Below, one piece after another: positions 1 through 64,000 of a stretch of DNA of 64,000 nucleotides. Source of the DNA: Basidiobolus meristosporus CBS 931.73 (taxonomy: Eukaryota > Fungi > Basidiobolomycota). The DNA lies in assembly GCA_002104905.1 (NCBI GenBank), contig MCFE01000197.1, forward strand, positions 1 to 64,000, read 5' to 3'. The translations under genes and the position numbers were made by a program. Position 1 is the first letter of the stretch. The number at the start of each line of letters is the position of its first letter. Below the pieces are notes generated by a model. That model was not told where the DNA came from. It saw only the letters and a list, made by a program, of their open reading frames with translations, and made no database searches.

Positions 1-3000
1 TTCTCCTCAGAATAATTTTCGAGCAACTTGTCTTCACAGTCAATTATACCGGACATAGACTTGTCAAATTTAGCCATGTATTTAGATGAAGTAACCACAA
101 CAATAGCATGAGTCTCGCTGATTATAAATGAGCTACGTGCTTCTGGATAGTTGGGATCCATGGGAACATATGCTCCACCAGCTTTGAGAACTGCTAGCAT
201 AGCTACTATCATATCAACTGACTTGTCGATACATAGGGGGACCATGGACTCGACACCTACTCCAATCTCGGCAAGATAGTGGGCTAGTCGATTTGCCCTA
301 CTGTTCAACTCATGGTACGTGACAAACTCGCTGTCCTCGAACTGAACCGCTATGTTGTTGGGTGTTCGCACAACCTGTTCCTCGAACAGCGTGTGAATAC
401 ATCCATGGTGAGTGACATCGGCACTAGGTCCACTCCATTGTTGTAGCAGCTCATGTTCGTGAGCAGCGATGACGCTGAAGCTTCCGATCAGCGTATTTGT
501 ATTGCTGGCAATACGTTGCAGCGCTGTCTTCAGATGCTCAAATATCCACTTTGCCTCATCCTGAGACACAACATCCTCGTCGTACAACATGGACAAGTGG
601 TGCTCTCTCTTCCCAGTAGACAACTCCACGACTAGCGGGTAGCTTGCTGGCATGGCTGCCTTGACTTCCATCAGCCCAATCGACTCAAAGGTATGTCGCT
701 GGTCTCCTCCCGTGAGGTTCTGAACAACTAGCAAAGTGTCGAATAATGAGTCCATCTGACCGTTGCCCCACAGTTTCTGGATTTCCTGAAGTCCAATGTT
801 CTGGTATTGGCACTGCTCCAACTGAGCAGTATGTATCTGACTCAATACATCAAGGAGAGTCGAATCATCCTCAAGGTTCACTCGCACGGGTAGCGTGTTG
901 ATGCAAGGCCCACATATCTGGTCGATTCCACCCACTGGCACATTTCGGCCCGAGTTGACCACCCCGAATACGACATCCGAGCTACCAGTGTGCGCTCTCA
1001 GCACCAAAGACCAAGCCAGGTTCATTACCGTAGCAATGGTGATATTGTGCCTTCTTGCTAGCTCCGTGATGTCCACCTGGACCCGTTCCTCGATGCAGCT
1101 ACGCGTCTGCGGCTTTGTGGAAAACGATGTGTGCTTGGAGATGTGAGTTGCCGCTGCGCCATCTAGGACCCTTGACCAGTATTCTAGGGACTTGCCTCTA
1201 TCTAGGCCAACATTGTACTCAATAAAGCTAGCATATGAAGGCCTCTGTGGTAGATCCAGTGCGCGATATGCCCTCACAAGATCTTCAACGATGAGACCCA
1301 TGGACCATCCATCGTACAATGCATGGTGGATGGTCCATATGAGGCATCCTCCAGGTTGCTCACCACGCAACCAGGTAAAGCGGGTCAGCAGCTTACCTTC
1401 GGCAATTCCTTCCTCTCGGTCCTTCTGGAGTGTTTCTTGGATCTCGTGCTCCATCAAAGTCGCACTACCAGTAGCAATCTCCCTCCAGTCGATCATATCA
1501 TCCGATAGGACCACTTGCAATCCATTCAGGTGTGAGTTGCCACGGCTCACAAACACGATGGTAGTGCGGAGAATAGGATTTGATTTGATCACCGTTGACC
1601 AGGCCTTCTTTAGGCGCATGATATCAACACTCTCATCAAAGGAAAATACGTGCTGTGTGAGATACTCGGAGTTCGCTCGGAGCCCCAAGGCAAACAAGCC
1701 TTCTTGCAGTGGGACACATGGGTATACATCCTCGACACTGCTGATGGGGATCCCGTTGTTTGGACATCCACATTGAGCAGATCCTCGACCTCACCTGGCT
1801 CCAATTTGAGCAGCGAGAATTTCTCGATCTCCTTTGCTCTCACCCCATTGCTTACTGGAGAAGGTACCAGTTTGGCCATTTCTGTAATTGTCGGATGTTC
1901 AAACACTTGCTGGACCGTGATTTGGTAGCCTTGCTGGCGGGCTGCTGCCACAAGCTTGATGGCCACAATTGAGTCACCACCTAGACTAAAGAATGAGCTG
2001 TTGGTTCGGATCTGACTCTCCGCGATAATCAAAACTCTTGACCACAGCTTTATCCAACACAGCTCCATTTCGGTAGCAGGCAAAGATGAAGTTTCACCTT
2101 CAGATTTACTTAACGCATGCAGTTCCTCCGCATTCATATTATTAAGCATCTTCTTCAGCTCGCCTCGGTCTAGTTTTGCCATTCACATTAGTAGGAACTC
2201 GGCGAATTGGAATAATCATGTTCGGCTCCATATAGGATGGCAATTTTGTAGTAAGTAAGGTTTGTATCTCAGCAATCCACGTCATAAATTGCTCGGTCTC
2301 AGCAGCATTGTATAGCATAGTGCCCACGCGCTCAGTTAGCTGCTCATAGAAGTTTACCAGTGCAACCAAAATCTTGCGATTTGTTTCCTTATCAACAATC
2401 AGTGGAAGAACACAGGCTCTTGAAACCATTGGGTGTTCGTGAAGAATATGCTCAATCTCATCCAGCTCAATCCGCAATCCATTCAGCTTTATCTGGTTGT
2501 CCATTCTCCCAATCAACTCCACCGTCCCATCCATGTTGAATCGAGCCAGGTCGCCGGTGCGATACATTCGTTCTGCAGGGCTGTCTGGATTCGACACAAA
2601 GGCTGCAGCGGTCAGGTCGGGTCTGTTTAAGTATCCACGAGCCAACTGTGGACCAGACACGCAGAGCTCACCCACTGCACCCAAAGGAACTGGCCGTAGT
2701 CGGGAATCAAGAATGTATATCCTATTACGCCCAAATGGTAAGCCGATATTGCCACAAGACGTGCTTTCTGTGACCCGACGATTTACCATGAAAGCTACAG
2801 CTGACTCGGTTGGTCCATATGCATTGCTCAGGTGAGCCAGTGAAGCCCATCGGTCTTTCAAATCTGGAGTCATCATTTCACCGCCAAGGCACAGCCTTTT
2901 AACATGACAGTTCTTGTCACATTGCAATAAACTGGCTACCGAGGGCGTTAACATCAGAGTATTCACATTCATTACGGCAATCATCTCGTCTAGCTTAGAG

Positions 3001-6000
3001 TAGAGCGCCTCCTTATTGGCTAAGCAGGTCCGTGATCCAAAAAGCAACGGAACAAACACTTCGATCACAAACGCATCAAAGGTGTAACTAGCGAATTGGA
3101 GCACGGAGTCAACCATCTCCAGGCGCCATACATCCTGCATCGCAACAACAAAATTGAGGGTAGCCGTATGCTCCAGCAAGACTCCTTTCGGTACACCAGT
3201 TGAACCCGACGTGTAGATGACATAACACAGGTTGGCTCCCGTCAAGTTTGCTATGACTGGATTGGTGTCGGAATACTCCTCCAATTCCAAATCCTCAATG
3301 ACAACCACTGCAGGTACACTCCCTTGGAACCTGGATGTATAGCACCTGCTTACTAGTACAGTCTGAGCTGAGGTCTCTTTAACTATGAATCGGCTTCGCT
3401 CTTCAGGATTAGCCGGGTCCATTGGTACGTAAGCTCCACCAGCTTTGAGAACTGCTAGTATGGCCACCACCATATCAATGGATCTGTCGATACATAGGGG
3501 GACCATGGACTCGACACCTACTCCAATCTCGGCAAGATAGTGGGCTAGTCGATTTGCCCTACTGTTCAACTCATGGTACGTGACAAACTCGCTGTCCTCG
3601 AACTGAACCGCTATGTTGTTGGGTGTTCGCACAACCTGTTCCTCGAACAGCGTGTGAATACATCCATGGTGAGTGACATCGGTACTAGGTCCACTCCATT
3701 GTTGTAGCAGCTCATGTTCGTGAGCAGCGATGACGCTGAAGCTTCCGACCAGCGTATTTGTGTTGCTGACAATACGTTGCAGCGCTGTCTTCAGATGCTC
3801 AAATATCCACTTTGCCTCATCCTGAGACACAACATCCTCGTCGTACAACATGGACAAGTGGTGCTCTCTCTTCCCAGTAGACAACTCCACGACTAGCGGG
3901 TAGCTTGCTGGCATGGCTGCCTTGACTTCCATCAGCCCAATCGACTCAAAGGTATGTCGCTGGTCTCCTCCCGTGAGGTTCTGAACAACTAGCAAAGTGT
4001 CGAATAATGAGTCCATCTGACCGTTGCCCCACAGTTTCTGGATTTCATGAAGTCCAATGTTCTGGTATTGGCACTGCTCCAACTGAGCAGTGATGTATCT
4101 GACTCAATACATCAAGGAGAGTCGAATCATCCTCGAAGGTTCACTCGCACGGGTAGCGTGTTGATGCAAGGCCCACATATCTGGTCGACTCCACCCACTG
4201 GCACATTTCGGCCCGAGTTGACCACCCCGAATACGACATCCGAGCTACCAGTATGCGCTCTCAGCACCAAAGACCAAGCCAGGTTCATTACTGTAGCAAT
4301 GGTGATATTGTGTCTTCTTGCTAGCTCCGTGATGTCCACCTGGACCCGTTCCTCGATGCAGCTACGCGCCTGCGGCTTTGTGGAAAACGATGTGTGCTTG
4401 GAGATGTGAGTTGCCGCTGCGCCATCAAGGACCCTTGACCAGTATTCTAGGGACTTGCCTCTATCTAGGCCAACATTGTACTCAATAAAGCTAGCATATG
4501 AAGGCCTCTGTGGTAGATCCAGTGCGCGATATGCCCGCACAAGATCTTCAACGATGAGACCCATGGACCATCCATCGTACAATGCATGGTGGAATGGTCC
4601 ATATGAGGCATCCTCCAGGTTGCTCACCACGCAACCAGGTAAAGCGGGTCAGCAGCTTACCTTCGGCAATTCCTTCCTCTCGGTCCTTCTGGAGTGTTTC
4701 TTGGATCTCGTGCTCCATCAAAGTCGCACTACCAGTAGCAATCTCCCTCCAGTCGATCATATCATCCGATAGGACCACTTGCAATCCATTCAGGTGTGAG
4801 TTGCCACGGCTCACAAACACGATGGTAGTGCGGAGAATAGGATTTGATTTGATCACCGTTGACCAGGCCTTCTTTAGGCGCATGATATCAACACTCTCAT
4901 CAAAGGAAAATACGTGCTGCGTGAGATACTCGGAGTTCGCTCGGAGCCCCAAGGCAAACAAGCCTTCTTGCAGTGGGACACATGGGTATACATCCTCGAC
5001 ACTGCTGATGGGGATCCCGTTGTTTTGGACATCCACATTGAGCAGATCCTCGACCTCACCTGGCTCCAATTTGAGCAGCGAGAATTTCTCGATCTCCTTT
5101 GCTCTCACGCCATTGCTTACTGGAAAAGGTACCAGTTTGGCCATTTCTGTAATTGTCGGATGTTCAAACACTTGCTGGACCGTGATTTGGTAGCCTTGTC
5201 GACGAGCTGCTGCCACAAGCTTGATGGCCACAATAGAGTCACCACCTAAGCTAAAGAATGTATCGCTAATATCGATACCATCCTCGTCTATATTTAATGC
5301 TTGGGACCAGAGTGTAACCCAAATACTCTCATTCTCATTTTTGGATTGGGGATCTGCTGCGCATTTGAAGCTGTTAAATTTATGAATCTCCTCCTTAGCT
5401 GTTGACTGGTATAGGTCCATCAACGATCCTCTAGCAATTTTTCCACTTGAGTTCTTTGGCATCACTCCCAGCGGGAACCATATACATGGCACCATGTATG
5501 ACGGTAGCTTGAAGCGCACTAGCGCCTCTACTTGGACAAGTATATTTCTTACTGGTTCAACATATTCTTGATACAGTAGAGCACTCTCTGCCTTCTTATG
5601 TAGCAGGCTAGTAAATTCTAAAAAGGCCACCAGTGTTTTACGATCGGTTGCCTTGTCTACAGCCAGCGGGAGAACGCAGGCTCTTGAAACCATTGGGTGT
5701 TCGTGAAGAACATGCTCAATCTCATCCAGCTCAATCCGCAATCCATTCAGCTTTATCTGGTTGTCCATTCTCCCAATCAACTCCACCGTCCCATCCATGT
5801 TGAATCGAGCCAGGTCGCCGGTGCGATACATTCGTTCTGCAGGGCTGTTTGGATTCGACACAAAGGCTGCAGCGGTCAGGTCGGGTCTGTTTAAGTATCC
5901 ACGAGCCAACTGTGGACCAGACACGCAGAGCTCACCCACTGCACCCAAAGGAACTGGCCGTAGTCGGGAATCAAGAATGTATATCCTATTACGCCCAAAT

Positions 6001-9000
6001 GGTAAGCCGATATTGCCACAAGACGTGCTTTCTGTGACCCGACGATTTACCATGAAAGCTACAGCTGACTCGGTTGGTCCATATGCATTGCTCAGGTGAG
6101 CCAGTGAAGCCCATCGGTCTTTCAAATCTGGAGTCATCATTTCACCGCCAAGGCACAGCCTTTTAACATGACAGTTCTTGTCACATTGCAATAAACTGGC
6201 TACCGAGGGCGTTAACATCAGAGTGTTCACATTCATTATGGCAATCATCTCGTCTAGCTTAGAGTAGAGCGCCTCCTTATTGGCTAAGCAGGTCCGTGAT
6301 CCAAAAAGCAACGGAACAAACACTTCGATCACAAACGCGTCAAAGGTGTAACTAGCGAATTGGAGCACGGAGTCAACCATCTCCAGGCGCCATACATCCT
6401 GCATCGCAACAACAAAATTGAGGGTAGCCGTATGCTCCAGCAAGACTCCTTTCGGTACACCAGTTGAACCCGACGTGTAGATGACATAACACAGGTTGGC
6501 TCCCGTCAAGTTTGCTATGACTGGATTGGTGTCGGAATACTCCTCCAATTCCAAATCCTCAATGGCAACCACTGCAGGTACACTCCCTTGGAACCTGGAT
6601 GTATAGCACCTGCTTACTAGTACAGTCTGAGCTGAGGCTTCTTTAACTATGAATCGGCTTCGCTCTTCAGGATTAGCCGGGTCCATTGGTACGTAGGCTC
6701 CTCCAGCTTGAGAACTGCTAGTATGGCCACCACCATATCAATGGATCTGTCGATACATAGGGGGACCATGGACTCAACACCTACTCCAATCTCGGCAAGA
6801 TAGTGGGCTAGTCGATTTGCCCTACTGTTCAACTCATGGTACGTGACAAACTCGCTGTCCTCGAACTGAACCGCTATGTTGTTGGGTGTTCGCACAACCT
6901 GTTCCTCGAACAGCGTGTGAATACATCCATGGTGAGTGACATCGGCACTAGGTCCACTCCATTGTTGTAGCAGCTCATGTTCGTGAGCAGCGATGACGCT
7001 GAAGCTTCCGATCAGCGTATTTGTGTTGCTGACAATACGTTGCAGCGCTGTCTTCAGATGCTCAAATATCCACTTTGCCTCATCCTGAGACACAACATCC
7101 TCGTCGTACAACATGGACAAGTGGTGCTCTCTCTTCCCAGTAGACAACTCCACGACTAGCGGGTAGCTTGCTGGCATGGCTGCCTTGACTTCCATCAGCC
7201 CAATCGACTCAAAGGTATGGTGCTGGTCTCCTCCCGTGAGGTTCTGAACAACTAGCAAAGTGTCGAATAATGAGTCCATCTGACCGTTGCCCCACAGTTT
7301 CTGGATTTCATGAAGTCCAATGTTCTGGTATTGACACTGCTCCAACTGAGCAGTGTGTATCTGACTCAATACGTCAAGGAGAGTCGAATCATCCTCGAGG
7401 CTCACTCGCACGGGTAGCGTGTTGATGCAAGGCCCACATATCTGGTCGACTCCACCCACTGGCACATTTCGGCCCGAGTTGACCACCCCGAATACGATAT
7501 CCGAGCTACCAGTATGCGCTCTCAGCACCAAAGACCAAGCCAGGTTCATTACCGTAGCAATGGTGATATTGTGCCTTCTTGCTAGCTCCGTGATGTCCAC
7601 CTGGACCCGTTCCTCGATGCAGCTACGCGCCTGCGGCTTTGTGGAAAACGATGTGTGCTTGGAGATGTGAGTTGCCGCTGCGCCATCAAGGACCCTTGAC
7701 CAGTATTCTAGGGACTTGCCTCTATCTAGGCCAACATTGTACTCAATAAAGCTAGCATATGAAGGCCTCTGTGGTAGATCCAGTGCGCGATATGCCCTCA
7801 CAAGATCTTCAACGATGAGACCCATGGACCATCCATCGTACAATGCATGGTGGAATGGTCCATATGAGGCATCCTCCAGGTTGCTCACCACGCAACCAGG
7901 TAAAGCGGGTCAGCAGCTTACCTTCGGCAATTCCTTCCTCTCGGTCCTTCTGGAGTGTTTCTTGGATCTCGTGCTCCATCAAAGTCGCACTACCAGTAGC
8001 AATCTCCCTCCAGTCGATCATATCATCCGATAAGACCACTTGCAATCCATTCAGGTGTGAGTTGCCACGGCTCACAAACACGATGGTAGTGCGGAGAATA
8101 GGATTTGATTTGATCACCGTTGACCAGGCCTTCTTTAGGCGCATGATATCAACACTCTCATCAAAGGAAAATACTTGCTGCGTGAGATACTCAGAGTTCG
8201 CTCGGAGCCCGATTGCAAATAAGCCCTCCTGAAGTGGGGCGCATGGATACACATCCACCACATTGGCGATAGGAATCCCATTGTCTTGAACCTCGGAATT
8301 TAGTAAGCATTTCACCTCATCTGGCTTCAACTTGAGCAGCGAAAATTTCTCGATCTCCTTTGCTCTCACCCCATTGCTTACTGGAGAAGGTACCAGTTTG
8401 GCCATTTCTGTAATTGTAGGATGTTCAAACACTTGCTGCACTGTGAGAATGTACCCTTTCTGGCGAGCAACTTCTACGAGCTTGATAGCCACAATGGAGT
8501 CACCACCTAGACTAAAGAATGAGCTGTCGGCTCGGATCTGGTTCTCTGCTATCCCCAATACTCTAGACCATAACTTCAGCCAATGCAGTTCGGTATTGGT
8601 AGCTGGTAAAAATGGAGTATCATTTCCGGATTTACCTTGCGTAAATAGCTCCCCTCTGTCCATGTTGTAGAGCTTTTTTTTCAGCTCACCTCTATCTACT
8701 TTACCATTCGTATTAATGGGAACCTGTCGGATCGGTATAATAACGTTTGGCTGCATGTAAGGTGGTAATTTTGCTGCAAGAGTGGTACGTAACTCTTCAA
8801 TCCATTTTGCAAATTGCCTGGCCTCATTAGCGTCATATAATATAGTAGTTGAGTCTTCATTTAACTGCTCATTGAAGTTAGCCAGTGCAACCAAAATCTT
8901 GCGATCGGTTGCCTTGTCTACAGCCAGCGGGAGAACGCAGGCTCTTGAAACCATTGGGTGTTCGTGAAGAATCATGCTCAATCTCATCCAGCTCAATCCG

Positions 9001-12000
9001 CAATCCATTCAGCTTTATCTGGTTGTCCATTCTCCCAATCAACTCCACCGTCCCATCCATGTTGAATCGAGCCAGGTCGCCGGTGCGATACATTCGTTCT
9101 GCAGGGCTGTTTGGATTCGACACAAAGGCTGCAGCGGTCAGGTCGGGTCTGTTTAAGTATCCACGAGCCAACTGTGGACCAGACACGCAGAGCTCACCCA
9201 CTGCACCCAAAGGAACTGGCTGTAGTCGGGAATCAAGAATGTATATCCTATTACTTCCTAGTGGCTACCGATATTACTACACGAAGTATTTACATCAACA
9301 ACTGAGTTGACTATGAACGCGACTGCCGCTTCGGTAGGGCCATAGGCATTACTGAGAATAACCTTTGAAGCCCAAATATCACGGACTGTGGACGTTAGCA
9401 TTTCTCCTCCTACTATTAGCTTCTTGATACTTGGTACTCTCGCTGGCTTAACAGTACCGGCGATTGTCGTAATCATTACCGCAGCGGTGATGTTCATAGT
9501 GTTGATGGTATTCTCCAGATTGTTCATCAGGCTTTCTTTTTTAGCGATAACTACTCGAGCCCCAGCAAGGAATGTGGTAAATATCTCCAGTATCGAAACA
9601 TCAAAGGTGTAATTAGCAAATTGCAACACTCTATCTTGCGTATCAAGCCTCCAGTCTTCCTGATATGCATGGACGAAATTGACCACTGAACGATGCTCTA
9701 GTACCACTCCCTTTGGAACACCCGTGGATCCCGAAGTATAAAGTACATAGCATGGGTCGCTTGGCGACAGGTTCTCCATCATAGGATTCTCATTTGGGTG
9801 TTGGCCTATAGCATATGCATCAGTGTCCATTAATACTCTTGCACATCCTTCAAATCTGGTTCTCAGGACACTTGTAGTAATAACTACTTGAGCCTTGACT
9901 TCTTCAATGATGAACATATTTCGTTCCTTTGGGTTTTCAGGATCCAACGGTATATAGGCACCCCCAGATTTTAATACAGCTAGTATCGCAACTATCATAT
10001 CCACGGACTTTCCAATGCATATCGGTATTAACGGCTTGGGCGTGACACCTATATTAATTAGATAGTTAGCTAGACGATTGGCTCGCTTGTTTAGCTCCCC
10101 ATAGCTAACAAGCTCGTTTTCTTCCGTTTGTAGGGCGATCCTATCTGAACTGGACATAGCTTGCCATTCAACATAGCTATGTAGATATGCTTCGGGCTCA
10201 AACGGGCTACTATTGCTTCGAGAGAACGACTCCAGCATGTCCTTCTCAAGGTTGGGCATTTTCGGAATGCTCTCAAGCGTGGAAATCGGGCTAATGTTCA
10301 GCATTGCATCAAGTATCACATCCAGTCTCTGGAGAAAGAGCTCCGCTAGTGTTTGGTGTAACGTTTGGACATTGTAGTCCAAGCGATAAACAAACTTCTC
10401 ATTTCGCACGCAGATATTGAGTCCAAGGGGATACTCTGTTGGTTCAATTATCCTCAATCGCTTGAGCGAGAGTTCGCCCTTAGTGGAAGTTGCCTCGTTG
10501 GTCATCTCACTTGGCTGAAAGTTCAATATTGAGTCAAACGCAAGAGCACCGCCCTCTGCATTACTCCATTTTTTTATGGAGTGTAGGCCAGCATGCTGAT
10601 ATGGTATACTTGCAACCATATGGTCATGTATTTTTCTTAGCCAATCGTAGACTATGGCCTGTGGTTTATAAGAGACTCTCAGTGGCAGGGTGTTGATACA
10701 TGGACCAACAACTTTATCAACATTCTTCATGGGAATGTTTCTTCCGTTCACGAGAATCCCAAATATGCACTCATCAGCACCATAGTAAGGCTGAAGTATC
10801 AATCCCCAGGCAGCCTGAAACAGTGTAAATGTAGTAACCCCCGCTTTCTTCGCGAGATGCTGTAGGTCACCCGCCCGGAGTTCACTGTTGACTGACAACT
10901 GCACATATTCTTCCGCCAGATGGCCCGCATCGCCTAACTTTGGGAATACGCAAGGTTCGGTATTCATCAAGTAATTACACCAGAAATCTCTTTCTAACTG
11001 GCTCTTTTGTTGTCTCTGCTCTTCGATATGGTACTCGATATAATCCCTAAACGGTATGGTTGCTGGCTTGAGCGTATTGTTGTATGCTGAAAGTAGACAT
11101 TCCATGGTGATTCTATCTGACCAGCCATCATTAATCGCATGATGGCGGCTTATCACCAAAAGGGCACCTCCGTTGTTCTGGTGTATTAAGCAAAAGCGAA
11201 TGTTTGATTTCCCTAGTGGAAATCCTTTGGCTATGTCATCAGTAAGGTATTCGCTCAAGACATGGTCCACATCTTCGGCTTGTACTGGTAGATAGCCCAT
11301 ATCAGGCTCCATCTTTTTCAGGACAACCTGAAGGTAAGCACCGGAATCCTGATGTATATATGGATTATTGATGAATATCGTTCTCAATATTGGTAGGTCT
11401 TGGATGACTGCTCTCCAGGCGGATTTCAGTTTTTCGAAATCCCATGAACCAACAAGCTCATACACATCCTGGACATGATATAGACTTGGTGATCGCATAT
11501 TGCCCATGATGAGTCCTTCTTGAATTGGCGAGCATGGGTAGATATCCTCCGTATTTCGCACTCCATACTTGGGCAAAATCTCATCAATCAATTGATCCAA
11601 ATCATTAGCAGGCATGGAGAGAAGTGGAAGGTCCGAGACAGTAAACCGAGATACATCCTGATTCGCACAAGTAGTGATGGCTTCAAGTAACATTTCGCGC
11701 CAAGCCTTCATCCATCTCTCAATTATTGACTTTTCGTGTAGAGCTTGACTATACGAGATGGAAGCGCGTAGGGTATTGTGAAGCATGGTCACCTCAGCCT
11801 CAATGGCGTTCATTCGTCTCCATTGGGGTCCAATCATTTGCAGATCAAACTTGTACTGGTCGTCAACATCCTGTAATAATGCATTGGCTTTTTCCAAATG
11901 TTGAAAACGCCCTAGATAGTTGAAACCGACTTGCAAGGAATCCCTCTCAAATTCTCTAGAAGTCACCTCGTTCAAATACCGAAGAAGTCCGTAGTTGATA

Positions 12001-15000
12001 CCATGGTTAGGGATGCGTTGGCGTAGATCTTTGGTACGCTTGAGTACATCGATTATAGATTCATTGGATCCGGCAACGATATTCATTGGGTATATGGATG
12101 TAAACCAGCCGACTGTTCGTGAAATATCAATCAGGTCCGTCCATGGCTCACGGCCATGTCCCTCTGTAGCGATGCCCAGGGATTGAGTTTGGAATGTCAC
12201 ACAGTACGATGCAGCAAGTGATGCGAGCATAAAATCCACAGCCTTTGTTTTGTAAGCGGCATTACTAGTACCGAATAATAGTGTCGTATACTCTTCATCC
12301 AAAGAGAAGGATAACGTGTCTACGGTCGCCTGGGTGTTGAGTTGTGTTTTTGAGCCATCAATATTTAGCGGCTCTATGTACTCTTGACTAGGCCAGTCCG
12401 ACTGGCTCAATGTAGAAGCGTGAGCTCTAAGCATTCTGCTCCATGTTCTGAAGGATAGTGATTTGTAGGGCAATGGCTGTCCTTCCAACAGATTCTCAAG
12501 ATCTTCCCAAATTATTCGCCAGGAAACCAGGTCTATGATGTAGTGATGAATAGTCATGAATAGCAATTGCTGACCGTCTGAAAGATCATATAGAGCAAAG
12601 GCGAAGATTGGGCCAACTTCGATATCAAGGCTTTTTTGTAACAGACTGATTTTTTCTTGCAGCTCTTCCGGATCGAGCACATGATAACGCTTTACATCTA
12701 TGCCAATATCCTTTGTAGGTAGAATCCGTTGCTTCCAGCGACTGTCCACTTGTGAGAAACGAACACGCAACATGTCGTGGTGATCAATGAGCTTGTAGAG
12801 CGCTGTTTGCAAGTTGCCTGAAGAGATGGGGGTTTTCACTTTGACCAGCCACGACAAATGAAAGTGATTCACATTTGGCTGTTCCACTGCGAAAAACTGC
12901 TCCTGAATAGGTGTTAAAGGAATCTCATCCTCATCGAAGTCCCCTCCATCGACAACCTCGTACCCCTCCGATTCTATGGTAATCAACTCTGCAAAGTTAT
13001 TGAGCTGATGTATGGTCGGGTGTTGCAATATACTCTGCACCGATACTTTTACTCCCAATTGGCGACACATCGAGGATACCTGTATCGCAGAAATAGAATC
13101 GCCACCCAAATGGTAGAATGAATCATCTGTGCCTATGCGTGATGGATCAATATTCAGCACTGAGGCCCAGGCTGAGAGCAAGATTTGTTCAATGCGAGTG
13201 TTTGGTTTCGACTTCGCATTACTCTTGTTCAGCTCTGTACCAAGGCTACGAAGCTGGTCCAGATTACTCTCGTTGAAGATCCTCTCCAATGTTCGTAAAT
13301 CAGTCTTGCCGCTAGTGTTGACCGGAACTCGGGTAAGAGGCACCCATACAGTTGGCACCATGTATTTTGGCAGCTTCTGTCTTACTATACTCTGCAGAGC
13401 CTCTATTTTCGGGATAAGCTCAGCATTCTGATGACTGTCGATCACCTGAACTGAGGCAACATCATTGAGCGTACTTTTGAATGCCACAAAGGTCACAAGT
13501 GCACGTTGCCCTGCCTTTGATGTTGATTTGGTGCTAAGCAACCTGACTGATGCTCGAGCGACTTCGGAATACTGATGCAAAGCGTATTCGACTTCATCCA
13601 ATTCGATGCGCAAACCGTTCAATTTTACCTGGTTATCTTTACGACCAAGGATGGTGATAGATCCGTCGGTATTAAATCTTCCCAGGTCACCCGACCTGTA
13701 GAGGCGCTCACCTTTGGCAAATGGAGACTCGACAAACGCCAGCTGGGTCAGATCGGATCTGTTTAAGTAGCCCCGTGCAAGTTGAGGACCACCAAAACAA
13801 AGCTCACCAATGGCCCCCAGGGGAACCAATTTCAGTCTGTCGTCAAGGATGAAGACTTGGTTTCGACCAATGGGCCAACCAATGTTGTTGTAAGCGGTGG
13901 ATGCACTTAGAGATCTTCTGACGACGGTATACACAGTAGTCTCAGTTGGGCCATATCCATTGTTAAGGTCCACTTCACCAGCCCAAGCATCGCGTACAGG
14001 CTTCGTCATCATCTCCCCACCTTGCTGCAATAGTCGGAGTGTAGGCACCTCCTTAGGCTTGAGCAAGCCAGCTACTGTGGTGGTCAGTTGAGCCGCTGTC
14101 ACCTTCATCAAGCGCGCCATCTCTGATAGATGCGTGAGTAAGTTGTTTTTCGTAGCCAAACATATGCACGATCCCACAGTAAGATTCACAAAGAAATCGA
14201 GAATGGAGGCATCAAAGGTGTAATTTGAAAACTGCAGAAAGCGATCGCTCTCTTGGAGGTTTAGGATGCTTTGATGAGCAACAATATAGTTCACGGCTGC
14301 GCGGTGTTCAATCATTACCCCTTTGGGCATTCCTGTCGATCCGGACGTGAAGATCAAGTAGCAGAGATTGGAAGATCTCATTTCAGGAACAATGGGATTG
14401 ATTACCGGGTTTTGATCGAGCTCAGTCACCATTGCATCCAACAATATCACTTGGAGGTTGGGACATTCACTTAAAATCCCGCCCAGATCACTCGTAGTCA
14501 AACTTATTCTGGCTTTGGTTTCACTGACAATGAAGGATACCCGCTCTTCGGGATGCTCTGGATCTAGAGGAACGTAAGCAGCGCCGGCCTTGAGCACCCC
14601 TAATATGGCTACTACCATCAAGATGGACTTCTCCAAGCAAATAGGTATGATAGTCTCGGGCCCTGCTCCCAGGCGGATAAGGTAATGTGCAAGTTGGTTT
14701 GAGCGACGGTTCAACTCAGCGTAGGTAATCCATTCCTTATCCTCAAATTGAAGAGCTATGTTTTCGGGTGTTTTCTCTACCTGCTTCTCTACAAGTTGGT
14801 GAATACAGCTATCGTCTAGTTCTTTGACGAAATCAGCTTTTCCACGCTGCCATGTTTCTAAAAAGAGGGACCTTTCAGCAGGAGATGCCCACTCCAAAGA
14901 TCCCACTGGTGTATCGAGATTCTCAACCAAACTTCTAACGATGTGTGTAAGCTGGCTAGCGATAAGCTGGCCTTGATCCAATGTGAAATGGGTCTTTGCA

Positions 15001-15601
15001 AAGGTCAATTGGATGGTTAGGTCTTCATCTTCCAACCAACCAATTCCATGGATTACAAGCTATATCCCAAGGCAATGAATCATAAATCTCCCACTCAACC
15101 CTGCATGAAGAATAGTTGACATACCTTGGAAGTATCTACTATTTCAGTATTCAGGCCTCCATTTGCAAAAATGATGGCAGTATTGAACAACTCGTCATCA
15201 TAACCAGCTGATGAGGGTACTAGTTGATCTGGATCTGTAATTGATGTACATGGTAGGCTAGAAAGCTTACGAATCCATTCAGCTGCTGAAAAGCTCCTTT
15301 CATCTGCATCGAACATTGACCAAAATACTTCAGGAGACAATTGCTTCTTTCCCTCTGCACTGTAGGTACCAAATGCAATATTTCGATTTCCTGTGTATGT
15401 GCTGAGTAGAATTGTCCAGGCTGCGTGGAGTAGCATTCTTTCAACCTCTGAAGTCTTCTTTAGAGTATTGTGCGCATATAGCCGGCTAACTGAGGCAATC
15501 TTCGACTCGACGATGTTAAAAGAGGTGTACCTCTCTTTGGTATCACCTGCTTCATACCCGGATAACTGCGGGAAAAGACAAGCGTTGACTGATGAACTCA
15601 T
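1..15601 (-). CDS. Multimodular non-ribosomal peptide synthetase (C*-A1-T-E-C-A2-T-C-A3-T-C-A4-T-C-A5..., continues beyond the left edge); frame broken by nine 1-nt indels
   Basis: ATG at 15601 opens a degenerate N-terminal C-like domain; a 65-nt GT-AG intron (15124-15060) joins it in frame (DTSK|LVIHG) to the 1925-aa ORF. A-domain motifs YLIFTSGSTGMPKGV, YGPTE, GELxxxGPQLARGY, YRTGDL; T domains LGGDSI; E domain HHYIIDLVSW, EGHGRE, RTVGWFTS, FNYLGRF; C domains HHAxxDGWS. The ORF pieces are colinear and join across single-base indels. Confidence 0.92.
170..9255. repeat. Near-identical tandem repeats of the NRPS C-A module, period ~3262 bp
   Basis: The same sequences recur at 453/3714/6977, 1192/4455/7716 and 2448/5712/8974 (offsets 3261-3264). 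Shared blocks are about 170-1990, 2390-5250, 5650-8200 and 8895-9255, separated by divergent A-subdomain/T segments. Confidence 0.95.
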
Positions 15602-17904
15602 TGTAAACGATACCTCCTTTCGAATGGGTTAGTGAAGCTCTTACGCTGGAGGTTTTTATATCCATGAGTGTAGGGGCTATTGAACGCCCAGACATCTTCC
15701 AGTATAACGGGACGACACCAAACTCTCTTCTTTTCCCGGTACACACGTACCACTTTGTCCATCACTTCCAAATCAGTATCGTTCGTCAAGAGTCACATTG
15801 GGTAATATGGATTGAGTAAGCCAAATATGGTGAGTACAGCAGTTGCTCTATTTAGCTGCTTCCAAGAATCTTTTGCAACCTTTTGATCATTGTCACTCAC
15901 GAATGCGTGGATCCCAAGTCTTTGCATTACTTGGCAATGATATGATAGAATCAATGAGAGAAATACAGCCAGGATGACAAAAATAAAGCATGTACGCCAT
16001 ATGTTAAGAAGGTTATTGTCGGAGACCTACTAATGGTAACCAAAGCGATCAACCTTGCCTTTGATTTTGACAATGAGTAATACCCCATTCCTACAGAAGC
16101 CGGTACTGTTGCCCCCATCTGATCAATGCTCACCGAGGGCAAACAAATGGTGTAATAATAATATAGCTAAATTCGGCTTGCCAAATCTTCCCTCCCACTC
16201 CCACAACTCAAGGATATTGGTCGGAGTCGCTAAACGAGGTTAATATTCCTATTTGGGAGGACTTTGGCATGGCACATGGCCAGGTATAGACCATTTGATT
16301 TGTTAATGTCCGAGTGGAACTGGACAGGAACTGGTACTCCCCAACTTTGTGGCAGGAACTTGGGTTTTCTCAAAACTGGGCGGTTGAATGAGTTACCCAA
16401 ATGCATGAACCAAACCATCATTGCATTAGCCCATATTCCCGCAATTATCGTGCCACAGTCAGGTATCTACCACTTTAATATCAGCTCCTTTCAATCCACT
16501 CCCACACCAATAATTAGACAGAAGCAGTGCTCAGAGGCTTTCCACAAATGAGATTACAGGATTAGAGATCAGATGAAATTTATGATTGGAACTCAAAAAC
16601 CGGTTTGGATTGGAGCGGAGTGTAAATGAATAACTATTCTTGCCTCTGAAGCGAAGATGGAGTGTATTCTCTGCCCAGTGCAGACAGCAAATGGCTTGCG
16701 TAAATGGAATTCGACTGTAATTGGTACATGGACGGGACTATTCTGGAGCAAGAATATTCTTTTTCCACTTGTGATTTGTTGAGCAGAATCTTTACAATCG
16801 TGGTATGTATCTCTTTATGTCAGAAGGATTGCGTTGTTACTCGCAGTCGCCGAGTCGTACATCCTTCGACGAATATGATCCCAGTTGGATTAGTCTCCAA
16901 ATGTCACAAACCGGTTAGAACTAGCAATATTCAATAGAAGCCGTTGACAATAGCCGCTACTTGCTTTTTTTCGATTGAAATTAGCCAATTGAGGTTGCCT
17001 CTTGTGCAACTGTTATTGGTCGCTGTTTTGTTTCGATCTTGCAGGCCGTGAACTCTACACTACTGAGAGTAAACTGGAATGATACTACAGCGATATGTTT
17101 GTGAAACAATTGATTGCAATAATCAGAATGAAAGCAAGTTAACCACTGGCCCAGCCGTTGAATAATATCCGCTTGTGCAAATTCTTAGCAGGATGGGAGC
17201 AAAACTTCAACACATCCTTGATATCGGCTACACTTTTTAGCACCTTTGGAAGCGGCTTAGACAGTTCGAGGGCTTTGGACAACATTGAAAATCTCCCAAA
17301 TCGATTCCTGGGTAATTACACATGGATACGCCTGCAATTGAGCAGTCCCATTGATATGTGTTAGATAAACCTCAACACTATATTGTGCACACTCCAACTC
17401 ATACTTTCTGTGTTTAATGTGCTATGATGCAACTCTATATTGTTGAGGCATCCGTATAGTGTTTACAGAGTAATAACCATAGAATAGTTGGAGGAGCTTT
17501 GAGAAATTTGGATGGTAAGTAGGGACTTCGGGATACCCCTCAATAGTTCAGTCCGTTTGGGAGTTTCTACTGTTCTGAACTGGTATGAAACTGCTATAGA
17601 CTACTTGATTATACTTGATCATTCATTTCTCAACAAGTACAAGCTGGTTAATACTGTTAGAATAGCACTTGACCTGGGGATTTTTCAATTACCTTCTCAG
17701 TAATCTTTTGAATTGCTGAAGTACTTGGAAGGTATTCAATAATCCAAATGGCTGCACCTTCTCATTCATCTACGTTGCATCTTCCTCAACATATTTGTAT
17801 CATTGGCCTACCAGATTCTCCAAAAGTATTGATATTTTTCTCGTTATTCAAATCACATTCAGGTTCCCAACCTCACTTGCGTCATGGTTTTGGAGCAACA
17901 GCAT

Positions 17905-18200
17905 TGTTGTCAGGAGTTTGAAGATATTGAAGGCGATTAACTGCACTGGTGGATTATTTGGTTTTCACTTGATGATTTACGGAATGTTAGAGTGGTATTT
18001 ACACTCTTACAACACGTCGAGTATGTTTATAAAAGCCCCGAAAATTTTTGGGCAAAGCTTGGGGTCTTGAACAGCGTAACAAATTTTGATGCTCAGGGTA
18101 CGTAACATTTTGGTGAAAACATTCCGTCCCGACATGGGATTTGGACAGGAAATAGCGAGGTTCATAAGCTAGGATCCAAGTGACTAAGTTATTGTAAACT
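17905..18200. mobile_element. Degenerate solo LTR related to the copia LTR family at 56309/61949
   Basis: Starts tgttgtcaggagtttgaagatattg and retains ggttttcacttgatgattta, gcaaagcttgggg, tttggtgaaaa and aagtgactaagtt, colinear with the 347-bp LTRs; right end eroded. Confidence 0.6.
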
Positions 18201-18531
18201 TCATACTTGCACCTAAATGTTTACACCAAGTATTTGTAATGGACGCGATAAACTTGCAAAAAAATACCTTACATGCCAATTTAAAACACTACTATAACGT
18301 ATTACAACTATGGAATGAGGTCTTATGGTCAGATACTTGGAGCGAAGCCCGTTGTCAACTGGTTCATCATAAATGAATGTCTCTATGGACTATTGCTCAA
18401 CATTTGCACAAAAAGAGATGAAACTATTGAAAGTTTGGGAATAACTCTGATGCAATATTAACCCCTCTTGTTCTAATTAAGGGATATAACACTAATTACA
18501 TAACCTGAACAGTCTTGACGTAAAAAAGAAA

Positions 18532-18604
18532 CGAGGCACATGGGACTCGAACCCACAATCCCCAGATCCGAAGTCTGATGCCTTATCCATTAGGCCAATG
18601 CCCC
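18532..18604 (-). tRNA. tRNA-Arg (anticodon TCG), intronless
   Basis: Reverse complement GGGGCATTGGCCTAATGGATAAGGCATCAGACTTCGGATCTGGGGATTGTGGGTTCGAGTCCCATGTGCCTCG folds as a cloverleaf with A and B boxes, followed by a T-rich Pol III terminator. Confidence 0.97.
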
Positions 18605-19046
18605 ATTCAACAACAAATCATTACAAGCTCAAAACGGCTTTAACAAACATCGGAGTATTCGGATGATTACAATTAGGATAAATATATTATGGAGAGCTCG
18701 TTTTAATTAGTCTTTGTAAAAGTCAGATTGGCCGATTCTGATCTATGGATATTTTACATTTAGCTCAAGTCAGTGATTACATCTAATCTCGTTGAAAACG
18801 CGAGCCAATATCTCCATAGAATTAGACGGTTTTCTCATCCAAAATAAATATCTAAAACTATGCTGACCATATATAGAAATAGCTAACCAAACCCCACCAA
18901 AATTCAAAAAAATCCGACTAAAATTTTGACACCGGATGCCTTTGATCAATGATCCCAGCCAAATGGAAATTTTTTACTTTAAACATATACCATCAACATC
19001 TGACTAACGTTACTGTTCAGCGTATCGTTCTGTTCATTTTTGTAGA

Positions 19047-20803
19047 ATGTCAATGAACTCAGCATTTGGTGGAATATCTCGCATTGCTTTGAAGGCTCCC
19101 AGGAACTTGTTGCATCAAGGTTCTGCAAAGAGAGCCCTCACCACCACCTTGGTCCAACAAAGTAAGCATTTCGATGTCGAGAAGCTACTTCTCCAGTTCT
19201 AACAGCCTTTCTTAGATCAAGTTCAGTACATTCGTCCAGCAACCAGATTTGGTAGAACCAATTCCTCCAGTGAGCAAACTACTCCGGTAGATGCCTACAA
19301 CAAGAAACTCCTAAGCAACAAAAATGACCTCGAAACTGTCAAGAAACTTATCAACGACATGAAAGAGGCTAACATTCAACCAAACCTCAAGACCTACAAC
19401 TTGTTGGCCGGCTCATACATGCGCGCAGGAAAGCAAGAGGGTGTTCTCGAAACACTTGCTGAAATGAAGCAACTTGGTATTACCCCCACCGTGTCTACAT
19501 ATGACACTCTACTACAGGTATTTTGATAATCACGCCTCTCCTCAAAGGACTGGTTTGCTAATTGGCGGATAATCGATTTTAGGAGTCCATCCGCGCTGTG
19601 GGCAATATCCCATTCATCATGGACCTGATGGAGAAAGACCAGATTCCATTGACCCAAAACTCCTACGAGTACTTGGTACATTCGATGGTGTGGAATAAGC
19701 GTTTGGAGCAGGCGCTAGATATCCTTGACTCTATGAAAGAGCGCAAAATCAGACCAACCGAATCCACCTACTCTCACATCATCAACGGCTGTATCGATGT
19801 TGATGAAACCGAGCTAGCATACAAATTCTTGAAAGACTCCGAGGCCAAGAGTATGTTTGTGCCACGTAGCGCATACATCCGCACCTTGTACGCTTGCGCT
19901 CGTAGCCATGAGAGCAATGTCGAGGAGCTCTGGAGAAAGGTTACTGGCGCTCTGAATCTCAAGCCATTGGAGGGGCTCTGTATGGAGGTGTTGAATTACG
20001 CTTGCAGAGCTGGAAAGCCGGACCTTGCCGCCGACGTCCTTCGCGTCCTGACCCAGAGCAAGATCACCTGCAAGGAGCAACACTTTGCTCCTCTGTTCGA
20101 GGCCTTCATCTCGAACAAAGACTGGAAGAGCGCTTTGAACATTGTTGACGTCATGGTCAACGCTAAAATTGAGCCCGAGCCAACATTCATGGAGCCATTC
20201 AAGAACGCAATCGAGAAGAGCGCCTCGGACCTGGACGATGCCTACATGGCCATTGAGAATCTCCGGGAAGATGGAAAGAAGGTTCACATCTCCGCATTCA
20301 ACACCATCGTTAGCGCATGTGCACACCTCGGGGATGTCAAGAGAGCATTCGCCGCCGTCACAGATGCACCCAAGCTGGGTATCCAAGCAGATATCGAGAC
20401 GTACAACGCCATCTTGGATGCCTGTGCTAGATCCCACAACAAGGAGATTGCCGAGAAGGTTTATCATGAAATCAAGGCTACCGGCCTCAAGCCCAACGCC
20501 GATACTTTCTTCCGCTTGATTGCTGTCTCTTGCCAGCAAAGCGATTACGAGGATGCCTTTGGCTATCTTGAAGAGACCAAGGAGAACAATATTGTGCCCC
20601 CAGCATCCGCATATGTTCTCTTGGTCCGGAAGTGCGCCCGCGAGCGTGACTCTCGGGCCCGTATTGCCATGGAGGAGATGGAGGTGTTCGGATACCCAGT
20701 AACCAACGAGCTAAAGAAGTATGTCGAAACCGGAGGAATGGCCGCATCCAAAATCTTCACCAAAAGACCTAGACATTTCGCCGGCGGAAAGGCTGATATT
20801 TAG
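19047..20803 (+). CDS. Pentatricopeptide repeat (PPR) protein, probably mitochondrial
   Basis: Repeated ~35-aa PPR units (TYNLLAGSY, STYSHIINGC, AFNTIVSAC, TYNAILDAC); basic N-terminal presequence-like region; two introns (~19160-19215, ~19517-19583). Confidence 0.88.
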
Positions 20804-21178
20804 AAATAGAGAAACGTTGTCTTGACGTTTGCTTTCATCTTTACTCTCGGAATTTTGTCGTTGTTGCTATCATCTTCATATCATGGAAATTTTCACTGCT
20901 GTGATCGGTCTTGACTCGAATCTCACAATCATCATGGCTATTTCAATCTTCTATCACCATCATCACCATCTTTATAACAAACTGCATATCTTTGTTTCCC
21001 GATGACGTCAGTAATTAAAGATTTCCCATTTTTACAAGTTGAATGCAGGCGCACTTCAGGATTATAGTTGAATAGTTAAACATAGCGTGAGGGGTGTTCA
21101 TCTATAGGTCATTAGTGTTTAAAGGTGGTATTGGCGAGAGGATAGGGGAGAGACTGACGGGTTGGTCAAAGGGGGCCT

Positions 21179-22419
21179 CTACATGTTGTTTCGCACCATC
21201 ACAGTAATGAGCTTAATACTAGCATCCCCTAGCTGATAGTACTGATGGTTGATGCCGGGGTTGAACATCGTGGTATGCGCATCGACTTCGTCGGGCGCTG
21301 CTGACTTGACTGGTGTGAAGAACTCTGCGGTCTCTTCCGGTGGAGGAATGATAAATGTTCGGACGTAGCCGCTTTTACCTTGGATCTGTGGTAGATGTGA
21401 TTAGTATCTTCGAAGCGATGCCAACGAGTTGATGAGGTGTCCGCTTACTTGCATGTAATAGCAATGGAAAATGATCTCGTTGCTCATTTCCTTAAGTCGT
21501 TTGACCCTGAAAAGTCTTGGTAAGCTGAATGGTACTTTTGATCACTGTAATCTCTTCAACGGCTACCTTTCTTTCAGCTCTTCCTTTCGAGTCAATGCTT
21601 TGACGAACTCCAAGTGTTCGGTCACGTAACTGACTCCATTTTGTAGATTTTCTTTCTGCCAGTAGATAGTGGCGCCGGCTGCAGCGGTTGCCGCTACCAC
21701 TGCTCCTATAGTCCCCCATTTCATTTTTGAGCTGGCTGCCGTGACGGAGTCGGTAGCCACTCTCGCGACCGCTGTACTGGTGGTGGCGGTTTTGACTGCT
21801 GCTCCCAATGTGGACACCAATGAAATAGCTGAACCGTATTTGCTATGAAGATCGGTAGCTCTAGTTCTAGCTGTCTCAGCAAACAAATTGGCCTCTACCC
21901 CATAGTAAGGAGTATCGTAGGCTAGAATTCCTATTATTTTCGGTATGTGCTTCTTTTCCTCCTCTGGGGCTTCTGCGGTTGCCTCTTTTAGATTGAAGAA
22001 AGCATCGGCAGCTGTATATCACCACGATTGCTTAGCACCGGAATTGTGTATGGTGAAGAAAGCTGGCATACCTAAAAGACCGCCCATCGAATGCCCCATA
22101 AGCACTATCAACGGTGGCGGAAGTCCGTGTTCACACCGTTCCTCGCCGATCTTCATGATCCAATTACACAGATTCGTTGCTGCAGCTTTCAGATCGCCTC
22201 TGGTTTCGTACTGGGGATAGACAACCACGTCAACATCGACTGCAGTCAGGGAATTCGTCAAAACCGTTCTCAATCGTTCAGGAAAATCCTAAAGTTCATG
22301 TGAATGAGAGATGGACTTGCTGCGCAGATATTGAGTGGTAATACCTCAAACGTTCTCTCGTTCCCTTTGAATCCATGTATAAAGATCAACAATAAACGGT
22401 TGTATCGTTGGAGTTCCAT
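21179..22419 (-). CDS. Alpha/beta hydrolase (DUF676/lipase-like)
   Basis: IFIHGFKG near the N-terminus, nucleophile motif GHSMGG, ILAYDTPYYG, C-terminal DEVDAHTTMF; several GT-AG introns. Confidence 0.8.
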
Positions 22420-23422
22420 TTTCAGCAACAAAATTGGCAGCTGCTATACAGGCCAGTCTGCCATATATATACTAGTGGTCACTTTGATGTGAAATCATGT
22501 GATGATGAAACTCGGACCAAAAATTGCGGTTTGCTCTTGGCACGCAGAGAAGGTGAACATTAGGATTCTTATGCAAACCTAACCTTGACGAAGGGTGTCT
22601 GATGTATAATAGACATGGTTGATTAAATCTTACCGGCCAATGAACAACGAACACCTTCAGCACTAAGCACATACATATCTTCATCTTACTGGATGTTCCA
22701 TGTAAATTCGATTGATGTGTTACGTCAAGCCCCGAATCACTCACTGGACCGAAACTATACGATTCATGTATTCCAAACCCAAGTATTCTATATCAGTCCA
22801 AGCTGCGTAGACCAAAGTCACAGCGACAGAAACGAGCGAAAGGCTTGATTGGTCACAAACACACTCACACAGAATACAACATTTATACTTTTTAACACTC
22901 ACACAGAATCCCACCCACACCACTGCTCATGAGCAAATACGTCAAGTATTAAATTACTCCGTTGCACAGCTAGCACCCGGTCAAGCATAGAAAGCGTCGC
23001 CAATTAACTCCATATCCGCCAACAAATCCGATCAATTGAATACTTATTTAGGAACCAGGAAATTTGGGAAGCTATCTAAAGGTAAGGCCCATACGCCACT
23101 TGGTCCATCCAACAAAATCTGACGAAAATATCGGTATTTTTATTAATCTCCATCAATGTGCCAGTTCCCAAATCTTGCCCTGATCATTGGGATCTTCTAG
23201 ACTACACATATAAGTAAGCCTTGTGTTTTTTGGGATTTTTCGAGGTTATATCGTGTGGTTTTTGGGTCAAAGTGCTTTACACCCACCTTGATTAACGTTC
23301 TACTTTGATTTTGCAATTTTGTCCTTGCTACCTATTCTTCCTAAATCTCAACAACCACTGGGCTCAAAGCAACTCAATATCTATAGATTCCCACTTAGCA
23401 ACAGTTCGACGTAGGAGAAACC

Positions 23423-25575
23423 ATGTCGTGGAAGATTACTGGCTTTAAGAGTATGTCTGAAATTCTTTTCATGCCAGTCCCAGGGCTGTTTCCGCCTCCA
23501 TGCTTATATCGCTCATCTTGACCTCCCCTCTAGAAAATAAAGAAACGCCTGTTCCAACCATATCGGCTCCGATTACCGCCCCAGTTCGACAGAGAAGTCC
23601 GAAGTCGGGAACTTTACTGATTCGTGTAGTTGAGGCAAAGCATTTGCGGTTTCCAGCGGAAATCTCTTTACCCTCCGGACGTGTAGAAATTTGGAGACTC
23701 CCATATGTGGTCTTAGAATATGATAGAAATGACTTGCTGATCGAGGCTTTAGGTGGAGAGCTGGAAAATCCCATCTGGAAATACAAAGCAAACTTGTAAG
23801 TCACTTCCTAATCTCACTGCAATTTCCATCCAGATCTGCCCAGCATCCCTAGTGTATTCACAATACTCTTCACCATAGCGATGTTTCTCGTGAAAGTGAA
23901 GTGTCAGTTTCGATTTATACTCGTACAGAGGATCCAAAAAAAACCTCTGGCAAATCAGTGTTTCTGGGTGCGGTCATTCTCAGTCCCGACTTTAGCGGAG
24001 TACGTTTTATTGCTCATCGACAGAAACCCCCCCAAGTAATTTAACTTTTCCTTCTAGAGACTACAAGATGAGTGGGTTCCACTCACTGGGGGCTCTGGCT
24101 ATATCAGAGTGCAACTATGCTACAAGAAGAACGAGGTTTTAACTCTTTTGTAATCGGCCAAGTCGTGGTAGTATATTGACATAATTGTGAACTCCAGAGA
24201 ACCACCCCACTCTCGATTGATGAATTCGATCTCTTGAAAGTGATCGGCAAGGGCAGCTTTGGCAAGGTAAACTTCTAGCTGTATTTCATAAACACGGGGT
24301 CCCACCGCTGACCAAAATGAACCGCTTGCGCTTACAAAACTAGGTGATGCAAGTGCGTAAATGTGACACCAACCGTATTTACGCAATGAAGATCCTCAAC
24401 AAGTCCAAGATTGTTTCTCGGGATGAAGTAACTCACACTCTGGCCGAGAGAACCGTGCTAGGCCAAATCAATCACCCATTCATTGTTCCACTGAAATTCT
24501 CATTCCAAAGCCCCGAAAAGCTCTATCTCGTTCTTGCGTTCGTCAATGGTGGCGAGTTGTTCCACCACTTGCAGCGCGAGGGAAGATTCGATGAAAAACG
24601 AAGCCGATTCTACGCTGCCGAGCTCCTGACCGCTCTAGAGCATCTTCACAGCTACAATGTTATTTATCGGTAAGCCTTGATGGATTGAGTTGGTGCCACT
24701 TCTCTTAGCCACTAAACTCCTTTTCTACCCGATGTAGTGATCTAAAACCCGAGGTTAGATTTGGTTGATTGATAGGGAATGTGGAAGGTGGCTTACATTT
24801 TGTTGTTAACTAGAACATCTTGTTGGATTACAACGGGCACATTGCCTTGTGCGACTTCGGCCTCTGCAAACTCAACATGGCTGAGAGCGATACAACGAAT
24901 ACATTCTGTGGCACTCCCGAGTACCTTGCGCCAGAGCTTCTCTACGGCCAAGGATACACAAAGACTGTTGACTGGTGGACGTTTGGGGTGCTTTTGTTTG
25001 AAATGCTTACAGGGCTACCACCTTTCTACGACGAAAACACCCATGAGATGTACAGAAAGATCTTGGAAGACGAACTTAGATTCCCTGACCACGTTGGCTC
25101 GCATGCCAGATCGCTGTTGAGAGGCGTAAGTCCCTGGAATGTTTGGATCTCCAAAGGATTTATCACTGACATCGGTCTTTAGCTGCTCGAGAGAGACCCC
25201 AACCAAAGATTAGGCAACAACGGTGCCGACGAAATTAGACGCCATCCATTCTTTGCCGAAATCGACTGGGCAAAACTGTTGGCAAAGAAGTACCAGCCGC
25301 CATTCAAACCCAATGTGGTAGGTTGATTTGTATGCAGCTGTGTGATGACGAGCGATGCTGAAGCGGTTAATTTGATTTCCAAGGCGTCCGCATTCGATAC
25401 CTCAAACTTCGACGAGGAGTTCACCTCTGAGATTCCCCACGATTCAGTTGCCGAGGACTCGAAACTGTCGGAGACCATGCAACAGCAATTTGCTGGATTT
25501 ACCTATGAAGGAGATGGTGCGCTCTCTCTGGCTACCAGTCTGGGCGGATTGGGCATGGGCCGGAGTATCAACTAG
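23423..25575 (+). CDS. YPK1: AGC Ser/Thr kinase, Ypk1/Gad8 (SGK) family, with C2-like N-terminus
   Basis: Starts MSWKITGFK; GKGSFGKV, YAMKIL, YRDLKPEN, DFGLCK, TFCGTPEYLAPE; hydrophobic motif QQFAGFTY; multi-intron. Confidence 0.92.
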
Positions 25576-26207
25576 ATCAATTCTTCATGCATTACAGAGG
25601 AACTTGGCGGCCTCCAAGCCAATCTATTCAAGTGACTTACTTGTCTATCCCAGTAGACCTTTCCTCATATATATTTTCATACTTCCTACACATGATATCT
25701 TCTCTAGCCTCATCTCGATTCAATGTTTTCTATCTTGTACTACGGTTCAATACAAATTCTAAAGATGCCCAATATATCTGCAGCGTGTTTGTTCCATGTC
25801 CATTGTAGGGATGTCGGTCCCTTAATCATGCCTTAAATAATCTATTCGAGATGTGGACATCGAGGAAGTGTGAGAAGAATCAACATTGTTCCATTGAGAA
25901 GCTTGGAATAGGGGCAACGCTTATCTCTCTAGTGGGAGAGGAGGTCGCCATTTGACAGATGACTGATTGGTCAAGCCTGTGACTAGAGTATGCGCTCCCC
26001 TCTGCTCAGCTGTATTTGCAATGTATAACCAATGTAATGCATATATTTCATGCCCGAACGTACCTTCGGTTCCCCAACCCCATATACAACCTTGTTGAAC
26101 GCATCAGGTTGATATCATTTTAGGGCCGCTATCCAATGTAGATAAATCGGTCCTCTGTAGTGACTTTCCTTTTTGAATTTTCTTTCTCACCATCCTCCGC
26201 TGCTTGA

Positions 26208-27684
26208 ATGATGAGAGGAGAAGCGTCAGTCTCAAAGCCAATCAAGCTCCTTTTTTTCCTCTACGTATTCCTCTCTTTTCTTTATATTGTCCACTACTTC
26301 TACGAGATACCGAGTCCAAGTAAGTTCAGCGTCTTATCAGTTGCACGAAACCCCAAGTGAACACGAGTCCTGTCCTAGATATTCTCAAGATCCCACGCTA
26401 CACCCAGGAGTTGACGTTGGATGATGCAGGTAACCAGTGTCCCGCGCTTTCCACCGAGTGCCTCTTCTGATTCACCAGTTGCTAGACTCTATGTTCGGCG
26501 GCCACAATAACCGTTATGTCTACTCCAAATTATTCTCGAGCGCTATGCAGCCAAGCAACCTAGAGCCGTTTTATATCCGTGCTGAATTGATCCCCTCGCC
26601 AGACGATATCACCATCACAACGTTGATTACACCGGATCGATTTGAAGTATTTGAGAAACTCATCAATCATTATCAAGGTAACTCGAGCTACTCATTAGTC
26701 CATGACCGAAGCTTACCACCCCCACCCCTTACCAGGGCCCATCTCTGCCACCTTACATGTGGACGAAACACCTGAGAAGAGAAAAATCCTTGGAAGACTC
26801 CAAGCGATGTACATGAGAAACCCCTCGATGCGGAGATACGTGGATGTACACTTGATAGTGGATTCATTCGAAAGACAGTTTAACTACTGGCGTAATGTAG
26901 CCAGATTCTTTGCTCGGACCAAGTACATCCTGATGCTGGATGTAGACTTCTTCCCGTGCACGAACTTGCGGCAAAATCTACAGCGACACCCACAACTATT
27001 GGGCAAACTGCGAGAGGGGAATGCAGCAATAGTAATTCCTGCTTTCGAATATGGGGCGCTGGATGAGGGTCGGAATTCTGATCACTTCCCACGCACCAAA
27101 GACGCTCTAATCAAGGTGGTCCGTTCTGGACACCTTGACATGTTCCACAAGGTGTGGCAACAAGGGCACGGATCTACCAATTACACCCGATGGTACTCCG
27201 CCGATCAGCCATACCTTGTCACAGAATACACCTACAGCTATGAGCCATATGTCGTGGTGAAAAAAGATGCGGTGCCCTGGTGCGACGAGAGGTTTATCGG
27301 TTATGGTGCCAACAAGGCAGCCTGTTTGTATGAGATCTATTTATCTGGAACTGATTTCTGGGTGCTGCCCAACGATTTTTTGATCCACCAAAACCATGAC
27401 TATCCAGAGGTGACCCGTCGAATGGAGGTAAGCCAGGGCCGCAGGCTCGACAAGAAGACTACTTACTGATCAGGCTCGTCTTGTAGAGAAAACTTAACAA
27501 GCAGATCTACACGAATTTCCGGGAGGAAAGTTGCTATCGTTATTGGCGAAATGCCTTGGCCCTGGGGACTTGGAACAGCCCGCGCTCCAGCAACGCCAGA
27601 CGCGAGTGCAGTAAGATCCCGGAATTTATGGAATTACTCAATGAGTTGGATAATCCGAATTCAATCTCACTTAATTCCAATTGA
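26208..27684 (+). CDS. Glycosyltransferase family 49 (LARGE/B4GAT1-like), type II membrane protein
   Basis: N-terminal hydrophobic anchor (KLLFFLYVFLSFLYIVHYF); RNVARFFARTKYILMLDVDF (DxD); YEPYVV, DERFIGYGANKAAC; last exon RKLNKQIYTNFREE after an intron at ~27428-27487; TGA at 27682-27684. Confidence 0.85.
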
Positions 27685-27749
27685 CCATCTGACCATCCTA
27701 TCCTAATGACAAACACACTAGAGCCATCTTTCAATTGTTTATTTCCAAT

Positions 27750-27875
27750 GGCAACTTTCCCTTGCGCAGGTATTATCCTGTTCAGGTTCAAAGGGTATGA
27801 TCTCAGTCCATTTGCAGCATCCCGCTAGACCCTTACCTAGGCCCGACAGCATACCACAGGACACCCCTAGTTACC
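27750..27875 (-). ncRNA. TPP riboswitch aptamer (cis-regulatory RNA) in the 3' UTR of THI5/NMT1
   Basis: Reverse complement GGTAACTAGGGGTGTCC-[~46-nt P3 extension]-GGACTGAGATCATACCCTTTGAACCTGAACAGGATAATACCTGCGCAAGGGAAAGTTGCC. P1 GGTAACT/AGTTGCC, invariant CTGAGA, ACCCTTTGAACCTGA, P5 CAGG/CCTG with ATAATA loop, GCGCAAGGGA. It sits next to a thiamine biosynthesis gene in the sense orientation. Confidence 0.95.
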
Positions 27876-27902
27876 AACGAAAAAAATAAATTACCACTGA
27901 AC

Positions 27903-29114
27903 CTAGTTTTGGGCCTGGACCTCCAGTGCTCTAGGCAGCTCGTTCTCAACTCTGTCCTGGCTACCTAATCCGGTTTTGGGTGCATTTGGGTCAACCTCTG
28001 GCAACAACGGCCAGGTTAGAAAATCATTGGTCATGTTCTGCCTGAACGCTTCGTCAACGATGCCCAAACGCTTGCAGTAGTTGGTAACCTTGTTCCAGTC
28101 ACGCTGGACATTCTTCAAATCCTTCGAGAAATAAATGAAGGAACGGTCGAAGATCTTTCTGTTGACCGGTGTGTTCATGGCCGGCTTCAAGTCAACCAAC
28201 AGCTCGTATGACTCTTCTGGCTTGGCCTGGATGAAATCCATGGCTCTCTTGATTGCCTTCATGAACTTTGCAACCTTCTCGGGGTTTTCGTTGATGAATT
28301 TTTCGTTTCCAATGAAGAGAATCTAACGCATTCGTCAGTCAGACATCCCAAATCCACGGCCGGCAAGCACTTACTGAACAGAAGCAGCAGCATCCAAGCT
28401 TGGCAAGCTCATCGATGCGGAGCATTTGAACATCATCTCTGGGACGGCCTTGCTCAACACTCCACTCCTCCAGCTCGACCATCTGAACGTTCTCAATTCC
28501 TATTCCTCCGTCAATCACCCCCTTTTGAATAGCCCTGGTCACATTCATGCCTACTCGAACTGGAGTGTAGTCCTCGGGGGTCATGCCAAAATGACGGGTA
28601 AGCTCATCCAACTGAATCTTACCAAACTCGCCAACATAACCGATTCTCTTTCCACGAAGCGATTGGAAGTCGGTGGTGATCCCGTTGGCCGACTTGAGGT
28701 AAATCACCCCAGTGAATGGTTCCTAGAGTCCGAGAAAAGGTTTAAATCAACCCCCAACCCATCACTTCCCTTCAACAGCATAATTACATCGAGCAAGGTG
28801 CCAATGGACTTGATAGGGAATCCACGGGCTTTCCCAGCAATGGTATGAATCATGGCTTTCAAGCCAAGATCAGCCTTGCCACTGCCAATGATTTCGGTAA
28901 CATCTACAAATCGGGAAAGATTACGCAACTTGTCCAAGAAAAGGCAGTGGGCTTCTGGAACGTTGGAGATGCTTACCAGATGGGTCATTTGGCTCCAAGA
29001 TGGCCACCTTCACTCCCTCATCTGCGAAATAGCCAAGCTTGTGGGCAACAAACAAGGGAGCATGGTAGGGGGTGGCGTGCCAGTTCAATAAGCAGGTGAT
29101 TTTATCGGTAGACA
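27903..29114 (-). CDS. THI5: HMP-P synthase (thiamine pyrimidine synthase) THI5/NMT1
   Basis: [30 protein letters not shown] (PLP Lys and substrate His), [21 protein letters not shown]; three GT-AG introns; TATA-like TATATAAG ~60 nt upstream; TAG at 27905-27903. Confidence 0.96.
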
Positions 29115-29807
29115 TCGTCGGAAACCTAGAATAACAGAAAGTGTTGTTGATGCTCTGCCACCCTCGAGGAAACTCTCTTATATACCCTCCCTCTCGACTT
29201 GACGAGCCTGAACAGTGTTTGGGGTCCAACTTACGCATGCTACACCGTATCGACATAATTATCGACAATCAGGACAATTATTCATAGCATTTGGGTGGCT
29301 TAAGAAAGCCTAAGCCGAATCCCTGCCTTCCTGGTACTACCATGCCCATCGCCACTTTGAGGAGAAATGATCAGCAAAGATGAATTACCTGGATTACCTG
29401 GAAATGTGATTACTACATCCGAGATTGTAAAGCCTATGAAATCCATCAGCATCATTGACACGTGGTCCACTGCTTTCATACTAAGCAACGCGGCACTGAG
29501 ATTTCCAGCAAAGAATTCTTGGCATCATTGTGAAACCTTAATTGAGACCATCCTATAGCAACGTTTGATTTATGTGAGCATATTCCAGCAGCCTACACTG
29601 TCGCCTACCCGCCTACTTAGTCATTGTGTGGAGCGCCAATGACTCAGGTGGTGGAAATGGATATTCCATGCTATTTATTCTATAGGTGGAGGCACCCTCT
29701 CGACAATTGCCTCTGACATATATAAAACAAGCGCCTGCTGATTTCCGCCTCATTTTCGACCTTTGATGGTACGATACAACCCGCCTGCTTCAATCACCCC
29801 TACACAT

Positions 29808-30473
29808 ATGGAAAAGCTGGGTACCGTTAGGTCAGCTAATGCCGATATTCAACAATATGTCACAACCCGACGCATCAGAATTCTCTGTGCTACTCTTATT
29901 AGCGTGCAGATGGTATGCCACCAGATATCTCATTCCGGACAGGATCTTCTAACAACAAGCCTCTAGTTGACTGCTGTGTCGATAGCCATCGCTATGGGGG
30001 TTGCAGCATGTAATATTAGTCATGACCCATACCTACCAGTGGGTGTACAGGTGGACCTCGACAACCTTCGTGATGCGCACTACATGTCATTGGTTGGTTG
30101 CGGATTGGCAGCTATCAACGCGATTACTGGTTTGATTGGAATCCGAAAAGTGAGTGGCACTCCATACTGGCTAATAATGGTGCGCTATACTTAGCATTGA
30201 TTCATTGCAGAGATGCCGCAAACTATTAAACATCTATATGGTGTTTACTATTATTACGACCCTGCTGACGATCGCCACCGGGTGTCTTTACGTAGTGTGG
30301 CGAAGCAGAATTCACGCCCTCATTATGGTTGCTCCAGTAAGTGAGTCTGGAATAGATGATCTACCGTATTGATCTAATCTAGTTTACAGAGCTGCATAGG
30401 TGTGTTGTGTGCTGCATGGACGTATATCCTTCGAATGCGACTCAAGATGACTCGCCATCTCATTGGCGTCTGA
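29808..30473 (+). CDS. Small multi-pass membrane protein of unknown function (about four hydrophobic segments)
   Basis: TATA (tatataaaa ~29720); ATG 29808; short exons joined by GT-AG introns encode hydrophobic stretches (ILCATLISVQM/LTAVSIAIAMGVAA, LVGCGLAAINAITGLIGI, IYMVFTIITTLLTIATGCLYVVW, IGVLCAAWTYIL). Confidence 0.6.
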
Positions 30474-30705
30474 ACCTTAGCGCCTGAGCCTGAGCTTGTC
30501 CCATAAACACTCCATTCTTATACCCATTTCCACTGTACATAATTAGATTTAGTCGATGAATGTTAAATGCTGAATGGTATGGGATATGGGATATGGGATA
30601 TGGGATATGAGCTGATTTCATCTCCTCCCAGAATTATCCTTTTTTGGAGAAGAATTTTGAATAAATTTGCCAACGCTTGTAAACTTCTAACTTCATTCAA
30701 GCATC

Positions 30706-31221
30706 ATGGGAGTTACACGTCAAGTTTTGAAGCGCGGTGCTGGCCTCCTCTTCCCCAAGAAGGTACCCCAGCCCCCCCTTGCGCCTGGCAAGGCTGTACA
30801 GCTAACCCTTTGGCCACTTTAGGGTGATAGAGTCACCATGCACTATATTGGAACAGTAAGTGACAGGAGGGAAAAGCCCAATGGTGGTTGTCTGTTGTGC
30901 TCATAACTTTCTCAGTTGCAGAACGGCAAGAAGTTTGACTCCTCCCGTGACCGCGGCACTCCATTTCCAATGCCGCATTGGCGTTGGCCAAGTTATCCGA
31001 GGCTGGGATGAAGGTAGGTGGAGGTTTGGTTTGTTTGGCGTCGAACAAGGTACCTAAACGACGCACCGTTACATAACGTAGCCGTCCCAGAGATGTCCGT
31101 TGGCGAGGTTGCCAAGCTTACTATGACCAGCGACTTTGCCTATGGTAAGCGCGGGGTTCCAGGAGTTATCCCCGAAGACGCCACTCTGGTTTTCGAGGTC
31201 GAGTTGCTTGCAGTCAATTAG
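30706..31221 (+). CDS. FPR1: FKBP12-type peptidyl-prolyl isomerase
   Basis: [14 protein letters not shown]|[54 protein letters not shown]; three introns. Confidence 0.95.
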
Positions 31222-31670
31222 AAGCGTCAATAAACACAACATATATGCGTGAACAATTTGACTAGAATTTATTTTCCCGCCTCCTCGGAGACGAGAATCA
31301 TGCTGCACTCGAACCATGAAAAGAACATAAAATATACAGGAGATATAACCGATAGAGGGATATAAGGATGAGGGATGGACATGATGGGATAGAATGGTTG
31401 TTTTTTCAGCTGTTTCTTTTCCTGAGGATATTTTGCAGTTTTTTTGCTTTTTTTCTTGGTATATAGTCGAGTTTGCTTCTTTCCAATGCATCTGTTGCGT
31501 AAGTGGACCGAATGATAAGGGCGGTGAATGTCGTTTACGTAAGTTCATGTGATTTCTTCGGTATGACCAGGCAGCGAGGGTAGGTGAGGGGAGGAGATCA
31601 GTACTCACGCCCGACACCTGCGCCCTGCAGCTTCCGGACTAGGCTCATACAGAGGCGGGATACGCCTCGT

Positions 31671-32000
31671 CTAGATGGCCGCAAATTTGCGAAGGAGCGT
31701 CTTGCGGACCACCCGTTCATCCTCCGAAAAATCCAGATAACGCGTCAGCGTTTTCCGAACACGACGTTCACTTCTACCGGACTTTCGATCTCCGTAGTAG
31801 ATTTGTGCGATTTGATAGATTTCTCCCGATTGAAAGCGACGACTCCAATGCTCTTCTGGTATCTCGTGACGACTGTGACTGGTCTCCTCATCATGAAAAT
31901 CCATCATGCCACTGTTGTGGCTGGGGGTATCTGGGTTTCTAGATTGGATCAGAGAGTAGAATTTGTGAGCATCTTGGAGTATGGTTGGTGGAAGGGACAT
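31671..32000 (-). CDS. Putative small intronless orphan protein (109 aa)
   Basis: ATG-started ORF with CTATAAAT ~90 nt upstream; hydrophilic, Arg/Ser/Glu-rich; no family recognised. Confidence 0.35.
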   Translation of the reverse strand: MSLPPTILQDAHKFYSLIQSRNPDTPSHNSGMMDFHDEETSHSRHEIPEEHWSRRFQSGEIYQIAQIYYGDRKSGRSERRVRKTLTRYLDFSEDERVVRKTLLRKFAAI

Positions 32001-32457
32001 CTCTTTGGGGAGTCAAGGGCTGGGGGAGAGAAAAAGATCAGTTTGCGGTACAGAGTACAATTGGTAACGGTGCAGCTGTGCTCATATTTATAGCCACCGC
32101 GAGTCTCTGTTGAGTCAATGAAACAGGTCAAAAATGTCGTACAATCGGGTTGAATCCAAGAAAAATTGCTTCAAACCTACATTGTATCGCGAGAGATTCA
32201 GGATTCGCTGGGAAGATGGTCTAGATGGACTTATTTGATTAAGAAACACGAGTCTCGCTCGACAGGTGAGAACGTCTAGATTGTTTTACATAATGCAACT
32301 TTAATAATGGTCGGTGTAACTGGGGCTTTATTAGCGCTGCCGGTTCTGATTGATTACGACAAATTGACGATGAGAGCATAATTAATTATTCTATGTTCAT
32401 TGCGAGGCGCGTGTAACAATAACACATCAATTATGTAAGAAATATTTGGCTTGCAGC

Positions 32458-34107
32458 CTAACCCGTCACTTTGAGTTTGATGTCCTCCTCTGCGGTGTTT
32501 TGCCGACGATTTTCCGACCTAAACAGGACTAGCCCCAGCAAACACACTAAACTCACCAACGTGGCCGAAAATATCAGCGAATACTTCATGTGATACGGTG
32601 GGTTGCTCTCTGGCCCTGCCCGAAGCGCGTCCATAATAAACATGGTTACAAAGCCAAAGAATTGAGCGCACATCCACAAGATCCCGCTGCTGGTGCCCTC
32701 GTCCACCGGGAATGTCGTTTCAACGCCCAGCTCCAAGCATACCGGGAGCCCTGCGAATGCCAGCATCCCAATGGCTCCGAAATTGACGCAGATCCAGGCG
32801 AAATTATTCTGTCGGACTTTCGCGGGGTTAGAAATGGCCACTGAGATGGCCAGAAATGGAACTTACTTGTAAAGATCAAGGCAATCAAGCTTATCGGCAG
32901 TAAACAAACTAAGAGTCGGAAAACTCGCATAAATTTTTTGGTTTTATCCAGGTAAACGCCACAGATCCCTAAATGCCATGGTTTAGAAAATCCTCCCCTT
33001 TACTGGCCACAGTTGATAGATCCTACCTCCACCAACCAATCCAATGCCGATCAGAGTCACTCCAAATATACTGCCATCGTCATCCGAGTACCCATACGGG
33101 TTGATGAATTCTGATAATAAAGTTACCACATCGTTGAAAATTCCAACCACCGATCCAAATATCAACACCAAAAGCCAGAAATGTGGGAGTCTTGAGCATA
33201 TCTTGAGCCCTGGTATAAACGGCTCCGATACTTTCGAAGCGCTGAGCGATGGCGGAGTCCTGGGTAGCTTGGGTATGATTGAGGCCGGTATGGCCACGAT
33301 TGTAGCGAACAAGGCTGCCGCAAGAAGCTATGTTGGGCGTTATTACTAAAATCGAGGTAGATGCTATTCAAGCCCTCACGTACCGCGTTCGGAAATTCAT
33401 TCGGGGCACTGCACACAGAGGTTGCCAGAACCATGCCAACCGCTGAGCCCAGAGGGTTGGCTGTTTTGTAGAGGTTAGCGATAGACCATACTCATCAACG
33501 TTGCAAGGACACCGTACTCACCTAAAGAAGCTACAGTGTTGGCTAATGCCCGCTCACTATCCGAAAACCATACCGCAGCCATTTTGGTGGGAGCATTGAG
33601 AAGAAAGGTTTGAGCAGCGCCTGCAATTACCTGGTGAATGATCTGCATTAGAGGCGAACTTCTCCTTACGACGGCATACCCGGTACAAACCTGACCCAAG
33701 ATGGCCAGAGCAAGTCTCCCACTACTTTGCTCATCCCCAACAAACGTTCCAAAATATCTTATCCAAGCTCCCGCAATTTGCAAGGCCGCGCCTATCAGCA
33801 AAGCAGGCTTAAGACCTTTCGTGTCGAGCACCCAACTACTCAGGAGAGAAAACAACACGAACATAAGCATATACAGACTACTTAGAAGGTTGATGATGGT
33901 CATGGAGATGTTGTAATAGCTTTGGGCTTGCGATGAAACCGAGGAAAAAGTGACCCATATTACTGAGGCAGCAATATTCAATAAGAAAACGACAAACAGA
34001 ACCAGAAACCGGATTTTGTATACGAGGAAGTTTGTGGTTGAAGGTTCCAGGAAGAAGGAATGCTCTTCGGTAGGAGAAAGTTTAGGATTGTCTACTTCGT
34101 CAGTCAT
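32458..34107 (-). CDS. MFS transporter, FLVCR/SLC49-like
   Basis: FLVYKIRFLVLFVVFLLNIAASVIWVTFSS, AQTFLLNAPTKMAAVWFSDSERALANTVAS, LPVCLELGVETTFPVDEGTSSG; multiple hydrophobic helices; introns. Confidence 0.88.
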
Positions 34108-34962
34108 GTTGAACAGGGATGAGCCAGCACCTTCCACAGAAAATAGAAATTATTCCAGGTTGGAACATAAATGGACGATAGTGGTGTCTAGCCTTATTGG
34201 AAAAATTCGCCATCGTTGAATATTTTTAAAGGAATTCTCCTCGTTTTGCAGGTGTGCTGATTTCGGATGTCCGGTATCTGCGCTGACCCTTCGGAGGAGA
34301 TTTACTCCGCTCCGTCACTCCCTCTGCCAACACTCCTTTCAGACAAGGGCGTGCACCCAAAGTGTAGATGCTTTAATTCAAACAAATCACGTGCATAGAG
34401 GCATCTTCCGATTGAGGTAGCTGGACATGGTGCATGGGCTGACATCAAGGCCGACATCAAGATTGCCATGACAGCTTCAAAAGCAACTTTTGTTTGCCAC
34501 TCCATACGCTGTATTTCCAGGCGCTAATTTCCAGCCGCATTATATGGCCAATTTCAAAAGCCCAATCAGTACCTTGTGGCCATCCCCAAAAAGATACCAA
34601 TAATACTATGGCCAATGAGGTGTCCTTACTGGGACACTAATATATTTCTTCAAGTATCGTTTAAACTTTTCCTATTAATTAAGCGAATTTGGTGGGGAAC
34701 GCAATGGAAATTCCCTACTTCACCAGCCTCCCTTTTGCATTCAGCTCTCCCTGGCCACTCTCCTCCCTGTCCTCCCCTCAACTCCCCATTGCCCCCGTCC
34801 ATCTTTGGTCTTAATCACTTATAATTTTCTTTTTCCCTTTGGTTTCTTTGCCTCCATAGAACTTGTGTCCTCCTCTTCCTTGCTACCCTCTATTTCCTTT
34901 CTCTCTGTGTTTCAAAGGCCTCCCTTCCAACCTCCACCACACCTTAGTTGTAAACGAAAAAG

Positions 34963-36450
34963 ATGGGCTTTCTATTTTCTTCGTTGAGAGGGGCTAGCAA
35001 TAGCACCACCACAAGCCCCAGCACTTGCAACACTGAGAGCATACCAGAGTTCTATATAAATTTCGAAAGTTTGTGTCTCTCGATATGCCACTTCCATCCT
35101 CCTACCATCAAGTCTAACGGCTGAATCCATCGTTTTGTCTTTAGACCCTGTTCCATCTTCAGATGAAGCACAAACATACGAGCGTGTCCTGAAAATGCTT
35201 CAACCAACCTCTTCCATTATCGCTTCTCTTCGACAGTATAAGGGTTGTGCCGATGTTATCCGACAGGTATGTGCCGGAAGTCTAGCAGTCGGCTGGTTGG
35301 TGGCGTTGCCTTAACACACCACCTCATCTTCGTAGGCTATATCGACCCCGAACGCAGATACGGAACAAGCAGCCTGGAAGGAACTGACACCCGCAGTCGC
35401 CGATCTCAAGCGCTTCTATGAGTTTGCTTCCGTACTAGGTAAAGATTACCTGGCTACAACATCCGGTCAATATGAGTACTAACGACAGCTTGCCTCCGCA
35501 TTTAGAGACGGTAGTTCCTGAGCTTCTGCATCCACTATGCCAAGGCAATGCCAACCAGAATATTGAAAAGCATCAAGCGTTGGCGAAACTCTTCGCAGAC
35601 ATACTTGATTTCGTCTTCGAGTTTGACGAGTTGAAGGCAAGTAACGGTGCCCTTCATGCGCAAGCCACCCGATCGAAGCTAACCCAACTCGTGTAGATGG
35701 CCAACCCTGCCATTCAGAACGATTTCTCATACTATCGCCGTTCATTGAGTCGTTTGAAGATGACCAACTCGGTAGGTTTGCTCCGTACAGGTTTACAGGC
35801 TTCCATGCTAACTGGCACCCTCCTCCCAGACACAAGCAAGCGAATCGGTGGTGCAGGATGAACTTGCAAATAGAATGTCATTATTCTACGCCTATCACAC
35901 CCCAATGTTGAAGACGGTAATTGACTCGGTAACCGAATTCGTCAACAAGGTTGGTGGTTTTCATACTCTGGTCAACAAGCAGCGGGATACTAAGTTCCAT
36001 ACAAATAGCAAAGCGAGGGCAGAAATGTTGCTGAATGCTTATCCGCAATCACTCTTGCCTGTTACAATGTGGTTACCAAGCAGGGGTAAGTGGGCGAATT
36101 TGTGGTATGTTGCTGGGGCCAATTACTCATTGCTTCATTAGAGCGAAAACTTCCGAGTTCAACGATTTCTGTCAGAGAGTGATGGTTGCATGCACCGTCC
36201 TATACGACCACATCAATCCAAACGGAGTGTTCAGTAGAGGCAGCACCATCAACGTAAGCTGGAAGACCATGCTCACCTCCCTGGATTTCGACTCACCATT
36301 GGCGTTCTTTAGGTTCGTAATGTCATCAAAGCAGTCCAGACGCAAGGTGCCCGTTGCAAAGACACCCTTCTTTGCGCATTGCGTTTCAACAGCAAGCATC
36401 TCAACGACGAGGATACACCCAAACAGATCAAAGCTATGCTCAACGAGTAA
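34963..36450 (+). CDS. CYRI/FAM49 (CYFIP-related Rac1 interactor, DUF1394)
   Basis: Starts MG (possible myristoylation); [22 protein letters not shown]|[15 protein letters not shown]; [17 protein letters not shown]; [19 protein letters not shown]; [22 protein letters not shown]. Confidence 0.9.
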
Positions 36451-37003
36451 GAGCCCCCTCAGCGCGCGGTCAATACGCAAAGACATTCCAATGGCTACTT
36501 TATTTCCGTTCAATCTTGGCATTTTAATATTTTTTTGATATATCTTTTTATGCATCCGTTCGACTGGAATATCCCCCCTTTAATTGCTTAAACATCTCAT
36601 TCTAATCTTTAATTGGCCAGAAGCGAACATCCTGGTGATGATATACTGGCTTGTTTGATGTGTTGTTGCGTGTTCCTTGACCCCGCCCTATTGGTTTGTC
36701 CTTGGCCTTCGTTGTAACTTCATGAATTGTAGCGTGATGCCTGCTCTCATGATGTTTTCGTTGCTTTCCTTATTACAACTTATCTGTTATTAATTCATGT
36801 ACTTTGCCCATTTCAATACCTATACCATCCAATGAAATCCGTGTATCCCGTCAAATCTCGACAATTCAAAGGTGGAGTGGTGGGTGGGAAAAAAATTGCC
36901 GAGGGTAAAGCAGTCAAAATTTTGGCTCCTGCGGTCCAGACCTTCCATCGGGAGATGATTTCAGTCGAGAAATTTTGCGCGGGTTCCCTTCGTCTATTCT
37001 ATC

Positions 37004-38405
37004 ATGTCCTTTTGCAGAGGTGTGGTACAAAGCTGGGGTAAAGCTAGCAAGAGAGGTTTCTCGACTTTGCTTGGCGCCACCCGTGCCGCCCCCGTTGTGT
37101 ATTACGCTTCGCGAAATGTCCCGAACCTCTTGTCCCGAGAGACGCGCCACTTCACTCCAGGTCTGGTGGGCTGCTTCCGCAATTTCTCCCTCTCCACCCC
37201 AAATCAAAAAGCCCGACAGCCCCCTCCGGATGAGTCGGGCTGGAGCTGGAAGACCATCTCTTTCTACCAGTTCGTCCCGTTGGAGGAGAACTCTCTCACC
37301 AGTCTGAGATTGCGTTTGTTGAAAGACCTCGAAGCCATCAACGTGGTGGGGAGAATATACGTTGCTACCGAAGGTATCAATGCTCAAGTATCTTGTCCTG
37401 AGCACCAACTCGAGGCATTGAGAGAGTACATAGATAGCCTGCCCTACTTCAGTGATATTGTGTTCAACTTTTCCACCCTTCACGTCAAGGCGTTCAAGAA
37501 GCTCCATGTCCGTGTTCGCCACCAGGTACACGCACTCTATTTTATCCATTCGCCAGGCCCAGCCTGATTTAACAGTCAGCGTAGATTGTAGCAGACGGTC
37601 TCGATCCATCCACATACGATCTGAAGAAACAGCCGAATTATTTGAGTCCCGAGGAGTGGCATGATGCATTGAGCAATAACGAAAACCCCCCGCTTTTGAT
37701 CGACATGAGGAATAATTATGAAGCGTAGGGGTCTTCAAGCGTATCGGCTTCCATCGCGTCGCATTCTAATCCCTTCCATGCACCAACAGGGAGATAGGCA
37801 AATTCGTCAATTCCATCTGTCCTGACGTGGATACTTTCCGGGATGAAATCAAGGTGATGAGAGAGCTTTGCGAGGGCAAGGAGAACGAGCCTATCTATAT
37901 GTACTGCACCGGCGGGATTAGATGCTCCAAGGCCGGAGCGATCCTCGCCAGCGATGGCTTCAAGAATGTCAACATGGTAAGAGCAGCCCCGTCACTTCTT
38001 TCCAGGGCGACGTTTGGTAATCGTTTATTGTAGCTCAGAGGAGGGGTCACTGCCTATGGCCGATACATCCGGGAGACCCAGAGACCTTCGATCTTCATCG
38101 GAAAAAACTTCACTTTCGACAAAAGACTCGGCGAACCGATCACGGACGATGTTATCGGACATTGCCATCAATGCGACTCTCCAGCCGACTCATTCACCAA
38201 TTGCCAAAACACAATCTGTAATCTGCTCTTTATACAATGCCCCAGCTGCAAAGCCAAATACAAGCACACCTGCGGATCCCATCATTGTATCGAGAGCGTT
38301 GATACCGGTGAAGCTAGAACAAATCCCAGGAAGCAAGCCACCATGCTTAACCACACGCAGAGAGTTAGCGGCAAAAAGTACATCTCTCAGCTGAACCTTT
38401 CCTGA
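37004..38405 (+). CDS. TrhO/UPF0176 (TSTD2-like) rhodanese-domain protein, probable organellar presequence
   Basis: ISFYQF, GRIYVATEGINAQ, LIDMRNNYE, YCTGGIRCSKA, LRGGVTAY, GKNFTFDKR, C-terminal Cys cluster (CHQC..NCQNTICNLLFIQCPSC). Confidence 0.87.
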
Positions 38406-39618
38406 TACCCTAGTGTAATTTTATGTTTATCAATAAACCCCGCGGTCACATGACCGACCGTTGGCTAAAGCATCTCCAAACTTGCTCACAGGTTTGTTTA
38501 GAGAAATGAGTGACGTTGATTCGGAAAGCTTTGCTCTTGAGCAGGTTTGTATTTTGTGAACACCGCTGCCCAAGGAGGTGAGGCTAAGCGTTTTTCTTAT
38601 TAGAGATTGAAAGCCGCCATTTGGTATTCTGTCAACCAGATATGTAAAGAGGAGGGTAAAAGTGACTTGACTAGTTAGCCCGTGATATCCTATTCTCAAG
38701 CAACCTCTTTTCCAACAGAGAATTCGCTCGGTATCGACATCAGCCCTCCATTCATTGCTGCCCTAACCGAAATGGTATACAAGCAAACCGGTACAGATCA
38801 GACACGTTCGCTTTCTGCCCTTTCAGATTCTGACTTCCTTTGCTTCCAGAGACGGTTGGCATGGATCTGGAAATGTTTGCCAAGTTTGTGTCTTCTTAGT
38901 ATTTTTTGGGCCAAGTGGTTCGTTGGAGTGCTTATCTTGCGATGAACAGACACGCCAAACGCTCAGTTATCACACAAGACGATGTAAAGGTAAATTGTTT
39001 CACGCAATAATAGTCTATTCGCTCGAAATCTTTTTGTTTACCCGAGGAATCTACTCCAGCTATGCGCAAGGCGGAACGAAAGTCTGGTGGGTACTGCTTA
39101 CCAGGATCGTTGTCAAACCCCCCTTTCTTACCGAGCAGTTCCTTTGTTTAGCATGAATTACTTTGTGATGCCGCAGAGCGAATCAATGAGAAGTCAGCAA
39201 AAACTGTGCGCAAGCGTAAAAAATGAGCTCACAGGGGAGTTGCTTGGGTTGTGGACAGTTTCCAATAAAATTCAATTGTTCCTGGTGTGGTTTTTAATTC
39301 TCCTTCACTTTAGCATCACTTTTGTGCGAAATAACGTCCACCTCTATTGCATTCCAACCCCCCCCCCCCCACATATTTCTGTGGACGATGGTTGAATGCG
39401 TTATCCCTTTATGAAATAGCATTGAATAGTGAATGATTTATGCAATCAAGTGGATCTGTCTTCAGCGAGCAACTGCCTAATTTAAGTGGCAATCTATTCC
39501 ACAGACCAATCAATTCATAAATTAGAGCAGTGAAGTAAGCTGTGATTTATTCAAAGAATAGTTGAAACCAGTCAACTAAGCAGACGTTTGGACGACAAGT
39601 CCAATTTCGGTTGACATA

Positions 39619-42600
39619 ATGAATGTGAATAGAGTCACTGTTACTTGTAAGTTCCTTCCTTCCAGCTTCTCAAGAATTACGGCGAGACTTTTCCCTAACT
39701 TCCCTCTGACCCCCATCACACTCACCCAAACATCAAGATTGCGACCTTTATAACATATGGCCGCTAATACAAGAGGAGCTGCGTTCATACCTGCCCTTGA
39801 AGTCCCTAAACTGGAAACCGGGTTCAGATGTCAACCACATAATCGATTCATTGCCCATAGATCTTGTTGAGTACAATCCTAGCACTGCCGGTGCGCCAAC
39901 CAACGTCCCAGTTCGACTGAGCCAAGAGCCCTATTTGAATCTGTTTTTCGTGAATTGTGAAGTCGGTCCCATCCTATTTGGCTGTGCCTCTTCTTCGGTA
40001 GTAACTGAATTCCATTGTTTAGGACCTGGAGCAATATCGACAGAGTGTGAAAAAGCAGATAAAGGATTGGCACTCTGTAGTGTCAGCCAAAAAAGATCAA
40101 GAATGGCTTATCGTGTATGTAGCAGGGCATGAGCTCACACGGAACACATTCCTGAACATCAAGGGCACGGTCTACGATAGAATTCGTGCCGATTTCAACA
40201 CAAAGAAAGACAGGTGAGTAGTCTTGCAGCAAGGAGCATACTCCAGTCGTCAGCACCTAACTAATCCTGTTTTACCGTAGATGTTCCATTTTACGACCCC
40301 ACGACCACGAGGCAAAGAATGAACTTTGGCAGGACTTCATGACCAAAGTCAAAGACGGGATCATCACTAGCTTTGAATACCATGTTGCGCAGTACGAGGA
40401 GCATATCCGTAGAATGGATGCGCAGCGCCAGATGCCTGGCTGGAATTATTGCACCTTTTTCTTGATGAAGGTAGGATCGATGATGCAGCTACAACTGCTG
40501 GTTACTCTCAACTTGATTTGATTCTAGGAAAGCCTCGCGCAATCGTACGAAATGATGAATTTATTCGATCAAGCCTTGAAGCAATATGATGAGCTCGAGG
40601 CATCGTTCTTTCAAGTTCTCAAAGGTCGTAGACTTTCACTTTGCCTTGAAGCCAACAGTACGCTAACTACTCACGCCAAATAGACAAGGCGCTGACATGG
40701 TTCAAGAATTTCGGAGGCTTAGATCCTGGTGATGATAGCGCCGACATCCTTGATATGAATCGCAAGTCCTATAGAGATGCGATCCTGCAGAACGATATTT
40801 CCGTGTTCGATTTCCGGATTTATCTCTTTGCCAGACAATGCCGACTTCTCTTCTTGATTGGTGACCCAACTGAAGTTTGTGATCGCGCGTTGAAATTCAT
40901 CTCGACTTTCGTCCGGACGATCAGGGATTTTCAGGTTTGCCCCTTCAACCTTGGCGGTGCGACTTTATGATCACTGACTCCATGTGCACCTCCTTCCAGA
41001 GTAGCTTTAGTACGAACTTCCTAGAGATCTGGACCTTTTCGTCATGCATGAATGTGGTGGAGACCTGTGAGAAAGCCCATGTTTCCTCACGTCGAGACTC
41101 TGGGTTTCACTCCCATTATGCTGCTGTCAAAGCCGAGCTAGTGAGATGCGCTCGCATTCAGGTAGCCTTGATGACTGTTTCGATTGTTGGGAGGTTGCAC
41201 CACTGACGCGGTATCTAGTTGGATAAGCTTGGAATCTACTACGGCTATCTGCCTTGTTCCCCACCCTTCATTATGTCGTTGGAGAGCAACACGTCTGAGC
41301 AGCAGCAAGAGATAGATAGCTCCTTAGCAGAGCACCCTAAAGCCATGCACAATGAGGCACTTCGAAATGCTATCGGCGACGCACAGGCTTTTTACGACCT
41401 TTACCATGTAAGTGATGAATGGTTTGGTGGTGTGCACTTGCGTTTGCGATACTTAATCAAATATTTCAGGAACTAAGTAATCGAGCCATCAAGTATTATG
41501 ATTTGAGTGGGCATACTCGGTATATTGACCAACTCCAGGGGGATATTGCATCCTTGCATTTGTAAGCATCGGCTGCCTTCTATCCATAGTGAGACTCAGT
41601 GGTATTAACTCGGGCCTTGCACTAGCCACAATCAGCAGTATGCCGAAGCAGGCCAGATACTGAAGCCTATCTGTGCGAAATACATCGAAGCTGGCTGGTT
41701 TACGATTGAGAATCATTTGATGACCAAACTTGCTGAATCTCAGAAACATCTGCAGCAATACAGCCAATATCCTTGACGATCTCCAGATTACTAATCCATC
41801 TCTCAAAACTTCTTGACGCCCTTAACCATGCTTACGTATGCAGAGTCGTGTCTTGTTCTACTCACCACAACAAGATTCCTGTTAAGTGCGGAGCAAGTCT
41901 TACTCTACTCGCAGGAGCTGATCAAAGTGTCCACAGAGCTTGAAGAAGGTTGCCTCTTCCCGCGCGCATTAGTCAAATCAACTGAACTAAACCCAAGCAA
42001 ACTTTAGAGATCTCGCGCAACGTTGAACCATTGTTTGAGGTCACTGTCCTGAGTAAGAAGGATTCTGCCACGGAGTTGGCAATCGAAATGCTTGTAAACA
42101 ACTCACTCCCCATAGTCAGTAATCCGCCTAGTATGCTATATTCTCCGCACGATTGACATCTTCGAGCTGTTTAGGAATTCACTGCTTCCAAACTTAGCCT
42201 GAAACTCGCTGGGGATATCACTAATGAGATCGAATTTTACTGTGAAAACCAACTACTCAAGCCTGGGTCCAACATGTGCCGGTTGATCTGTGAAGTAATG
42301 TTGGAGCCGGGCAGTTTCTCCCACGACCACCATCCTGACCTATTGCTATATTTCCTTCTAGACATCCGCACCGGGCAATTACGTTCTTGACAACATACGA
42401 ATGAATGTTGGGAAGCTGGTATTCACTCATTACTTACTCCGGGAAACCAAGAAGAGAACCTTCCGGATCAACGAGCATCCATCGACCATCAAGATCCAGG
42501 CGTCTCTACCCAAGATAGGTAATATCCAGACGTAGTCCTACTCTCTCCCTGCTCTCACTGACTCGGGTTCCAGTTCACATCGGGGGTCAAGATACGATCC

Positions 42601-44595
42601 TTGTTCAAATATTGACGCGCCAGGACTCTATCGAAAATGGGGTAATTCGAGTCAAAAGTCTAACTGATCTCCTCACCCTCAAACCCTGCGACAACACCAC
42701 AGGCAAGATACTTTATCGTCAAGAAAGTAAGCCATACAGCACGCACGCATGCACCATACGTTCCAAACTAATCTTGGCAAACCTAGCTTTTCTTGAATCT
42801 ACCCCGCAGGAGGATGAGTCTACCGTCACACTTGACCGTGTGGGCGAAGACTACAAATTGCCCTCTTTGCCCGAGCAATCTTTACTTAGGTTTACGGTAC
42901 CCTGCGAGGAATTTAGTACCAGTCATGGCAAGGTTGGGATTCATCACCTCTCAGGTTGAATATCCAGTCAGCACTCACCCAAGCTCCTACACTCCAGATT
43001 GGAATCGTTGTTGAATACACTACCAAGAAGGGTCAGAATCGCACGTACTCCACAACGCAAGAAGTGGACCTTTCCATCCCACTAACTTGGTCCCACAAAG
43101 TGTATTTCCAAGAGAACTGGTAGGCCGGTACATATTTATCCTAATAGCCATCATTCGCTAAACCGTCGTAGCGCCTTCTTCAAGGTCCATTTGGAATGTC
43201 GTTCTACGGCCCCTATCCGTATTCAAACCACATCACTCAACACCACCGCGGAATTCGAGCTAGCCCAAGCTTCTAAGCTAAACCAGTTGAACACGGTAAT
43301 GTAGTTGGATAGGCGCTGATTTAGCAAGAGATTAACGGTCACCGTGTTTCCAGCTTTTGTTCCCACGACAAGACATGACTGTGTTATACAAGCTCAAGAG
43401 AGGAGCAGGTTTGTTCTCGATAACCTGTACGACTATCATTAAGTTTCATTTATTTACTCATGTTTCCCGTAGAATATGAATCGAGAAAAACTAGTCATCA
43501 TTTTGATTTGGAGCTCGCCTACTGCACTCTTCAGGATGGTTTGGGATTCCATGGAAAGTTTCATTGTATCGCTCTCCAAATAACCATCACTTTGCCACCC
43601 TAGAGATCGAATCCACCATCATTCGCCGGCTGCACGATCTCCTCAAGAAAGAGCAGCTTGTTCAGCACGCCTCCTTCCTCATTCCATACATGAAGCAGCA
43701 TATCCGGCAGAAGGTCGATCTATTTTCGTACGGGATGACCAACACCGTGACCCTTGGCGAATTCGACTCGACCTCCCTAGAGAAGCTGCTGATGCATGAC
43801 GAAGAGAGCACAGCCAAAACGTTGTTGGAGACCATGGGCCAATTCTTTGAAGTAAGCCGCTCCGGTTGGCCAACATCGTGACTCGGATTCCCTAACCTCA
43901 CTTCATGTAGATGTATCAAACCATAGATATGGAGGAGATCGAGCCAGATCTAGGCCCGTATCAGCAAACGTTGAACATCCCCATGAGTGCGCCAGTATAT
44001 GAGGTTGGCCCAATTTATTAACCAATAAGTGCCGTTTCTGACCTAGTGGATCAGCTTTTATGCCAGGTGCAGCTTCATCATCTCGAGGAGGGGGTTGTCA
44101 ACATTGGGAGCGCGTGTCCGTTCAAGATGGTCCTCAAGCTGGCGGATTATTGGAAGCCCCGGCAAGACCGTTTACCGGTGGAGTTGCAATACGACATCGG
44201 GATTGATGGTGAGCAATGGCTGCTCTCCGGAAGGAAACGTGCCCACTTCACATTGGACGTAAGTAGCCTATCCCACTGACCGAACAACAAACCCCAACCA
44301 ACCTGCTTCACAGATGGACTCAACGATGGAGATCCACTTTATGCTGGTTCCACTCAAGACAGGCTTTCTTCCGTACCCATCGGTGGAGATCACCTCCGAT
44401 TCACTCGAGCAGGTCGGCATGTGCTACGTCAACGGAGGTAAGCAGCTGTTCGTGGTCCCCAAGGAGAACACCACAACCATCTTCCTGGAGAACCCACGTC
44501 CCATCATCAACAATATATGGCGACGCGAGTCCCTTGATGCCGACATCTCCATGTATGGCTCTGATTCCGACTCTGCGTCGGATGACTCTGATTAG
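39619..44595 (+). CDS. TRS130: TRAPP II subunit Trs130/TRAPPC10
   Basis: RVTVT at the start, PLKSLNWK, EPYLNLFFVNCE, QRQMPGWNYCTFFLMKE, FDFRIYLFARQ, WLLSGRKRAHF, LVPLKTGFLPYP; many introns. Start codon inferred. Confidence 0.85.
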
Positions 44596-44856
44596 GTACA
44601 TACGACTCCGCTACACCATGTTATCGCAGCCATACCATCTATTCATGCCATGTCAATAAACACTGATAATGGGCTTTTCAACTTGATAATCTCGATTGTG
44701 TACAAAATAAGGGGCGAGGCAGCATCAAGAGATAGCGGGTGCGGAGGCTTGCCCAAACTAGGTTTGCTATAGGATACAGGGGGTGGTAGTGGTGGTGGTA
44801 GGCAGGGGAAGGTGCTAAATAATACAATCATTCACGGCTCTAGTGGATGCTTAACA

Positions 44857-46436
44857 TTACTCAAATCTCAAATTCAGTAGCTCCCATAGCTGTCTCATCG
44901 AGAGTGGTCCATCCCCGTGGTAAGTGGTTCGCGCCGCTATCGGCAAGGACTCGATGTAGTCCCGTATCGCCCGCACCCCATCCCCACTAAACACGCAGAA
45001 CATCGGCAGCTGGGTGATGGAAAAGTCCTTCGGCGGGGCGCGGGAGAACTTCTGTAGGTCGGCCCGTAGAAAGGCGGGGATCCCGGTCAGGGTGATATGG
45101 GTTAGCTGCGGCGTGATGTTCAGCAATCTCAGGATGCCCGGTACGGTGATTTGAACGCAGTACGACAGATGCAGTCGCTCCAACGATTGACACGCCACTA
45201 TCCCACACATGAATCCATAGATCCCCCGGTCAGTGATGCTGGCACACTTTACCAGACCGACTCTCCGAAGCTTCGGCAACGTTCCCAACTCGTACATGGA
45301 GGCGTCCGTTAACTGGTTGCAGCAAGCAAGATCCAAGTAACGTATCCTGGTGCAGTGGCGCGTAAGGGTGGCCACCCCCTTGTCAGTGATCCGCGCACAA
45401 TGTCCCAGGACCAGGTTGTGGAGTTGCTTTCCAAGCTTGGCGATGTGGGAGATGGCCGCGTCGGTCAGGTTGACACATTTCGCTAGTACGAGGTGGCGTA
45501 ACCGTGGGCATCGCTGGATTAGATTGCCGATGGTGGCGTCGGTAATCTGGGAGCATGAGGTCAGATCCAAGATCCGAAGTTGGTTGAAGTCGGGGTGGAT
45601 CCTTGCGAAAGAAAGATCGGTAATCCGCACGCAGGCAGCCAACCTCAGCTCACGAAGCGTTATGCAATGCTCCAGTATCTGGCTGACGGAGGCATCCGTC
45701 ACCTCTCCACACTGAGCCAGATCCAGCTCAGTCAGACCCCTAAAAGAGGAAATCATTTGCACGGAAGCGTCGCCCAGTCGCAAGCAACCAGCACATTTCA
45801 GCTAACAACATAGAGATCCATTAATGCTCCATTGAATAATATTGGGGTTAGGCGTGGAACTGCGAACTGGTGAGAACGTACCCTTTTAATACCCAGGTGC
45901 TCCCTAAAGCTAAGCAACGCCTCGTCCTCGACATTCTGGGACCCACTGATGTTCAGAGATTGCAGTTGTCGACAACACGCCGACAGCGCCAAAAGACACT
46001 GATTGTCGAGCACCAGCTCGCTCAGATCGATGCTCAGCAAATTGGGCCACTGCTGTACGAGTTGGGTGACCAGGGGACTGGGGATACTTTTGCACCCCCC
46101 GAAAGACACTTTCTCCACCCGGTTGCATAAAGACAGCTTGGCAATGGCCTCCTCACCTGCAAGCTCCCCGCCAAGAAGGGACAGGTTGATCCGACGCACG
46201 TAGTTGGAATACGGGGGTCGGAGCACCTCCGACATCTGGAGGAAGCCGGTTAGAGAGGAGAAGGATAGTCTGTGCCAAACGTGTTCCACACACAAATCGT
46301 GCCATCTCCTACACACCAGAAGACAGGAAAGGTGAGTGTTACGCGAACGGAACAGTTGGAAAATATGGACCAATATCTCGTTCGGCAGGTCCTGAATAAC
46401 AAGTGCCGGACACGGTGGCGAAACTAGGGTCATCAT
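44857..46436 (-). CDS. GRR1: F-box/leucine-rich repeat SCF substrate adaptor, Grr1-like
   Basis: F-box LPNEILVHIF..CLLVCRRW; cysteine-containing LRRs (LDLTSCSQITD, LVLGHCARITD); C-terminal FCVFSG; one intron ~45783-45890. Confidence 0.85.
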
Positions 46437-47187
46437 ACACAGTTCAAGGCTGTTCAACGCTTCTATGTGGAATGACAGTCGATGGGGAGAGTGGGGAAGC
46501 AGGTATCAGGGAAGTAGCGGGCAGACAACCTGGATTCTAGGAAAACCAGCGCTTGGTTTCTTAAACGGGCCACGCTTATAAATAAGGGCAGGGCTCAAAA
46601 GGTGACACAAAGGCAGAGAGACAGATTAGAAACTAAGTTACAGTAGTACATTTAGTTCATTAAGATCACTGGCGATAATTAAGCACGATATATATTTGGA
46701 AGCGAATTACAAATGAGAGATCAAACGGTACCGTTTGCAATTCTTAAAATGGAGATTTCGCTCCAGGAACAATCTATGCAATCCCAGCAGTAAATGGATT
46801 CTGGCCAGCGTTGATTGTTCTACTCAATGGCTGCATCATTCTTTTGACCTGGCATTATGATGCTATATGGTGGTGAGCCAGAGGTATGAGGGATTCTTTG
46901 GAACACAATAGGCCATTGGGATTTTGGGAGATGAAACAAGTTTTGGCGTATGTATTATGTCGTTGGTCAGGCTGACGATGAGGACCAGGGTTAGGGGAGG
47001 AGATGGGGATGGAAGGTTTACAGTCACGGTCACGGTCACGAGCTTGTTCCGTAACACCTTATCCCGTAATAATTTGGCCCGGATTCCTCAGCATGTTCGG
47101 ATTAGGAAAACCCACGAAAAAAAAGAAAAAAACCACCGGATGGTTGCATTCATCTCTCGCACGGTGACTTGTTGTTCCTAGGAAACC

Positions 47188-48582
47188 ATGAGTATCGAGG
47201 GAAAGACCAAAACGCCGGAGGCTGTCGAAGATGACACTTACGATTTCGCCAAGTGGCACGAGGATGTCCCGGTAGCACCGCCAAAGAAGAAGAAGGCCAA
47301 GAAGGAGAAGAAGGAGAAAAAGGAGAAGAAAGAGAAGAAGGAAAAGAAGGAGAAGAAGGACAAATCGAAGAAGAGAAAAAAGAATGTCGAGGAAGAAGAG
47401 GAGAAAGAGGAGGAGAAGGAGGAAAGTGCGGAAGCCGAGAAAGCTGACTCCGAATCCGACTCTGAATCGGAGTCAGAGTCGGAGTCAGAGTCTGAATCAG
47501 AACGTGAGCTTGAAGACGACCCTGATACCCAACCACCAAAGAAGAAGAAGAAGAAGGCGGAGGAAAAGCCCGCAAAAGATAAGGAAAGATCTAAACATGG
47601 TGTCTGGATTGGAAATCTCTCCTTCAAAACCACTAGAGGAAGTCTCCATAAGTTCTTCTCTACTTGCGGAGAAATCACTCGCGTACATCTCCCCATGGGG
47701 AACAATGGCAACAGAGGGTATTACCAATATACTATATACGAGAGTGTTTGGCGCTGGGTATCCTAACCTTATCAACTGATAGTTTTGCTTATGTGGATTT
47801 CACCTGCGCTGAAGAGGTCGAGGCTGCCATTACCTTGAGTGAGCAAGAACTAGACGGCCGGCAAGTCCTTATCAAGAACTCGCAAGATTTCGCCAAAACT
47901 GGTAGACCTTCTACCTTCCCAACCACCGAGTCGTCCCTGAAAGCATCCAAGCAAAAGCAAAAGCACGAGCCTAGCCCCACTCTTTTCCTTGGCAATCTTT
48001 CATTCAACACCACTAGAGACGGTATCAAGTCTCTTTTCGAGGATTGTGGCAAGATCATCAAGGTAAGACTGGCGACCTTTGAGGATTCCGGCAAATGCAA
48101 AGGGTAAGTCTCGGCTTTCTACGGTGGTGTTCCAGGAGAGGTATTGACTTTCGCTCGTGGTTAGATTCGCATATGTCGATTTTGAAGAAGCCGAGAGTGC
48201 TACCAAAGCCATCAACGACAGATCCAAGCAGTGGCTGGATGGCAGAAAGCTCAGAATAGAGTATGGATCGGCCGAAGCCACCAAGCGTGGTGCTCCCTGG
48301 CTGCATGATAAAAAACCAAGAAGGTATGGTGAGGGTGAGGATGGCGAAGGTGAGGGTGAGGGTGAGAGCCAAGAAGGGGGCGAAGGTCACTACAGAGGCT
48401 ATCGTAGAAACGGCGAGGAGGGTGGATTCCAGCGCTATCAAAAGAACGATGCAGGGGACGATCTCAAGCCACGTAGAAGAAGAAGGAGAGAACAGCCACA
48501 AAAGAGCACCAGCCATTTACCGCCACCCAAAAAGTCCGAAGCACCGGTTCCTTTCGAAGGAAAGAAGATTGTCTTTGAGTAG
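47188..48582 (+). CDS. Nucleolar two-RRM RNA-binding protein, Nop13-like
   Basis: K/E-rich and (ES)n low-complexity N-terminus; RRM1 VWIGNLSF..RG|FAYVDF; RRM2 LFLGNLSF..LATFEDSGKCKG|FAYVDF; C-terminal FEGKKIVFE. Confidence 0.85.
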
Positions 48583-48875
48583 AATAGAATGTAAATGTAC
48601 AATTCCCGCTGAATGGCACTTTCGCAGGTAGCATTAATAAATCCACGTGTTTAAAGTCTGACATCTCACACACGGTGATTTCACTGATCCTGAAGTAATG
48701 GATTGGGGGGGGGGAGAATATTGCGGAGCTCGTGTGACCTACTTCGGGATATATTTGTAATGTATGCCTAAAGAAATTTTTGTCCCTTCATTTAAAATTG
48801 GCCGGGCTGGACAGGTGTTGGATATACACGTTGGTTACTTTTCCCCTCCATACCGACTCTTTTGAAGTAGCAATC

Positions 48876-49740
48876 ATGTCTTTCGCTAGAGGTTTATTTA
48901 GCAATTTCAAGGCAGTCTCGACGTACAGGGCTAGCCTAAGACCCACCAGCCGTGCCTTCACGGCGCTGACGAACCAGAGCAACGTAACTCCCTTCCAGAG
49001 CAGAATTCTGGGAAGCAAGCAGCTCGGTAGCTTCAACCAAGGTAGATCTTCCACAATACTTCTCGCAACCTGTGCAAGGAAACTCAACCTCTACACCGAA
49101 TCTAGCTCGTACCCTGTTCATTCAAACCGAAGTAACGCCCAACCAAGATTCCCTCAAGTTCATTCCTGGGGTTCCCGTGATGGGGGAGCAAGGGACTGCG
49201 GAGTTCTTGAATTTCCGGGACGCCATGAACTCCGGACTGGCCAAGAAATTGCTCAACATCGAGGGCGTAAGAAGTGTGTTCTTCGGCCCCGATTTCATCA
49301 CCATTACCAAAGATACCGACACCCCTTGGCAGCTCATGAAGCCCGACATCTACGGCTCCATCACCGACTTCGTGGATTCTGGGGAACCGATCCTATATGA
49401 CCAAAACGCCCTTTCAGATACCACTATCCTACCGGACGATTCGGAGGCGGTTCAAATGATCAAGGAGCTGTTGGACACCCGTATAAGACCCTCCATCCAG
49501 GAGGACGGCGGCGATATCGAGTACCGCGGGTTCGATGATGGTGTGGTGAAGTTGAAGCTCAAGGGAGCCTGTCGTACGTGCGATTCGAGTGTCATCACAC
49601 TCAAGAATGGAATCGAGAATATGCTCATGCACTACATCCCAGAGGTGACCGCAGTCGAACAGGTGCTGGATGAAGAGGAGAAGATTGCCCAACAAGAGTT
49701 CGAGAAGCTTGAGAAGAAATTGGCGGAGAAGAAGAATTGA
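48876..49740 (+). CDS. NFU1: Mitochondrial Fe-S cluster scaffold/carrier Nfu1
   Basis: Presequence-like exon 1; FIQTEVTPNQDSLKFIPG; IRPSIQEDGGDI; LKGACRTC (CxxC); TLKNGIENMLMHYIPEV. Confidence 0.95.
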
Positions 49741-49955
49741 GTTGTGTAAGTAGCATCAACCAAGCCAGCGATGTTTCGTCGCCTGTTGGCACCTTTTCTG
49801 TAGTATATTCATCTTCATCTCCCGCATCCCGCCTTTCCTTCAAATAAACCTTCGTTTGGCAAACCTTTTATATATTGGCATTAAAACATACATGTGGGTG
49901 GGATCAAGGGTGGTCGAGGTAATAGTACAGAAAAAGGTTCGCTCCCGGCTGAGCT

Positions 49956-50708
49956 TCATCTCAAATGGATGGTCGTGGCCTGCTTGTCCACGAGCCAGCC
50001 TTCCTCCTTCTTTTTCAGATTCAAGTGCGCCCTGGACAGACTACAATAGTTTACCTCCACTAGAGTGCGTTCTTTGAAGCAGGCCTCCAACAAGGAGTTG
50101 ACCCCTGCTCCGTGCGTCACTAGAATCACCGTGGGGAAGGGCTCGTTTTCAGGGGTATCTTGTTCAAGCTGCTGCACCGTGCGCTCCAAAAAGTCCCGGA
50201 ACCTTGCTGCCAACTGGTCCAGGGTTTCAGGGAACTCCGGCAGGTGATTGAGCTGAGGTTTGTAAGCGAGTTCCAACGGAACCCGGTTGACGAGGCAAGC
50301 CTCCTTACAGGAGGAGATGAGGGAGTCCGGAATCTGCTCCGTGAAATATTCCTCGCTCATCCATTCCGATAGAGCAGGCTCCAGTCGGATCCCGCCCACG
50401 ATTTCCGAGTAACGGCTGGTCCCGATGCCACGTATGATCCCCTCCGCCGTTTGAATGCAGCGCAGGAAAGGTGAGGCGTAGAGGAGGTACCGTGTTTTAC
50501 TATGTGGCCTCACGAAAGAGTCGAAATTTTCCTGGGCAAGATCTCGTAAGTAGTAGCCGGTCTTGGTCGCTTGTTTGGCTCCTAGCTCGGTTAAAGGGGG
50601 GTCGTATGGAGTGGTGGTGGTATATCTCCAGTTCGGGTCGACGAAATCCGTGCGCTCCCCGTGGCGGACAAACCACACCGTAAGTTTTCGCGGCTCACTA
50701 ACTGGCAT
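49956..50708 (-). CDS. Histidine phosphatase (phosphoglycerate mutase-like) family protein
   Basis: VWFVRHGER, DPPLTELG, YASPFLRCIQTA, EWMS, ILVTHG; intronless. Confidence 0.9.
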   Translation of the reverse strand: MPVSEPRKLTVWFVRHGERTDFVDPNWRYTTTTPYDPPLTELGAKQATKTGYYLRDLAQENFDSFVRPHSKTRYLLYASPFLRCIQTAEGIIRGIGTSRYSEIVGGIRLEPALSEWMSEEYFTEQIPDSLISSCKEACLVNRVPLELAYKPQLNHLPEFPETLDQLAARFRDFLERTVQQLEQDTPENEPFPTVILVTHGAGVNSLLEACFKERTLVEVNYCSLSRAHLNLKKKEEGWLVDKQATTIHLR

Positions 50709-51693
50709 TTGGTGGGTGTTCTGGGAGGAGACGATCGTTGGGCTGCGGTGTGGTGTGGTGTGGTGTGTTGTGTTGATAATAGACAACCAAAAGGGAGTGG
50801 TCCCTTGAAGAGATGGAAACTCTGGCAATGTTGATTTAACATGTGAATTTAAATTAGCGCTCAACCATGCTATTGGCTTCCAAGGAATCTCATCTAACTT
50901 ACATATATCGGCTATACTGTCCATATTTATATAAATTTATGATATCATTAAATGGCTAAACCAGGATTGCCTACACTAGAAGTCACTTGCTATTATCAAT
51001 CGCACAGGCTATGGTACTGAGGTTACCAACATGAATGCGCGAAAAGGCCCAAGCGCTTGGCTCAAATGGCATCGATTGGAATAGACACAAAATCCCAAAA
51101 AGCAGCACCCCTGTGTACTAATATCCCTGATGAATACTCTTCTGGAATGGTGGTTTTCATAATACATTAGCATCATATGAGTTCGTCCCATAGAACGTAT
51201 CTCTGCACGGTTGTTAAGTAATTCGAATTGCTTGGAAATTGCTACGGCGGGCAACTTGTCTTACAGCTCTGTATGAAATATTGATCCATCTTGTTTCGTA
51301 TCAGCATTCGTGCCATATAATGCAAGCAGGAACTGGAGCTGGCCGGTGTTTAGGCCATTGAGTCAAAGGTGGCTATTCCAATTACTTGGTGGAATACATA
51401 ACATTTACTCTTGGTGGCAATAAACCAGATTCTATGCTAGGGTGAAATATGGAATATGAACTGTGGTCATTAGAGCCAGCTCATAAACTAACACTTAACT
51501 CTTTAAACTGGTAGCCCTTGATGCTATTAAACTTATACAACCACCTCCAGGGAACCCACAAACTTTGTGTTGTGAATTTTGTACTCAATCATAAATACTC
51601 TATTCACTCAGTCATTTGGATTGAGGCTTATGAGCTTTGCTACAGCCCACTCAAGGTGTTATTTGGGATCTATATAAGAATTTTTATTAGAAT

Positions 51694-52850
51694 TGTTGTT
51701 AGAGTTTTGGAGATATTGGAGTTGATTGGAAGTGATTTGAAGAACAAGCAGACTATGTGGTTTTCACTTAATGATTTGTTGAATGCAAAGGTAGTAGTTA
51801 TACTTCTACATAGTTTGGCAAAATAAACCCATAAAATATGCTTAGAAAGGTCTAACAAATATGTGTGCAAAGTTTGGGGTGGTTTGGACAACTCTCAGAA
51901 ATTTGATGTGTTGGTGAGAATATTCCAAGCAAATTCTGCCAAGGGATTTGGTTAGAGCTGGTAGGTAATGCCATAAGTGACTAAGTTAGGTGAGTATTTA
52001 GGGCTGCTTTTACTGTCTAGGGCACATTAATATGGACTGGATAAGCATAGGCCAAGTTTGAACCCTCATCAATATAGTAAGTTGGGCTATTTCTAATCTA
52101 GTTAGATCTTTTGCCTTAGGATACTGGAATGACCACTTCTGGCATATTTGTATGCACTAATTCAGGCTGAAGCACAGTTGTGGAGTTGTGTGGAGTGAAC
52201 AAGCTTTTGTTTTAGCTCAGATTCAGTCCACACTACTGGCAGACTTGAGATTGAATTGTTGCCAAACAGCACATCCCTGGACTTGACCAGCTTCTTTGCT
52301 TTGGCTTAATAGAGTCTGTATGCCTTACTCCAGTTTTTGTAATACAAGAATATGTGCTTTACACTTTTTGGCACAAAATTTGAATTATTTCAAGCAGTTT
52401 CTTGGCATATGCTGTGCAACCAGATGTTTTTAGGTGCTCTGCAGTTGGTTTATATCCATACTGCGCCACAAATAGGGTAGAATCACAAAGCATTCTGCCA
52501 TATCTTCTATTTCTAGGTTACACAGATGTAGGAACTGATTCTGCCCAGAGTTCATAGGATAATGTTGGATCAGGGATCATAGATCTTGCCATGTTAACCA
52601 TTGATCTGTTTGCATGTTCCAACACTTCTTTTTGCTGTGGGGAGTATGGTAGAGCAGTCTCCTGCATTATCCCATGAATTTAGCAGAAGTGGATGGAAAG
52701 TACTGAGGTACATTTGCCACCATTGTCAGGGTGCATTTTCTAGATTTTTTTCCCCAGTTTCTATCTTTGCCATGGCTTTAAACTCCCAGCATATATATAG
52801 AGCTTCTTCCTTTCTCTCCATGCAGCAGTCCCAAGTATATCTTATGTGAT
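51694..52850 (-). mobile_element. Degenerate copia LTR (51694-~52005) plus adjacent decayed integrase fragment
   Basis: LTR begins tgttgttagagttttggagatattgg and follows the family LTR; 52050-52850 is colinear with 59560-60420 of the better-preserved element but carries deletions and stops. Confidence 0.7.
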
Positions 52851-52889
52851 CATCAATACACTGTTGCAAGAGTCTTGGAGATATTGGAA

Positions 52890-54900
52890 CCCTATGAAAA
52901 ATAATTTGGTCCCATGGCTGGATCCAATCCAGATCAGCTGTCAGGATCCAGCTTGGAGACTGTCATAATACCAGCAGCTTGGAATTAGTGACTCTCTTAA
53001 CAATCTTATGATGGGATCTCAACAGTGTTTGGCTAATTTTACTGCCAAATAAAGTTAAAAAACTTGACAAAGTTTAATTGGTGCCGTAGCAATAATTGTG
53101 TGGCATAGTTGTGGTCTTAATGCACTCTACAACTATCTTAAATGGATCTAACCAGCCAGTACATCCAGTTGCTGTATATGACAAAAAACTTGACAGCGTT
53201 TTGACAGCCTCATTGCAAGTCTTTGATGGCATTATCATGGCAGTATTGCAGCTTACAGCTAGTTCTGTACAATGCTACCATACCAAGTTACCAAATGGCA
53301 TTTCCTTTTTCTACCTCCCCTTGTGCAATTCATATATTCCACTGTAGAATCACCCCTCTTTATTGCTTACCCACCACTACCTTGGGTATTTCACATAGAG
53401 TTTGAATCAAGAAAACTATGGCCTCCTGCTTACTAACCTCTACAAATGTGCACACCTGCCACAATTGACATACTTCTATCACCTCACCTTTATGGCTTTT
53501 TAGTATGATACTGGCAAAGTTGCCATATACCTTGTACTGCTGGTAACATATACATCTTGCAAACATATGCTTGGTTGCTGCCACTTCTGCCATGAATACC
53601 TCCTGAATATCAGCAAAGAACTTTTTGGTATTTAGCCAATATATTCCTTCTCCCAGCTGGATTCTAGTCCCCCTTATAGGTGTGCTCTGGCTCTTGTTTA
53701 TGTGAATACCATATTGAATGGTGCAGAAGTTGGCTTGTGACCAAGAGAAACCCGGCATACTTTGGTAGTGCTTTCCTAATAAAAATTAGCTGCTTGTTGC
53801 ACCCAACTCAACTTTGCATTACTTAACTTATTACCCACGCATTGGGGCTGCTTAGCTTCTTAATGCCATAGGCATAGGTGTCTCCATGTGCACATTTGTT
53901 GTCAGTATTCTTCAACTCTTCCTGGCTATCCTCCATGTACCAACTCATCACATCCATCATGGACTTGAAGGTAATATTCTTAATGAGATCAGGATATGGT
54001 AGTACCTGCAACCTGACTTGTCTTGTTATCTCCCCACACATCTGCTCCATAGGAAACTCCCAAAAGGTGAAGCAAGGCCCAATATTCACCATACACCAAG
54101 CAAGATGGAGTAGTGAATGGATACAGCAGTGGCAGAGATCTACACATTCAGCTTTATGTTTGTAGCACAGCTGCTCAAATTCTGTTACAAACTCCTTGCA
54201 CAACAGCTGTAGATGTGTTAAGTTGGTATTGGGGATCTGCTTCTGGATAAATATTCCTGCAATGCCCACATATGACTCCCAATGCTACCAATGTACTCTT
54301 GGTAGGAATGGCTTCAGAACACTATTTGAATAATACATATCCAGCTCATCCAGTCTTTGCATTTGTATTGTTGCATATGCATATGAACATTGATTGGAAC
54401 CCATGAGAAGTACCTAGGATAGTGGATACTCTGTAATATTTTGCCAATTCTTTCAAATTTCTCTGGTATCTCAAAGGGCTCATTTAGCTTGAAATGCTCT
54501 ATCTTAAGTATATCCAGTTTCCAGCTTATTGCATATTCTGGGCAATGGCTTATAGCTTGCCAACTTTGCTGCAATTGCATGCAGACTTCAGCATGTTCTC
54601 TCTGTGGGAAGATGATGTTCTTGGTGTTGGTGTTTGGACAATAGTAATGCGTGTAAGTTATGGGGAAAATCCCCTAGATCTCACATATTTACCAGCAATA
54701 CTACCAATTGTGCCCAGAAAAGCCAGCTATTTAGCTGATGCTGGGGTATCTAAATGCAGAGCATAATATGAGCTTTAACATGATGGTCACATACTAGTGT
54801 TCTGCTATATAACATACAAAATATCCAGCAATGGATACAGGTAGCTATCCAGGCTTGACAGTGATATACCCTATGAAAATATATTGTAATTATCCCATCA
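52890..54900 (-). mobile_element. Decayed CACTA/EnSpm-like (Tnp2-type) transposase remnant
   Basis: ORF fragments with IHSLLHLAWCMVNIGPCFTFWEFPMEQMCG and YKCKDWMSW resemble the H-x-GP-x-W-x-FPMER-x-G and FKAEEW motifs of this transposase class; many stops; termini not resolved. Confidence 0.55.
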
Positions 54901-55635
54901 AAAGGCTGTCACAAATTCAAAGTTCTATGACTAAGAGGTATTGATCCTGTCAGGACACTGGGCAGAGACTGTTGAAAAATAATTGCACCCCAGGGTTCAC
55001 AAAAAACTTGGTCAAAATTTGTCATCTCAACAATACATGAGTGGCTTTTGATTGGCTCCCTGTCAATTAGCTTACTTTCTGAGCCCAGACACTCAATTGC
55101 CTCCTACATTTGTGTGCATTGATTGGCTAATGCCTCTTTTTCATATGAATATGAGTTATCTGGGCATATTCCAAGAATAATATAGATCAGACTGCTGACC
55201 ATAGATTGACAAGGAAGCTCCAGGCTTTCAAATGGCGCCATGCTCTGCTGATTTGGTTGAGTTTTTATCAAGTTAAGGTTTGTCTCCATTGGAGTAGCTG
55301 CCAGTTAACAGTCTTCCATTTGGTACTCCTTTAGTATTTCTTGAATATACTTGGATTGGCTTAGGGTGATAGTCTGGGTACTTCTGTCTATGAAGAACTT
55401 TATCCCTAAGTGGTAACTGAGCTCTCCTAGATTGGACCTCTTAAACTCTTTAGATAGGCTGGATTTAGTCTGTTCCAATGCTTCAGTATTGTGGGGCTAT
55501 TGGTGGCTAAAATAAGATGATCCACATATAGAGCTGATAGAAATGGATTTGCTCTATCTGGCTTATAATATTTACTATTGACAGTATTACTACTTTTGAA
55601 ACTCAAAGATTCCAAATAAGAATCTAACTTGCAAT

Positions 55636-55982
55636 TGTTGCAATATTCTGAGGAGTATTGGAAGTGATGTGGAGAACATGAAGATCTGCATGTTATTCAC
55701 TTGCAGATTTATTGATCAAAAGTATGGTATTTATACTTTTGATAAAGTAGAGCAAATAAACATGTAGAGTTTGTGAAGGAAGGTCACAGTATATGTGTGC
55801 AAAGTTTGAGGGCTGTTGGTAAACTTTGAGAAAGATCCTAATCTGAGTACCTCATGATTTGGTGAAAATAATCTAGAAAAGTCCTGACAAGAAATTTAGT
55901 CAGACCGCATGCTAATCAAAGAATAAGATCTATGTGACTAAGTTAGTATGAATATTTAGGTTACAACTTCATAATTACAACA
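55636..55982. mobile_element. Solo LTR (347 bp, same family, diverged) with 5-bp TSD GCAAT
   Basis: TGTTG...ACAACA ends; gcaat at 55631-55635 and 55983-55987; removing it restores the RT segment matching 57735-57775. Confidence 0.9.
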
Positions 55983-57875
55983 GCAATTACAGGCTCTCAG
56001 TGATTGCTTGAGTCTATTTAGAGACTTTTCAAGCTTGCAGACCAAATGAGGGTTATTCTGGTAAACAAACCCATCAGGCTGGTCAGTATACATGTCCTCA
56101 TTGAGATCTTCACTCAAAAACTCAGCTTTTACATCCATTTAATGTATAAGAAGCTTATATTTGGCTGCAATAGCCAATATTTATCTGATGGAATTAAACT
56201 TGGCTGCCAGTGCAAAGGTCTCAGTATAGTCAAGTCCTTCTGTTTGAGAGTATCCTTTGGCCATAAGTCTTGCTTTGTATCTTTCAGTTGTACCATCAGT
56301 CTTGTATTTGTTGTAAGAGTCTTGGAGATATTGGAAGTGATTGGGAGAACAAGTAGATTATGTGGTTTTCACTTAATGATTTATTGAATGTAAAAGTAGT
56401 ATTTATACTTTTGCCTGGTCCTGGCATTACAACACGTAGAATAGGCTAAGGAAGGTCCCAGAACATGTGTGCAAAGTTTGGGGCTGTTTGGACAACTTTG
56501 AGAATTTTCATGTTCTGGATACCTGGTTTTTTGGTGAAAATATACTAAGTAAATCCCAACAAGGAATTTGGTCAGTATTCTCTAGGATTTAAGGGTAATG
56601 ATCTAAGTGACTAAGGTAGGTGAATATTTAGGTGGAATTACAAATTTTTACAACACTCCCAGTCAGCTAAATGTTCATACTGACTAGTCCTAATTTTGAC
56701 CTAAGATATTCAAACTTGTCTCTAGCTAATGGTTTGGTAAATATGTCTGCAATCATTTCATCTGTAGGACAGTAAACTCAGCTAACTAAGTTATTCTCTA
56801 TAGCTTCATGTATGAAATGATGTCTAATATCTATGTGCTTGGTTCTAGCATGAAAAGTTGGATTTCTACCTAATTGTATATATCCTTGATTATCTTGAAA
56901 TAAAGTAATAGGCGTTTTTTGACATAGGCCTAAATCTGTAAAGAGCTTTCTTAGCCACATTGCTTCTTTTGTAGCTTCACAGGCTGCCATATACTCTGCC
57001 TGTGTGGTGGAAAGTGCTACAGTTGGTTGCTTTCTTGAATTCCATGAAATTGCTCCTTTACAGTAAAGAAAGGTGTATCCTGTGGTGGATCTTCTGTCTT
57101 CTAAATTGTGTCCCCAATCAGCATCAGAGTATCCCACAAGATCCTGTTCTGAATCCTTATAAGTGTATCTTAAGTAGATATCAGCAGTTCCTTTTAGGTA
57201 TCTAAAATTCTGCTTAACTGCTGCAATATGATCAGATCAATAGTTCTTATTATGTTGGCTGACAACTCCCACTGAATATGAGATATCTGGACGTGTTCCA
57301 AGCATGATATACATCAGACTGCCGGCCATAGATTGATAAGGAAAGTCAGGGCTTTCAGATGGCACCAAGCTCTCTTGATTTGTTTGAGTTTTGACCAAGT
57401 TAAGGTTTGTCTCCATTGGGGTAGCTGCTGGCTTACAGTCTTCCATTTTGTACTTCTTTAGTATATCTTGAATATACTTGGATTGACTTAGGGTGATAGT
57501 CTGGGTACTTCTGTCTATGGAGAACTTAATCCCTAAGTAGTAACTAAGTTCTCCTAGATTGGGCATCTTGAACTCCTTAGATAGGCTGGATTTAGTCTCT
57601 TCCAATGTTTCTAGGTTATTAGTGGCTATAATAAGATCATCCACATATAGAGCTAATAGAACTGGATCTGCTCTATCTGGCTTATAGTATATACTATAGT
57701 CAGCATTACTTCTTTTGAAACTCAAAGATTCCAAATAAGAATCTATCTTGCAATTCCAGGCTCTTGGTGATTGTTTGAGACCATATAGTGTTTTTTTGAG
57801 CTTGCAGACCAAATGGGGGTTATCTTGGTCAACAAACCCATCAGGCTGGTCCATATACATGTCCTCATCAAGTTC

Positions 57876-59178
57876 TGTGGTAATGGAAAGTATTCCATTA
57901 CTACAATATCTCTAAACCAATATTGCACTCATTTCTTTATTTTGCTTTTTGCTATTGTAACACACAAGTGAAAGATCAAGAATTTCCAACTTTGATGAGC
58001 AAATGCTCCAGACCCTGACAAGCAATCCCCCCAAGAATATTATGACATACAGAACACAAAGTAGCCAACACATGTTTCAAATTACAGCTCATTTGAAGCA
58101 GTACTTAAGGAGTTATGACCAAAAGAGTCCAATTATTATATATACTATGCCTTATTGCTAGGATTACTAGGGTTACTTTGATCGCGTGTAACTTTTGAAC
58201 CAGCCAATCAAGTCACGTGATATTCTCACAGGTGCTGCGCCTATGTCCGATCTGCGCCACTGCAAAATTTTAGCTTCATATCACATGTATTGCTTGCGCA
58301 ATTGCCCAAAAACTTTGATCCTTCAAAATTTTCATATATATTACTTCCCCAGCTGAAAAATAAAAGAGAGCCTCTCTTTCCAGAATCTCCACACTACAAT
58401 TACAAGTTTAAGGGTTATAAGACTTCCCCTGCATCACTTGCACTGTTGAGTATTCTGACTTTGATCAGTACTACATCAGTAAAGAGACTGCAAAGCTCAC
58501 AAGAATCCAATCTAAGTTCTACAAGAAACTACCACTTTTCTGTTGGAAAAGTCCCCTCTAAGAAACCCCTTTACTCTAAAGACACCCCTTTAGACACCCC
58601 TTTAGTCTAAAGACCCCTTTAGAGACCCTTTAAGAAACCCCTTTACTCTAAAGAAGCCCCTTTAGGCACCCCTCTGGTGTAAAGTCCACTTTAGAGACCA
58701 CTACAAGAAGCCCCTTTACTCTAAAGACACCCCTTTAGACACCCCTTTACTCTAAAGACACCCCTTTAGACACCCCTTTACTCTAAAGACACCCCTTTGG
58801 ACACCTCTTTAGGTCTAAAGACCCCTCTAGAGACTTCTACAACACACCCCTTTAGGCTAAAGGGAAGCTCAGAATTTCCATATTAGAAAATATTTTCTCA
58901 GAAAGGAAAGTGACTTCCAAATAAGGAAAAGTTACTATAAAAGTAAATAAGCCCATTAGTCAACAGAAGGTCAGAACACTGCTGTAGAAGTGATAAACTC
59001 TGCCTACAGTATATTTTGAGCCTAAGATTGAGGAAATTAGTGAAAGTTATATCTTCTACCGGTATATCAAACTCCCAATAAACTATTTCAGTATTAGAAT
59101 ACTGGAAGTTGTTGTATAGTGTTGATTAGCCTCTACATTGTAGAACAAGCCCCAAACTAATCATAATACAACACAACA
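57876..59178. mobile_element. 1303-bp TG...CA insertion with 4-bp TSD GTTC inside the copia RT; probable solo LTR of an unrelated family
   Basis: Begins tgtgg and ends acaaca; gttc at 57872-57875 and 59179-59182; removal restores the RT stretch AFLSGELDEDMYMDQP. Confidence 0.8.
58540..58860. repeat. Minisatellite with ~31-bp unit ctctaaagacacccctttagacaccccttta
   Basis: Three near-perfect units at ~58720-58810, flanked by degenerate copies. Confidence 0.85.
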
Positions 59179-61934
59179 GTTCTCCACTCAAAAATGCAGT
59201 TTTTACACCAATTTGATGAATAAAAAACTTTTATTTGGCAGCAATAGCCAATATTAATCTGATGGAATTAAACTTGGCTACTGGTGCAAAGGTCTCAGTA
59301 TAGTCAAGTCCTTTTGTTTGAGAGTATTCTTTGGCTACAAGTATTGCTTTGTATCTTTCAATTGTACCATCAGCCTTGTATTTTGTCTTGAAGACCCATC
59401 TGCATCCAATTGAATTTGGTTGATTGGTAATTTGACTAAGTCCCAAGTTTGATGTTCCATTAGGGCCTGATATTCCTCAGTCATTGCAGATCTCCAAAAC
59501 TTTGTCTGAGGGCTCTTTAGGGCCTCTTTTACAGTCTGCGGTTCATCAATATGGACTGAATAGGCATAGGCTAAGTTTGTACCCTCATTGATATAGTAAT
59601 TTGGGCTACTACTTGTCTGATTGGATCTCTGGGCATTTGATACTGGAATGATCACTTCTGGGATATTCCTGGGCACTGATTCTGGCTGAACCATGATTGT
59701 AGAGTACTCTGGAGTGAAAAAAATTTCATTGTTTTGCTCTGATTCAATCCTGACAATTGGTGGACTTGAGATCAGATTTTTGACATCATCTGATGTCATT
59801 TTTTGAGAAAATTTGAACTTTCATCAAACAACACATCCCTGGACTTGATCAGCTTCTTTGGTTTGGTATAGTAGAGTCTGTATGCCTTACTCTCATTGCA
59901 GTAGCCCAAAAATATGCATTTTACACTTTTTGGCTCAAATTTTGACTGATTTCCGGCCAGTTTTTTGGCATATGCTGTACACCCAAATATTCTTAGATGT
60001 TCTGCACTTGGTCTGTATCCATGCCATGCTTCAAGTGGAGTAGAAGCACAAAGCATTTTGTTATAACACCTATTTTTAAGGTATACAGCAGTGGCAACTG
60101 ATTCCGCCCAAAAAATCATAGGATAATTTTTGATCATGGATCATAGATCTTGCCATATCAATTATTGATCTGTTAGCTGGTTCTGCTACTCCATTTTGCT
60201 GTGGGGAGTATGGTACAGTAGTCTCTTGCTTTATCCCATGAATTTTGCAGAAGTGGATGAAGAGTTTTGAGGTATATTCTCCACCATTGTCAGAGCGTAT
60301 TTTCTTGATTCTTTCACCAGTTTCTCTCTCCACCATGGCTTTAAACTCCCTGAGCTTAGACAAAGCTTCTTCCTTTTTCTCCATGAAGTAGACCCATGTG
60401 TATCTTGTATAATCATCAACAAAAGTGATCAAATACTTCATCCCACCTAAGGATATATTTTGCATAGGTCCACACAGATCTGAGTGAATTAGATCTAATT
60501 TTTTCTTAGTTTTGATTAGCCCAGAGCTCTTGAATGGTTGTCTGGCTTGTTTCCCATATATGCAGGCTTCACAGTGCTTCAAACTAGCTGGGGGATCAAT
60601 TTTCACTCCAGAAATTAGCTGATCTTTGATCATTTCACGCATATAATCAAAATTGATGTGTCCAAATCTCATGTGCCAAAGCATTGGTGTTTCTTCATTT
60701 AAGTTACTTATATTGGCTTCCAGATATGATAGAATATAAGTCAACTTGTATAGATTCTGATCTCTGATGCCCAAAGCAATATGGGCACTATTTTGATCAG
60801 TGATCCTGCATCCAGAATTGCCAAAACTGAAGCTGAGTCCTTCTGCTGTGGCCTTGCTTACAGAGAGTAGGTTCTTGGCTATTTCTGGTACATAGAGTAC
60901 TTCTTTAAAGGTCAGTGTATGGCTTCCTTTACTGCTTCTAAGGTTTACTTGGATAGTTCCTTCTCCCACTGCATCATGTGTTCTATTGTCACTCATGAAA
61001 ACCTTCTTAATTGGAATTTCTTAATATTGGGTAAAAAGTTCTTTTTGGTGTGTAAAGTGTTGAGATGCTCCAGAGTCAATATACCACGTCTAAGAATCCT
61101 TGTTTGTGGTCATATTTAGTGCAGATATGAATAGTCTATCTTCAGTTGTTGCAGCATTTCCATATTCAGGCTTCTTTTGCTGATTATCTTTCTTTTTGAG
61201 ACACCGGTCTGATGTGTGTCCTTTCCTTTTGCAGTAGTTGCAAAATAGGTTGCTGTTGCCTTTGTAGGGTCTTGGGTACCTTCTTTGTTGGTTATCATTG
61301 CTTATTAAAGCATTTTCTTCTTCCTTCTTATTGGCGCTTGATTTTCTTAATTCTTCAACCAGGAGCCTTCCATATACATAATTTAAGGTCAAATCTTCAG
61401 TTCTGGACTCTAGGGCTGATACAAGGCCTTGAAACTTGTCTTTCAGGCTATTCAGGATGGTAACTATCACATCCTCATCAGTAGTTGGTACGCCCACAGA
61501 TTCCATCTCATATACCAGCAGGGTAATTTTGTTAATTAGATTTTTCATTTCTTCTCCTGGTAGCATCTTAGTAGTAAAGAATTTTTGTCTCAGATACATT
61601 TTCTTGGCAGCTGAACATGACTGGTAGGTGTCTTCTAATGCTTTCCAGGCATTCTTTGCTGTTTTTGCTCTTGAGCATTGATTTAGCAATTTGTCCTTGA
61701 CATTAAGGCAAATGCAGTTAAAGGCACTTTGTTCTTTCTTCTGGTACTTTAAGGCTTCCTCTCCCACATTTTTAGGAGGGCATTCTTCTCCTATGACAAT
61801 ATCCCAAAGGCCTCCTTCTTGTAGCAGCATCTTCATCTTCACCTTCCACACTTGATAGTTAGAGCCATTCAACTTTTCAGCAGAGGGAAATATTCCAGTA
61901 ATAGCAGTAGTAGACATTGCAGAGAGTGACAGCT

Positions 61935-61948
61935 TGGGGCTCATAACC
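61935..61948 (-). promoter_or_regulatory. Copia primer-binding site GGTTATGAGCCCCA directly abutting the 5' LTR (homologue GGTTATGGGCCCCA at 63792-63805)
   Basis: Immediately follows the LTR-terminal ACA on the minus strand in both elements; matches the GGTTATGGGCCC PBS type of the copia lineage. Confidence 0.8.
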
Positions 61949-64000
61949 TGTTGTAAGAGTCTTGGAGATATTGGAAGTGATTGGGAGAACAATTAGATTA
62001 TGTGGTTTTCACTAAATGATTTATTGAATGTAAAAGTAGTATTTATACTTTTACCTGGTCTTGGCATTACAGCACGTAGAATAGGCTAAGGAAGGTCCCA
62101 AGAACATGTGTGCAAAGTTTGGGGCTGTTTGGGCAACTTTGAGAATTCTCATGTTCTGGGTACCTGGTTTTTTGGTGAAAATATTCTAAGTAAATCCCAA
62201 CAAGGAATTTGGTCAGTATTCTCTAGGATTTAAGGGTAATGATCTCAGTGACTAGGTTAGGTGAATATTTAGGTGGAATTACAAATTTTTACAACAGTAT
62301 TTTGTCTTGAAGACCCATCTGCATCCAATTGTATTTGGTTGATTGGTAATTTGACTAAGTCCCAGGTCTTGATTTTCCATCTGGACCTGATATTCCTGAG
62401 CTATTGCAGATCTCCAAAACTTTATCTGGGGACTACTAAGGGTTTCTTTTACAGTCTGGGGTTCATCAATATGGACTGAATAGGCATGGGCTAAGTTTGT
62501 ACCCTCATTGATTTTGATGTGTCAAAATATCCTGTGCCAAAGTGTTGGTGCTTTTTCATCTAAGTTACTAATATCTGCCTCCAGATATGATGGAATATTA
62601 GTCAACTTGCATAGATTCTCACCTCATATACCCATAGCAATATGGCCACCATTTTGATCAAGGATCCTTCATCCAGAATTGCCAGAGCTGAAGCTGAGTC
62701 CTTCTGCAGTGGCCTAGCATACAGACAGTAGATTCCTGGCTATTACTGGTACATAAAATACTTCTTTGTAGGTCAGAGTATAGCATTCTTCACCGCTTCT
62801 GAGGTTTATTTGGATGATTTCTTCTCCCACTGCGTCAAGTGCTCTATTGTCACCTGTGAAAACCTTGTTAATTGGAACTTCTTGATATTGTGTAAAATGT
62901 TCTTGTTGGTGTGTAAAGTGTTGAGATGCTCCATAGTCAATATACCAGGTCCAAGAATCCTTGTTTGTGGTCATATTCAATGCAGATATGAATAGTGTTT
63001 CTTCTGTTGTTGCAGTGTTTCCATATTGAGGCTTTATTTGCTAGTTATCCTTCTTCTTGAAGCACTGGTCAAATATGTGTCTGTTTCTTTTGCAGTAGCT
63101 GAAAATCAGGTTGCTATTGCCTTTAAAGAGCCTTAAGTACCTCCTTTGCTGGTTGTCATTGCTTATTAAAGCATTTTCTTCTTCCTTCTTATTGGCATTG
63201 ATTTTCATAATTCTTTGTCCAGAAGCCTTCCATTTACATAGCTTAATGTCAAATATCAAGCTCTGGACTCTACTACTGATACAAGGCCCTGGAGCTTGTC
63301 TGTCAGGCTATTTAAGATGGCAACTATCACATCTTCATCAGTTGTTGGTATGCCCTCAGATTCCATCTTATCCATCATCAGGGTGTACTGTTAATTTGGC
63401 TTTTCATTTCTTCTCCTGGCAGCATCTTTGTAGTATAGAATTCCAACTGAGATATTTCTTCTTTGCAGCTAAACAAGACTAGTATGCATCTTCTAATGCC
63501 TTCCAAGCATTCTATGCTGTTTTTGCTCTTGAGCATTGAGTTAGCAATTTGTCTTTGGCACTAAGGCAAATGCCGTTAAGGCACTTTGTTCTTTCTCCTA
63601 GTACTTTAAGGATTCCTCTGCCATGTTTTTAGGGGGGTACTCCTTGCCCAGGATAACATACTAAAGGCCTCCTTCTTGTAGCAGCATGTTCAACTTCACC
63701 TTCCATACTTGTTTATTAGATGCATCCAATTTTGCAGCAGAGGGAAAAGTTCCAGTAATAGCAGTAGTAGACATTGCCAAGAGTGACAGCTTGGGGCCCA
63801 TAACCTGTTGTAAGAGTCTTGGAGATATTGGATATGATTGGGAGAACAAGTATATTAGGTTGCTTTCAGTTAATGGTTTATTGAATGTAAGAGTAGTGTT
63901 TATACTTATCACATGATCATGGCATAAAAAGCATATAGGATAGGCTTGGGATGGCTCCAAGAACATGTGTGAAATGCTTGGGGCTGCTTGGACAACTTTG

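Follow-up and report, generated by a model that had tools for sequence, protein, structure and literature searches.

A bacterial-type NRPS gene of Basidiobolus with mosaic modules suggestive of intragenic recombination

The window analyzed here, a 64,000-nucleotide stretch of contig MCFE01000197.1 from Basidiobolus meristosporus CBS 931.73, begins inside an NRPS gene. The gene is read from the minus strand, which corrects the first-pass annotation. It starts with an ATG at 15601, contains a single 65-nt intron, and is cut inside A5 at the window start, its 3' part lying beyond that point. Pfam domains and motifs gave the module order remnant C, A1-T1-E1-C2-A2-T2-C3-A3-T3-C4-A4-T4-C5-A5 (Table 1). 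The adenylation domains were recognized by Pfam AMP-binding and AMP-binding_C hits, with their motifs found in A1 to A4 and in the N-terminal part of A5; the carrier domains by LGGDS at four sites; and the condensation and epimerization domains by HHAINDG in C2, HHALYDG in C3 to C5, and HHYIID in E1. Motifs A1 to A10, GGDS, HHxxxDG, and the E-type HH motif are all present, and 5,024 codons contain no in-frame stop. In exon 1, the C-terminal half of a condensation domain survives as a weak remnant, with weak blastp matches to C2 and C5 and no hit in a Pfam domain search. It is followed, after the intron, by an open frame of 1,931 codons. Through the subsequent modules, the reading frame is not continuous as assembled, being interrupted by nine one-base breaks between 9266 and 1758.

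The closest matches to the encoded protein are Basidiobolus ranarum proteins with 63 to 70% identity; over their whole length these are about 54% identical, and their architecture differs after T2. For the A1 region, the matches that follow those from Basidiobolus are bacterial, with 36 to 41% identity, in a search restricted by protein length that left out long proteins. The nearby genes are eukaryotic (PPR, F-box/LRR, MFS, and copia-type). The spliceosomal intron, the eukaryotic neighbors, and the best hits in B. ranarum together place the gene in a fungal host. We read the locus as a genuine gene, resident in a Basidiobolus genome, that codes for a bacterial-type NRPS with five or more modules.

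Table 1. Parts of the NRPS gene, repeat units, and frame breaks, in window coordinates
Feature	Position	Strand	Content, context, or basis
Exon 1	15125..15601	-	N-terminal region with the start codon; tblastn of B. ranarum proteins, ATG and translation
Intron	15060..15124	-	Phase-0 spliceosomal, 65 nt, GTATGT...TATAG; sequence, B. ranarum homologs bridge both exons
Unique region	9267..15059	-	Uninterrupted A1-T1-E1-C2, A2 N-terminus, and A2 core, to NIG; open frame, Pfam domains, motifs
Block X, copy 1	8902..9254	-	A2 after NIG, motifs A6 to A8 and about 25 codons; identity
Island V2	8522..8901	-	Remainder of Asub (A9, A10), A-T linker, T part 1 as far as FFSLGGDS
Block Y, copy 1	6749..8521	-	T2 part 2, T-C linker, C3, A3 N-terminus; identity
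Block Z, copy 1	5993..6748	-	A3 core, motif A2 to NIG; identity
Block X, copy 2	5641..5992	-	In A3; identity
Island V3	5261..5640	-	Module 3 Asub, linker, T part 1
Block Y, copy 2	3486..5260	-	T3 part 2, linker, C4, A4 N-terminus; identity
Block Z, copy 2	2729..3485	-	A4 core; identity
Block X, copy 3	2413..2728	-	In A4; identity
Island V4	1996..2412	-	Module 4 Asub, linker, T part 1
Block Y, copy 3	225..1995	-	T4 part 2, linker, C5, A5 N-terminus; identity
Divergent A5	1..224	-	From just before motif A2, about 57% identity, cut by window start
Repeat unit U1	1-3261		+ coordinates
Repeat unit U2	3262-6524		+ coordinates
Repeat unit U3	6525-9787		+ coordinates
Frame break 1	9265..9266	-	A2-specific sequence, 4 codons upstream of the NIG identity junction
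Frame break 2	8973	-	Just past motif A8; extra base on an inter-copy SNP, both alleles present
Frame break 3	7853	-	Just ahead of HHxxxDG of C3; same length difference at 4592
Frame break 4	6707	-	Within motif A2 of A3
Frame break 5	4592	-	Just ahead of HHxxxDG of C4
Frame breaks 6 and 7	4092..4135	-	C4, 43 nt apart; each on an inter-copy SNP, both alleles present
Frame break 8	2171..2174	-	Island V4, within motif A10 of A4
Frame break 9	1758..1759	-	T4-C5 linker; base missing where the other two copies differ mutually

The repeat array consists of 2.7 directly repeated units of about 3262 bp. Sliding-window identity confirmed the periodic recurrence of C domains and parts of A domains, with identity switching on and off, that had been described in the first-pass annotation, and set the period at 3261 to 3265 bp. 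Across all three units, identity is 96 to 100% in the second part of T, the C domain, and the A N-terminus. Along the alignment, U1, U2, and U3 are mutually 98 to 100% identical at columns of about 225 to 1650; up to column 2000, U1 and U2 remain at 93 to 100%, whereas U3 falls to 69 to 96% in columns 1650 to 2000, the columns up to this point covering T part 2, the T-C linker, the C domain, and the A N-terminus. Block Y copy 1 accordingly has 96% nucleotide identity to the other Y copies except in a 69% patch at 8212 to 8322, while copies 2 and 3 share 99.0%. The A3 core is 98.8% identical to that of A4, as had been proposed, compared with 55% to A2 and 57% to A5. The three residues that differ between the A3 and A4 cores all lie outside the motif-adjacent pocket positions, as placed roughly by motif offsets.

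Identity switches at four places: immediately 5' of the FFSLGGDS codons (column 2000; + coordinates 1996, 5261, and 8522), about 20 to 30 codons past motif A8 (columns 2380 to 2416), at the NIG site between motifs A5 and A6 (9254/9256), and about 15 codons ahead of motif A2 in A5 (around position 225). The boundaries between segments of low and high divergence are only a few bases wide, and the tract ends differ by pair, with U2 and U3 parting at column 2380 and U1 at column 2416. Together with the 69% patch, these pair-specific ends are consistent with several events. A2 shares only its C-terminal part with A3 and A4 (95.6 to 98.3% nucleotide identity in block X), as had been observed before; since its N-terminus (52%) and the upstream C domain (42%) differ from those of A3 and A4 in addition to its core, the earlier suggestion of recombination limited to the A core does not describe it. 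A5 does share its N-terminus with the other copies, but it diverges from around 225, ahead of the GGAYVPMDP motif that had been given as the point of divergence and that is itself conserved; only its 5' boundary falls within the window.

Between the homogenized blocks lie three islands covering the remainder of Asub, the A-T linker, and the first part of T, which differ from each other as expected from the first-pass annotation, except that the island in U1 starts at 1996 rather than 2040. V2 and V4 share 70% nucleotide identity (dS 1.14, dN 0.26), while V3 is 41 to 45% identical to both (41% to V2). With 25 to 30% amino acid identity to V1, V2, and V4, V3 is the most divergent of the islands. 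The proposed affinity of V3 to module 1 was not borne out, as the 28% identity found there lies within the range for its neighbors; its identity to the module-2 type of B. ranarum is 35 to 36%.

Synonymous divergence follows the same partition. It amounts to 0.02 to 0.10 in blocks Y, Z, and X but reaches 1.14 between V2 and V4 and saturation in V3 and in the cores of A2 and A5, so that neighboring segments differ 10- to 50-fold. The segments also group the modules differently: modules 2 and 4 go together in the V islands, 3 and 4 in the A core and in T part 2, 2 and 3 in block X, and 4 and 5 in the C domains. Trees of the segments, for which a single topology would have spoken against a mosaic, thus do not share one. 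Given these jumps in dS between adjacent segments and the conflicting groupings, the mosaic did not arise by ordinary divergence, and simple divergence after one duplication is ruled out. Among the residual copy differences, dN/dS is about 0.2, pointing to purifying selection. RIP-like mutation was rejected, the ratio of transitions to transversions being an ordinary 59:29 and no stops having been created.

We consider it probable that modules 2 to 5 have been homogenized by intragenic recombination, through duplication and repeated conversion, and that the frame breaks are mostly consensus errors. Module duplication combined with repeated gene conversion would be the best reading of the mosaic; both the conversion mechanism and the order of events are what we infer from it. 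In this scenario, at least one module duplication generated the nearly identical modules 3 and 4, and homogenization of modules 2 to 5 would be ongoing. Conversion tracts of differing ages may then have overwritten block Y in neighboring modules, as well as block Z, in modules 3 and 4 only, and block X. The tracts would end in or near conserved motifs, namely, at FFxxGGxS in T, after A8, between A5 and A6, and before A2, and the island of each module would never have been overwritten. It is possible that the divergence of the islands blocks heteroduplex formation or that each module needs its own Asub-T interface. At the level of sequence, the C domains of modules 3 to 5 are interchangeable, and modules 3 and 4 are expected to select one and the same amino acid.

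The frame breaks bear directly on whether this gene is functional. Introns were ruled out as their cause: each change is a difference of one base in length among copies that otherwise match, and past it the homologous protein reads on in the new frame. All nine fall in the repeated 9.3 kb, whereas the 6.3 kb of unique coding sequence is free of them (P = 0.009). In the tracts that are identical three ways, four of five breaks are located on inter-copy SNPs (P = 6e-4), three of them with both alleles side by side, which points to errors in the PacBio consensus. Most likely, therefore, the nine breaks are consensus errors in an assembly built from PacBio data only, in which reads of near-identical copies or haplotypes were piled together, and the gene would then probably be intact. 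Some observations argue against such an origin. One length difference is common to two copies (7853 and 4592), as would be expected of a real mutation spread by conversion; the breaks at 2171 to 2174 and 9265 to 9266 sit in copy-specific sequence, where copy-to-copy read mixing accounts for them less well; and nine errors per 9 kb would be many for a PacBio assembly that had been polished. In the case of mixed reads, part of the 99 to 100% identity between copies may also stem from polishing.

The same repeat history could also have produced a recently dead pseudogene, in which the frame breaks are real and conversion is still spreading inactivating indels between modules; we regard this as rather unlikely. 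The shared length difference and the number of breaks would fit, and the protein collection yielded neither a transcript-derived nor any other independent fragment of the encoded protein, with no short protein beside the copy-specific breaks closer than 46% identity (queries 1613-2182 and 9267-9866). However, a pseudogene does not readily explain the lack of in-frame stops, the intactness of every catalytic motif, or the unbroken unique coding sequence, and there is no mutational explanation for three sites carrying both alleles and one carrying neither. That some or all of the breaks are real and that conversion copies an inactivating indel from module to module, with the length change ahead of HHxxxDG in C3 and C4 as the example, is in our opinion unlikely. 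Should it be so, the assembly line would be dying through the same concerted evolution that homogenizes it, and the islands would be the only parts shielded from conversion.

The first-pass annotation had attributed the mosaic to recent unequal crossing-over or gene conversion. The jumps in dS and the incongruent groupings support this class of process, but recent amplification is one of two histories that fit, and old modules homogenized later fit the data at least as well. In one such history, one C-A-T unit would have been amplified in tandem, once and recently, before three separate imports of foreign Asub/T-start segments, from other NRPS modules or genes, into the same interval of each copy. 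The similarly low dS of blocks Y, Z, and X is what one recent duplication would leave, V3 is no closer to the modules of this gene than to those of B. ranarum, and the many NRPS genes in the genome (PMC7466969) are possible donors. We nevertheless find this history quite unlikely, as it requires three independent replacements with identical end points, no donor turned up, the nearest relative of V2 is V4 and vice versa (dS 1.14), and the pair-specific tract ends fit many small conversions. It is very unlikely that the array is partly an assembly artifact, with a wrong number or order of units or a likeness exaggerated by mixed-read polishing: even though the assembly is PacBio-only and reads of more than one copy or haplotype evidently entered the consensus, five unique anchors (the A2 core, V2, V3, V4, and the A5 core) each call for flanking X and Y copies of their own, so that at least three units must exist, while artifactual duplicates would be identical, lacking islands of 40 to 70% divergence, and read mixing itself requires true copies that are already very alike.

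Homogenization by duplication and conversion would make the Basidiobolus mosaic a new example of a known process, with boundaries at published recombination points. In bacterial NRPSs, recombination of the A core leaves the Asub-T interface native (Baunach et al. 2021, PMC8097286). The Basidiobolus gene similarly shows sharp sliding-window breakpoints in its A domains, at or between core motifs, a native Asub and Asub-T interface, and differing histories of C and A. Here, however, exchange took place within one eukaryotic gene and spans T part 2, the whole C domain, the A N-terminus and, in modules 3 and 4, the whole core, and no core-only swap is demonstrated in the window, A2 included. A breakpoint within the FFxxGGxS motif of T domains defines the XUT units (Bozhueyuek et al., preprint 10.1101/2022.12.02.518901). 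Likewise, all three Basidiobolus copies have a boundary at the 5' edge of the FFSLGGDS codons, and T part 2 moves with the downstream C domain. Unlike XUT, the homogenized unit stops about 25 codons past A8 instead of at the next FFxxGGxS, leaving Asub and T part 1 outside. Another parallel is the intragenomic A-domain replacement of mcyB1/mcyC in the microcystin synthetase of cyanobacteria (Fewer et al. 2007, PMC2174460), where intermodule recombination in one cluster also resulted in two near-identical A domains, with the same residue expected twice. For that system, the product and its link to chemotype are known, while the Basidiobolus gene is of uncertain integrity and known from sequence alone.

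If the gene is intact, it would be a clean natural experiment, in which a C domain common to three modules and an A core common to two, at 96 to 100% identity, are combined with Asub and T part 1 segments that every module retains as its own. The product would be predicted to carry an identical residue at positions 3 and 4, and the recombination rules derived from bacteria would extend to a eukaryotic host. The junctions would also coincide with places that engineering studies give as workable fusion sites, at FFxxGGxS and inside the A core; as the frame is broken nine times as assembled, once only 4 codons from the NIG junction, their earlier description as functional swap junctions is unproven. 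The locus also calls for caution, in that near-identical repeats in a PacBio assembly show frame breaks marked by a mixed-read consensus, and accurate reads are needed before fine copy differences are interpreted or function or pseudogenization is claimed. Bacterial-like NRPS genes of Basidiobolus and their horizontal transfer have been cataloged (Tabima et al. 2020, PMC7466969), in a paper that, by a term search, mentions neither gene conversion nor pseudogenes nor frameshifts. The present gene resembles those genes in belonging to the same genus by best hits and in being a multimodular NRPS among eukaryotic genes, and its next-best relatives, at about 40% identity, may likewise be bacterial.

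Our comparison confirmed the repeat mosaic that the first-pass annotation had described in the NRPS gene, wherein identity between modules switches on and off. Direct repeats with a period of 3261 to 3265 bp are present, and aligning the three units at the window start (U1, U2, and U3), with identity scored in 100-column windows, gave positions close to those originally proposed. Read along the gene, the segments run A2core-X-V2-Y-Z-X-V3-Y-Z-X-V4-Y-A5core, where X, Y, and Z are homogenized blocks and V2, V3, and V4 are the unlike Asub/T-start islands of modules 2, 3, and 4. The boundaries are sharp, V giving way to Y at the codon preceding FFSLGGDS in each of the three copies. Island V3 had been thought nearer to module 1 than to its neighbors, which fails: 28% of its residues are common with module 1 and 25 to 30% with the neighboring modules, the nearest sequence being the Basidiobolus ranarum module-2 type (35 to 36%).

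Features of the NRPS gene and its surroundings (plus-strand coordinates; block identities and dS are codon-based)
Feature	Position	Strand	Detail
Domain order: short N-terminal region, A1-T1-E1-C2-A2-T2-C3-A3-T3-C4-A4-T4-C5, then first third of A5		minus	stop-to-stop frames and Pfam
Intron, 65 nt, phase 0, GTATGT...TATAG	15124-15060	minus	bridged by B. ranarum proteins
Leader before A1	15125-15601 and 14790-15059	minus	about 250 residues
Repeat units U1, U2, U3	1-3261, 3262-6524, 6525-9787
Block Y: T part 2 (FFSLGGDS onward), T-C linker, whole C domain, A N-terminus			96.3% (C3-C4), 99.0% (C4-C5); dS 0.10, 0.025
Block Z: A core, motif A2 to "NIG" site (between motifs A5 and A6)			98.8% (A3-A4), dS 0.034; 55-58% to domains A2 and A5
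Block X: NIG through A6-A8 plus about 25 codons			95.6-98.3% among all three copies; dS 0.02-0.10
Island V: rest of Asub (A9, A10), A-T linker, T part 1 (before FFSLGGDS)			V2-V4 70%, dS 1.14, dN 0.26
Island V3 versus V2 or V4			41-45%; dS saturated
V/Y edges	1996, 5261, 8522
X/V edges			alignment column 2380 (U2-U3), 2416 (U1)
A2core/X edge	9254/9256
Start of A5 divergence	about 225
Patch within block Y of U3	8212-8322		69%
Frame breaks	about 9265, 8973, 7853, 6707, 4592, 4135, 4092, 2172, 1758
SGKIAR, motif A10 of module 3	5447-5464	minus
YPC(A/V)PLQEGLF, C3, C4, C5	8246-8260, 4985-4999, 1721-1735	minus
MFS transporter fragment	33475-34137	minus	about 18 kb from NRPS start
F-box and LRR ORFs	44857-46457	minus	15 nt apart
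Copia-type LTR retroelement	57237-61992	minus	gag, integrase, RVT_2 reverse transcriptase

The segments pair the modules differently: modules 2 and 4 group together in V, modules 3 and 4 in Z and T part 2, modules 2 and 3 in X, and modules 4 and 5 in the C domains. Such incongruence was the test proposed in the first-pass annotation, and its outcome favors the recombinational reading made there. The ends of the homogenized tracts moreover differ between pairs and block Y of U3 carries an internal diverged patch, which together point to several events of different ages rather than a single duplication. The most economical history is one in which the modules themselves would be old, as indicated by the V islands and by the cores of A2 and A5, while the intervals between the islands would have been repeatedly overwritten by conversion, including at least one event that left modules 3 and 4 alike across all 2.85 kb. 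One recent amplification, with one interval then replaced three times, is possible, but it requires more coincidences, and no donor for the replacement of V was seen. Ordinary divergence is ruled out by the conflicting pairings and by a dS of 0.03 adjoining a dS above 1 within a few bases, and an assembly artifact cannot have produced the large-scale pattern, since five unique anchors (the A2 core, V2 to V4, and the A5 core) each need their own flanking copies.

The locus agrees with the rules emerging from earlier work. In nature, breakpoints of NRPS recombination are numerous inside the A core, and both Asub and the Asub-T interface are spared (Baunach et al. 2021, PMC8097286); analogously, the untouched island at this locus is exactly Asub plus T part 1. 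The FFxxGGxS motif of the T domain is a breakpoint, and T part 2 shares its history with the downstream C domain (Bozhueyuek et al., preprint 10.1101/2022.12.02.518901), while mcyB1/mcyC provides a case of intragenomic A-domain replacement (Fewer et al. 2007, PMC2174460). Given this fit, the locus is a new and tidy instance, in a fungal host, of a process already known rather than a new kind of system. The exchange of the A core only, cited in the first-pass annotation as the established route, does not describe it, as A2 differs upstream of its core as well and A5 has its far boundary outside the window. That interpretation is partly supported: the dS jumps and segment incongruence favor it, V3 and the core-only swap do not, and the functionality of the module junctions is unproven.

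The gene also contains nine frame breaks that had been missed. Every break is a one-base length difference from a paralogous copy that reads through, and downstream of each the homologous protein continues in a new frame. A read-through made locally, with X at each break, gave 5024 codons with no in-frame stops and every catalytic motif present. The 9.3 kb of repeats contains every one of the nine breaks, and the 6.3 kb of unique coding sequence is free of them (P=0.009). Five breaks lie in tracts near-identical among all three copies, and four of these fall on positions that vary between the other copies (P=6e-4, random placement). Where an extra base occurs, at 4135, 4092, and 8973, the copy concerned holds both SNP alleles side by side, and the base lacking at 1758 falls precisely on a site of difference between the other two copies; the remaining breaks are length differences in short one-base runs. 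We know of no mutational process that yields such a pattern, which is the mark of a mixed-read consensus from indel-prone long reads. PacBio sequencing underlies the CBS 931.73 reference (Tabima et al. 2020, PMC7466969). The frame breaks are therefore probably errors for the most part. That the gene is instead a true recent pseudogene would accommodate the high number of breaks, the two in copy-specific sequence, and an identical length change ahead of HHxxxDG in C3 and C4, but is unlikely considering the confinement to repeats and the placement on SNP sites. A protein search for short independent proteins adjoining the copy-specific breaks found none.

The NRPS feature is a single minus-strand gene, cut within A5 by the window start so that only the first third of this domain lies inside, and B. 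ranarum proteins align to it collinearly from 15601 down to about 8400. The leader before A1, common to the B. ranarum homologs, lacks a Pfam match. With exon 1 joined to exon 2, a local blastp comparison with the C domains of this gene revealed a weak match to the C-terminal half of condensation domains (E about 1e-4); the leader looks like a remnant C lobe retained ahead of the starter A domain. In module 3, SGKIAR takes the place of the usual NGKVDR at motif A10, with the lysine retained. C3 to C5, which have no preceding E domain, open with a YPC(A/V)PLQEGLF motif resembling that of D-configured-donor-accepting or dual E/C domains; their identity to C2, which does sit after an E domain, is only about 30%.

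The neighbors are eukaryotic, comprising a PPR protein, a glycosyltransferase family 49 protein, an MFS transporter, an F-box/LRR protein, and a copia-type retroelement. For the A1 region, the top protein matches come from B. ranarum (three proteins, 63 to 70% identity), followed by bacterial NRPSs (about 40%), and many bacterial-like NRPS genes have been catalogued in Basidiobolus (Tabima et al. 2020, PMC7466969). In the sister species, the B. ranarum NRPS K7432_012009 (P0007) carries two near-identical C-A-T-E units about 1290 residues apart, and module homogenization may be common in Basidiobolus NRPS genes. The F-box and LRR ORFs probably belong to a single F-box/LRR gene that is interrupted by a short intron, a stop, or another frame break. 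The surroundings of the copia-type element are AT-richer, at about 38 to 39% GC.

Follow-up and report, generated by a model that had tools for sequence, protein, structure and literature searches.

The NMT1/THI5 gene of Basidiobolus meristosporus carries a TPP aptamer in the terminal exon, that is, in the 3' UTR, of its mature mRNA, and the same placement after the stop codon recurs in B. ranarum and in Mucoromycota. What is new is the combination: aptamer class and gene are both known, but they occur together in an architecture that has gone unrecognised and been mislabelled for a whole fungal group, and the mature mRNA keeps the aptamer. To our knowledge, splicing is the mode of action of every eukaryotic TPP riboswitch characterised so far, and the fungal ones have been described as elements of the 5' UTR or of internal introns.

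A TPP aptamer follows the NMT1 stop codon

A cmscan search with Rfam of the window, i.e. the whole 64-kb stretch of DNA analysed here, identified RF00059 (TPP) as the sole match for this class, at 27878..27740 on the minus strand (59.6 bits, E 3.6e-9; the gathering score for RF00059 is 54.3 bits). The match spans the full model (positions 1-105); P3a is absent, P3 has 44 additional nucleotides inserted, and all upper-case consensus positions are matched: CUGAGA, P2 (GGGG/ACCC) and P4/P5 (ACCUGA..GG.UAAU.CC.GCG.AGGGA). No further TPP match turned up in the 5' UTR, in the introns or in the rest of the window. From P1 to P1 the aptamer comprises 126 nt (27750..27875; this and all following features lie on the minus strand unless stated otherwise). 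The P1 helix, which has 7-8 bp by predicted folding, consists of the strands GGUAACU (27875-27869) and AGUUGCC (27756-27750). The CUGAGA motif on the pyrimidine-sensing side (27801..27806) is aligned to invariant consensus positions, and in the pyrophosphate-sensing arm P4/P5 (27759..27786) the highly conserved positions are all present. The extended P3 ends in an apical loop, AGGUAAGGGUC (27828..27838), that resembles a consensus 5' splice site or U1 binding site.

The coding region preceding the aptamer on the same strand (27903..29115) is composed of four exons (29115-28977, 28903-28787, 28721-28375 and 28322-27903), whose joints were taken from the cDNA-like contig described below, and ends with the stop codon TAG at 27905-27903. 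The 1023 spliced nucleotides encode a protein of 340 aa that does not differ from ORX94732.1 (annotated as NMT1-domain-containing protein, Basidiobolus meristosporus CBS 931.73), and the translated exons are matched by Pfam PF09084 (NMT1). A spacer of 27 nt (27876..27902) separates the stop codon from P1; it holds a U-rich tract, a near-repeat of the P1 5' strand, UUCAGUGGUAAUUU (27901-27888), and the hexamer GUAAUU (27894-27889), which is similar to a 5' splice site. The poly(A) signal AAUAAA (27738..27743) is located 6 nt past the P1 3' strand. On the plus strand, a convergent Glyco_transf_49 gene (26702..27684; Pfam PF13896, E 8.9e-46; probable intron 27428-27486) ends with its stop codon at a distance of about 41 nt to the poly(A) site of NMT1, and no minus-strand gene was found in the window 3' of the aptamer and before this gene.

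These results agree with the original prediction, made from the letters of the DNA, which had placed a complete sense-strand aptamer with an extended P3 at this position, starting 28 nt after the stop codon of a THI5/NMT1 gene (P1 begins 27 nt past the TAG), had seen no aptamer in the 5' UTR or in the coding introns, and had named the Rfam covariance model as the check, which gave a significant match above the gathering score.

The aptamer is retained in the spliced mRNA

In a public run labelled 'DNA?', which shares its study with the probable source runs, a cDNA-like contig of 1231 nt (word depth about 3400) matches the window with zero mismatches in four blocks, 27725-28322, 28375-28721, 28787-28903 and 28977-29141. 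Since each of the three gaps between the blocks begins with GT and ends with AG when read on the minus strand, this contig is a cDNA of the spliced NMT1 mRNA. It is unbroken from the stop codon across the aptamer and stops about 13 nt beyond AAUAAA, at 27725, which we take as roughly the site of cleavage and polyadenylation, the mRNA 3' end; between 27701 and 27434 the same run has a depth of zero. The retention of the aptamer in a spliced contig with such an end places it in the mature message's 3' UTR, as had been predicted. The aptamer is thus linked on the sense strand to a thiamine biosynthesis gene and lies inside its transcript. No 3'-UTR splice joint was seen in B. meristosporus in this one RNA data set, the assembled contigs of which hide minor isoforms. 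At the opposite end the mRNA starts at approximately 29141, and the 5' UTR has neither an intron nor an aptamer; as it starts only 26 nt before the ATG, there is no room for a leader intron of the ascomycete type.

Conservation in B. ranarum

In B. ranarum (L018) the aptamer is found 93 nt past the NMT1 stop codon (59.7 bits), and the glycosyltransferase neighbour is shared. The aptamers of the two species are 87% identical, and 91% in the half from CUGAGA to P1, whereas the identity is 52% in the spacer, 40% downstream and 38% in the last 85 coding nucleotides. The difference between the aptamer (87%) and its flanks (38-52%) indicates selective constraint on the aptamer, i.e. purifying selection. 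The apical loop of P3 is invariant on a changed supporting stem, and AAUAAA is also kept. The GUAAUU of the B. meristosporus spacer is absent from the B. ranarum sequence in this comparison.

The arrangement is shared with Mucoromycota

Relatives were gathered by searches with the last exon and then with a Mucor exon, and the encoding contigs were examined. In this survey of NMT1 3' flanks in early-diverging fungi, proposed along with the original prediction, a sense-strand TPP match was present 3' of the NMT1 stop codon in B. ranarum and at every Mucoromycota locus examined, and in all 12 distinct relative sequences the stop codon is followed by the aptamer in sense orientation. The matches score 61.8 bits in the Mucoromycota-like loci L001-L006, 61-62 bits in L007/L008 (98% to Syncephalastrum racemosum), 53-54 bits in the Umbelopsis-like L009-L011, 56.7 bits in L012, 45.9 bits (E 2e-6) in L013 and 59.5 bits in the Mortierellaceae-like L085. 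The L012 aptamer is letter for letter the published 118-nt sequence of Mucor circinelloides BCHG01000036.1 (PMC11683625 suppl.); judged by this sequence, L012 is Mucor circinelloides. The linkage of NMT1 and aptamer is kept in relatives with different neighbour genes. In Neoconidiobolus thromboides, no aptamer was found within 2.5 kb on either side of NMT1.

All seven genomic Mucoromycota-like sequences, representing five or six lineages, have one layout: stop codon, 3'-UTR intron, aptamer. The 5' splice site of this intron is located 0-23 nt past the stop; at the Umbelopsis-like loci this last intron begins a few nucleotides before the ORF stop, and the isoforms differ there by few C-terminal residues. 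The intron is about 95-210 nt long, has a distant branch-site-like motif and ends with an acceptor 1-18 nt before P1; in L012 its borders are TGA/GUAAGU ... AAACAG/, followed by the aptamer. At the genomic loci of Mucoromycota AAUAAA usually occurs 18-36 nt past P1, and 11 of the 12 distinct 3'-type sequences have it 6-36 nt downstream of P1.

That the Mucoromycota 3'-UTR intron is truly spliced is seen in one genome/transcript pair. At 99.5-100% identity, the metatranscript contig L017 corresponds to the genomic locus L013, but the coding intron and the 3'-UTR intron are missing from it, with the aptamer kept in the terminal exon. Two other metatranscript contigs, L014 (97.7% to Podila verticillata) and the Mortierella-like L015, contain the full spliced CDS, the aptamer 29-40 nt past the stop and then AAUAAA, and L015 ends in an A run.

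Aptamers of Ascomycota-like loci are at the 5' end

As a control, 80 NMT1 loci were collected by one metagenome scan with the NMT1 alignment, searched with a regular expression for the aptamer core motif and assigned to lineages by the best named protein match. The core expression and an E-value mode of Rfam were used because the Rfam gathering threshold missed most ascomycete aptamers with a long P3. Among 71 Ascomycota-like loci, 28 had the aptamer core on the sense strand, 15-269 nt before the coding match, and none had one downstream of NMT1; at the seven Basidiomycota-like NMT1 loci the core expression found no aptamer. At the sole Mucoromycota-like locus of this survey (L085) the aptamer was downstream. 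Rfam confirmed each of the 11 5' matches that were tested again (E 3e-7 to 1.8e-3), along with L050 and L085, and one more 5' aptamer overlooked by the expression was found (L054). Since Rfam confirms the matches of the expression, the 5'/3' split belongs to the lineages and not to the method, and the contrast with ascomycetes drawn in the original prediction stands.

In a quick maximum-likelihood tree of NMT1, Basidiobolus is sister to Mucoromycota and apart from Dikarya (SH-aLRT 87, not decisive), so that the 3'-type genes of Basidiobolus and Mucoromycota group together. Judged by this gene tree, which is without chytrids and gives no direction, a single change of the aptamer position suffices.

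Comparison with known riboswitches

Published classes of fungal TPP riboswitches comprise elements in a 5'-UTR intron, in an internal intron and in a single-exon 5' UTR, the 3' UTR being named only for eIF5B in Postia (PMC5882874). The supplement of the same survey lists an NMT1 element of Mucor circinelloides at a distance of 47 nt to the gene model's 3' end, yet labels it 'Intron, Type III', and another supplement labels the same sequence '5' UTR, Type I' (PMC11683625). In L012 this aptamer lies after the stop codon, behind the 3'-UTR intron, unlike both labels, which are hereby corrected. A literature search that did not include Moldovan et al. 2018 retrieved nothing on riboswitches in Basidiobolus or on a 3'-UTR switch of NMT1 in Mucoromycota.

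The element shares with the ascomycete NMT1/THI4 riboswitches (Neurospora; type I, PMC5882874) the aptamer class, the NMT1/THI5 family and the position in cis on the sense strand, but it is located at the opposite end of the gene, and the ascomycete switches act via alternative 5' splice sites and uORFs. The 5'-UTR intron with alternative donors and a uORF that defines type I has no counterpart here, where a 5' UTR of about 26 nt contains neither an intron nor a TPP match. Fungal type III elements are situated in an intron between coding exons, with an in-frame stop, and the choice of splice site there shortens the protein (PMC5882874), whereas the Basidiobolus aptamer is in the terminal exon after the stop.

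The original prediction had called the placement similar to that of plant THIC. This holds for the location, since the aptamer follows the stop codon of a gene of the pyrimidine branch of thiamine synthesis in a 3' UTR, and in the Mucoromycota relatives a 3'-UTR intron directly adjoins it. It does not hold for the mechanism. In plant THIC, P2 contains the acceptor, P4/P5 is the pairing partner of the 5' splice site, the processing site is in the intron upstream of the aptamer, and the highly expressed isoform lacks the aptamer (PMC3597705, PMC9544697, summarising Wachter 2007 and Bocobza 2007). The fungal gene is NMT1/THI5 and not THIC, its AAUAAA is 3' of the aptamer, the abundant mRNA retains the aptamer, and no 3'-UTR intron was seen in B. 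meristosporus. A regulated intron with its acceptor in P2 and a 5' splice site complementary to P4/P5 was not found, the Mucoromycota acceptor being before P1, and the mRNAs end past the aptamer instead of at a major poly(A)/processing site in an intron upstream of it.

The nearest match to the B. meristosporus layout, in layout and not by descent, is provided by diatom aptamers whose 3' UTR has no intron and whose poly(A) signal coincides with or adjoins P1 (PMC9544697). These differ in belonging to stramenopile THIC genes or to genes of a ThiY-like NMT1 subfamily, and in being experimentally unresponsive to thiamine.

Predicted folding and possible mechanism

The near-repeat in the spacer (27901-27888) and the segment 27757-27744 (the P1 3' strand and 7 additional nucleotides) are predicted to form a 14-bp duplex of -16.3 kcal/mol (z -5.2 against shuffles). 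The unconstrained minimum-energy fold of the B. meristosporus 3' UTR contains this helix, extended into P4/P5, at -58.9 kcal/mol, and the fold with the aptamer enforced has -57.9 kcal/mol, a cost of 1 kcal/mol. So small a gap is expected of the near-balanced two-state design of a riboswitch, and the modelling suggests that the Basidiobolus 3' UTR is a two-state switch. In B. ranarum a different upstream sequence is complementary to that species' own, changed P1 3' strand (z -2.5). When the aptamer is enforced, the predicted unpaired fraction of AAUAAA changes from 0.54 to 0.31 in B. meristosporus and from 0.06 to 0.26 in B. ranarum; in the folded Mucoromycota mRNAs it is flat with and without the aptamer enforced, and no obvious alternative fold was found in them.

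In Mucor, P1 is predicted to be extended by 14 bp (z -6.5) and so to bury the acceptor of the 3'-UTR intron, which suggests TPP-dependent retention of this intron. The burial is weak in the other Mucoromycota lineages, and the combined p of 0.009 is driven by Mucor alone. Three further candidates were rejected. Pairing by which the aptamer would mask the 5' splice site, in the style of plants and Neurospora, was not significant in seven Mucoromycota pre-mRNAs (z -0.7 to +0.8); an anti-P1 element inside the Mucoromycota intron was not significant either, the Mucor P1 extension excepted; and recursive splicing, considered for the L017 junction CAG/GUAAAG, involves a motif that is not conserved in L014, L015 and L009.

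The explanation that we favour, and that we consider rather probable as a whole, is a TPP-binding aptamer in the NMT1 terminal exon, representing the Basidiobolus form of a 3'-end arrangement shared with Mucoromycota, with thiamine feedback exerted at the 3' end. At low TPP the spacer after the stop codon would be paired with the 3' half of the aptamer and the P1 3' strand, and cleavage and polyadenylation would occur right behind the aptamer. At high TPP, P1 would close in the aptamer, the spacer would be displaced and the helix beside AAUAAA remodelled, which could make 3'-end formation less productive or lower the stability of the mRNA. Against this explanation, the modelled effect on AAUAAA is modest in B. 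meristosporus, opposite in B. ranarum and absent in Mucoromycota. As for the mechanism, we roughly assign control of polyadenylation or of the 3' end an appreciable share of the probability, though clearly less than half; cryptic or regulated splicing takes a small share, and a similarly small one falls to some other mechanism than those named.

A bolder joint reading is offered tentatively, with a modest chance of being correct. It combines a eukaryotic riboswitch without regulated splicing with the 3'-end arrangement as the original state of fungal NMT1. From within the terminal exon, TPP-driven strand exchange between the spacer and P1 might then set whether the poly(A) site at a distance of 6 nt is used, or decide what becomes of the mature cytoplasmic mRNA with its aptamer. 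The original 3' state would be common to Mucoromycota, and the 5' intron switch of ascomycetes would be a later relocation.

Alternative explanations

Regulation at the 3' end has to be weighed against the rather unlikely alternative that the aptamer binds TPP yet no longer regulates, or regulates something besides the thiamine supply, as a conserved but unresponsive 3'-UTR element. Such elements exist: diatom THIC and NMT1-domain genes have conserved 3'-UTR aptamers with the poly(A) site at P1 and do not respond to thiamine (PMC9544697), so that a conserved 3' aptamer is no proof of regulation, and the Mucoromycota mRNAs, which show no obvious alternative fold, would fit this as well. On the other hand, the aptamer is conserved far above its flanks in two Basidiobolus species, is always beside NMT1 across at least four Mucoromycota lineages and has a relative near the 3' end of a second highly expressed Basidiobolus transcript, and the complementarity of the spacer co-varies between the two Basidiobolus species. 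A plant-like switch, in which TPP would free the GUAAUU of the spacer, and splicing to an acceptor beyond 27725 would remove the aptamer and AAUAAA and yield long unstable read-through 3' UTRs, is unlikely in our estimate. It draws on the identity of GUAAUU with the hexamer at the 5' splice site of coding intron 2, on the position of GUAAUU in the spacer strand, which is predicted to be base-paired without ligand and freed once the aptamer forms, and on relatives among Mucoromycota with a real 5' splice site 0-23 nt past the stop or just before it. However, the sole RNA contig has no 3'-UTR joint and the depth past the poly(A) site is zero, GUAAUU is missing in B. ranarum, no conserved acceptor is evident, and Mucoromycota show no significant complementarity between the 5' splice site and the aptamer and lose the intron but not the aptamer on splicing.

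The 'on' isoforms of ascomycetes and plants have the aptamer spliced out or cut off. The intact aptamer in the abundant mature mRNA of Basidiobolus and in three Mucoromycota metatranscript contigs instead speaks for a cytoplasmic switch on the mature mRNA, with ligand-dependent decay, deadenylation or translation in place of nuclear processing. This seems quite improbable to us, as the sequence has no feature indicating a factor of decay or translation, nuclear events are suggested by the conserved upstream intron of Mucoromycota and by the acceptor-burying P1 extension of Mucor, and we know of no precedent for a natural eukaryotic riboswitch acting cytoplasmically on a mature mRNA. The chance that the aptamer belongs to another transcript, either that of the convergent glycosyltransferase gene or that of an unannotated downstream gene, is negligible. 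The closeness of the GT49 stop codon to the NMT1 poly(A) site (about 41 nt) means that the 3' ends may overlap, but the aptamer exists only on the minus strand, where no gene lies downstream before GT49, and the linkage to NMT1 is kept in relatives with different neighbours; the continuity of the aptamer with the NMT1 exons in the cDNA-like contig refutes this alternative for practical purposes.

With the NMT1 aptamer in the terminal exon beside the poly(A) signal and kept in the mature mRNA, in Basidiobolus and in every Mucoromycota lineage sampled, Mucor, Mortierella and Basidiobolus form a tractable system in which to ask whether 3'-end formation or the fate of an mRNA can be under the control of a natural riboswitch, and the question of whether the 5' or the 3' position is the ancestral fungal arrangement becomes directly testable. 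Drug targeting of fungal TPP riboswitches is also concerned, because in the agents of mucormycosis and basidiobolomycosis the regulatory logic would not be the ascomycete one.

A second Basidiobolus aptamer

The run with the cDNA-like NMT1 contig contains a second, related aptamer (72 nt aligned, 7 differences), which also occurs in a DNA run of a relative with about 10% divergence. In a 1759-nt contig with a depth of about 760, it is separated by 65 nt from the sense 3' end, and its P3 apical loop is identical to that of the NMT1 aptamer, atop a different stem. Judged by these sequences, at least one further Basidiobolus mRNA probably has a 3'-terminal aptamer.

P3 loop and second aptamer in Basidiobolus

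The long P3 of the NMT1 aptamer ends in an apical loop that reads AGGUAAGGGUC (window 27828-27838 on the minus strand; about 4345-4358 in L018, the B. ranarum NMT1 locus). By sequence likeness, AGGUAAGGGUC is a near-consensus 5' splice site, or U1 site, and it is unchanged in B. meristosporus, B. ranarum and the paralogous aptamer, among which the supporting stems vary. The 3'-UTR spacer of B. ranarum contains ACCCUUAC, a perfect 8-nt complement of the P3 loop, which adjoins a UACUAAC motif inside a hairpin.

A second TPP aptamer, related to that of NMT1, was observed in Basidiobolus outside the window, in contigs of the public sequencing runs X3 and X4. It differs from window positions 27752-27823 at seven of the 72 aligned nucleotides, and the transcript contig carrying it (1759 nt, with a high depth of about 760) ends on the sense 3' side approximately 65 nt beyond it. 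In another organism (run X7), an RNA contig of 2302 nt has an identical 31-nt core about 290 nt from the contig end. The host genes may be THI4 or a transporter.

Neighborhood of Basidiobolus NMT1

A glycosyltransferase-49 gene (window 26702-27684, plus strand) is convergent with NMT1, and this pair is also present in B. ranarum. Its end and the NMT1 poly(A) site (27725, minus strand) are separated by about 41 nt, so a glycosyltransferase-49 3' UTR exceeding about 56 nt would run antisense to the aptamer. The B. ranarum annotation includes an NMT1 "variant 2" (P0134, KAK9719530.1) of 281 aa from an internal methionine start, a hint that the gene may have an alternative 5' isoform. Elsewhere in the window, a tRNA gene (18532-18604, minus strand) was identified with the Rfam tRNA model at 57.3 bits; its anticodon loop is CUUCGGA.

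NMT1 aptamers in other fungi

The aptamer of Mucor circinelloides (region L012:3296-3560) is labeled "Intron, Type III" by one published survey and "5' UTR, Type I" by another. Contrary to both labels, the sequence places it in the 3' UTR, downstream of a 3'-UTR intron, since it is preceded by TGA|GUAAGU...AAACAG|. The acceptor of this intron is predicted to be buried by a 14-bp extension of P1.

At two Umbelopsis-like loci (L009:4340-4520 and L011:3430-3580), both with an MFS sugar-transporter gene immediately upstream of NMT1, the last intron begins just 5' of the ORF stop. Judging from these sequences, the spliced frame would terminate at the UAG within CGCUAGGGG of the aptamer, so that the stop codon would sit inside P1/J1-2.

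The Syncephalastrum-like locus L008 (1107-1484), a short JGI contig, retains the coding intron as well as the 3'-UTR intron. A run of approximately 80 A starts 19 nt past AAUAAA, at the point expected for the start of a poly(A) tail, and 16 other letters come after it; no A-run is present at the matching position of the related genome (L007). L008 may represent a transcript that was polyadenylated with its introns retained, or it may contain a genomic A-tract.

The Ascomycota-like locus L097 has two TPP aptamers (872-982, minus strand, and 2358-2464, plus strand), one 5' of NMT1 and the other roughly 1.5 kb further upstream in the opposite orientation, the latter presumably serving a divergent gene. 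At another Ascomycota-like NMT1 locus, a 5S rRNA gene (L074:621-740) lies about 1.7 kb upstream.
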